IMG/VR virus record: IMGVR_UViG_3300028456_000007
Source of the DNA: a virus
Lineage: Duplodnaviria; Heunggongvirae; Uroviricota; Caudoviricetes
Direction: 5' to 3' (one strand)
Length of the DNA stretch: 40,058 nucleotides
The stretch's first letter is position 1, and every line of letters begins with the position of its first letter. The notes beneath the pieces were generated by a model. That model saw only the letters and a list, made by a program, of their open reading frames with translations, did not search any database and was not told the origin of the DNA. This document shows positions 1 through 40,058 of the stretch, piece after piece. Both the position numbers and the translations under genes were made by a program.

Positions 1-573
1 ATGTTTTGCGAAGAAAAAGTAGCTCAAATGGCTGCATACCTACTTCTTAAGAGAGGTGGGCGCATGGCATATCTGAAATTGATGAAGCTGCTCTATCTGT
101 CTAACCGCCAGTCGATTTTGAAGCATGGCAGGATGATCGGCGAAGATAGCCTTTACTCTATGAAATTTGGACCAGTCATGTCGAATACGCTGAACTTGAT
201 TCGCGGTAAGGCTGAAGGCATTGGTGACTACTGGTACAACTTGATAGAGACGAACGGGCATAATGTATCGTTGCGTTCAGATCCGAGGGAAATGGATGCA
301 GACGAGGTCTTTGATGAATTGAGTCGTGCAGATATCCGGATTTTAGATGAAATCTATTCTCGGTATGGGCATATGAACCGATTTGATCTCGCAAATATGA
401 CGCATTTAGAAAGCGTTTGTCCAGAGTGGCACGATCCTGGCAATTCTCGTAAGCCTATAGACCTGAAAGAAATGCTGATCAGTGAGGGTAAAAGCGAGGA
501 TGAGGCTAATCGCATAATTGGCAAAATGGAAGAATCTCAGAAACTTAAGGAATTTTCTTTGCAATTATCATGA
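1..573 (+). CDS. Panacea/DUF4065-domain protein (SocA/PanA-like putative antitoxin); possibly 5'-partial at window edge
   Basis: ORF begins at window position 1; segment AYLLLKRGG-RMAYLKLMKLLYLS resembles the conserved N-terminal core of DUF4065/Panacea proteins as recalled; stop overlaps next start (ATGA at 570-573). Confidence 0.5.
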   Translation: MFCEEKVAQMAAYLLLKRGGRMAYLKLMKLLYLSNRQSILKHGRMIGEDSLYSMKFGPVMSNTLNLIRGKAEGIGDYWYNLIETNGHNVSLRSDPREMDADEVFDELSRADIRILDEIYSRYGHMNRFDLANMTHLESVCPEWHDPGNSRKPIDLKEMLISEGKSEDEANRIIGKMEESQKLKEFSLQLS

Positions 574-989
574 CGGATTATCAGCCATACAGGAAAGGAA
601 CTGTGCTTGCCCCAACTGGACCATGCAATCATCTTCATGTGATTTGTAATGATCCTGTTTATTACCCCGTTAACGATTGTTATTGTGTTTTAGTTGTTAA
701 TATTTCTAGTATCAAGGATGGTGTCCCCCACGATCCGTCTTGCGTCTTGAATTCCGGTGATCATCGCTTTATCAAGCATCCAAGTTATGTTGTTTACGCT
801 GAAGCTATAATTTGGCGAGTGGATAACATGGTTAGAAAGCAGCGATCGGGTGAGATTTCTGTTCATGATGATATGCCAGAAGCTACATTCAATAGAATTC
901 TGGACGGTTTTGATATATCTGATGAAGTTACGCCAAAGAACCTTAAATTTAAAAATAAATATTGCGTATCATCTATTGATGATGAGTAA
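570..989 (+). CDS. hypothetical 139-aa protein translationally coupled to the Panacea-domain gene (candidate toxin/effector partner)
   Basis: 4-bp ATGA start/stop overlap with upstream gene; Cys/His-rich; no family recognised. Confidence 0.45.
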   Translation: MTDYQPYRKGTVLAPTGPCNHLHVICNDPVYYPVNDCYCVLVVNISSIKDGVPHDPSCVLNSGDHRFIKHPSYVVYAEAIIWRVDNMVRKQRSGEISVHDDMPEATFNRILDGFDISDEVTPKNLKFKNKYCVSSIDDE

Positions 990-1028
990 ACAACAGGAAT
1001 TGTTTCGGTATAGCTTCTGGAGTTTTCT

Positions 1029-1202
1029 ATGGAAGATCAAAAAGCAACCAAGCCACAGCTTAAGTTCGACACAATGAAAGCATTCGCAGGTATGGGTGCT
1101 GCTGTTGAAGTTCTGATGAAGGCTGCTCCTAATGCGTTCACTCACGTTACTGTCTCTGGTAAAGAGCAGCAGGGTAAGCTTCGTCGTCGCAAAGCAGTAT
1201 GA
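1029..1202 (+). CDS. small hypothetical protein (57 aa), below ORF-track length cutoff
   Basis: ATG 1029 preceded by GGAG at 1019-1022; 57 sense codons to TGA 1200-1202; basic C-terminus (KLRRRKAV). Confidence 0.3.
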   Translation: MEDQKATKPQLKFDTMKAFAGMGAAVEVLMKAAPNAFTHVTVSGKEQQGKLRRRKAV

Positions 1203-1340
1203 TTCATAGGTGGTGATTTTTTTAAAATGTCTTTAGACATAATGTCGTTCACTTAAGTGTGATGGTACTGCGTTTCACCAGATAATGGTTTTTTGATATC
1301 TTAATTTCCCTCGCTGGGAGGGTAAATACAGGTAGCATGA

Positions 1341-2375
1341 ATGCCACTAAAAGCGTCACTTAACGGAAAAGAAATTCATTCTTTTGAATTTAACTCTCAG
1401 GAATGGGAATATCTTAAACAGACATATAAAAGCCAGTCTTTGTTTATGTCGTGCTGTGGTCAGCCTGGTATACCTAAAACAAGCAAACTTAATAACTATT
1501 ACTTTGCACATAAATCCAAAAGCGATTGCCTGTATGCGAAAGAAAGCGCAGAACATTTATATCTCAAATTCTTAATCGCAAAATTAGCCAGTGATGCTGG
1601 CTGGTCAGTTACTACCGAAAAACAAGGGGCGACCCCAGCAGGAGAACAATGGATTGCCGATGTGTTTTGTACCAGAAATAACGCGAAACTGGTTTTCGAA
1701 GTACAGTTATCACCGCAAAAAGACGATGAATTTAAAGAACGTCAAAAACGATATATCGCATCAGGAGTCCGTGCACTGTGGTTGCGAAAGTTACGTAAAG
1801 GAAGTAAAGAGCATGGTGGGAATATATACCATAGCTACGATTTACCTGTTTTTGGTGTGCGTCAGAATGAAAATGGGGACTTGTATCTACCACAGTTTGG
1901 GATTAGTGTCAGGGAGTTTATCGCGGGTGTTTTTGCCAGAAAGCTATTATGGTTCCCAAAGGTTGGGGATGTGCTGACTGCAAAAATAGAATCGCGAGTT
2001 ACAAAATGCTGGAGATGTAAGAAACGAACTGGAATTATCAGAGGTATTTCTGTTTACAGTAAGTCCGTATTCGTCAAGTTTTTATCTTTTCGTGATTCTG
2101 ATGTCAAAGAACTAATAGCCACTCACGTGGATAACAAAAAACTCTGGGCGGCTGGAATTGGTACTGTTAAGGACAGAGACAGTGATTGTTATTTATCTAA
2201 CTGTTGCATACATTGTTATTCGATTATAGGAGATTTCTTTTTATTAGAGGTTTTCGACTATCCGAATGATAAACAAAAGATAATGATAGAATTTACTTTT
2301 AATTATGCTAGCAATATGAAAATCTTATCCAGCGAGTGGGTATTTGATGGTAAAAAAGCTGAAATATTTTTCTGA
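1341..2375 (+). CDS. CoiA-like family protein (predicted PD-(D/E)xK-type nuclease with Cys clusters)
   Basis: 344-aa ORF; CC..YYFAH motif followed by ESAEH..K..E..QWIADV..FEVQLS resembles competence protein CoiA family; extra CWRC...NCCIHC cluster; GGGAGGG SD upstream; clearly AT-rich versus rest of window. Confidence 0.55.
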   Translation: MPLKASLNGKEIHSFEFNSQEWEYLKQTYKSQSLFMSCCGQPGIPKTSKLNNYYFAHKSKSDCLYAKESAEHLYLKFLIAKLASDAGWSVTTEKQGATPAGEQWIADVFCTRNNAKLVFEVQLSPQKDDEFKERQKRYIASGVRALWLRKLRKGSKEHGGNIYHSYDLPVFGVRQNENGDLYLPQFGISVREFIAGVFARKLLWFPKVGDVLTAKIESRVTKCWRCKKRTGIIRGISVYSKSVFVKFLSFRDSDVKELIATHVDNKKLWAAGIGTVKDRDSDCYLSNCCIHCYSIIGDFFLLEVFDYPNDKQKIMIEFTFNYASNMKILSSEWVFDGKKAEIFF

Positions 2376-2535
2376 TGCTGTCTTATCCTCGTTGCCATCC
2401 CGAAATGACAGGAACATCTGTGGGATGTTCTGGGTATTGTGTTCATAACAAAATGCCCCCAACTATCAGAGCCGAGGGAAATTAAGATATCAAAATAACA
2501 TTATCTGGTGAAATGCAGAGCAGCTCATCTTAAGT

Positions 2536-2562
2536 GAACGGCATTGGCCTTTATGCGTTTTT
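2536..2562 (+). terminator. weak candidate terminator downstream of CoiA-like gene
   Basis: short stem GCAT..ATGC followed by T8 run (2555-2562). Confidence 0.25.
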
Positions 2563-2567
2563 TTTCT

Positions 2568-2849
2568 TTAGTGATGTTCTTTGCTCTTCTGTTTGTCTGT
2601 TCTGACCCGTTCCCACTCGATACGTCCTTCTTCTCGTCTTTTATCTATGTATTCCGCAAGATCCTGAATATTGATGCAACGTTTTGCTTTTTGTGATGTG
2701 CCAATGCGATATGTAGGAACAGGCAACTTACAAGCGTTTGCTTTTGCTTCTGCTGTGGCTGGACTCATACCAAAGTACTTTTGGCTAACTGCTGAGAGTT
2801 CAATGTTTGAGGTATTGAATTCAGCCATCAGTAAAAACAAGGTGTTCAT
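2568..2849 (-). CDS. PrtN/excisionase-like small DNA-binding protein (putative recombination directionality factor)
   Basis: ORF 2568..2876; likely start MNTLFLLMAEF at ATG 2849-2847 with GGAGAA SD; sequence pattern resembles PrtN-family excisionase-like prophage proteins; sits at prophage end opposite to int. Confidence 0.5.
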   Translation of the reverse strand: MNTLFLLMAEFNTSNIELSAVSQKYFGMSPATAEAKANACKLPVPTYRIGTSQKAKRCINIQDLAEYIDKRREEGRIEWERVRTDKQKSKEHH

Positions 2850-2885
2850 AATTTTCTCCATCAAAACCGGCTGCACCCGGAAAAA

Positions 2886-3170
2886 TCATAATTCTGTGCT
2901 GGTGGCAGGAATTAATTTCTGCCAGATAGCTGAAACATATTTTGCCTGATGACGAGCATCAGCCAGGGCGTTGTGCCGTTCGCCATCGAAAGGCATGTCC
3001 ATTTTGGGGTCGAATCCGATGGAACGCCCAAGCGTAACGATCGTGCGTACATCGTGATCATTCCAGTACGCCCATGGGCAGATTTGTCCTGCTCGTTCAT
3101 AAGCTCCGCGTAAAATTACGTTGTCGAAGGTGGCCCCGTTACCCCAAACTTTTAAATATTTCGAAAACAT
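2886..3170 (-). pseudogene. DEDD-type 3'-5' exonuclease, C-terminal fragment only
   Basis: Exo II-like WGNGATFD and Exo III-like HNALADARHQA motifs present but no Exo I region; ORF starts immediately after stop of upstream HD gene. Confidence 0.4.
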
Positions 3171-3707
3171 TCATGCGCATTTGCGTAACTCCGATAACTC
3201 GTTAAAACGTTCCATAAACATCCCGTAGGCATGGCCTGGTGACAGTGGAATAACTTTGAACATCTCTGTTGCCGGGATGCCTTCCAGTACAGGCCAGAAA
3301 GAGCCATCATCAAGCCCGAGATCGCGGCGTTCGGTTGCCAGCATAATAAGATCGGCATATTTCACTGGCGTGCTCATAACAGGAGGTAACCCGTATTTCT
3401 CACGGATTACGGCGTCTATTTTTTCTTCCATCCGTTTATAGTCAGGAAGAAGTCGTTTCAGTGGCGCGGGGATGTCCTGGCAATATGCTTCTGTTGCATC
3501 ATGCATTAACGCTTCAAAAGCAAATTCCTGCGGCACCAGCTGGCTGCAAAGCACCGCATGCTGGGCGACACTGTAGAAGTGTGAAAGATGTCCTGCAAAG
3601 CGACAGATATTTGAAAGGGAAACTGCGATATCGTTAATCACGATGTCGTCTTTATTTATCCTGTCATAATAAAAATGCTTCCCGGAAAAAGTTTTAATAA
3701 ATGACAT
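3171..3707 (-). CDS. HD-domain phosphohydrolase (YfdR-like prophage 5'-nucleotidase family)
   Basis: H...HD motif (FAGH ... MHDATEAY); probable start MSFIKTF at ATG 3707-3705 with GGAGAA SD, giving 178 aa (ORF track start 3734). Confidence 0.6.
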   Translation of the reverse strand: MSFIKTFSGKHFYYDRINKDDIVINDIAVSLSNICRFAGHLSHFYSVAQHAVLCSQLVPQEFAFEALMHDATEAYCQDIPAPLKRLLPDYKRMEEKIDAVIREKYGLPPVMSTPVKYADLIMLATERRDLGLDDGSFWPVLEGIPATEMFKVIPLSPGHAYGMFMERFNELSELRKCA

Positions 3708-3834
3708 TTTGTTCTCCACGTATATGCGCTGCACCGCGCTGAATTCTGGTAAAAGGAAGCCCTCACCATCCGGTGATTATTGAGTTAATTACGTTTCCAT
3801 AAATGCCCCCGCAGAGGCATTTGCAGTAATGAAA

Positions 3835-4659
3835 TCAGGCGGTGAAAGTACCAATAAAGGTTTCTACTTTGCTGTCTTTGAATTTCTCAACAAGCAGATC
3901 ACGAAATTCGTTAGCCATTTCTTCCTGCACCGCTTCCAGCTGAATAATGCGCAGAACCAGTACAGGACGATCGCCAGTGATAATGCTGAGGCGTAATTTA
4001 AACGGACGTTCTTTCAGACCTTCAAACGGAACGCATTTAAATTCAAATGCCACTGGCATAATGTCTTTGGTCTTCGCTTCGACAGACTCCATCAGGGAGC
4101 GTTTGCCGCTGAAGTCATTATCTTCAAAATCAGCGGTCTGGTTTGCTTCAATCGTGATTTTACGGACTGCCGCAGCCGCTTTGGTTGCCTGAATGGTGTC
4201 ACCATTAGCATCAAAGCCCACAAGGTAGTCGGCCCAGTCTTCAATCCATTCTGCCAGTGACTTCTGGGAGTTACGCTCGCCATTAACAGACAACAGAGCA
4301 GAAAACGGTGCTGTCTTTTTCAGTTTGAGAGTGGCGGTGTTATCTGCGTGACCTGGTTCATCAATAGTACCCAGGTTAAGCACACTGACGGCTCGCATAT
4401 TATCGGCATCGATAAAGCAGCGGGTGCCTTCATCTGCAAGATCTTTAGAATAACGGGTAAAGTCATCGATGCAGGCAGTGGAAAGCGCACCACGGAAACG
4501 GAAGCGATTTAAATTAAATTTTTCCAGATCATGAATGCGGAAATTCTCAGGCAATGCCACAGCATCGGCACCAATCTTACTGATAATTTCATTAACACCC
4601 TGAGCAGAAATAAGGGCATGGATTTGATTAATTGCGGTTGCGTCTAAGTTCTGAGACAT
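3835..4659 (-). CDS. prophage early-region protein, YfdQ-like (DUF2303-type)
   Basis: 274-aa ORF; recalled resemblance to CPS-53/KpLE1 YfdQ family; unverified. Confidence 0.5.
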
Positions 4660-4724
4660 AATAAGTCCTCACTATATTAAGATATTCAGTGATGAGATAA
4701 ATAATCAGTTAATTAAGAACGATA

Positions 4725-5087
4725 TTAATGACCTGCTGCGCGGAGTTTTCCGTCAGGTTCACCGGCAAGAGTCAGTAATTGTCCCTGGTCTTCCTGCAGA
4801 ATAGTCAGGCGACCACCGCGATTGACATACATCGGCGTTTCGGTGGTGTCTTCTTCGGAAATTTTCCCGCGGTTAGTTGGGCGAACATATGAGAGTTTGT
4901 GTTTGATTTTCACACGGTTCTCATCAAACGGTTCGATTTCCAGATTGAGTGAGACCTTCCCTTTGGTTTTCGTGTTCATCACACCGGAAGCGACTTCACT
5001 GAGAACTGCGCCAATTTTGGTTTCAAATACGCCGCCGTCCAGCTCCCCGATAAATGCCTGCACATCAGTACTGCGTTCGCTAGCCAT
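4725..5087 (-). CDS. hypothetical early-left protein (YfdP-like), first gene downstream of pL
   Basis: ORF track 4725..5273, but GAGGAG SD precedes internal ATG 5087-5085 (MASERSTD...), giving 120 aa; upstream extension overlaps operators. Confidence 0.5.
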   Translation of the reverse strand: MASERSTDVQAFIGELDGGVFETKIGAVLSEVASGVMNTKTKGKVSLNLEIEPFDENRVKIKHKLSYVRPTNRGKISEEDTTETPMYVNRGGRLTILQEDQGQLLTLAGEPDGKLRAAGH

Positions 5088-5428
5088 TTTGCTGCTCCTC
5101 ATCATATCGACCCTGCAAGGTCGGTTGGTTTCTCCACAAAACAGAGAAGAACACCTGCGGTGGCAGCCGCCCGGATGGATTGGGTTATGAGCCCGTCGTC
5201 CGGTGATGCTCTTCTCTGTTTTGTAAAAAGAGCGGTACCAGCCGGAAGCAAGTGTACAAACTGGTACCGCCAAAGCAGTGGCTGTTGTGGTGACCGGTGC
5301 TGATCTCCGGCTTGCGGTTATTTCAGACTCTCACGGGCGTTTAATTGCCCCGCCGAACAGCTCTTTTCCGCAATAGCTGCAATGTCTTTCGCGCATCAGC
5401 CTGCGCCTTCACCACAACTCTAAAAACA

Positions 5429-5482
5429 AATGTAGGATATCCAACATGTGGGTGTCAAGAGTTTATGTTGGTTATCCTACAT
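5429..5482 (-). promoter_or_regulatory. pL-like promoter with two operator sites (OL)
   Basis: reverse-strand TTGACA (5458..5453) - 18 bp - TACATT (5434..5429); operators ATGTAGGATATCCAACAT (5430..5447) and ATGTTGGTTATCCTACAT (5465..5482). Confidence 0.5.
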
Positions 5483-5504
5483 AAAAAGATAGGCTCATAA
5501 AAAA

Positions 5505-5523
5505 AACCGGGGATACCCCGGTT
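5505..5523 (-). terminator. rho-independent terminator downstream of repressor gene (bidirectional)
   Basis: 8-bp stem AACCGGGG/CCCCGGTT with 3-nt loop; A8 run upstream and T-run downstream on forward strand (U-run on reverse). Confidence 0.6.
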
Positions 5524-5545
5524 TTGCGATAGTGAGGAAGATGTG

Positions 5546-6199
5546 TCAAAAATCCATTATTACTTGTTTGACAAGACCAACTATTCTGCAGTTCTCACCG
5601 CATTCAATAGTTTTATAGTTAGGATTTAGTGGGACGAGATACCTGTTCGGCCAGTCCTCAACAAATTTTTTGAGTGTCGCTTCTTGCCCACCATTGATAT
5701 GGGCAACAACGATTTTTCCGTTAATACACTCTGTATCAATAATATCTGGCTCTACGATAACGATAGAACCTTCTGGTATCGATGGTGAGCCGAGGGGATT
5801 GGTCATTGAATCACCACGGACCCGTAGTGCAAATGCCATTTCTGATACAAGGGCGGTAGTATAAACCCACTCTTCAGCATCTTCTTTCCTGACACCAGGC
5901 TCCGTCATTGTCCATGAACCCGCCTGAACCCACGAGATGAGGGGGACTTTTTTAACTGCGAATATTTCAGGTTTTAGATTTATCTTTGGTTCAGGCGAGC
6001 CTTTTCCGCTAACAAGCCACAGAGGATCGCATTTAAGTGCGTTGGCTAGGGCTTGAAGGTTGGCTCCATTTGGTTGGTAGTCGTCCTTTTCCCATCCAGT
6101 AACCGTGACACGGTTCACACCAGTCAAATCAGCCAGTGCTTGTTGTGTCAGGTTCAGTTCTTTTCGCCTTTGGCGAATACGATCACTCATGTTCATCAT
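5546..6199 (-). CDS. CI-like phage repressor (N-terminal HTH, C-terminal LexA/S24 peptidase-like autocleavage domain)
   Basis: HTH segment LTQQALADLTGVNRVTVTGWE; C-terminal VRGDSM ... KIVVAHINGGQEATLKKF typical of S24 family; start ambiguous among ATGs 6199/6196/6190 (ORF track 6223). Confidence 0.85.
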   Translation of the reverse strand: MMNMSDRIRQRRKELNLTQQALADLTGVNRVTVTGWEKDDYQPNGANLQALANALKCDPLWLVSGKGSPEPKINLKPEIFAVKKVPLISWVQAGSWTMTEPGVRKEDAEEWVYTTALVSEMAFALRVRGDSMTNPLGSPSIPEGSIVIVEPDIIDTECINGKIVVAHINGGQEATLKKFVEDWPNRYLVPLNPNYKTIECGENCRIVGLVKQVIMDF

Positions 6200-6263
6200 G
6201 TAGGCAATCCTACCACATGCCAATGTAGGATTCTTGACATTGACATGTTGGATATCCTACATT
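6198..6263 (+). promoter_or_regulatory. OR operator cluster with PR-like promoter
   Basis: three sites with palindromic core GT(A/T)GGATATCC(A/T)AC: 6200..6213, 6225..6238 (half-site), 6247..6260; TTGACA 6234..6239 - 18 bp - TACATT 6258..6263; cro ATG at 6295. Confidence 0.55.
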
Positions 6264-6294
6264 TCTGCTTAACGTAATTTAACGGGAGACAGAA

Positions 6295-6492
6295 ATGCGG
6301 AAATCCGACGTGATTAATTATTTCGGCGGAGTTTGTAAAACCGCCGAAGCCCTAGGTATTAAGCATCCGTCTGTTTCAGAGTGGCCTGAGATTATTCCTG
6401 AAGGCCGAGCGTACCAGTTAGAAAAAATTACTAACGGGAAACTGAAAGTTGACGTGTCTTTATATCAAAAGACTAACAGTGCTGCGGCATAA
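6295..6492 (+). CDS. Cro-like small DNA-binding regulator
   Basis: 65-aa ORF divergent from repressor across operators; GGGAGA SD. Confidence 0.6.
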   Translation: MRKSDVINYFGGVCKTAEALGIKHPSVSEWPEIIPEGRAYQLEKITNGKLKVDVSLYQKTNSAAA

Positions 6493-6519
6493 AAACACCA
6501 CAGAAATGAGGAATTAACC

Positions 6520-7098
6520 GTGGGTAAAGAACCTGAATGGAAAGTTGATAAACAACCAGCATGGCTGGTGGCAGCAATACGAAGAACGATTGCTGATTTA
6601 CCTCATGGCTATGAGGAAGCAGCAGAAATTCTTGGTTTGTATAAATCTGATGATATCACCCCAGCAAAAGATCAATTGCATAACAGACTGCGTAGCGGTG
6701 GGGATCAAATTTTTCCACTTGAGTGGGCCATGGTTTTACAGGATGCCAGTGGTACCAGGCATGTAACAGATGCAATAGCCCGTCGTAGTAATGGGGTGTT
6801 TGTGCCGCTGGTGGTCATTGATGACATTGACAATGGTGACATTAATCAGCGGCTGATGGAGTCAATAGAATGGATTGGCAAGCATTCCCAGTACTTACGC
6901 AAGGCAACTGCTGATGGAGTTATTGACCAGGCTGAGCGTGAGCAAATCGAAGAGAACAGCTACCAAGTAATGGCGAAGTGGCAGGAGCATTTAACACTGT
7001 TATTTCGTGTTTTTTGTGCGCCGGAAAAGAGTAACGCCCGCGAGTGTGCAGCTCCGGGCGTCGTGGCGTTTTGTGTCTGTGGAGAAACTAACGCATGA
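6520..7098 (+). CDS. hypothetical early-right protein (possibly CII-like regulator)
   Basis: 192-aa ORF directly after cro; family assignment uncertain. Confidence 0.35.
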   Translation: MGKEPEWKVDKQPAWLVAAIRRTIADLPHGYEEAAEILGLYKSDDITPAKDQLHNRLRSGGDQIFPLEWAMVLQDASGTRHVTDAIARRSNGVFVPLVVIDDIDNGDINQRLMESIEWIGKHSQYLRKATADGVIDQAEREQIEENSYQVMAKWQEHLTLLFRVFCAPEKSNARECAAPGVVAFCVCGETNA

Positions 7099-8246
7099 AC
7101 AGTTTAACGGCAAATAACCGTTTGTCGCAACAGCTGGTGGTCAGCGTCGCTGAACACCTGTTGTTACGGCATGAATGCAGATTACCAAATCACCTGGCTG
7201 TAAGTAACCACAGAGAACTTTACCTGACTGTGGGGGGCGAGTTGTGCAGGAACTTAACCGCTGGTTTCGTGACGGAAGAGGGCTTTATGTCCATGTTATT
7301 CGTTGGGAGCCAGAAACACAGCGCGTTATCTATCTTCGCAAAGACTACCCGCATGAGTGCTTTAGTCCTTTGTGGAAATTCAGGCGTGATTTTGTTGAGT
7401 GTGAAGGACCACCAGCACATTGATTCTGCCATTCCGGGACGTTACACTGTTCAGGCACCTTATAAAGCGGGTGCCGGGCGTGGAAACCCGGAATTCACCA
7501 AAGCGCACAACCGCGCTCTTGCGGTTTTTTTGTGTCATGAGCAGCATTACGCCCAAATTATGGTGGGGCGTGCAGGGCCAACTTCGGTTGGGCCGGGTTC
7601 TTTGGTGACCGGTATTTCCACCCCTGTACGTCTCACCACCAATAAGGTCGTGGAAAGCCTTGGTGGTGAGTTATTTAAAATCACCAAAGAGGCTGCCATC
7701 ATGGCTACGATCCCAACCCTCACTCAACCTGAAATTGCCATCGTTGATGGTCAGGCTGTTACTTCATCCCTGGCTGTTGCCAACTTCTTCTCCAAACGTC
7801 ATGACGATGTACTGAAAAAGATCCGCACGCTTGAATGCTCCGCATCATTCACTGCCCGCAATTTTTCGGTGAGTGATTACACCGATTGCACAGGCCGCAA
7901 ACTACCTTGCTATCAAATAACCCGCGACGGCTTTGCGTTTCTTGCTATGGGTTTCACGGGTAAACGTGCTGCCCAGTTCAAAGAGGCATACATCAATGCC
8001 TTTAACCAGATGGAGAAACAGCTTTCAAGGCCCGCTGTACCGAGCGACGTTGCACATAACGCCAGCGTTCTCTGTTCCTACATTTCATCAATTCATCAGG
8101 TCTGGCTGCAGCAGCTTTATCCTATGTTGGCAAAAGCCGAATCTCCGCTGGCTGTTAGCTTATATGACTATATTAATGATGCTTCGGCGCTGGCCTGCCT
8201 CATAAATTTGTCGCTGAACCCTTCAGAGGTAAGGGGGCGCAAATGA
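7095..8246 (+). CDS. Rha-family phage regulatory protein (Rha-like domain in C-terminal half; alternative start ATG 7701)
   Basis: ATGA coupling to upstream gene at 7095; Rha-like segment IAIVDGQAVTSSLAVANFF...YQITRDGFAFLAMGFTGKRA; AAGAGG SD before ATG 7701; no in-frame stop between 7095 and 8246. Confidence 0.5.
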   Translation: MNSLTANNRLSQQLVVSVAEHLLLRHECRLPNHLAVSNHRELYLTVGGELCRNLTAGFVTEEGFMSMLFVGSQKHSALSIFAKTTRMSALVLCGNSGVILLSVKDHQHIDSAIPGRYTVQAPYKAGAGRGNPEFTKAHNRALAVFLCHEQHYAQIMVGRAGPTSVGPGSLVTGISTPVRLTTNKVVESLGGELFKITKEAAIMATIPTLTQPEIAIVDGQAVTSSLAVANFFSKRHDDVLKKIRTLECSASFTARNFSVSDYTDCTGRKLPCYQITRDGFAFLAMGFTGKRAAQFKEAYINAFNQMEKQLSRPAVPSDVAHNASVLCSYISSIHQVWLQQLYPMLAKAESPLAVSLYDYINDASALACLINLSLNPSEVRGRK

Positions 8247-8467
8247 TCCGGAATATTTTCAAACGTTTTACCAATCAGACTTTCCGTTGTCCTCGTCCGG
8301 GTCAGTGGTACACCACGCCTGCAGGGCATGTTCTACGTGTTAGCCTGGTTGACCGTGAATGTCAGAAGGTGGTTTGTGAACCGCTGGGCCGTAATTACCG
8401 CGTCAGTATGCCGCTTATAGCCTTTCGCTCCAGAAAAAACATGAAGCATCTCGGAGGTGCAGCATGA
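8243..8467 (+). CDS. hypothetical protein
   Basis: 74-aa ORF with ATGA coupling to upstream and downstream genes. Confidence 0.4.
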   Translation: MIRNIFKRFTNQTFRCPRPGQWYTTPAGHVLRVSLVDRECQKVVCEPLGRNYRVSMPLIAFRSRKNMKHLGGAA

Positions 8468-9282
8468 GTATGGAGCTGATGGTTAAAGCGATGAAAATTC
8501 GAGTGGGTAATCCATTGCGAAAACTGGTTCTGATCAAGCTGGCTGATAATGCCAGCGATCAGGGTGAGTGCTGGCCCAGCTACCAGCATATTGCTGACCA
8601 GTGCGAGATTAGCAAACGTTCTGTGATGAATCATATTGCGGCCCTTTGTGATTCCGGGCTGGTAAAAAAAGTCACCCGGAAAGGTGAAAAAGGTAACTCA
8701 AGTAATATCTATCTCCTTCATCTTGATGGTGCAGGAGATTCACTAGGGGGTAGTGCAAATAATTCACTATCTGGTGCAGCAAATTCACCAGGTAGTGCAG
8801 GAGTTGCACCAGGGGGTGGTGCAGGAGATTCACCCAGAACCAGTCACTCTTTTGAACCAGTCAAAGAACCAGTCAATGAACCAATAGCTGTTGGTGCATC
8901 TGCTGATGAGTCCGTGCGAGTTCGTTCAAACCGACCGGAATACTCTCCGGAGTTTGAGCAGGCATGGCTGGCATACCCCAAACGTGCTGGTGGCAATTCA
9001 AAATCTGCAGCCTTCAAAGCCTGGAAAGCCCGTTTGAATGAGGGGGTAAAACCCGAAACCATGCTGGAAGGTGTGAAACGCTACGCGGGCTGGGTATCTG
9101 CGATGGGTAACAGCGGCACACAATTTGTGAAACAGGCTGTCACGTTCTTTGGTCCGGATCGTCATTTCGAAGAATCCTGGGAAGTTCCTGCGGTATCTGC
9201 AGCCAGACGCGAGGACCCGTACTTCAAAGCCAGTTACGACAACGTGGACTACAGCCAGATCCCGGCAGGATTCAGGGGGTGA
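8464..9282 (+). CDS. replication initiation protein (N-terminal winged-helix domain, O-like)
   Basis: N-terminal LRKLVLIKLADNASDQGECWPSYQHIADQCEISKRSVMNHIAAL resembles phage replication-protein HTH domains; Gly/Ser linker encoded by iteron-like repeats. Confidence 0.5.
   Translation: MSMELMVKAMKIRVGNPLRKLVLIKLADNASDQGECWPSYQHIADQCEISKRSVMNHIAALCDSGLVKKVTRKGEKGNSSNIYLLHLDGAGDSLGGSANNSLSGAANSPGSAGVAPGGGAGDSPRTSHSFEPVKEPVNEPIAVGASADESVRVRSNRPEYSPEFEQAWLAYPKRAGGNSKSAAFKAWKARLNEGVKPETMLEGVKRYAGWVSAMGNSGTQFVKQAVTFFGPDRHFEESWEVPAVSAARREDPYFKASYDNVDYSQIPAGFRG
8728..8875. repeat. iteron-like direct repeats inside replication gene (candidate ori)
   Basis: five 16-bp near-palindromic units (GGTGCAGGAGATTCAC type) at 8728, 8752, 8773, 8794, 8818 with 21-24 bp spacing, then three perfect GAACCAGTCA copies at 8837, 8854, 8866. 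Confidence 0.45.
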
Positions 9283-9284
9283 TC

Positions 9285-9773
9285 ATGAGTCTTTTGAATG
9301 AAGTTCAGAAATTCATTGAAGCCCATCCGGGGTGTACTTCCGGAGACATTGCGGATGCTTTTGCAGGTTACTCACGGCAGCGCGTTCTGCAGTCAGCAAG
9401 CAAGTTACGTCAGAGTGGGCGTGTGGCTCACCGTTGTGAAGGGGATACACGCAGACATTTCCCGCGCCTGACTGAGAGAGCGCAGGAGCCGGAACCACAA
9501 CCAGTTCGTGAAACCAGACCTGTGCGCAATTTCTATGTCGGCACTAACGATCCCCGGGTGATTTTGTGCCTGACCCGCCAGGCGGAAGAACTGGAGTCCA
9601 GGGGCTTATACCGTCGTGCTGCAACGGTGTGGATGGCGGCATTCCGTGAAAGCCACTCCCAGCCAGAACGAAACAATTTTCTGGCGCGTCGTGAGCAGTG
9701 TTTACGGAAAAGCAGCAAGCGCGCTGTATCGGGTGATGAGTGGTATCTGTCAGGGAATTACGTGGGGGCTTAA
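9285..9773 (+). CDS. PerC/Pch-like transcriptional regulator family protein with N-terminal extension
   Basis: C-terminal AEELESRGLYRRAATVWMAAF ... ARREQCLRK matches PerC-family pattern as recalled; ATG 9285 after GTG 9279. Confidence 0.45.
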   Translation: MSLLNEVQKFIEAHPGCTSGDIADAFAGYSRQRVLQSASKLRQSGRVAHRCEGDTRRHFPRLTERAQEPEPQPVRETRPVRNFYVGTNDPRVILCLTRQAEELESRGLYRRAATVWMAAFRESHSQPERNNFLARREQCLRKSSKRAVSGDEWYLSGNYVGA

Positions 9774-10426
9774 TGAGTAATAAATATTGCCAGGCGCTGG
9801 TGGAGCTGCGGAATAAACCAGCCCATGAACTGAAGGAAGTGGGCGATCAGTGGCGCACGCCGGATAACATTTTCTGGGGAATTAACACCCTGTTTGGCCC
9901 GTTTGTTCTGGATCTGTTCACTGATGGTGATAACGCCAAATGTGCCGCTTATTACACTGCGGAAGACAACGCGCTGGCGCATGACTGGTCTGAACGTCTT
10001 GCGGAGCTTAAAGGTGCTGCCTTTGGTAATCCCCCGTACAGCCGCGCCAGTCAGCATGAAGGGCAATACATCACCGGCATGCGTTACATCATGAAGCATG
10101 CCAGTGCCATGCGTGATAAGGGCGGACGCTATGTTTTCCTGATCAAAGCTGCCACCAGCGAAGTGTGGTGGCCGGAAGATGCAGATCATATTGCTTTTAT
10201 TCGCGGGCGTATTGGTTTTGAACTGCCTGCCTGGTTTATCCCGAAGGACGAGAAGCAGGTGCCGACAGGCGCTTTCTTCGCTGGTGCTATTGCTGTTTTC
10301 GACAAGACCTGGAAGGGACCGGCAATCAGCTACATCGGGCGCGATGAACTTGAGGCATGTGGTGAGGCGTTTCTGGCGCAGGTTCGCCAGCAGGCAGAAA
10401 AACTGGTCAGGGAGATGGCGGCATGA
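9773..10426 (+). CDS. phage DNA N6-adenine methyltransferase (Dam-like)
   Basis: NPPY motif (FGNPPYS) and WRTPDNIFWGINTLFGPFVLD N-terminal pattern; ATG 9773 overlaps upstream stop. Confidence 0.8.
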   Translation: MSNKYCQALVELRNKPAHELKEVGDQWRTPDNIFWGINTLFGPFVLDLFTDGDNAKCAAYYTAEDNALAHDWSERLAELKGAAFGNPPYSRASQHEGQYITGMRYIMKHASAMRDKGGRYVFLIKAATSEVWWPEDADHIAFIRGRIGFELPAWFIPKDEKQVPTGAFFAGAIAVFDKTWKGPAISYIGRDELEACGEAFLAQVRQQAEKLVREMAA

Positions 10427-10749
10427 CGACGTTAACTCAATGCCAGCAGCAGGTGCTGGATATGCTGATTTCTTATCAGAAAGAACGTGGCTTCCCGCCA
10501 ACCAATCAGGAGGTGGCAACCATGCTGGGATACCGTTCGGTGAATGCAGCGGTGGAGCATCTTCGCGCACTGGAGAAAAAAGGCGTCATCACGATAAAGC
10601 GTGGCGTGGCCCGGGGGATAACGCTTCATACCGCGGTGAAGGACGACGACAGCGAGGCGGTCGGGATTATCCGCGCACTGCTTGCCGGTGAGGAAAACGC
10701 CAGGCTGCGTGCAACCCACTGGTTACATGAGAGGGACCTGAAAGTATGA
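10423..10749 (+). CDS. LexA N-terminal DNA-binding-domain homolog lacking S24 peptidase domain
   Basis: LTQCQQQVLDMLISYQKERGFPPTNQEVATMLGYRSVNAAVEHLRALEKKGVI aligns closely with LexA residues ~1-70 (winged HTH); only 108 aa, no Ser/Lys peptidase region. Confidence 0.6.
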   Translation: MTTLTQCQQQVLDMLISYQKERGFPPTNQEVATMLGYRSVNAAVEHLRALEKKGVITIKRGVARGITLHTAVKDDDSEAVGIIRALLAGEENARLRATHWLHERDLKV

Positions 10750-11135
10750 AGCTGATCCTGCCTTTTCCGCCCAGCGTGAACACGTACTGGCGACACCCCA
10801 ACAAAGGGGCGTTTGCTGGTAAGAGCCTGATAAGCGCGGCGGGGCGCAAATTCCAGAGCGCGGCGTGTGCAGCAATAGTTGAGCAGTTACGTCGTCTGCC
10901 AAAACCAACGTCGGCACCTGCTTCAGTGGAGATCGTGTTGTTTCCTCCTGATAACAGGATCCGCGATCTGGACAACTATAACAAGGCACTGTTTGACGCC
11001 CTGACACACGCGGGTGTGTGGGAAGACGACAGCCAGGTGAAAAGAATGCTGGTGGAGTGGGGACCGGTTATCCCGGAAGGGAAGGTCGAGATCACTATCA
11101 GTAAGTACGAGAAAACGGCGGGTGCAGCCGCCTGA
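10746..11135 (+). CDS. rusA: RusA-family Holliday junction resolvase
   Basis: MKLILPFPPSVNTYWRH N-terminus and length typical of RusA. Confidence 0.85.
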   Translation: MKLILPFPPSVNTYWRHPNKGAFAGKSLISAAGRKFQSAACAAIVEQLRRLPKPTSAPASVEIVLFPPDNRIRDLDNYNKALFDALTHAGVWEDDSQVKRMLVEWGPVIPEGKVEITISKYEKTAGAAA

Positions 11136-11154
11136 TTAAGAGGAGAAACGAAGT

Positions 11155-11964
11155 ATGAATAATCTGATGGTCATTGATGGTATTGAAGTTCGTCGTGATG
11201 CTTATGGGCGTTACAGCCTGAACGATCTGCATCGCGCAGCAGTAGCATCTGGTGCAAATGCCAGAACCAAGGAGCCAGGAAAGTTTCTTTCCAGCCAACA
11301 AACTGTTGAGCTTGTTCATGAATTGACCAACACCCAGAATTTGGGTGTTGACCCGGTGAGTGTGATTCATGGGGGAAATGAACGGGGAACGTATGTCTGT
11401 AAGGAACTGGTGTATGCCTATGCAATGTGGATCAGCCCGTCATTCCATCTGAAGGTGATCCGTACTTTCGACATGGTAACCAGCGCACCGGAAAAATTAT
11501 CCGGACAGGCTGCTGACAAGATGCAGGCTGGTGTGATTCTGCTGGACTTTATGCGCCGGGAATTAAACCTGTCTAACTCTTCAGTGCTTGGTGCCTGTCA
11601 GAAACTCCAGGAGGCTGTTGGCTTACCGAATCTGGCACCGCGCTATGCCATTGATGCTCCTGCTGATGCACACGATGGCTCAAGTCGCCCGACACTGTCA
11701 CTGAGTGCACTGCTGAAACAGTATGGTATCCGCCTGACGGCTAATCAGGCATATCACCAGATGGCGAAGCTGGGGATCGTTGAACAACGCGAACGATACA
11801 GCCGTACCGCGATTAACAACATCAAAAAATTCTGGTCGCTGACAGCGAAAGGCTGCATGTTCGGCAAGAACATCACCAGTCCCGCAAATCCGCGCGAGAC
11901 GCAGCCGCATTTCTTCGAATCCCGATTCCCTGAGCTGTTAAAGCTGCTCGATACCGTTCATTGA
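11155..11964 (+). CDS. KilA-N domain protein (antirepressor-like)
   Basis: N-terminal VIDGIEVRRDAYGRYSLNDLHRAA ... VCKELVYAYAMWISP pattern of KilA-N domain. Confidence 0.65.
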   Translation: MNNLMVIDGIEVRRDAYGRYSLNDLHRAAVASGANARTKEPGKFLSSQQTVELVHELTNTQNLGVDPVSVIHGGNERGTYVCKELVYAYAMWISPSFHLKVIRTFDMVTSAPEKLSGQAADKMQAGVILLDFMRRELNLSNSSVLGACQKLQEAVGLPNLAPRYAIDAPADAHDGSSRPTLSLSALLKQYGIRLTANQAYHQMAKLGIVEQRERYSRTAINNIKKFWSLTAKGCMFGKNITSPANPRETQPHFFESRFPELLKLLDTVH

Positions 11965-11965
11965 G

Positions 11966-12961
11966 GTGACCGTGAGAGCACTACTGACCCCTGAAATTGC
12001 CCCGCGTATGGGGATCGTATTGTTCAGGCCAGGTTCAGAGCTGATGCCCCTGTTTATGCAGGGGCGTGTCCTGCTGGAGCCTGAGCCGGAGCGTTATTCA
12101 TCTTTCGCCAGTGGTGCCGTTCCCGCGGCATCACAACCGCTGGCGGATGATCCTGCTGTTCGGGCCGTGTTCCGCAATGAGGCAGTGATCCGTCGTGCTG
12201 GTGGCGTGGAATGTCTTGAAAGCTGGTTACTTCGTGAAAAAGGCTGCCAGTGGCCTCATTCCGACTGGCACAGCGAGAACATGACCACAATGCGACACGC
12301 TCCGGGCGCAATCCGTCTGTGCTGGCACTGTGATAACCAGCTGCGCGATCAGTTCACGGAGCGGCTGGAATCAATGGCAACGGATAACTGTGCCCGCTGG
12401 GTGTTGTCTGTTGTGCGTCGGGATCTCGGTTTTGATGATAGTCACGTTGTGACAATGCCGGAACTGTGCTGGTGGCTGATTCGTAATGACCTGGCGGATG
12501 CCTTACCGGAAAGTGCAGCCCGTAAGGCACTGAGATTACCAAAGCCTGTTGTGCCGTCTGTCACCCGGGAGAGTGACCTTGTTCCTTCGGTTCCTGCCAC
12601 CAGCATTATCCAGGATAAAGCGAAAAAGGTGCTGGAGCTGAAAGTGGATCCGGAGTCGCCGGAGTCTTTTATGTTACGCCCTAAACGTCGCCGCTGGGTT
12701 AACGAAAAGTACACGCGCTGGGTTAAGACGCAGCCGTGTGCATGTTGTGGAAAGCCTGCTGATGATCCCCACCACCTGATAGGTCACGGTCAGGGTGGAA
12801 TGGGTACAAAAGCGCATGACCTCTTTGTGTTGCCTTTGTGCAGAAAGCATCACGACGAGCTGCATGCGGATACCGTGGCATTTGAAGAGAAGTATGGCTC
12901 CCAGTTGGAGCTGATATTTCGTTTTATCGATCGTGCGCTGGCAATAGGCGTACTGGCGTAA
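11966..12961 (+). CDS. DUF968-like nin-region protein with C-terminal HNH-like Cys/His cluster
   Basis: C-terminal CACCGKPADDPHHLIGHG ... LPLCRKHHDELH; GTG start at 11966 uncertain. Confidence 0.45.
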   Translation: MTVRALLTPEIAPRMGIVLFRPGSELMPLFMQGRVLLEPEPERYSSFASGAVPAASQPLADDPAVRAVFRNEAVIRRAGGVECLESWLLREKGCQWPHSDWHSENMTTMRHAPGAIRLCWHCDNQLRDQFTERLESMATDNCARWVLSVVRRDLGFDDSHVVTMPELCWWLIRNDLADALPESAARKALRLPKPVVPSVTRESDLVPSVPATSIIQDKAKKVLELKVDPESPESFMLRPKRRRWVNEKYTRWVKTQPCACCGKPADDPHHLIGHGQGGMGTKAHDLFVLPLCRKHHDELHADTVAFEEKYGSQLELIFRFIDRALAIGVLA

Positions 12962-12974
12962 GTGGAGAACGAGC

Positions 12975-13727
12975 ATGAACCTTGAAGCCTTACCGAAATA
13001 TTACTCCCCGAAATCTCCAAAACTGAGCGATGACGCACCGGCGACAGGCTCTGGTGGTTTAACAATTACGGATGTGATGGCTGCGCAGGGGATGGTGCAG
13101 TCGAAAGCACCGCTTGGGTTTGCCTTATTCCTGGCAAAAGTTGGTGTTCAGGATCCTCAGTTTGCGATTGAAGGTCTGCTCAATTACGCGATGGCACTGG
13201 ATAACCCGACATTGAATAAATTGAGTGAAGAAACCCGGCTACAGATCATTCCTTACCTTGTGAATTTTGCCTTTGCTGATTATTCCAGGTCTGCGGCAAG
13301 TAAGGCTCGCTGTGAGCATTGTGCTGGTACTGGATTTCATAATGTATTGCGCGAAGTGGTGAAACACTCCAGAAGCGGGGAATCTGTTATCAAGGAAGAG
13401 TGGGTGAAGGAACTATGTCAGCATTGTCATGGTAAGGGAGAAGTCAGCACAGCGTGTAGAGGGTGTAAGGGGAAAGGTATTGTACTGGATGAAAAAAGAA
13501 CCCGGCTTCATGGTGCGCCTGTTTATAAGATTTGTGGGCGTTGCAATGGAAACCGGTTTAGCCGTTTACCAACCACACTGGCGCGGCATCATGTCCAGAA
13601 GCTGGTACCGGACCTGACGGATTATCAGTGGTACAAAGGATATGCAGATGTCATTGATAAACTGGTTACAAAGTGCTGGCAGGAAGAAGCATATGCAGAG
13701 ACACAATTGAGAAAAGTGACAAGATAA
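12975..13727 (+). CDS. Q-like late gene antiterminator (zinc-finger type)
   Basis: CEHCAGTG...CQHCHGKG...CRGCKGKG...CGRCNG zinc-binding repeats; position just upstream of a short terminated leader and lysis genes. Confidence 0.65.
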   Translation: MNLEALPKYYSPKSPKLSDDAPATGSGGLTITDVMAAQGMVQSKAPLGFALFLAKVGVQDPQFAIEGLLNYAMALDNPTLNKLSEETRLQIIPYLVNFAFADYSRSAASKARCEHCAGTGFHNVLREVVKHSRSGESVIKEEWVKELCQHCHGKGEVSTACRGCKGKGIVLDEKRTRLHGAPVYKICGRCNGNRFSRLPTTLARHHVQKLVPDLTDYQWYKGYADVIDKLVTKCWQEEAYAETQLRKVTR

Positions 13728-13758
13728 ATGATTTTCGCCGAAGATGGCGACATGATGC

Positions 13759-13795
13759 TTGCATTTTTCAAAAAATATGGTTAGGATTCTCCTAA
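13759..13795 (+). promoter_or_regulatory. candidate late promoter region with 6-3-6 palindrome TTAGGATTCTCCTAA
   Basis: TTGCAT at 13759..13764; perfect inverted repeat 13781..13795; lies between Q gene and terminator. Confidence 0.3.
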
Positions 13796-13837
13796 CGATG
13801 GGCTTTGTATGTCTGCCGTTAACGAAATCATAACAAA

Positions 13838-13859
13838 CCTCGCTTCGGCGGGGTTTTTG
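13838..13859 (+). terminator. tR'-like rho-independent terminator downstream of Q
   Basis: stem CCUCGC/GCGGGG with UUCG tetraloop followed by TTTTT-G-CTTTT. Confidence 0.55.
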
Positions 13860-13877
13860 CTTTTCTGGAGGTCAATA

Positions 13878-14135
13878 ATGCAGGGCGAAAAGCAGCAGCC
13901 ATATTTTTTTAACCCTGGTATGACTGTTGAACAGCTTGAAGACTGGCTGGAGCAGCAAAAGCTTCATCTAAGCCGCTATAACCGTCTGGTAAAAGAAAAA
14001 GCAGAGCTTGAAGAACGGCTCAGTGATATTTCTGTGGAAATTGAACGAATGTCTGCTGGTGGTTTTAACGGAAAGTTGAGTTTCCCCTGGGAGTCAAGTT
14101 CGCTTCTGAGAAATCATCAACAGGGTAGTATTTGA
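13878..14135 (+). CDS. hypothetical coiled-coil protein at start of late operon
   Basis: GGAGG SD before ATG 13878 (ORF track start 13809 would span the terminator); 86 aa. Confidence 0.4.
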   Translation: MQGEKQQPYFFNPGMTVEQLEDWLEQQKLHLSRYNRLVKEKAELEERLSDISVEIERMSAGGFNGKLSFPWESSSLLRNHQQGSI

Positions 14136-14214
14136 CTGAAATAATAAACAGACTGTCATTAAGATCCCTTCCCCTCATATCTGAGAGGACCAACAGCAAT
14201 TAAGAGGGGGCTAA

Positions 14215-14601
14215 ATGTCCGATCCGATTTCCGGTACTGGGCTGGCTGGTGGTGCCCTGACGGGTGCCAGCGTTTATGGACTGCTGACCGGAACTGATTA
14301 CGGCGTTGTATTTGGCGCATTTGCAGGGGCTGTATTCTACATAGCAACAGCAGCAGATCTGAGTGCATCGCGCCGACTGGCATATTTTATCGTGTCATAT
14401 ATTGCCGGGATTCTTTGCTCTGGGTTGGTTGGCTCCAAGCTGGCGAACTTGACCGGATACAGTGATAAACCTCTGGATGCTATTGGTGCCGTAATCGTCT
14501 CTGCTTTAGCCGTTAAAATCCTGACGTTCCTGAATAATCAGGATATCGGCTCGCTGGTGGCGCTCATAACGCGCCGGGGAGGTTCAGGTGGAGCTAAATG
14601 A
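14215..14601 (+). CDS. putative holin (multi-TM, Gly/Ala-rich)
   Basis: hydrophobic segments, charged C-terminus, immediately upstream of endolysin. Confidence 0.55.
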   Translation: MSDPISGTGLAGGALTGASVYGLLTGTDYGVVFGAFAGAVFYIATAADLSASRRLAYFIVSYIAGILCSGLVGSKLANLTGYSDKPLDAIGAVIVSALAVKILTFLNNQDIGSLVALITRRGGSGGAK

Positions 14602-14869
14602 CCCGACAGCAACTATAAATGCGCTGTTATGTGCTTGTGTTGTTATTACTCTGATGTTTTATCGTCGTGGTGATTCGCGGCATCGTCCTTGGGTTTCACG
14701 TTTAGCCTGGCTGATTACTGTTACATACAGTGCTGTTCCGTTGGCCTATCTCTGTGGGATTTATCCCCATTCCTCATGGCCCATTATCGTGGCGAACACT
14801 ATTTTTCTTTCCGTGCTGGTGGCCGTCAGAGGCAACGTTGCACGTCTGGTTGATCATCTGAGGCACTAA
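14588..14869 (+). CDS. holin-like small membrane protein (second holin/antiholin candidate)
   Basis: 93 aa with 2-3 predicted TM segments, overlapping neighbours. Confidence 0.45.
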   Translation: MELNDPTATINALLCACVVITLMFYRRGDSRHRPWVSRLAWLITVTYSAVPLAYLCGIYPHSSWPIIVANTIFLSVLVAVRGNVARLVDHLRH

Positions 14870-15483
14870 TGAACCAACAATTATTTCAAAAGGCGGCTGG
14901 TATTAGCGCCGGGCTGGCTGCGCGCTGGTTTCCGCACATTGATGCGGCGATGAAGGAATTCGGCATTACAGCACCAGCGGATCAGGCAATGTTTATCGCT
15001 CAGGTAGGCCATGAGTCGATGGGGTTTAGCGCCGTAGTTGAAAATTTTAACTACACACCATCTGCGCTGGTGGCGACGTTCGGAAAGAGGATCACACAGC
15101 AGCAGGCTGATGCCCTTGGCAGAACATCCGGACATGCAGCTCGTCAGGATGCTATTGCCAATCTGGTGTATAGCAACCGACTGGGTAACAAAGCACCAGG
15201 TGATGGCTGGAAATATCGTGGTAGAGGATTAATTCAAATCACTGGCCTCCATAATTATCGCATCTGTGGCGCGGCGCTGAAGTTAGATCTGGTGACTTCA
15301 CCTGAACAACTGGAACAGGAACTACAGGCTGCGCGCTCAGCTGCATGGTTCTACACCTCTAAAGGTTGCATGATCTACGGTGCCGATATTAACCGTGTTA
15401 CGCGCATCATTAACGGCGGTTTGAACGGTATTGAGGATCGTAAGGTCCGATACAACAAGGCGCGGGCGGCGCTGCTGGTATGA
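14869..15483 (+). CDS. endolysin, glycoside hydrolase family 19-like lysozyme
   Basis: FIAQVGHESMGF ... YRGRGLIQITGLHNY ... WFYTSKG motifs typical of GH19 phage lysozymes. Confidence 0.85.
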   Translation: MNQQLFQKAAGISAGLAARWFPHIDAAMKEFGITAPADQAMFIAQVGHESMGFSAVVENFNYTPSALVATFGKRITQQQADALGRTSGHAARQDAIANLVYSNRLGNKAPGDGWKYRGRGLIQITGLHNYRICGAALKLDLVTSPEQLEQELQAARSAAWFYTSKGCMIYGADINRVTRIINGGLNGIEDRKVRYNKARAALLV

Positions 15484-15872
15484 AGATGAGTTATTGGGCG
15501 CTCATTTTAACGTTTATTGCTTGTGTCGCTGGTGGTCTTGTCTGGTCAGCGAATCACTATCATGGAAAGTTTCTGAAGGAGCAGAAGCGTGCTGATGCTG
15601 CGGAACAGCGAGCTGATTCTACTGAGGCTATCACCGCGAATGTTCTGCGTACTATGGCAATAACGAACATCATTCAGGAGGCGAATCAACATGCAAAACA
15701 GCAGATCGCACTGGAGTCACAGAGAACCCAGGAAGATATCAAAGTGGCTGTTGCGGATGATGATTGTGCTTCACGTCCTGTGCCTGCTGCCGCTGCTGAC
15801 CGGTTGCGGAAGTACGCGAACAGTTTACGTCCAGGTTCCGGTAGTTCCGTTACCAGCCAGCCTGACGGCTGA
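15480..15872 (+). CDS. Rz-like i-spanin
   Basis: N-terminal TM helix then coiled-coil periplasmic domain; ATGA coupling to endolysin. Confidence 0.65.
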   Translation: MKMSYWALILTFIACVAGGLVWSANHYHGKFLKEQKRADAAEQRADSTEAITANVLRTMAITNIIQEANQHAKQQIALESQRTQEDIKVAVADDDCASRPVPAAAADRLRKYANSLRPGSGSSVTSQPDG

Positions 15873-16026
15873 ACCCCCTCAGCCTGATTTACCTGATCAT
15901 TTTACGTGGGGCTCGAGCTTAGATCTGAATGTCGCCTTGTTGTCTGCATTGGCGCAGTGTAATACCGATAAAGCTGACATCAGAAGGATTGAAGTTGAGC
16001 GTGGTCACATCATGCAAAAAAAATGA
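15757..16026 (+). CDS. Rz1-like o-spanin lipoprotein (overlapping Rz in +1 frame)
   Basis: lipobox LLTGC, proline-rich mature region; starts inside Rz and extends past its stop. Confidence 0.6.
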   Translation: MMIVLHVLCLLPLLTGCGSTRTVYVQVPVVPLPASLTAEPPQPDLPDHFTWGSSLDLNVALLSALAQCNTDKADIRRIEVERGHIMQKK

Positions 16027-16118
16027 TGTTAACTTTGTTTTGTTCCTTGATTTGATATGTGATGGCCCAATAGATACAAAGCACCTGATTTTGGTGACTC
16101 TTTTAAAGGGCTTTACAC

Positions 16119-16439
16119 ATGAAAGATGGTATCTATTTTGTTGTTTTCAGAAGCAATCAACGTGATTTTGGTAATGGTACCGTAGTTGTCAAAAACAATG
16201 CAGTAAACGGCGGAGATTTTGGTTTTACGTATCAGGGAAAAATTGACGGTAGCCAACTTATTCTGCGCGTATCGCAGCATGATTTAAATGTCACCTCGGT
16301 TTTCCCTGGGGTAAAGAACTTTGAATTGAGTCTTTCTTTGCAGGAACGAGGACGTGATTACCTGTTAAATGGATCTGTGGTCGGAATGCCTCAGATGCAA
16401 ATTTCAATTAGTGCAAAATACATTGGTGATCTGATTTAG
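16119..16439 (+). CDS. hypothetical protein (moron between lysis and packaging genes)
   Basis: 106-aa AT-rich ORF with its own downstream terminator. Confidence 0.45.
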   Translation: MKDGIYFVVFRSNQRDFGNGTVVVKNNAVNGGDFGFTYQGKIDGSQLILRVSQHDLNVTSVFPGVKNFELSLSLQERGRDYLLNGSVVGMPQMQISISAKYIGDLI

Positions 16440-16460
16440 TTTATCGAGATGATAATTGAA

Positions 16461-16480
16461 CCGCCTCCGGGCGGTTTTTT
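16461..16480 (+). terminator. rho-independent terminator
   Basis: CCGCC-TCCG-GGCGG hairpin followed by T6. Confidence 0.6.
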
Positions 16481-16531
16481 ATTGCCATTTCTATGGTCTG
16501 TTCCATCGTAATAACTTAAAGGGAAGCATTA

Positions 16532-16882
16532 ATGCCGCCACGAACCCCGAAAGCCTGCCGTGTTCGCGGCTGCCGCCATACCACTACTGACCCTTCAGGC
16601 TACTGCGAAAGCCACAAAAGCGAAGGCTGGAAGCAATACAAACCTGGACAATCCCGTCATCAGCGCGGCTACGGTTCGAAGTGGGACAGTATCCGCGCGC
16701 GTGTTCTGAAGCGTGACAAAGGCCTGTGTCAGTTATGTCTGCGTGCTGGTGTGGTGCGTGAGGCGAAAACTGTTGACCACATCATCCCTAAAGCGCATGG
16801 CGGCACTGATGCTGACAGTAATCTGCAGAGTCTGTGCTGGCCGTGTCATAAGGCGAAGACGGCCCGTGAACGGTTAAAGTGA
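16532..16882 (+). CDS. HNH endonuclease (packaging-associated)
   Basis: CxxC ... DHIIPKAHGGTDADSNLQSLCWPCH motif; immediately upstream of terminase genes. Confidence 0.85.
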   Translation: MPPRTPKACRVRGCRHTTTDPSGYCESHKSEGWKQYKPGQSRHQRGYGSKWDSIRARVLKRDKGLCQLCLRAGVVREAKTVDHIIPKAHGGTDADSNLQSLCWPCHKAKTARERLK

Positions 16883-16998
16883 TAATAATTCTCAACTGTC
16901 TGAGGGGAGGGGCGGGTCAAATCCCTGCAGCCTGACGTCTTCCGGACTGCCCGCCCCATCGTTTTTTTATACCCGCGAAAAATGAAATTTAACCAGGA
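16883..16998. other. probable cos/packaging-site region
   Basis: intergenic between HNH and terminase small subunit; GC-rich imperfect inverted repeat GGGGCGGGTC ... GACTGCCCGCCCC followed by T7. Confidence 0.3.
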
Positions 16999-17007
16999 GT
17001 GCCGCAT

Positions 17008-17502
17008 ATGGCTGGAACGGCGGGGCGTTCCGGGCGTCGCCCCAAGCCAACGGCGCGCAAGGCGCTGGCCGGAAACCCCGGCAAGCGAGCCCTGAACAAA
17101 GATGAACCTGTTTTTACGCCCATCAAAGGTGTTGAGCCACCAGAGTGGTTCGCTGAAGAAGATCTCCCTCTCGCCACGATCATGTGGCAACTGACAACCA
17201 AAGAACTCTGCGGTCAGGGCCTGCTGTGCGTGACTGACCTGGCGGTACTTGAGCGGTGGTGCGTGGCCTATGAGTTCTGGCGACGTGCCGTGAAAAATAT
17301 TGCCATACAGGGCAACACCATCACCGGTGCAATGGGCGGCAGGGTCAAAAATCCGGAGCTGACCGCCAAAAAAGAACAGGAGTCCGAGATGAGCAGCACG
17401 GGGGCAATGCTCGGACTCGACCCCAGCAGCCGCCAGCGTCTGATTGGCCTGGCGGGGCAGAAGAAAGCCACTAACCCGTTTCTGAAAATTATCGAATCAT
17501 GA
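17008..17502 (+). CDS. terminase small subunit
   Basis: AGGAG SD before ATG 17008 (track GTG 16999); basic N-terminus; ATGA coupling to large subunit. Confidence 0.75.
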
Positions 17503-19232
17503 GCCGGAAATCTTACCCCAACGTAAATGCTGCAAATCAGTATGCCCGGGATGTCGTGCGCGGAAAGATTGTTGCCTGCCAGTTTGTGATTCAGGCCTGC
17601 CAGCGCCATCTTGATGACCTGATGGCGGAAAAAAGTAAGTCGTTTCGTTACCGCTTCGACAAGGACCTGGCTGAACGGGCCGCGAAATTTATTCAGCTGT
17701 TGCCGCACACCAAGGGGGAGTGGGCATTCAAACGGATGCCCATCACGCTGGAGCCGTGGCAGCTATTTGTGATCTGCTGTGCGTTTGGCTGGGTCAATAA
17801 AGGCACCCGGTTGCGCCGCTTCCGGGAGGTGTACACCGAAATCCCCCGTAAGAACGGCAAATCAGCAATCTCTGCCGGTGTTGCCCTGTATTGTTTTGCC
17901 TGTGATAACGAGTTTGGCGCGGAAGTGTATTCCGGTGCCACGACAGAGAAACAGGCGTGGGAAGTCTTTCGCCCGGCGCGACTGATGTGTAAACGCACCC
18001 CCATGCTGACGGAAGCGTTCGGGATTGAGGTTAACGCCTCAAACATGAACCGTCCGGAGGATGGCGCGCGGTTTGAACCGCTGATCGGCAACCCAGGTGA
18101 TGGTTCATCACCCCACTGTGCCGTGGTTGATGAATATCACGAGCATGCCACCGATGCGCTTTATACCACAATGCTTACCGGGATGGGGGCGCGACGTCAG
18201 CCACTGATGTGGGCCATCACCACCGCCGGGTACAACATTGAGGGGCCGTGCTACGACAAGCGGCGGGAAGTCATCGAGATGCTCAACGGCTCGGTGCCTA
18301 ACGATGAACTGTTCGGGATCATCTATACCGTTGATGAAGGTGACGACTGGACCGACCCGCAGGTGCTGGAAAAAGCCAATCCAAATATTGGCGTGTCGGT
18401 TTATCGCGAATTTTTGTTAAGTCAGCAGCAGCGTGCGAAAAATAACGCCCGTCTGGCAAACGTCTTTAAAACAAAACACCTCAATATCTGGGTGTCGGCG
18501 CGTTCGGCGTATTTCAACCTGGTGAGCTGGCAGAGCTGCGAGGATAAATCACTGACCCTTGAGCAGTTCGAGGGGCAGCCGTGCATTCTGGCCTTTGACC
18601 TGGCGCGTAAGCTGGATATGAACAGCATGGCGCGACTTTATACCCGCGAGATTGACGGTAAAACGCATTACTACAGTGTGGCCCCGCGCTTCTGGGTACC
18701 GTATGACACGGTGTACAGCGTCGAGAAAAATGAAGATAGACGGACAGCCGAACGCTTTCAGAAATGGGTGGAAATGGGCGTCCTGACCGTTACCGATGGT
18801 GCAGAGGTGGATTATCGCTACATCCTCGAGGAGGCCAAAGCGGCGAACAAAATCAGCCCGGTCAGTGAGTCACCCATCGACCCCTTCGGGGCGACCGGGC
18901 TGTCACATGACCTTGCTGATGAAGATCTGAATCCCGTCACTATCGTCCAGAACTTCGCCAATATGTCCGATCCGATGAAAGAGCTGGAAGCAGCGATTGA
19001 ATCGGGACGCTTTCATCATGACGGCAATCCCATCATGACCTGGTGTATCGGCAATGTGGTCGGCAAAAACATGCCAGGTAACGATGATTTAGTGAAGCCC
19101 GTCAAGGAGCAGGCGGAAAACAAAATCGATGGTGCGGTTGCACTGATTATGACGATCGGTCGGGCAATGCTCAAAGAACCTGACGATTTCCTCTCATCTC
19201 TTGATCCGGACGATGATCTCTTAATTCTATGA
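17499..19232 (+). CDS. terminase large subunit
   Basis: 577 aa; Walker-type ATPase region and nuclease C-terminal region; gene order. Confidence 0.9.
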
Positions 19233-19387
19233 AATCACTAATTGCTGATGTTATCGGGCTGGCTGGTTTTGGCCTGCTTACGTGCGGGGTTTACCTGCAG
19301 TTTGGTATGGCTCCGGCTCTAATTTTGTCCGGTGCTTTACTGCTGGTGGGCGCACTGGCTATGGCCAGAAGGGGGACGCGTGCTGCT
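19229..19387 (+). CDS. small hydrophobic protein (52 aa), not in ORF track
   Basis: ATGA overlap with terminase stop; predicted two TM segments. Confidence 0.3.
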
Positions 19388-20606
19388 TGATGCTCTGTTC
19401 AGAAGTAAATCACTGGAGAATCCTTCCACCCCGATAACCGGTGATGCCGTTGATACTGATGGGCTGTTCCGGGCAGACGTTTATGTCAGTCCTGAGACTG
19501 CGATGAAACTGGCTGCGGTGTATTCCTGTATCTATGTCCTGTCTTCCAGCCTTGCCCAGATGCCGTTGCATGTTATGCGCAGGCACAAGGGGAAGGTTGA
19601 ACCCGCACGCGATCATCCGGCGTTTTATCTGGTTCATGATGAGCCCAATACCTGGCAAACCAGCTACAAATGGCGCGAACTGAAGCAACGTCACATCCTT
19701 GGCTGGGGGAATGGGTATACCTGGGTGAAACGTAATCGTCGCGGTGAAGTTATATCCCTGGATTGCTGTATGCCGTGGGAAACGACGCTGATGAATACTG
19801 GTGGCCGATATACCTACGGTTTGTACAACGAATATGGGGCGTTTGCGATCAGTCCGGACGATATGATCCACATCCGTGCGCTGGGTAATAATCAGAAGAT
19901 GGGGCTGAGTCCGATTATGCAACATGCCGAAACAATAGGCATGGGGATGAGCGGTCAGAAGTACACAGAAAGCTTCTTCAGCGGTAATGCCCGTCCGGCG
20001 GGGATAGTATCCGTTAAAAGCGGACTCAATAAGGAAAGCTGGGGCTGGCTTAAAGATCAGTGGCAGAAGGCATCGCAGGCGTTACGCCGCCAGGAAAACA
20101 AAACCATGCTGCTGCCAGCCGATCTGGATTACAAGGCACTGACTGTGTCGCCAGTTGACGCTCAGATCATTGACATGATGAAGCTGAACCGTTCAATGAT
20201 CGCCGGTATTTTCAATATTCCTGCGCACATGATTAATGACCTCGAAAAAGCCACCTTCTCCAATATTTCTGCGCAGGCGATTCAGTTTGTCCGCTACACG
20301 ATGATGCCGTGGGTGACGAACTGGGAGCAGGAGCTTAACCGTCGCTTGTTTACCCGCGCTGAGTTAGCCGCCGGGTATTACGTCAGGTTCAATCTGACGG
20401 GGCTTTTACGCGGAACTCCGCAGGAGCGCGCGCAATTCTATCACTTCGCTATTACCGATGGATGGATGAGCCGTAATGAGGCCCGCGCATTCGAGGATAT
20501 GAATCCGGTTGAAGGGCTGGACGAGATGCTGGTAAGCGTGAATGCTGCTAACCCGGCAGGAGATTTTAAGCCCCCAAAAAACGATGAGGGAAAAACCAAT
20601 GAATGA
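19380..20606 (+). CDS. portal protein (HK97 family)
   Basis: gene order and size; likely GTG start 19380 after AAGGGGG SD (track start 19332). Confidence 0.85.
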   Translation: MLLDALFRSKSLENPSTPITGDAVDTDGLFRADVYVSPETAMKLAAVYSCIYVLSSSLAQMPLHVMRRHKGKVEPARDHPAFYLVHDEPNTWQTSYKWRELKQRHILGWGNGYTWVKRNRRGEVISLDCCMPWETTLMNTGGRYTYGLYNEYGAFAISPDDMIHIRALGNNQKMGLSPIMQHAETIGMGMSGQKYTESFFSGNARPAGIVSVKSGLNKESWGWLKDQWQKASQALRRQENKTMLLPADLDYKALTVSPVDAQIIDMMKLNRSMIAGIFNIPAHMINDLEKATFSNISAQAIQFVRYTMMPWVTNWEQELNRRLFTRAELAAGYYVRFNLTGLLRGTPQERAQFYHFAITDGWMSRNEARAFEDMNPVEGLDEMLVSVNAANPAGDFKPPKNDEGKTNE

Positions 20607-21201
20607 CCGTGAAATCCGTTGTTACAGCGGTGAGGTGCGTGCTGAGAGGCATGACGATAACCCGGCGCACATTATCGGTTATGGATCGGTGTTTGACTGT
20701 CGTTCTGAGCTGATATTCGGTTCATTCCGCGAAATCATCCGGCCCGGCGCTTTTGACGATGTGCTTGGTGATGATGTACGCGCACTGTTTAACCACGATC
20801 CTAATTTTATTCTTGGGCGTAGTGCAGCAGGCACGCTGAATCTTTCAGTTGATGAGCGCGGATTACGCTATGACATCCAGGCTCCGGAGACACAGACCAT
20901 TCGTGATCTGGTGCTGGCCCCGATGCAACGTGGAGATATTAACCAGTCATCTTTCGCTTTCCGTGTCGCCCGTGACGGTGAGGAGTGGTATCAGGATGAG
21001 GACGGGGTTGTTATTCGCGAGATAACCCGCTTTTCCCGTCTGCTGGATGTCAGTCCTGTGACATATCCTGCCTATCAGGAGGCTGACTCGGCTGTTCGCT
21101 CCATGAAAGCATGGCAGGAGGCGCGCAACAGCGGCGCGCTACAGAAAGCCATTAATCAACGTATGGCGCGTGAACGCGTCCTGACCCTTCTTAACGCGTA
21201 A
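20599..21201 (+). CDS. prohead maturation protease (HK97 gp4-like)
   Basis: gene order between portal and capsid; ATG 20599 overlaps portal stop. Confidence 0.8.
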   Translation: MNDREIRCYSGEVRAERHDDNPAHIIGYGSVFDCRSELIFGSFREIIRPGAFDDVLGDDVRALFNHDPNFILGRSAAGTLNLSVDERGLRYDIQAPETQTIRDLVLAPMQRGDINQSSFAFRVARDGEEWYQDEDGVVIREITRFSRLLDVSPVTYPAYQEADSAVRSMKAWQEARNSGALQKAINQRMARERVLTLLNA

Positions 21202-21211
21202 AGGAAACATC

Positions 21212-22441
21212 ATGAAACTGCATGAACTGAAACAGAAACGTAATACTATCGCAACTGACATGCGCGCCCTGAATGAAAAAATTGGTGATAACGCATGGAC
21301 GGAAGAGCAGCGCACTGAGTGGAACAAAGCAAAATCCGAACTGGAAGCGCTTGATGAACGAATTGCACGCGAAGAAGAACTGCGTCGTCAGGATCAGGCG
21401 TACATTGAAAGCAATGAGGAAGAGCAGCGTCAGAATCTTGATCCGGAAAACAATTCGCAACAGGATGAGAAACGAGCTCAGGTTTTTGATAAGTGGATGC
21501 GTCACGGTGCCAGTGAGCTGACATCAGAAGAGCGAAAGGCGTTGCGTGAACTTCGTGCCCAGGGTGTAGCTCAGGATGAAAAGGGCGGATATACCGTACC
21601 AGAAACATTCCTGGCGAAAGTTGTTGAGAAGATGAAATCCTACGGTGGCATCGCCAGTGTGGCGCAGATTCTGACCACTTCTGACGGTCGCACCATGGAG
21701 TGGGCAACAGCTGATGGTACTTCCGAAGTTGGTGTTCTGCTGGGCGAAAATGAAGAAGCCGGTGAAGAAGACACCGATTTCGGTATGGGAAGTCTTGGGG
21801 CGCTCAAAATGACATCGAAAATCATTCGTGTGTCTAATGAGTTGCTGCAGGACAGCGCGATCGATATGGAAGCTTATCTTGCCCGTCGCATTGCTGAACG
21901 TATTGGTCGTGGTGAAGCCCGTTATCTGATTCAGGGGACTGGTGCTGGTACGCCTAAACAACCCAAAGGGCTGGCAGCATCAGTGACCGGCACAACACAG
22001 ACTGCCGCGGCAAATGCGGTGAAGTGGCAGGAAATTCTGGCTCTGAAACACAGCATTGATCCTGTATATCGTCGCGGACCGAAATTCCGCCTGGCATTTA
22101 ACGATAATACGCTGAAACTGATCAGTGAGATGGAAGACGGTCAGGGACGCCCTTTATGGTTGCCGGATATTGTTGGTGTGGCACCTGCTTCAGTGTTGAA
22201 TGTACCTTATGTCATTGATCAGGAAATTGATGATATCGGGGCGGGTAAAAAATTCATGTTCTGTGGTGACTTTGATCGCTTCATTATCCGTCGTGTGCGA
22301 TACATGATTCTTAAACGTCTGGTTGAGCGTTACGCGGAATATGATCAGACCGGTTTTCTGGCCTTCCATCGTTTTGACTGTATCCTGGAAGACACCTCTG
22401 CCATTAAAGCGCTGGTGGGGAAAGGTAGCGTTGGTGGTTGA
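21212..22441 (+). CDS. major capsid protein (HK97 fold) with N-terminal scaffolding delta domain
   Basis: coiled-coil N-terminus followed by capsid domain; size and position. Confidence 0.9.
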   Translation: MKLHELKQKRNTIATDMRALNEKIGDNAWTEEQRTEWNKAKSELEALDERIAREEELRRQDQAYIESNEEEQRQNLDPENNSQQDEKRAQVFDKWMRHGASELTSEERKALRELRAQGVAQDEKGGYTVPETFLAKVVEKMKSYGGIASVAQILTTSDGRTMEWATADGTSEVGVLLGENEEAGEEDTDFGMGSLGALKMTSKIIRVSNELLQDSAIDMEAYLARRIAERIGRGEARYLIQGTGAGTPKQPKGLAASVTGTTQTAAANAVKWQEILALKHSIDPVYRRGPKFRLAFNDNTLKLISEMEDGQGRPLWLPDIVGVAPASVLNVPYVIDQEIDDIGAGKKFMFCGDFDRFIIRRVRYMILKRLVERYAEYDQTGFLAFHRFDCILEDTSAIKALVGKGSVGG

Positions 22442-22467
22442 TTAGTCTTTTTACGTAATACAGCACG

Positions 22468-22487
22468 CCGCGTAATGCGGTTTTTTT
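22468..22487 (+). terminator. weak candidate terminator after capsid gene
   Basis: short CCGC/GCGG stem followed by T7. Confidence 0.3.
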
Positions 22488-22519
22488 GTGCCCGCGTTCT
22501 GGCGGGCACAGGAGGTTTT

Positions 22520-22843
22520 ATGCTGTTAAAAATGGAAGAGATTAAGCTTCAGCTTCGTCTGGATGATGATTTCTCTGATGAAGATGAGTTGCTTGAACTA
22601 CTTGGGAAGGCCGCTCAGAGTCGGACGGAAAACTTCCTTAACCGTACGTTGTATGCAACCGCAGATGACAGGCCTGCGGATGATCCTGATGGGCTTGTGA
22701 TATCTGATGATGTGAAGCTGGCGCTCCTGCTACTTGTCAGCCATTTCTACGAAAACCGCTCAACGGTTACAGACGTTGAGAAAATGGAGTTGCCAATGAG
22801 TTTTAACTGGTTGGTTGTTCCTTATCGCCTTATACCACTATGA
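22520..22843 (+). CDS. head-tail connector protein (gp6-like)
   Basis: GGAGG SD before ATG 22520; size and position after capsid. Confidence 0.55.
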   Translation: MLLKMEEIKLQLRLDDDFSDEDELLELLGKAAQSRTENFLNRTLYATADDRPADDPDGLVISDDVKLALLLLVSHFYENRSTVTDVEKMELPMSFNWLVVPYRLIPL

Positions 22844-23250
22844 AAATTCGTCAGGCGCAGACCAGCGCAACCTACATTCTGCCGGACCCCGGTGAACTGA
22901 ATAAACGCGTCCTGATCCGCCAGCGGGTGGATATGCCCGCGGATAACTTTGGCGTGGAGCCTCAATACCCGGTTGCGTTCCGGGCATGGGCGAAGGTTAT
23001 CCAGACCAGTGCCACCACCTGGCAGGAAACCGCGCAGACTGGAGACGCCATCACCCATTACATCACCATTCGCTACCGCCGGGGGATCACCGCTGATTAT
23101 GAGGTGGTCTGCGGTGACAGTGTGTACCGGGTGAAACGTCAGCGCGATCTGAACGGGGCGCGGCGCTTTCTGCTGCTGGAGTGTACGGAACTGGGCGAAT
23201 TTACGCAGAGTCACGGAGGCAGCAATGGCGACTCCCTTTTTTCACGTTGA
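22840..23250 (+). CDS. head-tail adaptor / head closure protein
   Basis: position and size; ATGA coupling. Confidence 0.5.
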   Translation: MKIRQAQTSATYILPDPGELNKRVLIRQRVDMPADNFGVEPQYPVAFRAWAKVIQTSATTWQETAQTGDAITHYITIRYRRGITADYEVVCGDSVYRVKRQRDLNGARRFLLLECTELGEFTQSHGGSNGDSLFSR

Positions 23251-23731
23251 TGTTCAGCAGCCCGCGGAGATGCGCTTTAACCGCGCCCGTGTCCGGCGGG
23301 CGTTTGTCACGATTGGGCAGCGTCATATGCGTGATGCCCGTCGGCTGGTGATGCGCCGTGCGCGGTCGGCACCGGGTGAAAATCCCGGTTATCAGACCGG
23401 ACGTCTGGCTCGTTCGATTGGTTACATGGTGCCGAGAGCCAGTAAAAAGCGAGCCGGTTTTATGACACGCATTGCCCCTAACCAGCGCAACGGGAAGGGG
23501 AACCGGATGATCTCTGGTGACTTCTATCCGGCGTTTCTGTTTTTTGGTGTCCGGGGAGGAGCAAAACGTCGTCGTAGCCATCATCGTGGTGCATCCGGTG
23601 GCAGCGGCTGGCGGCTGGCTCCACGTAATAACTTTATGGTGGAAACGCTTGAAAAGAACCGCAGCTGGACACGCTATTTTCTGGCGCGGGAATTACGTAA
23701 ATCACTGAAGCCGGAGCGACGACGCAGATGA
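23225..23731 (+). CDS. virion morphogenesis protein (HK97 gp10-like), Arg-rich
   Basis: position between head-tail joining genes and tail genes. Confidence 0.4.
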   Translation: MATPFFHVDVQQPAEMRFNRARVRRAFVTIGQRHMRDARRLVMRRARSAPGENPGYQTGRLARSIGYMVPRASKKRAGFMTRIAPNQRNGKGNRMISGDFYPAFLFFGVRGGAKRRRSHHRGASGGSGWRLAPRNNFMVETLEKNRSWTRYFLARELRKSLKPERRRR

Positions 23732-24288
23732 AACTGACGCCTGTTATTGCTGCGCTGCGTGCCCGCTGCCCGTATTTTGAAAACCGGGTGGCAGGCGCGG
23801 CACAGTTCAAAAATCTGCCGGAGGTCGGAAAGCTGAGACTCCCGGCGGCGTATGTGGTACCGGGTGATGACTCTCCGGGAGAAAACAAAAGCCAGACCGA
23901 CTACTGGCAGGAGCTGAAAGAGGGCTTCTCCGTGGTTGTCATACTGAGTAACGGGCGTGATGAGCGCGGTCAGTTTGCCTCGTATGATGTGGTGGACGAT
24001 GTCCGGCAGATGCTCTTTAAGGCCCTGCTGGGCTGGAACCCGGAAGCGTGCGGTAACCCGATTACCTATGACGGCGGCACGCTGCTGGATCTGAATCGTC
24101 ATGAGCTGATTTATCAGTTCGATTTTTCGGTCATCAGCGAGCTGACCGAAGACGATACCCGCCAGCAGGATGAGCTGAACAGTCTGGATGAACTGCGAAC
24201 GCTGGCGATTGATGTTGATTATCTCGATCCCGGTAACGGGCCTGACGGCGATATCGAACATCACACCGAAATAACCCTTCCTTCCTGA
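23728..24288 (+). CDS. Mu gp37-like virion protein (tail terminator candidate)
   Basis: position before sheath; recalled resemblance to Mu-like gp37 family. Confidence 0.4.
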   Translation: MKLTPVIAALRARCPYFENRVAGAAQFKNLPEVGKLRLPAAYVVPGDDSPGENKSQTDYWQELKEGFSVVVILSNGRDERGQFASYDVVDDVRQMLFKALLGWNPEACGNPITYDGGTLLDLNRHELIYQFDFSVISELTEDDTRQQDELNSLDELRTLAIDVDYLDPGNGPDGDIEHHTEITLPS

Positions 24289-24296
24289 GAATCTTC

Positions 24297-24467
24297 ATGT
24301 TTGTGAAACCTGTTAAAGGGCGGTCAGTGCCTGACCCTGCCCGCGGTGACCTTTTGCCCACCGAAGGGCGAAATGTTGACGAGAACAACTACTGGCTGCG
24401 CCGTGAAGCAGCGGGTGATATCCGGCGCGTGAATAAAAAGGTGAACACCGATGACGATAAGCTTTAA
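24297..24467 (+). CDS. small protein (56 aa, DUF2635-like), not in ORF track
   Basis: MFVKPVKGRSVPDP ... YWLRR pattern recalled from Mu-like prophages; overlaps sheath start. Confidence 0.4.
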   Translation: MFVKPVKGRSVPDPARGDLLPTEGRNVDENNYWLRREAAGDIRRVNKKVNTDDDKL

Positions 24468-25947
24468 CACCATTCCGTCGAATACGCTGGTTCCGCTGTT
24501 TTATGCGGAAATGGATAACCAGGCGGCGAATACTGCACAGGACAGCGGGGCATCGTTGCTGATTGGTCACGCCAATAACGGTGCAGAGATTATTGCCAAC
24601 AGTCTGGTGCTGATGCCGTCGGCAGACTATGCACGCCAGATTTGTGGTGCGGGAAGTCAGCTGGCGCGTATGGTCGAGGCTTATCGCCAGACCGACCCGT
24701 TTGGCGAGCTGTATGTGATTGCCGTTCCGGAAGCCACAGGCGCGGCGGCAACGGTTACGCTGACGGTGACCGGGGCGGCAACCGAAACCGGCACGGTGAA
24801 TGTTTATGTGGGACGTACCCGCGTGCAGGCACCGGTGACCAACGGCGATAACGTCGCGACGATTGCCAGCAGTATCAAAGATGCCATTAATGCCGTTCCG
24901 GCCCTGCCGTTTACGGCCTCATCTTCGGCAGGCGTGGTCACGCTGACCGCGCGTCATAAGGGGCTTTGCGGGAATGAAATTCCTGTCAGCCTCAATTACT
25001 ACGGCTTTGGTGGGGGCGAAGTGCTGCCAGCGGGCGTACAGATTGCCGTGGCGACGGGGAGCGCCGGAACGGGCGCTCCGGTTCTCACCGGTGCGGTGGC
25101 TGCAATGGCGGATGAGCCGTTTGATTATATTGGCCTGCCGTTCAACGACACGGCCTCCGTTAACACGCTGGTGACCGAGATGAACGATACCAGCGGTCGC
25201 TGGAGCTATGCGCGTCAGCTGTATGGTCATGTGTATACGGCAAAGATCGGCACGCTGTCAGAACTGGTGACCGCAGGTGACCAGTTTAACCAGCAGCACA
25301 TTACCCTGGCGGGATACGAAAAAGACACTCAGACGCCAGCCGACGAGCTGGCGGCAAGCCGTACCGCCCGCGCAGCTGTGTTTATTCGCAACGATCCGGC
25401 ACGTCCCACGCAGACCGGTGAGCTGGTGGGTATGCTGCCTGCGCCGAAGGGGAAACGGTTCACGATGACCGAGCAACAGACCCTGCTGTCTCATGGCGTG
25501 GCAACGGCGTATGTCGAAAGCGGGGTGCTGCGCATTCAGCGTGATGTCACCACGTACAGGAAAAATGCTTACGGGGTTGCGGATAACAGCTACCTCGACA
25601 GCGAGACGCTGCATACCAGTGCGTATGTACTGCGCAAACTGAAATCCGTCATTACCAGTAAGTACGGGCGTCACAAGCTTGCCAGCGACGGTACCCGCTT
25701 TGGTCCCGGTCAGGCGATTGTCACCCCGGCGGTAATCAAAGGGGAACTGCTGGCAACCTACCGTCAGCTTGAGCGTGCGGGGATCGTGGAAAACTACGAA
25801 CTGTTTAAGCAGTACCTGGTTGTGGAGCGTGATGCCAGCGATCCGAACCGCCTGAACACGCTGTTCCCGCCTGACTATGTTAACCAGTTGCGTGTTTTTG
25901 CCGTGGTTAACCAGTTCCGTCTTCAGTATTCAGAGGAGTCTGCATAA
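24451..25947 (+). CDS. contractile tail sheath protein (Mu L-like)
   Basis: 498 aa; followed by tube and tape-measure genes. Confidence 0.85.
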   Translation: MTISFNTIPSNTLVPLFYAEMDNQAANTAQDSGASLLIGHANNGAEIIANSLVLMPSADYARQICGAGSQLARMVEAYRQTDPFGELYVIAVPEATGAAATVTLTVTGAATETGTVNVYVGRTRVQAPVTNGDNVATIASSIKDAINAVPALPFTASSSAGVVTLTARHKGLCGNEIPVSLNYYGFGGGEVLPAGVQIAVATGSAGTGAPVLTGAVAAMADEPFDYIGLPFNDTASVNTLVTEMNDTSGRWSYARQLYGHVYTAKIGTLSELVTAGDQFNQQHITLAGYEKDTQTPADELAASRTARAAVFIRNDPARPTQTGELVGMLPAPKGKRFTMTEQQTLLSHGVATAYVESGVLRIQRDVTTYRKNAYGVADNSYLDSETLHTSAYVLRKLKSVITSKYGRHKLASDGTRFGPGQAIVTPAVIKGELLATYRQLERAGIVENYELFKQYLVVERDASDPNRLNTLFPPDYVNQLRVFAVVNQFRLQYSEESA

Positions 25948-26303
25948 TGGCCCGTATCGGGGGAACCTGTTATTTCAAAATTGACGGTCAGCAGCTATCG
26001 CTGACCGGCGGCATTGAGGTGCCCATGAACAGGACGGTCAATGATGACATCATCGGCCTGGACGGTTCAGTGGACCGCAAGGAAACTCACCGTGCGCCTT
26101 ATGTCAAAGGGACCTTCAAGGTGCCGAAGAATTTTCCGGTGAGCAAAATCACCTCGTCTGATGAGATGACAATCACTGCCGAGCTGGCGAACGGTCAGGT
26201 CTATGTATTGTCGTCAGCCTGGCTGCACGGCGAAGCGAACCATAATGCCGAAGAAGGTACGGTTGATCTTGAGTTCCACGGTGAAGAAGGGGATTACCAG
26301 TGA
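25947..26303 (+). CDS. tail tube protein
   Basis: 118 aa directly after sheath. Confidence 0.7.
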   Translation: MARIGGTCYFKIDGQQLSLTGGIEVPMNRTVNDDIIGLDGSVDRKETHRAPYVKGTFKVPKNFPVSKITSSDEMTITAELANGQVYVLSSAWLHGEANHNAEEGTVDLEFHGEEGDYQ

Positions 26304-26623
26304 TTGAGCTTGTACTTAAAAAACCGATCATCGCCCACAAAGAAACACTGCATGTGCTGGAAATACGTGAGCCTACGTATGACGAGATTGAGGCGCTGGG
26401 GTTCCCTTTCTCTGTTTCGCCTGATGGTGGTATGAAAATGGACAGTCAGGTAGCGCTGAAATATATCCCGCTTCTGGCCGGGATCCCGCGCTCGTCTGCA
26501 GCGCAGATGACGAAGCTGGATATTTTTAAGGCAGGCATGATTGTAATGCGTTTTTTTACCGGCTTGGAGACGGAAGAGACCTCCGGAAGCGATTCTACAA
26601 TGTCGCGTGGTTCTGGAAATTAA
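26300..26623 (+). CDS. tail assembly chaperone
   Basis: small ORF between tube and tape measure. Confidence 0.5.
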   Translation: MIELVLKKPIIAHKETLHVLEIREPTYDEIEALGFPFSVSPDGGMKMDSQVALKYIPLLAGIPRSSAAQMTKLDIFKAGMIVMRFFTGLETEETSGSDSTMSRGSGN

Positions 26624-26707
26624 ACCCCCTTGAACTTCGCCGGACGGCTATTTCCCACTTTGCTGATCTGGAGGCAGAGGCCGTCCGTATAAATGAGGAG
26701 ATGAAGC

Positions 26708-28609
26708 ATGGCTGATAATTTTCAGCTTAAAGCCATCATAACCGCCGTTGACAGGCTATCCGGCCCGCTTAAAGGTATGCAGCGTCAGCTTAAGGGGTTT
26801 CAGAAAGAAGTCTCCAGCCTTGCTCTGGGCGCTGCCGGGGCGGGTACTGCAATAATGGGGGCACTGGCACTCCCTGTAAAATCAGCCATCACCCTTGAAT
26901 CGAAGATGGCTGATGTCCGCAAAGTGGTGGACGGTCTGGATACGCCGGATGCGTTTAAGGCCATGACGGAGCAGGTACGCGCTTTGTCTACTGAGCTTCC
27001 CATGTCTGCAGACGGGATCGCGGAAATTGTGGCGGCTGGCGGTCAGGCCGGGATTGCACGTGATGAACTGATGCAGTTTGCCACTGATGCGGTGAAGATG
27101 GGCGTGGCCTTTGATACCACGGCTGAAGAGTCCGGGCAGATGATGGCCCAGTGGCGTACTGCGTTTAATATGACGCAGGATGAAGTGGCCGGGCTGGCTG
27201 ACAAAATCAACTACCTTGGTAATACCGGCCCGGCGAATGCGAAGAAAATCTCCGATATTGTTACGCGTATTGGTCCTTTAGGTGGTGTTGCAGGTGTGGC
27301 TTCCGGCGAAATCGCGGCAATGGGGGCAACCATTGCCGGGATGGGCGTGGAGTCAGAAATTGCCGCCACAGGGATCAAGAACTTCATGCTTTCCCTGACC
27401 GCGGGAAATTCCGCGACAAAATCGCAGAAACAGGCATTACGTTTTCTGCGGATCAATCCGAAGAAATTAGCTGCTGATATGCAGAAAGATGCCCGGGGAA
27501 CCATGCTGTCTGTACTGGATGCGATGGCTAAAGTGCCTAAAGAAAAACAGGCAGCTGTGCTGAATGCCCTGTTCGGGAAAGAGTCTCTGGGCGCGATAGC
27601 ACCTCTGCTGACTAACCTTGATTTGTTGCGTACCAACTTCAGGCGGGTTGCGGATTCCCAGCAGTATGGCAGTTCGATGCAGAAGGAATATGCTTCGAGG
27701 GCAGCGACGACGGAAAACCAGCTTTTACTTCTGCAAAATCAACTTGATGCCATTTCTTCCACTCTGGGGGAAACGTTTCTTCCTGAGGTTAATGATGGTC
27801 TTGAAGCGGTAAAACCGCTCCTTGAGGAAGTGAGAACGTTTGTCCGTGAAAACCCGGAGCTCGTTAAGACCATTGCTAAAATCGGTCTGGCTTTACTGAC
27901 AGTGGGGGCCGCTGCAGGCTCTTTGTCCAGAATCATGAAAGTTCTCGGCGGTGTGATGAATATGACGCCTGCTAAGGGGCTGATTGCTCTTCTGGTTGGT
28001 GGCGCTTACCTCATTATTGATAATTGGGAAACCGTAGGTCCTGTCATAAAAAAAGTCTGGCACGTGGTGGATGAAACGGCGCAGGCGATGGGGGGATGGG
28101 AAACTGTTCTGAAAGCGATTGCCCTGTTTATGGCAACCAAATGGGTTGCTGACGTTACCAAATCCATTACCGCAGTGACCAGAGAGATGCGTACGCTGGG
28201 GAAGGTATCGGCAGAAACGGGATTGATGGGGAAAGGCCGCGGCTTTATCGGGAAGGCCGGGGTATATGGTTTTCTGGGAACCCTGATGTATGAGCCGGTT
28301 AAAGATACTTTGGAAAGTGTTGTTCCTGAAGATACGGTTAACTGGCTGGATAATAAAGGGCTGTTTCTGGCTTCAGACTGGACGCCTTTTTTTGATCGTA
28401 AAGAGTACGAGCAGTATCAGGCCAGCCTGAGTCAGTACAAACCCAATGTTCCGCTGTTGAATCCATCTTCTTCCATGACACAGCACAGCGAGCTGAAAGT
28501 CACGTTCGAGAATGCTCCGCCAGGTATGAAGATAATTGATGTACCGGGCAAAGCCGATCCCCTGATGAAAATCACGCACGATGTGGGGTATTCTCCATTC
28601 AGACGATAA
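26708..28609 (+). CDS. tail tape measure protein
   Basis: 633 aa, Ala/Gly-rich helical, central hydrophobic segment. Confidence 0.85.
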   Translation: MADNFQLKAIITAVDRLSGPLKGMQRQLKGFQKEVSSLALGAAGAGTAIMGALALPVKSAITLESKMADVRKVVDGLDTPDAFKAMTEQVRALSTELPMSADGIAEIVAAGGQAGIARDELMQFATDAVKMGVAFDTTAEESGQMMAQWRTAFNMTQDEVAGLADKINYLGNTGPANAKKISDIVTRIGPLGGVAGVASGEIAAMGATIAGMGVESEIAATGIKNFMLSLTAGNSATKSQKQALRFLRINPKKLAADMQKDARGTMLSVLDAMAKVPKEKQAAVLNALFGKESLGAIAPLLTNLDLLRTNFRRVADSQQYGSSMQKEYASRAATTENQLLLLQNQLDAISSTLGETFLPEVNDGLEAVKPLLEEVRTFVRENPELVKTIAKIGLALLTVGAAAGSLSRIMKVLGGVMNMTPAKGLIALLVGGAYLIIDNWETVGPVIKKVWHVVDETAQAMGGWETVLKAIALFMATKWVADVTKSITAVTREMRTLGKVSAETGLMGKGRGFIGKAGVYGFLGTLMYEPVKDTLESVVPEDTVNWLDNKGLFLASDWTPFFDRKEYEQYQASLSQYKPNVPLLNPSSSMTQHSELKVTFENAPPGMKIIDVPGKADPLMKITHDVGYSPFRR

Positions 28610-28673
28610 TATAACTACTTTAATCAAGTAGGGTTATTGAGTGGTAAAGTTTGTGCTGAATGTAGGAGAGAAT

Positions 28674-29162
28674 ATGAAGAAAATGTTTATATTGTTGTTG
28701 GCTGTAGGACTGCCATTAAACTCCTTTGCGAAGCCAGTAACGGAAAAGCAGCTTGCTACATACTTTATAGATAACGTTAAAACTTCAGCGGATAAGAATA
28801 TAGATCTAGATGTAGAGGGAATAAATAGACTGTCTGTAATATGCCCAGCAAAGTCGGCAAGTGGAACTCTTTTAATAAAAAAAGCATCCTACGAGTTTAA
28901 TAAAAGCATTGGTGCTTTTGATTTTGAAAATAACTCACAATCTGCACCATTGACTTTTATTGTACCAATTAGTGAGGATGAAAATAACTTTGACTCGGAA
29001 ATTATTGGTTTCTCTTTTGCATTTAAAATGCCAAGAGGGCAATTCTTTGTTGATGTTACGAAAACAGGGAAGGTAAAGGCTGGCGTAAATATTAGTGGTG
29101 AAAGCGGAATTACTTATTCATCATGTAGAATAGATACTCATAATGTTGATTATGATCGTTAA
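28674..29162 (+). CDS. secreted hypothetical protein (moron inside tail operon)
   Basis: AGGAGA SD before ATG 28674 (MKKMFILLLAVGLPLNSFA signal peptide); strongly AT-rich; own terminator. Confidence 0.55.
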   Translation: MKKMFILLLAVGLPLNSFAKPVTEKQLATYFIDNVKTSADKNIDLDVEGINRLSVICPAKSASGTLLIKKASYEFNKSIGAFDFENNSQSAPLTFIVPISEDENNFDSEIIGFSFAFKMPRGQFFVDVTKTGKVKAGVNISGESGITYSSCRIDTHNVDYDR

Positions 29163-29182
29163 TTTTATTACCTAATAAAAAA

Positions 29183-29208
29183 CCGCGTTTACACGCGGTT
29201 TTTATTTG
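29183..29208. terminator. rho-independent terminator (bidirectional)
   Basis: ACCGCG-TTTACA-CGCGGT hairpin flanked by A-run upstream and T-run downstream. Confidence 0.6.
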
Positions 29209-29218
29209 AGGTGACGCC

Positions 29219-30592
29219 ATGGATTTTTCTCATATTTCTTCGTACCTATCCTCTGATTCTCGAAGTGGCTGGCGTGAAAAGCTACTTGAAGCATCATTTC
29301 GAGGTGTGCCGTTTAAGGTTGAAGAAGAAAGTGCGGGAACCGGTCGCCGTGTGGAAACACATGAATACCCGAACCGCGACAAGCCCTATACCGAAGATCT
29401 GGGAAAAGTCACTTTCCGCCCGTCCATCACAGCTTATGTGGTGGGAGATGACTGCTTTGACCAGCGCGATCGCCTGATTGAAGCGCTGAATAAACCCGGT
29501 CCCGGCACGCTTGTCCACCCGACATATGGTGAGCTGAAAGTCTGTGTTGACGGGGAAGTTCGGGTCAGCACATCGAAAAGTGAAGGGCGTATTGTCCGCT
29601 TTGACCTGAAGTTTGTCGAAGCAGGAGAACTCTCTTACCCCACATCAGGTGCGGCGACGGCGCAGACGCTGATGTCATCCTGTTCTGCACTGGATGACTG
29701 CATCAGTGACAGCTTCAGCGGTTTCAGTATCGATGGTGTGGCGGATTTCGTGCAGAACGACGTTATCGGTAATGCCAGCATAATGCTGGGGTATGTTTCT
29801 GATGCGATGAAAGTGGTGGATTCTGCCGTATCGGATGCCGCCAGGCTGTTGCAGGGGGATATCTCGGTACTTCTGCCGCCGCCATCGTCAGGCAAAAATT
29901 TCGTTGAGCAGGTGCAGAAAATGTGGCGTACCGGGAAACGCCTTTATGGTAACGCCAGCGACCTGGTCACCATGATCAAAACGCTTTCCGGTGTCAGCCT
30001 CGGCAGCGATCTGCAACCGCGCGGCGTCTGGAAAACGGACAGTAAAACCACCGCCACGGCGACGCAGCAGCGTAACGTGGTTGCCAGCACCCTTCGTACG
30101 ACCGCAATCAGCGAAGCGGCGTATGCCGTCACCCGATTGCCTGCGCCAACAACTTCCGCGGTGATGCAGAATTCCGCAGTGGGGCAGGCAACAACACCTG
30201 CGCAGAGCACTGGCTGGCCTTCCGTCACGCATCCGGCACTGAACAATGCACCGGCGGTGAAAAACACAGTTGACCTGCCGACGTGGGAAGAACTGACTGA
30301 CATTCGCGACACACTGAATACGGCAATTGATAAGGAGTTGTCCCGTACAACCAGTGATGCGCTGTTTCTGGCGCTGCGCCGGGTGAAAGCAGATCTGAAT
30401 GCGGATATCAACACGCGCCTTGAACAGTCTGCACGGATCATTCAGCGCACGCCGGATGAGGTTTTACCCGCGCTGGTGCTGGCGGCGACCTGGTTTGATA
30501 ACGCGGCGCGTGATGCGGACATTATCCGGCGTAATGCCATTACGCATCCCGGCTTTGTGCCGGTGATCCCTCTGAAGGTGCCAGTGCAATGA
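29219..30592 (+). CDS. DNA circulation protein (Mu gp43-like)
   Basis: N-terminal region and position after tape measure. Confidence 0.7.
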   Translation: MDFSHISSYLSSDSRSGWREKLLEASFRGVPFKVEEESAGTGRRVETHEYPNRDKPYTEDLGKVTFRPSITAYVVGDDCFDQRDRLIEALNKPGPGTLVHPTYGELKVCVDGEVRVSTSKSEGRIVRFDLKFVEAGELSYPTSGAATAQTLMSSCSALDDCISDSFSGFSIDGVADFVQNDVIGNASIMLGYVSDAMKVVDSAVSDAARLLQGDISVLLPPPSSGKNFVEQVQKMWRTGKRLYGNASDLVTMIKTLSGVSLGSDLQPRGVWKTDSKTTATATQQRNVVASTLRTTAISEAAYAVTRLPAPTTSAVMQNSAVGQATTPAQSTGWPSVTHPALNNAPAVKNTVDLPTWEELTDIRDTLNTAIDKELSRTTSDALFLALRRVKADLNADINTRLEQSARIIQRTPDEVLPALVLAATWFDNAARDADIIRRNAITHPGFVPVIPLKVPVQ

Positions 30593-31668
30593 ACGACAAT
30601 GTCACGCTACGGGTAAATGGCCGGGAGTGGAATGGCTGGACATCGGTGCGCATCGGTGCCGGTATTGAACGGCTGGCGCGGGATTTCAGTGTGGAGATCA
30701 CTCGCCAGTGGCCGGGAGATGAGGGTATCACCACGCTTCAGCCGCGCATTAAAAACGGTTCAAAAGTGGAGGTGCTGATTGGTGATGAGCTGGTGATCAC
30801 CGGCTGGGTGGAGGCGACGCCCGTTCGTTACGATGCCCGTTCGGTCAGCACCGGTATTGCCGGACGCAGTCTGACCGCTGACCTGATTGACTGTGCAGCC
30901 GAACCGACACAGTTTAACGGACGATCGCTGGTACAGATAGCGCAGGCGCTTGCTGCGCCTTTCGGCATTGAGGTGGTGAACAACGGTGCGCCGTCGGGTG
31001 TTATTCCTGACGTCCAGCCCGATCACGGCGAAACGGTGATTGAGGTGATCAACAAAATACTCGGTCAGCAGCAGGCACTGGCTTACGACGACCCGCACGG
31101 CAGGCTGGTGATTGGCGGTATTGGCTCAACGCGGGCACATACCGCGCTGGTACTCGGGGAAAACATCCTTTCCTGCGATACGGAGAAGAGTATCCGGGAG
31201 CGGTTTTCTGTTTACCAGGTGGCGGGGCAGCGTGCCGGAAACGACGATGATTTCGGTGAGGCCACCACCACCGCGCTGCGGGCCCGCACAGAGGACGCAT
31301 TTATTGCCCGTTACCGTCCGATGTATATCAGGCAGACAGGGCAGGCCACGGGGGCAGGCTGTATTGCGCGTGCTGACTTTGAAGCCCGACAACGGGCGGC
31401 GCGGACGGATGAAACCACCTATGTGGTGCAGGGCTGGCGACAGAGTAACGGTACGCTGTGGCAGCCCAACCAGCGGGTGATTGTCTTCGATCCGGTCTGT
31501 GGTTTCGACAATACCGAACTGCTTGTTTCGGAAGTCACGTTTACTCAGGACCAGAACGGCACCCTGACGGAAATCCGTGTCGGCCCACCTGATGCTTATC
31601 TGCCTGAACCCGAAGCCCCCGGCGCGCGGAAAAAGAAAAAAGCCAGAGTACAGGAGGACCCGTTCTGA
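30589..31668 (+). CDS. baseplate hub protein (Mu gp44 / gpD-like)
   Basis: position and size; ATGA coupling. Confidence 0.7.
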   Translation: MNDNVTLRVNGREWNGWTSVRIGAGIERLARDFSVEITRQWPGDEGITTLQPRIKNGSKVEVLIGDELVITGWVEATPVRYDARSVSTGIAGRSLTADLIDCAAEPTQFNGRSLVQIAQALAAPFGIEVVNNGAPSGVIPDVQPDHGETVIEVINKILGQQQALAYDDPHGRLVIGGIGSTRAHTALVLGENILSCDTEKSIRERFSVYQVAGQRAGNDDDFGEATTTALRARTEDAFIARYRPMYIRQTGQATGAGCIARADFEARQRAARTDETTYVVQGWRQSNGTLWQPNQRVIVFDPVCGFDNTELLVSEVTFTQDQNGTLTEIRVGPPDAYLPEPEAPGARKKKKARVQEDPF

Positions 31669-32216
31669 TGAGGACGATTGAAGCCATGCAGCGACAACTC
31701 CTCGGCCTGATTGGGCGGGCAGTGGTGAAAAGCATCAGTGCCGCCACGAAATGTCAGACCGTGGATGTGTCTCTGATTGCCGGTGAACCCAAAGCCGGGG
31801 TTGAACATCTTGAACCCTACGGTTTTACCTCAAGGGCAAACAGCGGTGCGGAAGCGGTGGTGTTGTTTCCGGATGGCGACCGTTCTCATGCGGTGGTTGT
31901 TACGGTGTCGGACCGGCGCTACCGCCTGAAAGGGCTGCAGACGGGTGAGGTGGCTGTCTATGACGATCAGGGGCAGTCCGTGACGCTGACCCGGGAGGGG
32001 ATCGTGGTGGACGGTGCAGGTAAAACGATCACGTTTCGCAATGCGCCTAAGGCTCGTTTTGAAATGGACCTGGAAGTGACCGGACAGGTGAAAGACCTGT
32101 GCGACTCCGGCGGCACCACCATGTCAGCGATGCGGCTTGCCTATAACGGGCATCGTCACAGAGAGAACGGTCAGGGCAGTAACACCGACAAACCTGATAA
32201 AGCGATGGAGGCATGA
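31668..32216 (+). CDS. baseplate spike protein (gpV / Mu gp45-like)
   Basis: position and size. Confidence 0.7.
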   Translation: MRTIEAMQRQLLGLIGRAVVKSISAATKCQTVDVSLIAGEPKAGVEHLEPYGFTSRANSGAEAVVLFPDGDRSHAVVVTVSDRRYRLKGLQTGEVAVYDDQGQSVTLTREGIVVDGAGKTITFRNAPKARFEMDLEVTGQVKDLCDSGGTTMSAMRLAYNGHRHRENGQGSNTDKPDKAMEA

Positions 32217-32641
32217 TGGAACTGTGGCTGACGGTGAACGGTAAACGCACCTGCGCCAGCGCACCGCTGGATCCGCTGACCCGTGCCGTGGTGATTTCCC
32301 TGTTCACCTGGCGGCGGGCTGAACCTGATGACAATGCCGACGTCCCGATGGGATGGTGGGGGGATACCTGGCCTGCGGTACAGAATGACCGTTACGGCTC
32401 CCGACTGTGGCTGCTTCAGCGCAGCAAACTGACCAATCAGCTGGTGCAGACGGTAAGGGGGTATATCCGCGAATGCCTGCAATGGATGATTGATGACGGC
32501 GTGGTGTCCCGTATTGATCTGGATATCCGCCGCACCGGGATTAATGAACTGGGTAACAGTATCACTCTCTGGCGTCGTGACGGACCGGTAATGATTTCTT
32601 TTGATGATCTGTGGAGTGCGATAACGCATGGCGGACAGTGA
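32213..32641 (+). CDS. baseplate wedge protein (gpW/gp25-like, Mu gp46-like)
   Basis: position and size. Confidence 0.65.
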   Translation: MMELWLTVNGKRTCASAPLDPLTRAVVISLFTWRRAEPDDNADVPMGWWGDTWPAVQNDRYGSRLWLLQRSKLTNQLVQTVRGYIRECLQWMIDDGVVSRIDLDIRRTGINELGNSITLWRRDGPVMISFDDLWSAITHGGQ

Positions 32642-33686
32642 ATTTCAGCGCCCGACGCTGGCAGAAAATATCAGTATGCTCCGTAACGATTTATTCGCCA
32701 GGCTGGACGTCAGCGACACGCTCCGGCGCATGGATGAAGACGTGCGGGCAAAGGTGTATGCGGCGGCGCTGCATACGGTTTACGGGTACATCGATTATCT
32801 GGCAATGAATATGCTGCCTGACCTGTGCGATGAGTCCTGGCTGGCGCGACATGCTGCGATGAAACGGTGTCCGCGCAAGGGGGCCACGGCTGCCAGCGGG
32901 TATATGCGCTGGGAAGGTGTCAGCGATGGCCTGAAGGTGACCGCCGGGAGTGTTATTCAGCGCGATGACCTGGTTCAGTACACGGCAACTGCCGATGCAA
33001 CCAGCACTGGTGGTGTCCTGCGTGTGCCGATCACTTGCTCAACTACAGGCGCGGTCGGTAACGCTGACGACGGTACGGCATTAATCCTGGTCACGCCGGT
33101 GAATGGTCTGCCGTCTTCCGGTGTGGCTGACACCCTGACAGGCGGATTTGATACTGAAGAGCTGGAAACGTGGCGCGCCCGCGTCATTGAGCGGTATTAC
33201 TGGACGCCGCAGGGCGGGGCTGACGGGGACTATGTCGTCTGGGCTAAAGAAGTGCCCGGCATTACCCGCGCATGGACATACCGTCACTGGATGGGAACGG
33301 GAACTGTCGGTGTGATGATTGCCAGCAGTGACCTGATTAATCCCATTCCGGAAGAATCAACGGAAACGGCAGCAAGACAACATATCGGGCCACTGGCCCC
33401 GGTGGCAGGCTCTGATTTGTATGTATTCAGGCCGGTGGCACATACGGTGGATTTTCATATCCGCGTGACGCCGGACACACCGGAAATACGGGCTGCCATT
33501 ACCGCGGAGTTGCGTTCGTTCCTGCTGCGTGATGGTTATCCGCAGGGAGAACTGAAGGTGTCACGTATCAGTGAAGCGATTTCCGGTGCGAACGGGGAAT
33601 ACAGCCATCAGTTGCTTGCACCGGTGGACAATATCTCCATTGCGAAAAACGAACTGGCGGTACTGGGGACGATTTCATGGACGTGA
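32628..33686 (+). CDS. baseplate J-like protein (Mu gp47-like)
   Basis: 352 aa; position. Confidence 0.8.
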
Positions 33687-34261
33687 CAAACGATGATTAC
33701 ATCCGCCTGTTATCGGCACTGTTGCCGCCCGGTCCGGCGTGGTCAGCCAGCGATCCGGCGATTGCCGGTGCGGCACCGTCATTAACCCGTGTTCATCAGC
33801 GTGCGGATGCCCTGATGCGGGAGCTGGATCCGCGCACCACCACTGAACTGATAAACCGCTGGGAGCGTCTGTGCGGTCTGCCGGATGAATGTATTCCGGC
33901 GGGAACGCAGACCCTTCGCCAGCGTCAGCAACGGCTGGATGCGAAGGTTAACCTGGCGGGCGGCATCAACGAGGATTTTTATCTTGCACAGCTTGCTGCC
34001 CTGGGCAGACCAGATGCCACCATCACGCGATACGACAAAAGCACGTTCACCTGCTCATCGGCCTGTACTGACGCGGTGAATGCGCCGGAATGGCGGTATT
34101 ACTGGCAGGTCAACATGCCAACCACCACCAACACCACTTGGATGACATGTGGCGATCCCTGTGATTCCGCGCTGCGTATCTGGGGCGACACCGTTGTCGA
34201 GTGTGTGCTTAACAAACTCTGCCCGTCGCATACCTACGTAATTTTTAAATATCCGGAGTAA
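33677..34261 (+). CDS. tail protein (Mu gp48-like, DUF2313-type)
   Basis: position between baseplate J and tail fibre. Confidence 0.6.
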
Positions 34262-34264
34262 TCC

Positions 34265-35017
34265 ATGCATCGTATAGACACGAAAACCGCGCAGAAGGAT
34301 AAGTTCGGCGCGGGTAAGAACGGTTTTACCCGTGGTAACCCCCAGACCGGCACGCCTGCCACCGATCTGGATGATGACTACTTTGATATGTTGCAGGAAG
34401 AACTCTGCAGCGTGGTGGAGGCATCCGGTGCCAGCCTGGAGAAGGCGCGGCACGACCAGTTGCTTACCGCGCTTCGTGCGCTGCTGTTAAGCCGCAAGAA
34501 TCCGTTTGGCGATATCAAATCGGATGGCACTGTGCAAACGGCTCTCGAAAACCTTGGTTTGGGAGAAGGCTCTGCATTACCCGTAGGTGTGCCTGTCCCG
34601 TGGCCTTTATCCACAACGCCAACAGGCTGGCTGAAATGCAACGGTGCGTCTTTTTCTGCTGAAGAATACCCGGAACTGGCAAAGGCTTATCCGACAAATA
34701 AATTGCCTGATTTACGTGGTGAGTTTATTCGTGGCTGGGATGACGGGCGCGGTGTCGATAGCGGTCGCGCGCTTCTTTCTGCCCAAGGCGATGCTATTCG
34801 AAACATTACCGGGCGTGTAGATAATGCGCTAACAAGTGCTCCAACTATTTATCATGGAGCTATGCAATATCAAGGCGCCAGCTCTGTAACAATGGCTGAA
34901 GGCGGTAAGGTTGTATCCGCAATGAATATTTCTTTTGATGCTTCACGTGTTGTTTCGACAGCTTCTGAGAACCGCCCCCGCAACATTGCATTTAATTTCA
35001 TGGTAAGGGCTAAATAA
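34265..35017 (+). CDS. tail fibre protein, constant N-terminal part fused to currently expressed variable C-terminal part
   Basis: N-terminus [21 protein letters not shown] resembles Mu S-type fibre; crossover site falls at residues ~97-101 (LGLGE). Confidence 0.8.
34542..34567. other. hix/gix-like recombination site (left, inside tail fibre gene)
   Basis: CTCTCGAAAACC-TT-GGTTTGGGAGAA; compare recalled hixL TTCTTGAAAACC-AA-GGTTTTTGATAA. Confidence 0.6.
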
Positions 35018-35610
35018 TGAAACCTGTATTTGATGAAAATGACCTGGCAACAGAGGCGGGCAACATCCGTTGTTTCTACTTCGATCCTGTAACGTTCGAA
35101 TATACTGGCTGGTCTGACGAATATATTAATGTTGGTGTAAGCATGCCTGGCCATTCAACAGATATTGACCCAGGTGATGAAGTGGACGGAAAAATTGCAG
35201 TGTTCACAAACGGTCAGTGGGAGCTGTACGAGGACCATCGAGGGGGCGCGGTTTATTCAACAACCGATGCTTCAGCCGTTACGGTGGACTATATTGGCCC
35301 GGTAAAGGATGGTTACACCATCCTTGCACCTTCAGGCCCATACGATAAATGGGATGGAGAGAAATGGGTGACCGATACTGAGGCACAGCATAGCGCCGCA
35401 GTAGACGCGGCAGAAGTACAGCGTCAGTCACTGATTAATACTGCAATGGCTTCCATTAGTCTGATTCAACTTAAATTGCAGGCCGGGCGGAAGCTGATGC
35501 AGGCAGAGACCACCCGACTTAACACTGTGCTGGATTACATTGACGCGGTGACGGCAACAGATACCAGCACAGCGCCGGATGTCATCTGGCCTGAACTGCC
35601 GGAGGCGTAG
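35017..35610 (+). CDS. tail fibre assembly protein
   Basis: Tfa-like sequence directly after fibre gene. Confidence 0.8.
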   Translation: MKPVFDENDLATEAGNIRCFYFDPVTFEYTGWSDEYINVGVSMPGHSTDIDPGDEVDGKIAVFTNGQWELYEDHRGGAVYSTTDASAVTVDYIGPVKDGYTILAPSGPYDKWDGEKWVTDTEAQHSAAVDAAEVQRQSLINTAMASISLIQLKLQAGRKLMQAETTRLNTVLDYIDAVTATDTSTAPDVIWPELPEA

Positions 35611-36019
35611 GCCATTCAATATCTGGCACACTGGAGGTATCAACCAGCTCCAGTGCGTCCAGGTAATCCAGCCACAAATTATATTGCGCCAGTTCCTCGT
35701 CTTTCAGACGACCAATAGCGGCTTTACCGGGCCATTGTTTACTGTTCATGTATTCGTTGGCCTGATTAAGCAATAATTGCCTTTCTGATTCTGCCTGTTG
35801 AATAAGTTCTTCATGTGATGGTGAAGGTATTAGTGCCCATGTGGGTAATCCATTTTCTCCTGCAACACGAATTTTGCCATCTGGGGGCGTATTTATTGCA
35901 AATTCATTATAAACATCGTCACTGACAGCCAGAGCATCATCTGGCCATGAATTTGCATTAATGTAATCATCCTTAAGTGCAGGATTCACAAAAATGTTTA
36001 AAGATGGACTATAAAACAT
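35582..36019 (-). CDS. alternative tail fibre assembly protein (paired with silent fibre variant)
   Basis: Tfa-like sequence on opposite strand, convergent with the other assembly gene. Confidence 0.75.
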   Translation of the reverse strand: MFYSPSLNIFVNPALKDDYINANSWPDDALAVSDDVYNEFAINTPPDGKIRVAGENGLPTWALIPSPSHEELIQQAESERQLLLNQANEYMNSKQWPGKAAIGRLKDEELAQYNLWLDYLDALELVDTSSVPDIEWPTPPAVQAR

Positions 36020-36020
36020 A

Positions 36021-36356
36021 TTACACCCCTATAGCGATATAACGACCTAATACAGCGTTTGCAGCAGTCGCTATGCTTGAAAAACCGCGGAACTGATTTG
36101 ATGTAATTGCAGAAGCCGACAGGATTCCTGCGCCTGAAGGTGTATGCCCCACATGACTAACTATCATTACATAACATGCTGACGGAAAGGCAAAAGGAAA
36201 ATCATTAAGATATCCGGCATCTTCACCACCAGACCCACCAAATCTCGCCTGCCCCCACTGAATAATCAGTGTTCTCCGGGAACCTGAAATAATTAACGGG
36301 ATCGTTACATACCCATTCAGGCCAATGACACCCGATGCAGTGCCAGCCAGAGATAA
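36021..36356 (-). CDS. alternative tail fibre C-terminal segment, silent in this orientation
   Basis: reverse-strand reading frame continues from the right crossover site (GLGELSLAGT...) with no own ATG; in-frame stop just outside the site. Confidence 0.6.
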   Translation of the reverse strand, partial: LSLAGTASGVIGLNGYVTIPLIISGSRRTLIIQWGQARFGGSGGEDAGYLNDFPFAFPSACYVMIVSHVGHTPSGAGILSASAITSNQFRGFSSIATAANAVLGRYIAIGV

Positions 36357-36382
36357 TTCTCCCAAACCAACCTTTCAAATAT
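36357..36382. other. hix/gix-like recombination site (right)
   Basis: reverse strand ATATTTGAAAGG-TT-GGTTTGGGAGAA; inner half identical to left site, outer half divergent. Confidence 0.55.
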
Positions 36383-36441
36383 TTTTCTGAATCAGGTGAT
36401 ATTTCGCCTCTTCTCCTGTTTTTACAACAGGAGAAGCACTC

Positions 36442-37005
36442 ATGATTTACGGGTATGTTCGTGTATCAACAAATCATCAGGATACAGAGTTGCAACGTCT
36501 TGCACTTGAGTCAGCTGGCTGTGAGCGAATTTATGAAGAATATGCCAGTGGCAGAACAGCTAATCGCCCTGTGTTAAAGGAATTAATTACGGTGATGAAA
36601 AGTGGAGATGAGTTGATTGTCTGGAAGTTAGATCGGATAGGGAGAAATGTGCTGCATGCGCTATTGATGTTTCAAAATCTGCACGAAAAAGGTGTTAATT
36701 TTCGGAGTATTACAGATGGCGTAGACCTGAAAACAGCAAGTGGTCGCTATAATTTCCGTAATATTCTTTCTGCTGCGCAGTATGAATCTGATTTGAATAG
36801 CGAGCGAACTTTAGCTGGTTTGGCTATTGCCAGATCCAAAGGCCGGATTGGTGGGCGTAGACCGAAGTTTAGCGACGAGCAGTGGCAACAGATGGGAGCG
36901 CTCATAGCGGCAGGGAAATCACGGCGTTATGTTGCACGTATCTATAACGTTGGGCTATCAACCCTATATAAACGATTTCCTGTTACTGGCATTCAAACGA
37001 AATAA
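36442..37005 (+). CDS. DNA invertase, serine recombinase (Pin/Gin/Hin/Cin family)
   Basis: YGYVRVSTNHQ catalytic Ser motif, resolvase-type N-terminal domain, C-terminal HTH; AGGAGAA SD. Confidence 0.9.
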   Translation: MIYGYVRVSTNHQDTELQRLALESAGCERIYEEYASGRTANRPVLKELITVMKSGDELIVWKLDRIGRNVLHALLMFQNLHEKGVNFRSITDGVDLKTASGRYNFRNILSAAQYESDLNSERTLAGLAIARSKGRIGGRRPKFSDEQWQQMGALIAAGKSRRYVARIYNVGLSTLYKRFPVTGIQTK

Positions 37006-37148
37006 TTTAAAAGCAATTTAAAGAGTTATTTGTCTAATGTTGGAAGCCGCAGCCACGTCGTATGCAAGAACGTGCTGCGGCTGGCTGGCGAACTTTCGAT
37101 AGTGCGAGTATTGAATGATTTCCAGCCGTTACCGATTTTACGTGTTAA

Positions 37149-37397
37149 TTAGTGAACAAACCACTCGTCAGCAGATTCCCAGGTATCTTTCAGAGTCTCC
37201 TGAACAAAAGTTTTTGCAGAATCCTTATCTGCGGTGCGTGTAACAGAAAGGCCATCGTTGCTGGTGGCTTTTACGATCACCTCTACATCGTCATAACGTT
37301 TACTGATGCGTCGGGTTAATTCTTCCTTTAACGCATCCACAGCACCGGTTGGCATTTTAGTCATTTTTTCTTTGGCTATGCAGATTTCAATACGCAT
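37149..37397 (-). CDS. dinI: DinI-family DNA-damage-inducible protein
   Basis: [11 protein letters not shown] ... [16 protein letters not shown] closely resembles DinI; LexA boxes upstream. Confidence 0.8.
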
Positions 37398-37410
37398 AAA
37401 AGTCCCTCTA

Positions 37411-37430
37411 TACTGTGTTTGTATACAGTA
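37411..37430. promoter_or_regulatory. LexA box (SOS operator) upstream of dinI-like gene
   Basis: TACTGTGTTTGTATACAGTA = TACTGT-N8-ACAGTA consensus. Confidence 0.7.
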
Positions 37431-37438
37431 TTATTTTT

Positions 37439-37458
37439 AACTGTATGGATAAACAGTG
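37439..37458. promoter_or_regulatory. second LexA box
   Basis: AACTGTATGGATAAACAGTG = CTGT-N8-ACAG core. Confidence 0.5.
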
Positions 37459-38556
37459 TCAAGAGGTCTTATTTCTGCTCCTTTGGAGCTCTTCAAAACG
37501 ATTATGTAAAGATTTCGGATACAGTTCGGTATATACCTGCCATAGCACGTTTAATGAACGATGCCCTGTAACCTGGGCGACTTCCTCAATACTAAAACCA
37601 GCCTCAAATAAGCGACTTGCCCCTTCTCTACGCAAATCATGGTATCGCAGATCTTTAATACCTAATTTGCTTCTTACCCTCTGGAATCCCGCAGTAACAG
37701 AAGTGCTGTTATATGGAAAAATGAATTCTGATTTTTTGGGTTGTCGTTGGACGATATCCCAGGCTTCCCCAAGCAAGGCTACTTTCATATGGTTGCCTTC
37801 CTTTTTACGTGGATCTTTCCTGTCTCTTACGAGTATGGATTTTTGTTCCTGATCGAGATCCTCCCATCGTAATCGGCATACTTCACCGATTCGCATACAT
37901 GACCACACAGAAAATTTGAGGATATCAACGAACGGAATTTTTGAGCATTTATGTGTAGATCGTTGTTGAAGACCTTCAATGAGCATGTCCAGTTCATCAG
38001 ATGCCGGTCTACGATTACGACGATTTGATTTACCAATTAAACCAAGTTTAAGTAGATATGGACGAGCGGCTTTTGCTGGGTTTGATGTGTAATTAATTCC
38101 ATATACAGGTTTGGCAGCATCCAGAACACTGCCAAGATAACTAACATCGTGGCTAACTGTAGCTGGACCTGCACCAGCGTTGTTTCTTAGCCTGCAATGT
38201 TCAATTACGTCATTTTCTGTCAGTTCAGATAGTTTGATCGCGGAGATGTCACTATCCATAAGCAGTTCCAGCACATATCTTTTAGTACGGCCTGCTTTAC
38301 CTCCGGCATTTGGGTCATTTAAATATTTGTGTAGTAAGTCACGGACTGTAAGTCCGTCAACTGCATTTGATGATGGAATGCCATATAGATCTAATTCCAT
38401 CACTTTCTGTGTGCCCCATGTTTTGGCATGAGCATGTTTAGGGAATGTTTTGCTTTCCCTGTAAGTGATAACACCTTTTTCTTTGATAATCACATTACAG
38501 CGATAGCGTGGTGTGCCATCGGATTTTAGTCGTTTCTCTATGTTATAGTACGCCAT
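37459..38556 (-). CDS. int: tyrosine site-specific integrase (dusA-associated type)
   Basis: C-terminal catalytic pattern HDLRREGASRL ... TGHRSLNVLWQVY; adjacent to 5' end of dusA. Confidence 0.9.
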   Translation of the reverse strand: MAYYNIEKRLKSDGTPRYRCNVIIKEKGVITYRESKTFPKHAHAKTWGTQKVMELDLYGIPSSNAVDGLTVRDLLHKYLNDPNAGGKAGRTKRYVLELLMDSDISAIKLSELTENDVIEHCRLRNNAGAGPATVSHDVSYLGSVLDAAKPVYGINYTSNPAKAARPYLLKLGLIGKSNRRNRRPASDELDMLIEGLQQRSTHKCSKIPFVDILKFSVWSCMRIGEVCRLRWEDLDQEQKSILVRDRKDPRKKEGNHMKVALLGEAWDIVQRQPKKSEFIFPYNSTSVTAGFQRVRSKLGIKDLRYHDLRREGASRLFEAGFSIEEVAQVTGHRSLNVLWQVYTELYPKSLHNRFEELQRSRNKTS

Positions 38557-38644
38557 TACACGACCTCGTTATTTCGGGTTCCCATAAAACGTGGGAACCT
38601 GAGCGGGAACCTAACGCGAGAAAAATAGCCTGAAATGTTCAAAA

Positions 38645-39682
38645 ATGCACGATAATCATGAAACACAAAAAATTAATCAAACCAGCGTGATGCCTGAAAA
38701 AACTGGTGTTTACTGGAATTCTCGGTTTAGCATTGCTCCTATGCTCGACTGGACGGACAGACATTGCCGCTATTTCTTGCGTCTGCTTTCCCGCAATACG
38801 TTGCTGTATACCGAAATGGTGACCACAGGGGCGATTATTCACGGTAAAGGTGATTACCTGGCGTACAGTGAAGAAGAACATCCGGTAGCGTTGCAACTCG
38901 GCGGTAGCGATCCGGCGGCGCTGGCACAGTGTGCGAAGCTGGCAGAAGCGCGTGGATATGATGAGATCAACCTGAATGTCGGCTGCCCGTCTGACCGGGT
39001 GCAGAACGGCATGTTTGGTGCGTGTCTGATGGGTAATGCGCAGCTGGTTGCCGACTGCGTGAAAGCGATGCGCGATGTGGTGTCGATTCCAGTGACGGTG
39101 AAAACGCGTATTGGCATCGATGACCAGGACAGCTATGAATTTCTCTGCGATTTCATCAACACCGTTTCCGGCAAAGGCGAGTGTGAGATGTTTATCATCC
39201 ACGCACGTAAAGCCTGGCTTTCGGGGTTAAGCCCGAAAGAAAACCGTGAAATCCCGCCGCTCGATTATCCGCGTGTGTATCAACTGAAGCGTGACTTTCC
39301 GCATCTGACAATGTCGATTAACGGTGGTATCAAGTCGCTGGAAGAGGCCAAAGCACACCTGCAACATATGGATGGCGTGATGGTCGGGCGCGAGGCGTAT
39401 CAGAATCCGGGTATTCTGGCGGCGGTAGACCGGGAGATCTTTGGTTCCTCGGATACCGATGCCGATCCAGTGGCGGTAGTGCGCGCCATGTATCCGTACA
39501 TTGAGCGTGAACTCAGCCAGGGGACGTATCTCGGCCATATTACCCGGCATATGTTGGGCTTGTTCCAGGGTATTCCTGGCGCGCGGCAGTGGCGGCGTTA
39601 TTTAAGTGAAAATGCCCATAAAGCGGGTGCAGACATTAATGTGCTGGAACACGCGCTCAAACTGGTGGCGGATAAGCGTTAA
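38645..39682 (+). CDS. dusA: tRNA-dihydrouridine synthase A
   Basis: 345-aa ORF recognised as DusA from memory of the E. coli protein; TIM-barrel Dus pattern (NLNVGCP ... K-x-R); conserved host neighbour pspG follows. Confidence 0.9.
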
Positions 39683-39815
39683 CTTTTCACCAAAAAGTAG
39701 TCAAATTCACCACGCCCTGCGCACCGTCGCGGGGCATTTTGCTGTTAAATCAATAGATTATTTTTGGCATGATTCTTGTAATGCCAGCAAGAGATTTCAT
39801 ATTTGGGAGAGCATC

Positions 39816-40058
39816 ATGCTGGAACTACTTTTTGTGTTTGGCTTTTTTGTCATGCTGATGGTCACCGGCGTTTCGTTGCTGGGCATTATCGCCGCGCTGG
39901 TTGTGGCGACGGCCATTATGTTCCTCGGCGGTATGCTGGCATTGATGATTAAGTTGCTGCCGTGGTTACTACTGGCGATTGCGGTGGTGTGGGTTATTAA
40001 GGCGATTAAAGCACCAAAAGTGCCGAAATATCAGCGTTATGACCGCTGGCGTTACTAA
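39816..40058 (+). CDS. pspG: phage shock protein G
   Basis: 80-aa hydrophobic protein MLELLFVFGFFVMLMV ... KYQRYDRWRY; GGGAGA SD; ORF-track upstream extension rejected. Confidence 0.85.
   Translation: MLELLFVFGFFVMLMVTGVSLLGIIAALVVATAIMFLGGMLALMIKLLPWLLLAIAVVWVIKAIKAPKVPKYQRYDRWRY

Follow-up and report, generated by a model that had tools for sequence, protein, structure and literature searches.

Prophages pay rent to their hosts through morons, most of whose products are uncharacterised, and temperate phages have cargo hotspots, among them the Z/fun and tin/old sites of P2. Periplasmic exclusion is exemplified by P1 Sim and by T4 Spackle, a helical protein encoded by an early gene of a lytic phage. 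Morons were first exemplified by HK97 gene 15, which is located within the tail operon and adjoins the tape-measure gene (PMC3594210), and its product, gp15, is an exclusion protein for which both prophage expression and exclusion have been demonstrated (Juhala et al. 2000 and Cumby et al. 2012, via PMC3594210). T4 Spackle acts in the periplasm, where it inhibits gp5, the tail lysozyme (PMC7677548). We analyzed a small gene within the tail operon of a 40,058-nt viral sequence (IMG/VR record IMGVR_UViG_3300028456_000007; hereafter, the window) and compared it with these systems. We propose that the gene is a classical moron residing at a junction between modules and that its product may have a protective or exclusion role in the periplasm, a statement to which, taken as a whole, we assign a probability of roughly 0.6.

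The phage in the window is temperate, is regulated in the lambdoid manner, and has a contractile tail of the Mu type. It encodes a cI-like repressor (5546..6223, − strand), a Q-type antiterminator (12975..13727, + strand; PF03589 Antiterm, E 1.1e-53), an integrase, a holin, an endolysin, spanins, and a large terminase, and its tail module comprises sheath, tube, TAC, tape-measure, gpN, gpP, and gp45-48 genes, with a Gin/Hin-type invertase beside the tail-fibre genes. Over the studied region the window is 100% identical to Escherichia phage vB_EcoM-720R4, and Shigella phage SfIV is a close relative; searches of the literature for the protein accession or for phage 720R4 returned nothing. The gene itself (28674..29162, + strand) is an open reading frame of 162 amino acids, whose ATG lies five bases 3′ of a ribosome-binding sequence, AGGAG (28664-28668), in a 64-bp spacer (28610..28673, + strand). 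To its left is the tape-measure gene (26708..28609, + strand; phrog_28, E 2.5e-142) and to its right a Mu gpN-like ‘DNA circulation’/baseplate hub gene (29219..30592, + strand; phrog_184, phrog_17109). RefSeq annotates an identical 489-nt CDS in ETEC H10407, as a hypothetical protein. The composition of the gene sets it apart from its surroundings: GC content is 34.4%, compared to 51.6% in the tape-measure gene and 55.2% in the gpN gene, GC at third codon positions is 26% compared to 54-58% in the flanking genes, and among 489-nt segments taken across the 40 kb the stretch containing the gene has the lowest GC content (minimum 33.5%, median 51%). These values, together with the identification of both flanks, bear out the preliminary description of this DNA, which had pointed to an AT-rich 162-aa gene between the tape-measure and DNA-circulation genes.

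SfIV provides a natural empty site for comparison. Its tape-measure protein is 100% identical to that of the window over the aligned part and its gpN is 98% identical, and the two genes are only 24 bp apart. In the alignment with SfIV, the segment that differs runs from 28600 to 29266 (+ strand), a net gain of ~576 bp in the window; it takes in the first ~17 codons of the gpN gene, and homology with SfIV returns at about 29267. We found no direct or inverted repeats at the flanks of the gene and rejected a transposon-like insertion. Both flanks were present in ~210 complete E. coli genomes, 101 of which carry the cassette while the rest are empty, with flank-to-flank spans of 1371 bp in filled prophages and 795 bp in empty, SfIV-like ones. 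Among complete E. coli genomes, about 2% have the cassette, ETEC H10407 and APEC strains among them; overall, strains of ETEC, APEC, and Shigella that came from animals and humans are among the carriers of the gene.

SfIV is a myovirus that can be induced and forms plaques (PMC3851460), and since it does so without the gene, the gene is dispensable for an infectious virion. Copies disrupted by IS1 (in locus L037 and in strain PEC122) indicate that insertions in the gene are tolerated. In addition, three distant homologues with 26-30% identity (P0020, P0018, which comes from a Pantoea assembly, and P0021) lie outside tail modules, in maintenance regions of phage-plasmids, where they adjoin genes for IncFII RepA, ParA, toxin-antitoxin systems, and a cI-like repressor; PLSDB, consulted for the phage-plasmids bearing these distant homologues, contains no relative. 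In loci L051 and L054 the gene plainly forms a unit of its own, arranged in the order hairpin, conserved AT-rich box (TTATTTAAATAAATATTTAAT), ribosome-binding site, gene, and terminator. These observations are difficult to reconcile with the idea that the protein is a virion component or assembly factor, such as a chaperone or a distal tail protein dedicated to this tape-measure type. That idea has in its favor that in 38 viral contigs, two genome contigs, and locus L055 the gene immediately follows a tape-measure gene of one and the same family and precedes gpN wherever that flank is present, but it conflicts with the plaque formation of SfIV, whose tape-measure protein is identical, with the lack of the gene in roughly half of the E. 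coli prophages that match, with the IS-disrupted copies, and with a conserved Sec signal that would take the protein out of the cytoplasm, the site of tail assembly; a comparison with the BFVD viral library likewise gave no virion-protein match. Taken together, the stand-alone phage-plasmid copies, the empty sites, and the export signal make a structural or assembly role very unlikely, and we regard it as close to refuted. The earlier suggestion that the gene is cargo for an exported protein that is not part of the virion gains from the empty sites, from the homologues outside tail modules, and from the signal peptide conserved across the family, and we consider it highly probable that the gene is a dispensable moron with an exported, non-virion product.

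Fifteen bases past the stop codon begins a rho-independent terminator (29178..29207, + strand) with an 11-bp perfect stem, a 4-nt loop, and a T-run; the two arms, 29178-29188 and 29193-29203, pair without a mismatch, and the second is followed by TTTTTATTT. The folding energy is −20.4 kcal/mol (z = −7.0), and none of 200 shuffled sequences folded as well, in agreement with the strong terminator originally reported after the gene. A consensus terminator scan did not report the hairpin at 29178-29207, presumably because A/T pairs that extend the stem consume the T-run. We also considered an RNA element and rejected it, as all Rfam matches were sub-threshold and were caused by the terminator hairpin. 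Under the Juhala/Hendrix definition of morons, as summarised in PMC3594210, the features we observed are those of a moron: extra DNA between otherwise adjacent genes, deviant composition, and a terminator of its own. Homologues in the tail slot of four other lineages (L033/L035/L037, L039, L045, and L055) have terminators of unrelated sequence downstream, and phage-plasmid copies likewise end in terminators of different sequence; for L040, a sixth lineage, inspection of 58 nt downstream of the homologue showed no hairpin of this kind. The presence of a terminator in several lineages, with differing sequences, argues that termination past the gene is under selection.

The search for a promoter was less productive. 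On the + strand, a consensus scan gave none, and a weight matrix applied upstream of the reading frame, to the 64-bp spacer and the 3′ end of the tape-measure gene, reached best scores of 7.0-7.5 against a background median of 6.2, so that the spacer contains no significant sigma-70 promoter. At the same distance in two homologous loci, L039 and L045, the −35 element scores higher, at about 9, which corresponds to the 90th percentile, and upstream of the phage-plasmid copies there is the conserved AT-rich box already mentioned. By eye, a GATAAT hexamer resembling a −10 element can be seen at 28605-28610, over the tape-measure stop codon and the next base.

The lack of a significant promoter in front of a gene that lies inside the late operon, on the same strand and behind a spacer of 64 bp, fits an explanation in which the gene is transcribed only as part of the late transcript and acts in the periplasm of the dying cell during the lytic cycle, for example by shielding receptors or debris and so sparing progeny from being lost, excluding late superinfection, or modulating lysis timing. 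Preservation of the position beside the tape-measure gene over deep divergence, and gaps to the neighboring genes of just 17 nt, as called, in L055, are also consistent with such a role. However, strong terminators with differing sequences in five diverged tail-slot lineages are hard to explain under an antiterminated polymerase alone, the phage-plasmid homologues stand alone beside replication, partition, and repressor genes and far from late genes, and SfIV plaques normally without the gene. We therefore consider a purely lytic role quite improbable, although a gene inside the late operon would also be made in lytic growth. Under our proposal that the gene is a moron, it would be transcribed independently in the lysogen, where the terminator would keep its transcript off the baseplate genes; during lytic growth, Q-modified polymerase would pass the terminator, as in lambdoid phages, leaving the tail operon functionally uninterrupted. 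Independent expression in lysogens is suggested by two observations only, the terminator and the stand-alone phage-plasmid copies.

To examine whether the position of the gene is peculiar to the window, we scanned IMG/VR and recovered 38 loci with homologues that were 43-100% identical; wherever both flanks were present, the order was always tape-measure gene, homologue, and gpN gene. Homologues of 43-50% identity occupy the same slot in modules whose tape measures are 45-71% and whose gpN proteins are 53-72% identical to those of the window, and the slot also houses P0007 (49% identity), which is common in Shigella flexneri, and P0014 (34% identity). Copies in the tail slot are all AT-rich (GC 35-40% vs 47-57%), and in one locus (L053) a HIRAN-domain gene lies between the tape-measure gene and the homologue. 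Occupancy of the same slot across diverged tail modules indicates that the gene is an old resident that has been repeatedly lost or exchanged. The description of the gene as ‘inserted’ suggests a recent one-off event, which does not accord with homologues of 43-50% identity in the same slot of diverged modules.

The tape-measure/gpN junction itself is a recombination boundary between modules. In a UTI89-type prophage, the tube protein is 98-100% and gpN is 97% identical to that of the window, while TAC is only 44% and the tape measure only 24% identical. Within this second, UTI89-like module type, which we found in 864 genomes, the slot is mostly empty, and other AT-rich genes, unrelated to one another, occupy it in a substantial minority of the sampled rows. 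The alternative cargos, each followed by its own terminator, include a 163-aa protein of phrog_8976 whose signal peptide is cleavable, a 225-aa lipoprotein of phrog_1353 in which the lipobox reads LLGGC, a 176-aa protein of phrog_5485 that is anchored in the membrane by its N-terminus (the copy in L006 is cut by IS5), and an OB-fold, tRNA_anti-like gene on the opposite strand that matches the ‘superinfection exclusion Sie-like’ family phrog_8545 (E 1.3e-43). For three of these four, export or a membrane anchor is predicted; the remaining one is the match to the Sie-like family. When compared using hhalign, neither the 163-aa secreted protein nor the 225-aa lipoprotein had profile similarity to phrog_5586, the family of the window protein. 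The junction is a recurrent cargo hotspot, at which E. coli prophages carry no fewer than five distinct cargo genes, and we found no description of a slot at this junction in the searchable literature. The premise of the preliminary description, that tail operons are normally uninterrupted, proved to be a poor one, given the alternative cargos at the same junction and the presence of HK97 gene 15 in a tail operon.

The first 19 codons of the gene (28674..28730, + strand) are predicted to specify a signal peptide for Sec export and cleavage by signal peptidase I between MKKMFILLLAVGLPLNSFA and K, with the n-region MKK, the h-region FILLLAVGLPL, and a c-region, NSFA/KP, that has small residues at −3 and −1. 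The call was made by a script that applied the n/h/c and −3/−1 rules, and it agrees with the cleavage after SFA proposed at the outset. All ten family members that we checked have a signal peptide, and in the nine other than the window protein an equivalent xxA/K site occurs at the aligned position. A check for lipoprotein features, which had been recommended earlier, showed no lipobox cysteine in the window protein, while the P0007 subfamily has an extra lipobox-like LTSC. The mature protein (28731..29162 including the stop codon, + strand) has 143 amino acids, a mass of 15.7 kDa, and a pI of 5.2, and belongs to phrog_5586 (E 2.6e-85), which PHROGs labels ‘unknown function’.

This family is tiny. 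An exhaustive HMMER search returned 17 hits among 1.84 billion representatives, and 10-14 were obtained from 5.8 billion clusters. It is confined to temperate phages and phage-plasmids, with named hosts in the Enterobacterales, and a chromosomal housekeeping locus was never seen among the contexts of the homologues. Of three apparent ‘Firmicutes’ loci in the genome scan, L009 was rejected as spurious because the match lay inside a 726-aa methyltransferase-like reading frame; L010 and L011 are equally weak, with 25-26% identity over the same 80 residues. Protein-level conservation of the reading frame extends to relatives of only 26-30% identity, a signal peptide is present in every full-length member, and two cysteines, Cys57 and Cys151 in window numbering, are invariant in all aligned members; such conservation is more than chance. 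Within subfamilies, dN/dS was 0.26-0.71, based on few substitutions, and is uninformative on function. Searches of the window protein and its 49%-identical paralogue against Pfam, NCBIfam, and PADLOC gave only a sub-threshold Pect-lyase match, and no defence, superinfection exclusion, or virulence family was matched (Pfam; NCBIfam, 0 families; PADLOC, 0 families).

AlphaFold2 modeling depended on the depth of the alignment, with a pLDDT of 41 from three sequences and a confident model (pLDDT 85.2, pTM 0.78) from ten sequences that included remote homologues. In the predicted fold, residues 24-41 make up an N-terminal helix, after which eight beta-strands form an up-and-down beta-barrel. In the model, Cys57 lies just past strand 1 and Cys151 lies in strand 8, from which we infer that a disulfide between them may close the barrel by linking strand 1 to strand 8. 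Neither PDB nor the BFVD viral library yielded a significant Foldseek match, and when PDB sequences were searched with a profile, no hit had an E-value below 0.4. Generic fold matches included lipocalin-like and MoaF-like domains, which are uncharacterised, avidins, de novo designed barrels, Treponema Tp0751, and a type VI immunity protein.

We compared the family with the lysozyme inhibitors MliC and PliC because its motif pair, ‘SASG … YxFxKSxG’, resembles MliC motifs. The E. coli MliC sequence was verified against PDB entry 2f09 before use in hhalign, which gave a probability of 0.09% in the comparison with MliC/PliC (PF09864), and there was no Pfam match at E <= 10. The motifs also differ in placement, as SASG and YxFxKSxG follow strand 1, while the MliC motifs SxSGAxY and YxxxTKG follow strands 4 and 6. 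Avidins, lipocalin-like proteins, and de novo barrels scored equal to or above hydrolase inhibitors against the model, and relative to the MliC, PliC, and PhiA inhibitors the phrog_5586 protein has an extra N-terminal helix and is ~50 residues longer. We rejected membership in MliC/PliC, and judging from the model only a generic fold resemblance remains.

As an alternative, the protein could serve the lysogen in ways that have nothing to do with phages, by binding a small ligand or by inhibiting a lysozyme, a wall hydrolase, or a type VI effector of the host or of a competitor, and so aid lysogens in animals or in competition. The fold class is common to lipocalin and avidin binders, to MliC, PliC, PhiA, and ACP inhibitors, and to a type VI immunity protein; a periplasmic location with a disulfide is predicted; the carriers include ETEC, APEC, and Shigella from animals and humans; and morons such as lambda Lom have roles of this kind (PMC3594210). 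Set against this explanation are the lack of MliC/PliC profile similarity or of a Pfam match, the MliC-like motifs after strand 1 rather than strand 4, the restriction of the family to phage and phage-plasmid contexts, and the membership of one same-slot cargo in a Sie-like family. On balance, we think host fitness a rather unlikely explanation.

The lysogenic-conversion or exclusion function put forward in the preliminary description is plausible. We rank exclusion first among the possible functions because of the precedents of HK97 gp15 and T4 Spackle, the distribution of the family in phages and phage-plasmids only, and the Sie-like gene that occupies the same slot. Specifically, we tentatively suggest, by analogy with these precedents, that the protein might be a soluble periplasmic protection factor against superinfecting phages, a proposition to which we give somewhat less than even odds. 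The precursor would leave the cytoplasm via Sec, lose its signal peptide after SFA, and undergo oxidation in the periplasm, yielding a soluble, acidic 15.7-kDa barrel. The mature protein could then block a step in envelope crossing, for instance DNA entry by way of the tail tip or tape measure, or the action of a tail-associated wall hydrolase, in a manner functionally like T4 Spackle or HK97 gp15 yet unrelated to either. A more ambitious version of this hypothesis, which we consider unlikely, holds that the junction is a dedicated envelope-defence hotspot and that phrog_5586 is a new class of soluble periplasmic exclusion protein that intercepts the tail tip, tape measure, or gpN complex of incoming Mu-tail myoviruses during passage through the periplasm, with linkage to the cognate tape-measure gene reflecting co-evolution with the injection machinery that is spared or targeted.

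The type of genetic element described here is textbook, and the novelty is modest, lying in an uncharacterised family of predicted periplasmic barrels and a recurrent site for exported cargo; the value of the locus is in this family and hotspot and not in a new principle. Phages vB_EcoM-720R4 and SfIV form a natural isogenic pair with a filled and an empty site, offering a clean experimental handle, to which the confident structural model and at least four exchangeable cargos at the site contribute further. Should the protein prove to act in exclusion, temperate coliphages would gain a further mechanism, one based on a soluble periplasmic protein, and the junction would merit mining for defences at the envelope level; should it act in host fitness, pathogenic E. 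coli and Shigella would have a new trait acquired by lysogenic conversion.

Among described systems, HK97 gene 15 is similar to the window gene in being a single small gene of deviant composition with its own terminator, located in a tail operon by the tape-measure gene, absent in close relatives, and encoding an envelope product. The two lie on opposite sides of the tape-measure gene, however, and a clear promoter was not found for the window gene; moreover, HK97 gp15, a relative of YebO, is a small protein of the inner membrane, whereas the window protein is a predicted soluble, exported beta-barrel with no sequence relationship to it. T4 Spackle and the window protein are alike as small, soluble periplasmic phage proteins exported via Sec (a prediction in the present case), and the mechanism that we propose, blocking a superinfecting phage after adsorption, is the one by which Spackle acts. 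A tblastn search of P0007 against 50,697 phage records matched vB_EcoM-720R4 alone and revealed no similarity to Spackle or to P1 Sim. The P2 sites resemble the tape-measure/gpN slot in that varying AT-rich accessory genes occupy a fixed junction between conserved morphogenetic genes. The two kinds of site differ in what they carry: cargos of the slot in SfIV/SfV-like prophages with Mu-type tails are mostly exported or membrane proteins, whereas those of P2-type sites are cytoplasmic defence enzymes.

The tape-measure block is bounded by mosaic recombination boundaries at both edges, because the TAC and tape-measure genes are exchanged as a cassette. Comparing the window (26300-28609) with two related loci (L004/L005, 1170-3410), we found only 44% identity in TAC and 24% in the tape measure, while the tail modules were otherwise near-identical (tube, 98–100%; gpN, 97%), a pattern indicating that this pair is swapped as one unit between tail modules. 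On the other side of the slot, codons 1 to ~17 of gpN were completely different between the window (29219-29266) and Shigella phage SfIV, in which the slot is empty (L002, 4081-4130), while the remainder of the protein was 98% identical. The replaced segment thus reaches into the gpN N-terminus, which was variable in other lineages too.

The junction between the tape-measure and gpN genes also holds cargo other than the moron, the AT-rich gene for the predicted exported protein. Across E. coli prophages whose tape measure is of another type, the slot was occupied by four additional cargo genes, all unrelated and AT-rich and each with its own terminator: genes for a 163-aa predicted secreted protein (L057, 648-1139), a 225-aa predicted lipoprotein (L059, 639-1316) and a 176-aa predicted signal-anchored protein (L060, 1040-1570), and an OB-fold gene on the minus strand that matches a 'Sie-like' PHROG (L058, 581-982). 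One distant lineage carries two cargo genes in the slot, since a HIRAN-domain protein gene of 33% GC (L053, 2387-2974) separates the moron homologue from the tape-measure gene. The moron gene was broken by IS1 in two independent genomes (L037, 5122-6381, and H5, E. coli PEC122). A copy of the 176-aa signal-anchored gene was cut by an IS5 remnant (L006, 2013-3415).

In the sister subfamily (P0007; L033, 5995-6477), found in Shigella and E. coli and 49% identical to the window protein, the signal peptide combines a lipobox-like LTSC with an AQA|K signal-peptidase-I site, and its product may be a lipoprotein instead of a soluble protein.

In one degraded prophage (L026, 5583-6001), a deletion has removed the genes from terminase to tape measure, so that the Rz/Rz1 spanin genes are fused directly to the sequence that begins 53 bp before the moron start codon; the moron and baseplate genes are retained. 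The moron cassette also occurs, at 99.8% identity, on a 204-kb conjugative plasmid of the APEC O78:H51 strain E18005 (H34, NZ_CP126947.1, 186011-186619), a sequence match implying that the plasmid carries a prophage or prophage fragment.

One metagenomic lineage (L040, 7879-9749; also L041-L044, L046 and L049) has added a 528-aa and a 94-aa ORF between gpN and gpP. Both lack an export signal, so they may represent an added tail or receptor-binding component.

Two low-GC islands (36–40%) in the window are probably further morons. Besides small ORFs, the first (450-2400) contains one of 344 aa (1341..2375) that encodes a CoiA-like nuclease domain and had no match in PADLOC or PHROG; the second (15950-16500), directly after the spanin genes, includes an ORF of the function-unknown family phrog_2483 (16119..16439). 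A Gin/Hin-type serine invertase (36442-37005) adjoins the tail-fibre and fibre-assembly genes, an arrangement that suggests, by analogy, an invertible host-range segment like those of Mu and P1.

Follow-up and report, generated by a model that had tools for sequence, protein, structure and literature searches.

A probable Din-type inversion switch in the tail-fibre gene of a temperate SfV/SKA5-like phage

The tail-fibre gene of the prophage considered here is split by a short sequence that recurs, inverted, in front of a serine DNA invertase gene. Does the fibre of this phage have one form or two, and which enzyme would exchange them? Textbooks have long covered invertible fibre cassettes, beginning with those of Mu, P1 and e14. 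We analysed the locus within its window, that is, the whole stretch of 40,058 nucleotides. Very probably, a temperate phage similar to SfV and SKA5 switches its tail fibre here by site-specific inversion of the Din type (Hin/Gin/Cin/Pin-like).

Anatomy of the cassette

The host element is an SfV/SKA5-like E. coli prophage integrated beside dusA. It aligns colinearly with SKA5, a complete phage genome, and looks like a complete phage. The fibre gene (34265..35017, plus strand, 250 aa) follows baseplate genes similar to gp47 and gp48 of Mu. Its first 96 or so codons (34265..34553, plus strand), delineated by homology across relatives, form the constant part Sc, which lies outside the invertible segment and attaches to the baseplate, the variable 3' part presumably binding the receptor. 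Homology to phages SfV, SfI, SfII and SfIV and to all related prophages extends to 34567/34568 and then breaks. In the current state the variable C-terminus is of the Collar type (Pfam Collar, PF07484, E 2e-15, residues 108-155). It is followed by a tail-fibre assembly (chaperone) gene (35017..35610, plus strand, 197 aa; Pfam Caudo_TAP, E 2.7e-26) whose start overlaps the fibre stop (TAATG), implying translational coupling. The same stop/start arrangement holds in both orientation states.

The second module lies on the opposite strand. It consists of an alternative fibre C-terminus (Sv', 36021..36368, minus strand; Gp53-like_C, PF21882, E 1.1e-12), which has no usable 5' end at present, and an assembly gene (35582..36019, minus strand, 145 aa). 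The latter also belongs to Caudo_TAP (E 2e-34), so that each variant indeed has an assembly gene of its own, as stated in the initial annotation. The two assembly genes are convergent and overlap by 29 bp; no convincing intrinsic terminator, such as that annotated in D108, was found between them. All ORFs of the switch are intact.

The annotated records of P1 and D108, and e14 too, show the same Sc-Sv-U / U'-Sv' layout. The G segment of Mu and D108 (Gin) and the C segment of P1 (Cin) share with the window this logic, the adjacent serine invertase, the 26-bp sites and the 2-bp core. However, the segments of Mu and P1 span 3-4.2 kb and encode long fibres, whereas the window fibres have 250 and 212 aa. 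Unlike the window, P1 has its invertase gene on the other side and an annotated enhancer.

An in-frame TGA, located within the outer half-site of the invertase-side crossover site, closes the frame of the gp53-like module upstream (...KNI-stop-KVGLGELSLAG), and thus the invertase-facing module is silent. The prediction that inversion would fuse it in frame to the constant fibre part was confirmed in silico. Flipping at the TT core yields ...ALENLGLGE followed directly by LSLAGT..., that is, the 96-residue N-terminus joined to the gp53-like C-terminus in a protein of 212 aa. The same fused junction is present in 24 complete genomes, where the product is annotated as 'gp53-like domain-containing protein'. 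In SfV-like and P2-like prophages, the exact 145-aa chaperone is recorded in 483 collection blocks, invariably beside a gp53-like fibre C-terminus. The collection has no other record of the exact 250-aa fibre protein.

The segment itself (34554..36370, core to core, 1817 bp, without strand) is bounded by the cores of two crossover sites, and the homology breakpoints of the relatives match these boundaries. Site L (34542..34567, plus strand), CTCTCGAAAACC-TT-GGTTTGGGAGAA, has its core at 34554-34555. Site R (36357..36382, plus strand), TTCTCCCAAACC-AA-CCTTTCAAATAT, has its core AA at 36369-36370, which reads TT on the opposite strand. As the core dinucleotides are identical, the 2-nt overhangs would pair after a 180-degree rotation. 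The initial annotation described a 26-bp site repeated in inverse orientation. This holds for the core with the segment-internal half, a stretch of 14 bp, TTGGTTTGGGAGAA, that is exact in both sites, and does not hold for the full 26 bp: the reverse complement of site R matches site L at 19/26 positions, and the outer half-sites match at just 5/12. A search for inverted repeats gave 19-nt arms with 89% complementarity. Such unequal outer halves are normal for this family, since outer half-sites track the flanking backbone at every related locus.

The 14-mer occurs only twice in the 40-kb window, in sites L and R. Taken alone this is weak evidence, as an exact inverted repeat of 14 bp was reached by 6% of resampled regions. 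A loose core pattern, AAACCWWGGTTT with at most two mismatches, was not enriched (7 found, 6 expected), and the full 26-bp consensus score was used instead. All 26-mers were scored against the Din consensus TTCTCNNAAACCWWGGTTTNNGAGAA (22 scored positions, cut-off at least 16/22); the scan recovers the annotated P1 cix sites, the D108 gix repeats and the e14 sites. Sites L (21/22) and R (17/22) are the only 26-mers in 40 kb that reach the cut-off. Resampling gave on average 0.04 sites with scores of at least 17, and none of 200 resamples contained a pair 1-5 kb apart.

The plasmid p15B Min system is a shufflon-like multi-site fibre inversion system. No third crossover site that would allow such multiple inversion was found by the consensus scan in the 40-kb window. 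Shufflon-like versions, as in EPEC E2348/69 (PMC4272514), have at least three sites, whereas the window has exactly two. In the Citrobacter and Serratia relatives, no inverted repeats were observed at seed 10. The consensus scan later located a pair of sites in Serratia; at the Citrobacter locus, just a remnant of the site next to the invertase is left.

Homologous to the switch is the P segment of the cryptic prophage e14 in E. coli, described together with PinE by Plasterk & van de Putte 1985 (as cited in PMC4272514). Fibre residues 1-105 are 97% identical to e14 StfP, and the gene order ymfQ-stf-tfa / tfa-stf-pin is common to both. Site L is the same sequence as the fibre-side site of e14 in K-12 and holds the published e14 inverted repeat TTGGTTTGGGAGAAGG (PMC12529663); the 14-bp core with inner half is identical at both sites. 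Continuous flipping in culture is documented for the e14 segment, which has this 14-bp repeat (PMC4272514, PMC12529663), with the orientations at roughly 1:1 (PMC4272514). The two segments are similar in size, with 1797 bp in e14 (PMC12529663) and 1817 bp here. However, there are several differences. The invertase-side outer half-site is CGTTTATGAAAA in e14 and CCTTTCAAATAT in the window, and the silent frame is open in e14, whereas here it is closed by the TGA. The variable modules are 36-55% identical (36% for the gp53-like one), and the window invertase is only 54% identical to PinE. Finally, e14 is a relic in icd, whereas the window element is apparently a complete dusA-integrated phage.

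The invertase and its leader

The serine invertase gene that the initial annotation placed immediately downstream is intact (36442..37005, plus strand, 187 aa) and begins 59 bp past site R. Its product contains the Resolvase (PF00239, E 3e-36) and HTH_7 (PF02796, E 7e-12) domains. Residues 1-181 align to the Mu Gin structures 3UJ3 and 4M6F (E 1e-56) with Ser9 in place; of 115 homologues, 113-115 retain S9, R7 and D64. The index lists the identical protein for about 20,000 collection blocks. No second invertase was found in the 40-kb window among the ORFs or by Pfam.

The proposed course of inversion is as follows. The invertase would bind both 26-bp sites as dimers and synapse them, cut at the 2-bp core (TT/AA), rotate half of the tetramer by 180 degrees and religate, so that the segment would flip. 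Site L splits the fibre gene into its constant 5' and variable 3' parts, and the 1817-bp segment comprises two convergent modules, each made up of a variable fibre C-terminus and its own chaperone. In the present orientation the late operon produces the 250-aa Collar-type fibre with the 197-aa chaperone, and in the flipped one it would produce the 212-aa gp53-like fibre with the 145-aa chaperone.

The enzyme is divergent. Pin, Cin, Gin and the invertases of P2-like phages are mutually 73-96% identical, whereas the window enzyme is 49-54% identical to each of them (49-53% to Mu Gin and P1 Cin) and falls outside that clade. The paradigm of Fis/enhancer-dependent inversion is Hin, acting on the H segment of Salmonella. 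Its signature comprises basic residues at positions 47/48/51 (helix B, contact with enhancer DNA), Gln151/Arg154/Leu155 (contact with Fis), and the helix-E lock Phe104-105-106/His107/Met109/Leu112 (PMC3798978, PMC4513852). The window enzyme shares with Hin the catalytic architecture and the hix-like site consensus, and the subunit-rotation chemistry is expected for it too. However, Hin flips a promoter, whereas the window switch flips a coding module. At Hin positions 47/48/51 the window enzyme has K, E, T; at 151/154/155, Q, A, L; and in helix E, Y, N, F, R, I, A. The replaced Hin residues include R48 (E), K51 (T), R154 (A), F105 (N), H107 (R), M109 (I) and L112 (A). At every signature position the six classical enzymes are invariant or carry basic residues, whereas the window enzyme departs from the Fis/enhancer signature at several. 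The alternative helix-E residues are fixed throughout the 115 homologues of its subfamily, among which the positions that contact Fis vary. The regulation of the enzyme may differ from that of the Fis/enhancer-controlled ones.

The leader of the invertase gene (36395..36436, plus strand) contains two conserved candidate RNA hairpins with a putative regulatory function. The second one (36411-36435), TTCTCCTGTT-tttac-AACAGGAGAA, covers the Shine-Dalgarno sequence, and its ends TTCTCC...GGAGAA resemble a crossover site. The predicted folding energy of the leader is -24.6 kcal/mol (z -5.3). The same structure precedes the homologues from Serratia and Citrobacter (z -5.6 and -6.5), whereas pinE, cin and gin lack it in front of them (z -0.4, -1.3 and +0.6). 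A search of Rfam gave no match to the hairpins; its one hit, to CssrB, lies in another part of the region, is below threshold (E 0.14, 22 vs 76 bits) and was dismissed.

A candidate enhancer interval (36460..36531, plus strand, nucleotides 19-90 of the invertase gene) was delineated by homology to the Cin recombinational enhancer, the position being taken from the annotation of the P1 record. Synonymous-codon identity to the classical genes is 47-61% within this interval and 29-44% elsewhere. The difference has the expected direction and is not significant overall (p = 0.013-0.34 in five pairwise comparisons, one of them below 0.05). A simple scan for pairs of Fis motifs about 48 bp apart found none even in cin, gin and pin, and thus is uninformative for the window.

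One reading, which we offer only tentatively, is that the enzyme represents a very widespread, uncharacterised sister subfamily of Hin/Gin/Cin/Pin that acts on Pin-type fibre cassettes and is controlled differently. It is based on the rewired helix-E lock (Y-N-F-R..I..A instead of F-F-F-H..M..L), the loss or variability of the residues contacting Fis and the enhancer, the distinct outer half-site AA-CCTTT, and the conserved hairpin over the ribosome-binding site. These features would fit an invertase that is naturally Fis/enhancer-independent or differently gated, with its level set by translational throttling or autorepression.

In this strain the segment is probably inverted by the adjacent enzyme rather than by a Pin protein acting in trans. 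It seems unlikely that inversion is performed mainly by trans-acting invertases (PinE, PinQ/PinR, P2-like), the adjacent enzyme being weak, inactive on these sites, or directed to some other target. Such action has a precedent in e14, where PinE, PinQ and PinR each invert the P segment, the dominant one being PinQ and not the adjacent PinE (PMC12529663), to which PinQ is only 38% identical in our alignment. The e14 sites share the sequence of site L and of the inner half of site R, the outer half of R makes a poor half-site (dyad symmetry 5/12), and the window invertase is devoid of several classical signature residues. On the other hand, genes of this invertase subfamily are accompanied by the outer half-site AA-CCTTT... 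both in E. coli and in another genus, Serratia, which suggests co-adaptation. The enzyme is very widespread in identical, intact form, and its catalytic residues are retained in nearly all homologues. Moreover, both orientations are about equally frequent among the elements with this invertase (see below), and the window encodes no other one.

Orientation in relatives and function of the switch

Natural flips were observed in three pairs of strains or contigs carrying this type of cassette. The identity of their flanks is 96.0-99.9%; the 1.85-kb segment is inverted precisely from site to site, with identities of 99.73% (loci L005/L006), 99.35% (L009/L015) and 99.68% (L012/L013). The predicted inverted junction sequences were found verbatim in natural IMG/VR contigs. 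Comparison of these sequences thus demonstrates that this kind of cassette inverts in nature. The very same 145-aa chaperone and gp53-like/Collar cassette occur in P2-like prophages, also in both orientations; unlike the window, these have a long fibre of 435-509 aa and Pin-like invertases (about 85% identity to PinE).

Both states also occur beside the invertase considered here. The complete E. coli genomes were identified by the leader of this invertase and scored at the right junction: the Collar module is at the invertase-side (silent) junction in 88 of about 173. Among the analysed loci with this invertase, the window, L003, L004, L042 and L043 have the Collar module in the expressed position, and L002, SKA5, L039 and L022 have it in the silent one. 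The closest flipped comparison with this exact invertase is L004 vs SKA5 (94.3% identity over 1293 bp, inverted). Among 5,426 complete genomes of E. coli, no fully isogenic flipped partner was found for the cassettes from the window or L002; the identity of the best matches is 85-94%. The cassettes are highly mosaic in content, and module replacement could be behind some of the orientation differences.

The window represents one assembled orientation, with the Collar-type fibre in frame. There is little reason to believe that in this strain the switch has become a relic locked in one state, with parts that look intact but have stopped inverting, for instance through decay of site R or of an enhancer, so that the Collar-type fibre would be fixed. 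The modest score of site R with its degenerate outer half, the equivocal conservation of the enhancer interval, the lack of an isogenic flipped pair for this invertase, and the absence of the exact 250-aa fibre from other records all point in this direction. However, the same site R sequence is found in both orientation classes, in L008/SKA5 and L039 on the one side and in the window and L042 on the other. The reading frames are intact, the prophage is colinear with SKA5, and the orientation ratio in the 173 genomes is about 50:50.

By analogy with Mu and P1, and given the different families of the two C-termini (Collar and Gp53-like_C), the two orientations of the switch probably correspond to two host ranges. 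It is very doubtful that it serves a lysogen for host defence, instead of or besides changing the host range, via a fibre-derived protein blocking adsorption of other phages. The model for this is e14, where inversion yields StfE2, which contains a gp53-like domain and prevents T2 from adsorbing (PMC12529663), and the gp53-like module of the window occupies the position homologous to the e14 stfE pseudogene. However, the TGA in site R closes the invertase-side frame, and hence no StfE2-like product would be made from that flank; the two gp53-like modules share only 36% identity; and the element, unlike e14, looks like a complete phage, for which a fibre function is the simple reading.

Finally, homologous or illegitimate recombination with module replacement at a conserved fibre motif, which could be suspected given the strong mosaicism of the cassettes and the fact that the site is also the end of homology to SfV-family phages, whose matches in the phage collection showed no invertible cassette, is already disfavoured as a source of the orientation differences and extremely improbable, as the three pairs are nearly identical and inverted exactly between the sites, the sites match the recombinase consensus and adjoin a serine invertase, and inversion of the homologous e14 segment was shown experimentally (PMC4272514, PMC12529663).

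Thus the switch is ordinary, being a close relative of the known switches of e14, Mu and P1; the exception is its invertase, which comes from an uncharacterised side-branch. For annotation and assembly this means that the fibre gene of a common prophage family has two legitimate forms, of which an assembly freezes one, and that the 'hypothetical' ORF on the reverse strand is the other half of the fibre. Should the invertase prove to work naturally without an enhancer or under another kind of gating, it would be nature's equivalent of the laboratory 'hyperactive' mutants of Hin and Gin, and a compact tool for programmable inversion.

Crossover sites and organisation of the fibre cassette

The fibre gene (34265-35017, 250 aa, Collar domain) lies downstream of Mu-like baseplate genes (Baseplate_J, Phage_Mu_Gp48). 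Its stop codon is overlapped by the start of a gene encoding a Caudo_TAP assembly chaperone (35017-35610, 197 aa). A second Caudo_TAP gene (35582-36019, minus strand, 145 aa) is convergent with the first and overlaps it by 29 bp (35582-35610); it is preceded on the same strand by a Gp53-like_C reading frame of 115 codons (36021-36368). Then follow the invertase gene (36442-37005, 187 aa, Resolvase and HTH_7 domains), separated from the crossover site by a 59-bp leader, a DinI-like gene, a tyrosine integrase gene and the host dusA. Thus each fibre variant has an assembly gene of its own and a serine invertase lies downstream of the switch, as the initial annotation had proposed. An 18-nt inverted repeat (89%; 35529-35546 and 35655-35672) flanks the overlap of the chaperone genes. 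It reflects the homologous chaperone C-termini (..LDYIDA.. and ..LDYLDA..) on opposite strands. Phage D108 has a terminator between its convergent chaperone genes, whereas the window has no convincing one.

The fibre-side crossover site L (34542-34567, CTCTCGAAAACC-TT-GGTTTGGGAGAA) is located inside the fibre ORF, and the invertase-side site R (36357-36382) reads TTCTCCCAAACC-AA-CCTTTCAAATAT on the plus strand. The initial annotation described one 26-bp site repeated in inverse orientation. This holds for the 2-bp core and the segment-internal half-site, 14 bp that are identical in both sites. However, the outer half-sites match at 5 of 12 positions, and the reverse complement of site R agrees with site L at 19 of 26; the repetition is therefore limited to the core and inner half. 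An independent repeat search found inverted 19-nt arms (89%) at the same sites. The exact 14-bp inverted repeat alone is not rare, being reached by 6% of resampled 6.5-kb regions.

All 26-mers of the window were scored against the family consensus TTCTCNNAAACCWWGGTTTNNGAGAA (maximum 22). Only sites L (21) and R (17) scored at least 16. By chance such matches are rare: resampled windows had a mean of 0.04 sites reaching 17, and not one offered two sites at a suitable distance. The same scoring finds the cix sites and the inverted repeats annotated in P1 and D108, respectively, and both sites of e14, the cryptic prophage of E. coli K-12, so the scan works as intended. The invertase-side outer half-site (AA-CCTTT...) is retained together with the window's invertase subfamily in E. 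coli and Serratia, whereas the Pin, Cin and Gin sites have CGTTT or GGTTT.

In-silico inversion of 34554-36370 produces the predicted in-frame fusion ...ALENLGLGE|LSLAGTASG.... The resulting fibre has 212 aa and ends one base before the start codon of the 145-aa chaperone gene.

Evidence for inversion

The predicted inverted junctions were constructed and searched for in 5,426 complete E. coli genomes. Of these, 515 contain the left junction as seen in the window (coverage of at least 80%), and 24 contain its predicted inverted form, where the annotation reads "gp53-like domain-containing protein". The inverted right junction, where the Collar start abuts site R, occurs in 88 of the approximately 173 complete genomes with the leader of the window's invertase; a segment that flips freely would be expected to divide about evenly in this way. 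Verbatim matches to the predicted junction strings are also present in IMG/VR contigs.

Three pairs of loci have colinear, near-identical flanks and a near-identical but inverted segment between the sites. These are the sister prophages L005 (strain 998) and L006 (strain 0-4, beside ssrA), with 99.73% identity over 1854 bp of inverted segment and 99.86% in the flanks; the P2-like prophages L009 and L015 (99.35% over 1850 bp; flanks 96.0-97.2%); and the SfV-like L012 and L013 (99.68% over 1854 bp; flanks 97.6%). They are direct evidence of flipping for this type of cassette. However, the invertases of all three pairs are Pin-type, not of the window's subfamily. Among elements with the window's own invertase no fully isogenic flipped pair was found, as the cassettes are very mosaic; the closest is L004 and the complete Escherichia phage SKA5 (94.3% over 1293 bp, inverted). 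Both orientation classes occur naturally with this invertase, between flanks 98-99.9% identical. One class, with the Collar module expressed, comprises the window, L003, L004, L042 and L043; the other, with this module silent, comprises L002, SKA5, L039 and L022.

The e14 segment is flipped about 1:1 in ordinary cultures (PMC4272514) and is inverted by each of PinE, the e14 invertase, PinQ and PinR (PMC12529663). PinQ shares only 36-38% identity with PinE or with the enzyme of the window, and thus action of a 54%-identical invertase on these sites is well within precedent. Taken as an invertible fibre switch, the finding is real and the earlier reading is supported.

The best-supported mechanism is the standard serine-invertase pathway. 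Invertase dimers would bind sites L and R, the sites would synapse, and double-strand cuts with 2-nt overhangs would be made at the identical TT/AA cores; half of the tetramer would then rotate by 180 degrees and the ends would be religated. As an outcome, the fibre C-terminal domain would be exchanged along with the chaperone that matches it; transcription of both is from the late operon of the phage. We infer that the adjacent enzyme is the catalyst in the window's strain, as we infer the mode of regulation of the reaction. The two fibres may recognise different receptors, judging from their different domain families and by analogy with Mu and P1.

The invertase and its leader

The Pin, Cin, Gin and P2-prophage invertases are 73-96% identical to each other, and the window's enzyme is 49-54% identical to each of them. 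The protein is intact. Compared with the residue signature of Fis/enhancer-dependent invertases (PMC3798978, PMC4513852; Hin numbering), it retains the catalytic residues and Phe88, Phe106, Lys47, Gln151 and Leu155, and departs at the remaining positions. The basic helix-B residues R48 and K51, which contact enhancer DNA, are replaced by Glu and Thr, and the Fis contact R154 by Ala. In the helix-E lock, F104-F105-F106-H107 is Y-N-F-R, M109 is Ile and L112 is Ala, the block being GRYNFRNILSAAQYESDLNSERT instead of the invariant GRFFFHVMGALAEMERELIVERT of the classical enzymes. The alternative helix-E residues are invariant across 115 homologues (at least 77% identity), and the Fis-contact positions vary freely in the same set, a pattern that would be expected if the Fis contacts were unused. 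We treat the switch as Din-like, of the Hin/Gin/Cin/Pin type, without assigning it to the Fis/enhancer-dependent subclass. That the subfamily is gated differently from Hin and Gin is a tentative suggestion, on the unlikely side. This subfamily is widespread in Enterobacteriaceae under generic names only; about 20,000 collection blocks have an identical protein indexed.

The invertase leader (36395-36436) contains two conserved hairpins, GGTGAtattTCGCC and TTCTCCTGTTtttacAACAGGAGAA. The second has a perfect stem of 10-12 bp covering the Shine-Dalgarno sequence (z from -5.3 to -6.5 in three genera). It is kept in Serratia and Citrobacter homologues, and the pinE, cin and gin leaders lack it. At the DNA level this hairpin forms a near-perfect palindrome, and its ends, TTCTCC...GGAGAA, resemble those at the outside of a crossover site, with a spacing of 15 bp, compared to 16 in the site. 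It could throttle translation or serve as an operator for autoregulation.

Relatives, cassette mobility and the silent copy

The switch region is homologous to the P segment of e14, the invertible part of that prophage. The e14 gene order ymfQ-stfP-tfaP / tfaE-stfE-pinE is the same in the window; its fibre-side site is identical to site L, its invertase-side site has the core and inner half of site R, and the first 105 residues of its fibre are 97% identical to those of the window fibre. The published e14 inverted repeat TTGGTTTGGGAGAAGG includes the window's 14-mer (PMC12529663). The switch is effectively the P segment within an intact phage, and its kind is long known.

The window is colinear with SKA5 (30.2 kb covered at 95-99%). 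Window regions 26329-29293 (the position of the tape-measure region), 7109-9206, 1222-2546 and 3819-5121 have no megablast match in SKA5 and are probably replaced or divergent modules. The prophage is inserted at the 5' end of dusA, adjoined by a dusA-type tyrosine integrase gene and the DinI-like gene (all within 37149-38556 and 38645-39682); dusA-targeting integrases have been described (PMC4482086). Many E. coli genomes carry the same prophage family next to dusA. At the start of the window (1-1221), position 1 aligns with SKA5 17819, which is close (a few hundred bases) to the dusA fragment of that phage. The window begins within the prophage, and thus the left attachment site lies outside it.

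In the tail module, identity to the serotype-converting Shigella phages SfV, SfI, SfII and SfIV is 97-98%. This homology runs exactly to the final base of site L (34568 being the next; position 4569 of the query 30000-38600). The crossover site is therefore also a boundary between modules in the evolution of the fibre, even in the SfV-family records, among whose matches to this query no invertible cassette was found. The exact 145-aa chaperone and gp53-like/Collar cassette is common to unrelated tail backbones, P2-like (L009, L010, L015, L016, L018; fibres of 435-509 aa) and SfV-like (L012, L013, L017; about 250 aa). Between these backbones the core and inner half-site do not vary, and each backbone has outer half-sites of its own. 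The cassette behaves as a portable module.

In three loci (L035, L040, L041; 538-3141 of each) an invertase identical to that of the window adjoins segments with a SopE-domain gene. SopE is a family of type III effectors described in Salmonella. The gene sits between a fibre-side site (CTCTCGAAAACC TT GGTTTAGAAGAA) and an invertase-side site, and thus a virulence moron is apparently inside a potentially invertible segment.

In the window, an in-frame TGA in the outer half of site R (36375-36377, minus strand) closes the gp53-like frame upstream, and the module is therefore silent in the present orientation. The same TGA is found in L003, L004 and SKA5, whereas strain MB06101 (L002, 4865-4890) has TCA; there a 525-nt RefSeq "phage tail protein" ORF spans the site and shares bases with the start of the invertase gene. 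A one-base polymorphism thus opens or closes the frame of the "silent" copy, a point relevant to the idea of defence of the e14 StfE2 type.

Follow-up and report, generated by a model that had tools for sequence, protein, structure and literature searches.

The 61 bp that separate an integrase gene from a dinI-like gene in a 40,058-nt stretch of tailed-phage DNA (hereafter the window) in all likelihood constitute the complete promoter–operator of an autonomous, LexA-repressed dinI 'moron', which would supply a RecA-filament modulator timed to the SOS response. The gap, at 37398-37458, lies between two minus-strand genes and has, from integrase stop to DinI start, precisely the length that the initial annotation had given it. 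It harbours two CTGT-N8-ACAG palindromes (boxes 1 and 2, Table 1), the CTGT and ACAG arms of which are perfect in each case, with centres of GTTTGTAT and ATGGATAA. The accompanying claim, that tandem LexA boxes occupy 37411-37458, was exact in both coordinates and sequence, and these palindromes form the top two LexA-type sites of the window under two different matrices.

Table 1. Coordinates of the dinI cassette and of the associated prophage genes within the window
Feature	Position	Strand	Sequence or basis
CI-like repressor	5546..6223	-	Pfam HTH_3 1.2e-15 + Peptidase_S24 4e-25
Cro-like gene	6295-6492		P22-Cro-like; divergent from repressor
LexA DNA-binding-domain protein, 108 aa	10423-10749	+	Pfam LexA_DNA_bind 2.9e-19
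GC-rich hairpin, candidate terminator	37045..37082	-	dinI 3′ region; faces convergent invertase gene
dinI-like gene, 82 aa	37149..37397	-	Pfam DinI (PF06183) 1.1e-19
Shine–Dalgarno sequence GAGGGA	37403..37408	-	read from sequence; 5 nt before dinI ATG
Box 1, putative LexA site	37411-37430		CTGT-N8-ACAG palindrome; plus strand TACTGTGTTTGTATACAGTA, coding strand TACTGTATACAAACACAGTA
-10 AAAAAT, predicted	37433..37438	-	promoter scan; spacer 18 nt
Alternative -10 TAAAAA, predicted	37434-37439	-	spacer 17 nt
Box 2, putative LexA site	37439-37458		CTGT-N8-ACAG palindrome; plus strand AACTGTATGGATAAACAGTG, coding strand CACTGTTTATCCATACAGTT
-35 TTGACA of predicted dinI promoter	37457..37462	-	promoter scan + mEp460 GenBank annotation
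Tyrosine integrase, dusA-targeting type	37459..38556	-	Pfam Phage_integrase; 3′ end abuts cassette

Across the 40-kb window the CTGT-N8-ACAG pattern occurs 3 times, compared with 0.52 expected, a count of three or more being reached in 0 of 100 shuffled sequences; in addition, box 1 is the sole match to the full 20-mer consensus at up to 3 mismatches, where 0 are expected. All 20-mers of the window were scored using a matrix of the Berg–von Hippel (heterology index) type, based on a set of 28 E. coli SOS boxes, two of which, the dinI and uvrA/ssb boxes, were confirmed in the sequences themselves. This matrix differs from the original Lewis 1994 one, and its heterology indices are approximate in absolute terms. 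On this scale the known boxes span 0.66-9.8, low values being the better ones, with box 1 scoring 2.79, better than the sulA, recA and lexA boxes, and box 2 scoring 4.84, which is comparable to the K-12 dinI box. The third-ranked site of the window lies at 11.97, and 30 shuffles yielded none that scored 4.84 or lower. A second matrix, derived from 47 unique boxes upstream of the dinI genes of other species (consensus TACTG(TA)5CAGTA), again placed the two boxes at ranks 1 and 2 (8.6 and 11.3), with the next site at 19.7. In 176 kb of flanking DNA, strict boxes occur at 0.046 per kb, from which the probability of two falling within 61 bp works out at approximately 4e-6. Under two independent matrices the boxes are, far beyond chance, the two best LexA-type sites of the 40-kb window, and their sequences support an assignment of both as high-quality LexA boxes, to which the repressor would be expected to bind. 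The remaining CTGT-N8-ACAG match, GGCTGTAAGTAACCACAGAG at 7198-7213, sits between a CII-like gene (6520-7098) and a DUF4222/Ash/Rha-type reading frame; with a score of 16, like that of random sites, it was set aside as a probable chance occurrence.

Read on the coding strand, the region is laid out as TTGACA-CTGTTTATCCATACAGTT-AAAAAT-AA-TACTGTATACAAACACAGTA-TAGAGGGACTTTT-ATG, in which the integrase stop codon (TGA, 37459-37461, minus strand) is the inner TGA of the -35 hexamer and the dinI start codon falls at 37395-37397, likewise on the minus strand. Box 2 occupies the spacer between the predicted -35 and -10 elements, its first two bases being the final two of the -35, whilst box 1 begins 2 nt past the -10 and spans the predicted transcription start, expected near 37424-37427, as well as the early 5′ UTR. 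The two 20-mers are 8 bp apart, and most of the -10 is contained within those 8 bp. Phage mEp460 is identical in sequence here, and its GenBank record marks a promoter, TTGACA-N17-TAAAAA, but neither of the boxes. Each of the -10 candidates (AAAAAT, TAAAAA) is weak, rendering the strength of the promoter uncertain, and a promoter scan of the region returned 2 promoter-like sites, i.e. fewer than the 4.5 found in shuffled sequences, so that the scan alone does not serve as evidence. Neither reading of the sequence nor a scan revealed a terminator-like structure between the integrase stop and dinI, and read-through could therefore also express the gene.

At the opposite end of the gene, a GC-rich hairpin (Table 1) is a candidate terminator; RNA folding of 37006-37160 gives -37.8 kcal/mol (z = -3.2), a U-tract is absent from the hairpin, and the terminator scan scored none there. 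The dinI 3′ region (37006-37148, minus strand) forms two stem–loops (z = -3.2), and a segment within it, GGCTGGAAATCATTCAATACTCGC, is common to the DNA downstream of phi80 dinL. The Klebsiella dinI gene gives rise to a 3′-derived sRNA, DinR (PMC10907235). A comparable 3′ UTR sRNA was considered for the present locus and rejected, as the region offers a hairpin only and no match to a curated RNA family, with an Rfam search of 36300-38800 producing no credible match.

The two proteins named by the initial annotation, a DinI-like product and a cleavable CI-like repressor, were both borne out by domain searches, the latter possessing HTH_3 and Peptidase_S24 domains (Table 1). For the former, the match to PF06183 extends over the full profile (positions 1-63 of 63) at 70.9 bits, against a cut-off of 24.2, and is accompanied by a match to PHROG 189, 'RecA filament binding protein DinI' (5.7e-31); its top solved-structure match is E. 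coli DinI (1GHH/7YWA, 3.7e-13). Contacts between DinI and the RecA filament involve a pocket formed by L13, L21, W71, W77 and F78 and an acidic patch of E24, E69 and D76, and are made within a groove that lambda CI uses too (PMC9926225). At the aligned positions the phage protein displays M, L, W, W and F, and E, D and E, respectively, such that L21, E24, W71, W77 and F78 are identical and L13M, E69D and D76E are conservative. By this alignment, all eight RecA-contact residues are kept by the phage protein.

The extent to which such genes are accompanied by LexA boxes was surveyed for 80 DinI-like loci from the Enterobacterales, using one genome per species and scanning 150 nt upstream for CTG-N10-CAG. 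A box of this kind was found at 72 of the 80 loci, against a background of 0.2 per kb, indicating that LexA control is the family norm. Exactly one box is present at 65 loci, typically 37 nt before the ATG, whilst 8 are boxless, with the start codon mis-set in six of these. Two boxes were detected at the remaining 7 loci, and the only true tandems (at -59 and -31) are the four E. coli/Shigella copies of the present cassette. The two-box layout is specific to this cassette lineage, with dinI genes of other Enterobacterales being almost always single-boxed.

With regard to conservation, 22 promoter haplotypes of the cassette show variation in 1 of the 16 CTGT/ACAG core columns compared with 25 of the 54 other columns (Fisher p = 0.0026), a test that overstates independence, the haplotypes being phylogenetically related, and that is circular by itself, as the search pattern demanded the box cores. 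The conclusion that the cores are conserved was for this reason drawn from copy sets anchored on the dinI start or on annotation coordinates only, which contained the same haplotypes and 0 damaged cores. The sole core change is found in a divergent copy, L089, where the fourth base of box 2 is G instead of T and the site still conforms to CTG-N10-CAG, and the AAAAAT hexamer is invariant in all 22 haplotypes. Scores range over the haplotypes from 2.7 to 7.3 for box 1 and from 3.5 to 9.3 for box 2, remaining within the range of proven SOS boxes in every instance, L089 included.

These elements travel as a unit of about 430 bp that comprises the -35, box 2, the -10, box 1, the Shine–Dalgarno sequence, dinI and the hairpin. 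It is found behind at least four unrelated upstream sequences, namely the integrase 3′ end, DNA containing ATGCCCCA repeats, the CP-1639 context beside ssrA and the 2H10/Stx2c context, with every junction located at the -35. Homology between copies in unrelated contexts starts 0-4 nt upstream of this hexamer, whilst its downstream limit in other phages falls at about 37033-37047, just beyond the hairpin. Copies of dinI and its promoter that lack the integrase are carried by IMG/VR contigs, species-representative genomes, CP-1639, 2H10, PhiR63_1 and Stx2c phages. As the same unit recurs in different contexts, with sharp edges that include its own promoter, it qualifies as a moron, and its place next to the integrase reflects chance insertion, with no functional link between the two.

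An 86-bp probe spanning the promoter is matched in 1,166 of 5,426 complete E. coli genomes, with O157:H7 among the carriers, and the full integrase–dinI arrangement is present in 723 genomes. The integrase–dinI segment is 100 % identical in ETEC H10407, against which the coordinates of the window shift by several hundred bp across the early region, and in two other complete genomes; it is also found in phages SKA5, mEp460, 1720a-02, phiSTEC1575-Stx2k and others. In phi80 (about 2940-3005) and, ahead of the -35, in cassette copies L047, L049, L063, L065, L086, L087 and L089, three to four copies of ATGCCCCA(A/T)A lie just upstream of the dinI promoter. This repeat is absent upstream of the cassette of the window, where one chance-level copy is located elsewhere.

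Prophage dinI genes under LexA control are already known, experimentally for the Gifsy phages and by prediction for phi80, and the present cassette adds a modest architectural twist. For the dinI homologues of Gifsy-1, -2 and -3, LexA control and damage induction were shown by experiment (Lemire et al. 2011, PMC3121763); each locus has one box and is induced 4.5-23-fold (PMC8072944 Table 1), and non-polar deletion of these genes had no significant effect on induction (PMC3121763). The likeness lies in a prophage DinI homologue placed behind its own LexA-repressed promoter, such repression being predicted for the window, as a self-contained SOS locus. The Gifsy loci differ in having one box (HI about 4-5, 19 bp from the ATG) rather than two, and in a small antirepressor gene that follows dinI and triggers induction, which is needed because the Gifsy repressors are not cleaved. 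In the window, by contrast, no gene follows dinI, the convergent invertase being 143 bp off, and the repressor is of the S24 self-cleaving type.

The promoter core of phi80 dinL is homologous to that of the window in that TTGACA is followed at once by a CTGT-N8-ACAG sequence in the spacer and then by an A/T-rich -10, its box already being labelled as a predicted LexA site in GenBank JX871397. Further points of likeness are the accessory region between the tail-fibre genes, Pin-type invertase and att site, and a part of the 3′ region that is common to both phages. The phi80 promoter differs in possessing the spacer box only, with none over the transcription start, and the two proteins are 31 % identical; on sequence grounds, the window promoter reads as a phi80-type core with a second, stronger box added over the predicted start site. 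The E. coli K-12 DinI protein is 47 % identical to the phage product, and its gene likewise has a box that overlaps the core promoter right after the stop of the upstream gene, but this box is single, about 37 nt before the ATG, and overlaps the -10 (TTGTCA-N17-TATAAA). LexA ChIP has also been performed at the Klebsiella dinI gene (PMC10907235).

A prophage DinI-type coding sequence behind a double LexA operator is similarly encountered in 186 tum and in split tum–dinI operons. One half of 186 Tum is DinI-like, and the gene is under LexA control (PMC3121763). In the 186-like prophage of CFT073 (37600-37650), TACTGTAAATATAAACAGTGGTTATAAACACAGTA is located upstream of a 62-aa ORF, which is followed by a DinI-family gene. 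This split tum locus differs from the present cassette in that its boxes overlap in colicin style, in that it belongs to a P2/186-like rather than a lambdoid phage, and in that the first product of the operon is an antirepressor. The 'dinI-like' gene c0943 of CFT073 co-moved with sulA, umuD and recN on arrays (PMC2817434); as it is part of another cassette, one of 186-like split tum type, it was rejected as direct evidence here. The lexA, recN and colicin operators also feature more than one LexA site per promoter, with boxes that are adjacent or overlapping, whereas those of the window stand 8 bp apart around the -10. Across the SOS regulon, box number and position govern the tightness and timing of induction (PMC6590174). 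A search of the literature and of existing annotation turned up neither a description of the double operator that this E. coli cassette carries nor expression data for it; a bioRxiv account of 'lexA and dinI' being lost or regained with Stx prophages was set aside, as it refers to chromosomal coordinates and holds no usable evidence.

In a lysogen, two dimers of host LexA would be positioned side by side over the core promoter, covering approximately -33 to +17 and jointly blocking RNA polymerase. With centres 28 bp apart (29 bp in L089), the dimers would probably bind independently, and not cooperatively. Following DNA damage, RecA filaments would bring about LexA self-cleavage, both boxes would be vacated and the promoter would fire. 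As both boxes must empty, one would predict a very low basal level together with an induction threshold above that of the chromosomal and phi80 dinI promoters, which have one box each. The phage DinI would bind in the groove of the RecA filament, as chromosomal DinI does, this being the surface that LexA, UmuD and CI-type repressors also engage, and would be expected to modulate filament stability and co-protease activity. The outcome could be slower cleavage of the phage's own repressor, a prolongation of the inducing signal via stabilised filaments, or mainly a benefit to the host.

Several other explanations of the gap can be set against this promoter–operator. That one box alone regulates, the other being a redundant leftover (box 2 as the ancestral phi80-type site with box 1 a passenger, or the reverse), is unlikely. 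Whilst phi80 dinL works with one spacer box and chromosomal dinI with one over the -10, and whilst a distance of 28-29 bp between centres does not correspond to integral helical turns and so makes cooperative binding improbable, each box singly scores like a proven operator, and both cores are intact in the 22 haplotypes and L089 although neighbouring positions vary. It is very unlikely that the LexA complexes serve mainly to insulate dinI and the convergent invertase, as a roadblock to integrase transcripts, for the same boxes accompany dinI where no integrase is upstream, the perfect -35 and the invariant -10 move together with the boxes, and the homologous arrangements in phi80 and on the chromosome are promoters; the suggestion draws on the lack of a terminator-like structure after the integrase stop and on box 2 starting at the very next base. 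A reading of the palindromes as chance matches, or as operators of the phage's own CI, has in its favour only the abundance of palindromes in phage regulatory DNA. It is excluded by the statistics of two strict boxes within 61 bp, by the conservation of the boxes across contexts, and by the operators of the immunity region (6224-6294), which carry an unrelated palindrome, TGTAGGAT...ATCCTACA.

A further potential reader of the boxes is encoded by the window itself, in the form of a protein with a LexA-type DNA-binding domain (Table 1), from which the S24 protease domain is absent (LexA_DNA_bind being the only Pfam match). Its gene belongs to the delayed-early, nin-like region, where it is flanked by those for a Dam-type methylase and RusA. 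In the model of this protein, a floppy linker joins a LexA-type winged HTH to a C-terminal two-helix hairpin, by which the protein could dimerise; residues 1-69 of the model superpose on DNA-bound LexA (3JSO) with an rmsd of 1.1 Å over 66-69 residues and 51 % identity. Compared with LexA, S39, N41, A42, A43, E45, H46, K53, G54, R64 and G65 are kept, whilst R28N, P40V, E44V and R52K are changed. A retained LexA Ala-Gly cleavage site ('LLAGEE' vs VAAGEP) was considered and rejected, as the glycine is not conserved (ANE in several members). The protein belongs to phrog_362, which has thousands of copies in E. coli prophages and is likewise abundant in those of Shigella and in Stx prophages. A literature search found no publication on its function. 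In architecture it matches the truncated LexA of GIL01 gp6 type, i.e. a LexA winged HTH without the S24 domain, and gp6, its only characterised analogue, activates the P3 late promoter by way of a target site of its own there (PMC6182141). No candidate for a gp6-like repeated target site at a late promoter was identified in the window.

The boxes might also, or mainly, be read by this phage protein, which would then re-silence dinI, and perhaps host SOS genes, in lytic growth, once the LexA of the host is gone. Consistent with this are the domain match and the closeness of the model to 3JSO, the retention of most recognition-helix and wing residues, a hairpin that could permit dimerisation, the delayed-early position of the gene, and the two dinI boxes being the only LexA-type sites in the window. 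Moreover, about 31 of 50 close phage records with the LexA-domain gene also bear this type of dinI. The idea is nonetheless improbable, given the four departures from LexA noted above, the precedent of gp6 as an activator that uses its own target site, and the finding that the two genes assort independently across phages. Thus, dinI occurs without the LexA-domain gene in Stx1a, Stx2a, VT1-Sakai, CP-1639 and PhiR49_2, and SfII, SfIV, SfV and PhiR29, in which the LexA-domain gene is present, are absent among the 60 dinI records listed. An obligatory co-occurrence of the gene and the cassette was rejected, the overlap being partial and explained by shared lineages. It is, in the same vein, quite doubtful that a two-stage circuit operates, in which host LexA gates the DinI pulse and the phage protein, unable to self-cleave because it has no protease domain, subsequently re-occupies the dinI and host SOS boxes. 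Were this true, the SOS response would be switched off again in lytic growth, and phrog_362 would represent a phage-encoded, RecA-proof SOS super-repressor.

As to what a dinI cassette repressed by host LexA would mean for its carriers, it is present in about one-fifth of complete E. coli genomes, O157:H7 amongst them, and in Stx-converting phages, and would provide a second, and by prediction more tightly gated, RecA-filament modulator beside chromosomal dinI. The RecA groove is contested by DinI, LexA, UmuD and CI-type repressors, and additional DinI made under SOS timing could therefore move the threshold of prophage induction, and hence of Shiga-toxin release, or that of SOS mutagenesis. 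The double operator is also predicted to be a compact natural case of an SOS promoter tightened by a second box at the transcription start. Current understanding is left unchanged by the cassette, which is a well-built but ordinary example of an SOS-controlled phage accessory gene, and its value resides mainly in annotation and in a clean promoter that is amenable to testing.

The prophage that surrounds the cassette displays a number of further features. Its integrase belongs to the dusA-targeting family described by Farrugia et al. 2015 (PMC4482086), as judged by its domain, the 5′ end of dusA (38645-39682) as its neighbour, an att motif internal to that gene (GCTCCTATGCTCGACTGGA at ~38737-38755, roughly 95 nt into dusA) and a 5′ end supplied by the phage. 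As the prophage supplies this replacement 5′ end, dusA would be intact in the lysogen, as in phage 1720a-02, which has the same integrase/dusA arrangement (PMC6328086). Late control in the prophage appears to be exerted by a Q-type antiterminator. An invertible tail-fibre segment (34549-36375) is delimited by 19-nt inverted crossover sites, AAACCTTGGTTTGGGAGAA / TTCTCCCAAACCAACCTTT, that bracket alternative tail-fibre C-termini and assembly genes, and is located beside a Pin/Gin-type serine invertase (36442-37005, Resolvase + HTH_7), the two together forming a standard host-range switch.

In terms of cargo, the plus strand encodes a homologue of the PerC family of activators (9279-9773, Pfam 1e-09) and a GrlR-like gene (16119-16439) whose match of 6.6e-06 is just below the gathering score. 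In EPEC and EHEC, genes of the PerC and GrlR types are regulators linked to type III secretion, and their presence here is unexpected, the prophage closely resembling one of an ETEC strain. The attL-proximal end, finally, harbours a Panacea-domain (SocA-like antitoxin) gene at 1-573 and a CoiA-nuclease-like gene at 1341-2375, both on the plus strand, which may represent defence or toxin–antitoxin cargo.

Follow-up and report, generated by a model that had tools for sequence, protein, structure and literature searches.

Two questions are raised by the short stretch of DNA between the integrase gene and dusA at this locus: where does the phage end and the chromosome begin, and what are the repeats that stand between the two genes? 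The window, which is the whole stretch of 40,058 nucleotides that we analysed, carries int and dusA in divergent orientation, with the int ATG at 38556 on the minus strand and the dusA ATG at 38645. The start codons are 88 bp apart (spacer 38557..38644), just as an earlier note on this DNA had it. The same note proposed an integrase of the dusA-specific kind that supplies a replacement 5' end to the gene it interrupts. That proposal holds: a gene matching PF00589 diverges from dusA, and 38645-38740 is derived from the element. Judged by comparison with related sequences, 38557-38760 is the attR junction of a prophage in the 5' end of E. coli dusA, and the insertion is of a known type. The features of the locus are collected in Table 1.

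Table 1. Features of the int-dusA junction and of the genes that belong to it (window positions, or Int residues where so marked)
Feature	Position	Strand	Basis or remark
PrtN/RdfN-like gene, candidate recombination directionality factor	2568..2876 (RefSeq homologue 2568-2849)	-	PF11112, E 1.1e-22
int, tyrosine integrase of the dusA-specific (DAI) type, 365 aa	37459..38556	-	ORF list, PF00589
Int, predicted three-stranded sheet and helix, putative arm-binding domain	residues 1-58		
Int, predicted core-binding domain	residues 72-165		weak PF24624 Int_N match
Int, predicted catalytic domain	residues 189-346		PF00589, E 1.1e-20 (profile search)
Putative int Shine-Dalgarno, GAGG	38564..38567	-	7 nt before the ATG, inferred by reading the sequence
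P1, inverted copy of the putative arm word, GGGTTCCCA (TGGGAACCC on the minus strand)	38576..38584	-	repeat tool
P2, direct copy of the putative arm word, TGGGAACCT	38592..38600	+	repeat tool, relatives
P3, direct copy of the putative arm word, CGGGAACCT, 12 nt from P2	38604..38612	+	repeat tool, relatives
Near-invariant box AAAATA	38622..38627	.	conserved in 90% or more of the 23 relatives aligned; spacing to the following box constant at 17 nt
Near-invariant box AAAATGCACGATAAT, contains the replacement dusA start codon	38642..38656	+	aligned relatives
Element-supplied dusA 5' end, 32 codons	38645..38740	+	lower K-12 identity; within the mEp460 attP
dusA, hybrid: codons 1-32 element-derived, chromosomal from the core onward	38645..39682	+	PF01207, E 7.8e-105
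attR copy of the 21-bp semi-conserved att repeat, CCTATGCTCGACTGGACGGAC	38738..38758	+	PMLDWTD codons; register placed in the present analysis
Crossover region ATGCTCGA	38741..38748	.	alignment of attL, attR and attB, with attP sequences

The junction and the point of crossover

The integrases associated with dusA insert into the 5' end of the gene within a semi-conserved 21-bp repeat (Farrugia et al. 2015, PMC4482086), and the directionality factor RdfN, the new promoter and the new N-terminus were added to the description of the family by Durand et al. 2021 (PMC8409611). The elements share a divergent tyrosine integrase beside dusA, the 21-bp repeat, a new 5' end and a PrtN-like RdfN. Nothing essential differs here, and the present element belongs to the family. 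Prophages make up about half of the dusA elements known, and examples in E. coli had already been noted (PMC4482086, PMC8409611). Residues R222, H306, R310, H332 and Y342 of Int are conserved in 35 homologues, and a search of NCBIfam with Int returned only sub-threshold matches of the Xer type, to the catalytic domain. We read 52 genome loci of other species whose integrase is 44-99% identical, and in most of them a dusA 5' end encoding MLDWTD then follows. Distant phage relatives with an Int of 34-37% identity also have a surrogate, APMMDWTD, in attP. The corresponding gene is annotated by RefSeq in E. coli APEC E123, and pspG lies downstream of dusA.

How much of dusA came with the phage can be judged from an ungapped comparison with the unoccupied dusA of K-12 strain JM109. 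The identity is 78/96 (81.2%) for 38645-38740, 8/8 for 38741-38748 and 924/934 (98.9%) for the rest of the gene. An alignment of this kind had been proposed in the earlier note as a check, and it puts the break in identity at 38740, the last mismatch, with the next one at 38857. The note also reasoned that native identity running through the whole 5' region would place the attachment site elsewhere. K-12 does align up to 3 nt before the ATG, yet the identity is low, and this superficial alignment arises because K-12's own 5' end resembles an old copy of such a junction. The replacement 5' end is in frame with dusA and the length of the open reading frame is constant across the relatives; the interval from ATG to core (96 nt, 32 codons) has zero indels in any dusA-linked relative.

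The earlier note held that the crossover could not be fixed from the window alone, and it was right, since attL is outside it, about 255 bp to the left of position 1. Inside the window, a blastn-short search of 38501-38900 against 1-38400 for a matching att repeat gave only chance hits of 17 nt or less. The crossover can be placed from three other sequences: the unoccupied dusA of K-12, the attL of ETEC H10407 and the attP of phage mEp460. The H10407 prophage is 99.2% identical over window positions 1-7000, and a 105-nt piece of dusA, with the annotation 'truncated', precedes it. This displaced fragment equals K-12 at 96/96 positions up to ATGCTCGA. Beyond that point the sequence is TAGGATGTACCG..., phage DNA that leads on to window position 1, where a Panacea-domain gene has its ATG (equal to position 9001 of locus L004). 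The virion genome of mEp460 holds the uninterrupted attP, ...ATTGCTCCT ATGCTCGA TAGGATGTACC.... Joining the left half of attR in the window to the right half of attL in H10407 reproduces it exactly. The virion genomes of YeP1 and EKP1 likewise each have a contiguous attP, and together with mEp460 they lend indirect support to an excised circular form that carries attP. Because ATGCTCGA is the sole stretch in which attP, attB, attL and attR all agree, we place strand exchange within it. This is inside the interval that the earlier note had singled out, at its right end.

The core of attP can be read one step further. TGCTCGA is flanked there by a 5-bp inverted repeat, TCCTA/TAGGA, which suggests that the likely overlap is of 7 bp, TGCTCGA (38742-38748), with a core-type half-site on either side. 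The H10407 attL copy of the 21-bp repeat is CCAATGCTCGATAGGATGTAC. On the idea of yjbLM as a decayed two-ended dusA island, a displaced dusA 5' fragment of the LF82 type was looked for beside zur in H10407, and none was found. The junction system at dusA is known and common: the dusA part was matched in 5,426 of 5,426 complete E. coli genomes, and the integrase part too in just 740.

The repeated word in the spacer and on both arms of attP

The earlier note described an 8-bp inverted repeat and two direct copies of a word in the spacer, and both are there. GGTTCCCA at 38577-38584 and TGGGAACC at 38592-38599 form the inverted repeat, which extends to 11-nt arms (38574-38584 and 38592-38602) with 91% complementarity. 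The direct copies of GGGAACCT lie at 38593-38600 and 38605-38612, 12 nt from start to start. In all, GGGAACC(T) is present three times, at a distance of 20-56 nt upstream from where int starts. It could be argued that these are chance similarities in a short spacer of mixed AT and GC content and have no function, and the statistics of the window by themselves are modest enough to allow the argument. GGGAACCT is found 4 times in the whole window against 0.99 expected, a count reached by 2 of 100 shuffles, and three copies of a 7-mer, with both strands counted, within 88 nt are reached in 0.6% of spacer shuffles and in 1.4% of the 88-nt windows over 40 kb. By these measures, taken in the window alone, the clustering is unusual only to a moderate degree. 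The case against chance comes from the relatives: the repeats are not chance because the three-copy layout recurs at the corresponding position in a majority of the 52 loci and in the phage genomes examined. It is kept in most of roughly 56 related sequences, often as perfect 8-mers 12 nt apart.

In the relatives, an inverted copy is followed after about 7 nt by a pair of direct copies, spaced 11-12 nt, and the distance of the whole from the start of int does not vary. Over ten attPs and about 45 related loci this arrangement persists although the word is different. The inverted copy stands at the position corresponding to P1 in the aligned relatives, each with the word of its own lineage. The words fall into classes: GGGAACC / GGGAGCC, GGGGTGC, GGTGTAC, GGTGTCC, GGATACC, GGGTGAC and TTTGTATC. 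Perfect 8-mer pairs are present in most of the loci, and by an arithmetic estimate about 0.5% of such searches would be expected to give one.

Between the repeats and the core there are two near-invariant boxes. AAAATA may be the -10 of an element-borne dusA promoter on the plus strand; alternatively it may belong to a minus-strand promoter of int. The box AAAATGCACGATAAT is kept also in Xenorhabdus loci where no dusA follows. A scan of 38400-38900 for consensus promoters and terminators found nothing, inspection by hand turned up no convincing sigma-70 promoter for either gene, and neither box matches the IHF consensus by eye.

The word of the P arm recurs on the other side of the core. In mEp460, in Lys8385Vzw and in the attL of H10407 the P' arm carries TGGGAGCCT and TGGGAACCY, 11 nt apart. 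The arm words are about 60-70 nt beyond the core on this arm and about 135-165 nt from it on the P arm. Measured from P1, beside the start of int, as far as P'2, attP spans about 260 bp. The P' copies were read in these relatives; in the present genome they would lie about 193-211 nt to the left of window position 1. Nine further attPs, with an Int of 34-69% identity, each have a word of their own that matches on both arms. These are GGGGTGCT in YeP1, GGTGTACT in EKP1, GGTGTCCT (plus one GGGGTGCT) in Morganella IME1369_02, GGGTGACT in Pseudoalteromonas C5a, GGGAGACT in Salinivibrio SMHB1, GCACACC in Ralstonia YL2, TCGTACC in Rhizobium RHph_Y3_1, and GTAGCAA in both Burkholderia BcepIL02 and the F116-like Pseudomonas phage F1Pa. 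At the core, 10/10 attPs carry a surrogate resembling dusA that ends in (A)PM(L/M/I)D. We put a number on the matching by letting a program pick the most repeated 7-mer of each P arm and counting its matches, with at most one mismatch, in every P' arm. Over the ten attPs the diagonal of this matrix has a mean of 1.8 hits and the off-diagonal a mean of 0.41, and 200,000 column permutations give P = 1e-5 for the diagonal sum. The automatic picker failed for the Rhizobium phage, one of the ten, and that match was found by eye. Words that match between the arms count against chance similarity as well, and we regard that explanation as effectively refuted.

The palindrome of P1 and P2 invites a different idea, that it forms a hairpin in the leader of int or dusA and serves as an attenuator, a stabiliser or a translational control. 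The co-variation of the word among lineages would then be compensatory pairing. Predicted centroid structures do contain a P1/P2 stem of 8-12 bp, the plus-strand RNA has a fold z-score of -2.36, and in one Escherichia sp. locus (L005) both arms have changed together (GGTCCCC / GGGGACC). However, the fold in the sense of int is no better than that of shuffles (z = -0.33), and P3 and the two P' copies carry the word yet have no pairing partner. The arms of Kosakonia/Pluralibacter differ (GGTTCCC or GGTCCCC versus GGGAGCC) but still fit a degenerate GGGRRCC. Several distant relatives, such as C5a and SMHB1, have direct copies only. We consider a hairpin function very improbable.

The N-terminal domain of the integrase

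The N-terminal part of Int changes along with the word. Pairs of integrases with the same word are 83.6% identical in residues 1-58, and pairs with different words are 61.9% identical; the corresponding values for residues 70-350 are 73.4% and 70.9%. Shared ancestry partly confounds this co-variation, but three natural domain-swap pairs reduce the concern. Morganella L014 (GGGGTGC) and IME1369_02 (GGTGTCC) are 98% identical in residues 70-350 and 76% in the N-domain. Two Rosenbergiella loci with different words (L013 and L012) are 95% identical in the C-terminal part and 62% in the N-domain, and two Xenorhabdus loci, again with different words (L015 and L022), are 90% and 74% identical. These pairs set the tracking of the N-domain by the word apart from plain phylogeny. 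In the sequences compared, the arm word is seen to follow the N-terminal 58 residues of Int and not the rest of the protein. A scan of viral contigs for the integrase gave just copies of 89-100% identity, which are uninformative for co-variation.

The correspondence goes down to single residues. Residue 30 of Int is I with GGGAACC, Y with GGGGTGC, H with GGTGTAC and mostly R with GGTGTCC, and residues 5 and 23 are likewise specific to the class. Written as a code, ITY/ITF goes with GGGAACC, KYIY with GGGGTGC, KHLH with GGTGTAC and KRIx with GGTGTCC. The AlphaFold2 model of the N-domain has antiparallel strands at 2-10, 16-26 and 29-38 followed by a helix at 41-58, with a pLDDT of about 90 both in the full-length protein and alone. 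The model of full-length Int has a pLDDT of 84, and Foldseek matches it to Tn1549 Int and to full-length lambda Int. Three strands and a helix are the topology of the arm-binding domains of lambda Int and Tn916 Int, which resemble AP2/ERF domains. The N-domain has no Pfam match and no sequence match in the PDB.

The earlier note offered the repeats as candidate binding sites for the integrase or for a regulator. The first possibility gains from these results, with a word that is on both arms of attP and co-varies with the N-terminal domain of Int, and we believe the spacer repeats are most likely the P-arm sites, of arm type, to which the integrase would bind. The second would make them an operator for a regulator of divergent int and dusA promoters, be it the phage repressor, RdfN or a host factor. 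There is something to be said for an operator: the repeats lie in an 88-bp divergent intergenic region, with the ribosome-binding site of int directly downstream of them, the palindrome made by P1 and P2 is of the type bound by dimeric regulators, and proteins of the RdfN type do bind DNA (PMC8409611). But an operator does not account for the recurrence of the word on the P' arm beyond the core, beside unrelated genes in different elements, nor for its tracking of the N-terminal domain of Int even where the remaining Int is 95-98% identical, and the third copy, which is direct and not part of the palindrome, is conserved too. We think an operator in place of arm sites unlikely. The two ideas are compatible in one respect, as Int bound at the repeats could itself be the regulator.

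Our reading of the locus, to which we give a probability of about 80%, is that the junction is the attR of a temperate phage of about 39 kb inserted at dusA, that crossover took place in ATGCTCGA, and that the GGGAACC(T) copies are the P-arm sites of a heterobivalent Int. Everything to the left of ATGCTCGA is phage DNA, including the surrogate start codon and the 32 codons that keep dusA open. In the excised phage P1-P3 would be partnered by two P' copies across the core. Int would act much as lambda Int does, the N-terminal 58-residue domain reading the arm word while the central and C-terminal domains bind and cut the core, and by bridging the five arm sites to the core it would assemble the intasome. 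Integration would swap strands within TGCTCGA, in the dusA codons for PMLD. Int bound at P1-P3 may also damp the expression of its own gene. Such occupancy may be limiting because P1-P3 separate the putative Shine-Dalgarno of int from wherever its promoter might be, and a comparable autoregulation is known for P4 Int.

Two further functions would be supplied by the phage. The phage DNA probably provides the dusA promoter as well, by analogy with IMEVchUSA3, in which the dusA promoter supplied by the element has been measured (PMC8409611). Excision would need the PrtN-like RdfN homologue at the far end of the window to give it direction. The homologue of this gene is annotated as an excisionase in mEp460, and RdfN has been shown to be the recombination directionality factor of a dusA-specific element (PMC8409611).

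Relation to known systems and what the sites would explain

Close relatives of this junction are known from sequenced E. coli phages with the same integrase, 98-100% identical in Int: mEp460 (NC_019716; 98.4% identical to the window's Int), Lys8385Vzw (MT225100), 1720a-02, phiSTEC1575-Stx2k, SKA5 and PhiR40_1. The P arm of their attP equals that of the window except for one base between P2 and P3, and they have DinI downstream of int. The remaining genomes are mosaic, and the tail fibre of mEp460 is lambda-like whereas the tail of the window phage is sheathed. The genes of the window phage include those of a sheathed (contractile) tail and an invertible tail-fibre segment. The SXT/R391 ICEs, which sit at prfC, differ from the dusA element in both integrase lineage and target.

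Lambda is the obvious model for the proposed architecture. Lambda attP has arm-type sites P1 and P2 on one arm and P'1-P'3 on the other. The dusA integrase, predicted to have three domains like that of lambda, aligns with full-length lambda Int (1z1g_A) over 368 columns. The two systems are also alike in having a non-core word repeated on both arms, at comparable distances from the core (here about 135-165 nt on one arm and about 60-70 nt on the other), and a separate small directionality factor. They are unlike in several ways. The N-domain of the dusA integrase has no detectable sequence similarity to that of lambda Int, and the P arm consists of one inverted and two direct copies that abut the start of int, so that int is transcribed away from attP. 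The dusA element targets the 5' end of a protein-coding gene and repairs it, and a pattern of IHF, Xis or Fis sites was not recognised. We believe that placement in the lambda-type heterobivalent class is supported by the architecture of the putative sites, not by detectable homology of the domain.

It is important to separate what is new here from what is not. There is nothing unusual about the junction as such: that dusA is a hot spot has been documented, and the integrase is already present in several sequenced E. coli phages, among them Stx2-converting ones. The two papers on the family (PMC4482086 and PMC8409611) treat the core repeat only and contain no 'arm-type' term, no matching of the arms, no link to the N-domain and no flanking Int sites. 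The searchable full-text literature, whose coverage is incomplete, yielded no description of arm-type sites for dusA integrases. What this work adds is an exact placing of the crossover interval, an arm architecture of five sites and, across the family, a correspondence of word and N-domain. This is a modest addition, and its result is a testable attP map for the whole dusA integrase family.

A bolder idea, which we put forward only tentatively and think rather less likely than not to be correct, is that the arm word and the N-domain of about 58 residues make up an exchangeable specificity cassette, diversified among elements that compete for the dusA attB. Its companion, offered with the same reserve, is that the K-12-type dusA 5' end and upstream region are a fossil attR, a remnant of an element of this kind. 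Diversification of such a cassette would let the integrases keep their core specificity and yet spare the attL and attR of competing elements, which can occupy the dusA attB in tandem.

The assignment of the arm sites matters beyond this one prophage. If it is true, it would explain why a single target can serve many unrelated elements without one excising another. Rules would follow for drawing the limits of dusA islands and for predicting which integrase acts on which element, and it would offer a natural set of orthogonal arm-binding modules for integrase engineering.

A possible old junction in the K-12-type dusA 5' end

The 5' end of dusA that is taken as native in K-12-type genomes looks, from its sequence, like the fossil attR of a dusA element. 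The comparison was made between positions 1399-1600 of the K-12 JM109 locus (L001) and window 38541-38760, and also with positions 1290-1560 of the LF82 locus (L002). K-12 JM109 keeps a remnant of the integrase start, ATGGTATAGTACCCC as against ATGTTATAGTACGCC in the window, retains both the AAAATA and the AAAATGCACGGTAAT boxes, and has the same 96 nt from the dusA ATG to the att core as the window; its arm words are decayed. In B2-type genomes, LF82 among them, yjbL/yjbM (DUF2713) are absent and the dusA 5' end is of another kind; the att core is the point where homology between the K-12-type and LF82-type sequences resumes. We looked in H10407 for a displaced LF82-type dusA 5' fragment adjoining zur and found none.

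Conserved boxes between the arm sites and the core

Two boxes are listed first in the table below, and their spacing is 17 nt in all 23 relatives. The AAAATGCAC..AAT box is also kept in Xenorhabdus loci that lack a following dusA (L025-L034), which argues that a role at the DNA level is likely. Judged from this conservation, it would be a promoter element, an RdfN site (for the PrtN-like candidate directionality factor) or a host-factor site; a promoter scan of the region of the two boxes in the window gave no match.

Features of the window discussed in this part
Feature	Window position	Remarks
AAAATA box	38622-38627	near-invariant (23 relatives)
AAAATGCAC..AAT box	38642-38656	near-invariant (23 relatives); includes dusA start codon
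Pin/Gin-type serine invertase	36442-37005	PF00239 + HTH_7
SocA/Panacea-domain protein	1-573	among the first genes inside attL
ORF	570-989	among the first genes inside attL; Pfam gives no match with E of 0.01 or less
CoiA-like nuclease-domain protein	1341-2375	

Phage att records and genes near the window ends

The integrase of the record deposited as 'Elizabethkingia phage EKP1' (L141, OM284015.1) shares 67% identity with its E. coli counterpart, and its attP has an enterobacterial-type dusA surrogate with the core CCCATGCTCGATGGG, adjoining a PrtN-like gene. The stated Flavobacteriia host seems doubtful. The attP of Lys8385Vzw (L059, MT225100.1), deposited as circular, carries ATGCTCGA in two tandem copies (ATGCTCGAATGCTCGA), probably an artefact that arose when the prophage ends were joined and each kept its copy of the core repeat.

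The serine invertase adjoins tail-fibre and tail-fibre-assembly ORFs in opposite orientations, and window 35582-37005 is probably an invertible segment that governs host range, of the kind found in Mu, P1 and e14. At the other end, the first genes inside attL (window 1-2375), for the SocA/Panacea-domain protein, the ORF at 570-989 and the CoiA-like protein, are cargo-like; after excision of the phage, their transcription would lead away from attP and diverge from that of int.

Variation and exchange of the arm words

Escherichia sp. MOD1-EC7003 (L005) has an integrase 99% identical to that of the window, and upstream of it P1 and P2 are symmetrically changed to GGTCCCC and GGGGACC while P3 retains GGGAACC. 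This suggests either that a degenerate word, GGGRRCC, is tolerated or that the palindrome changed together by something like gene conversion. The Vibrio relatives (L042-L044) have about 300 nt between the int ATG and the core, against the usual 185 or so, and no triple repeat was found in them at the usual place upstream of int, so the arm layout of this sub-lineage differs or lies elsewhere.

Three pairs of integrases, Morganella (L014) with phage IME1369_02 (L140), two from Rosenbergiella (L013 with L012) and two from Xenorhabdus (L015 with L022), are 90-98% identical in their core-binding and catalytic parts and just 62-76% identical in their N-terminal domains, and the arm words differ within each pair. 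These alignments point to an apparent exchange of the putative arm-binding N-domain and its arm sites together, as a module.
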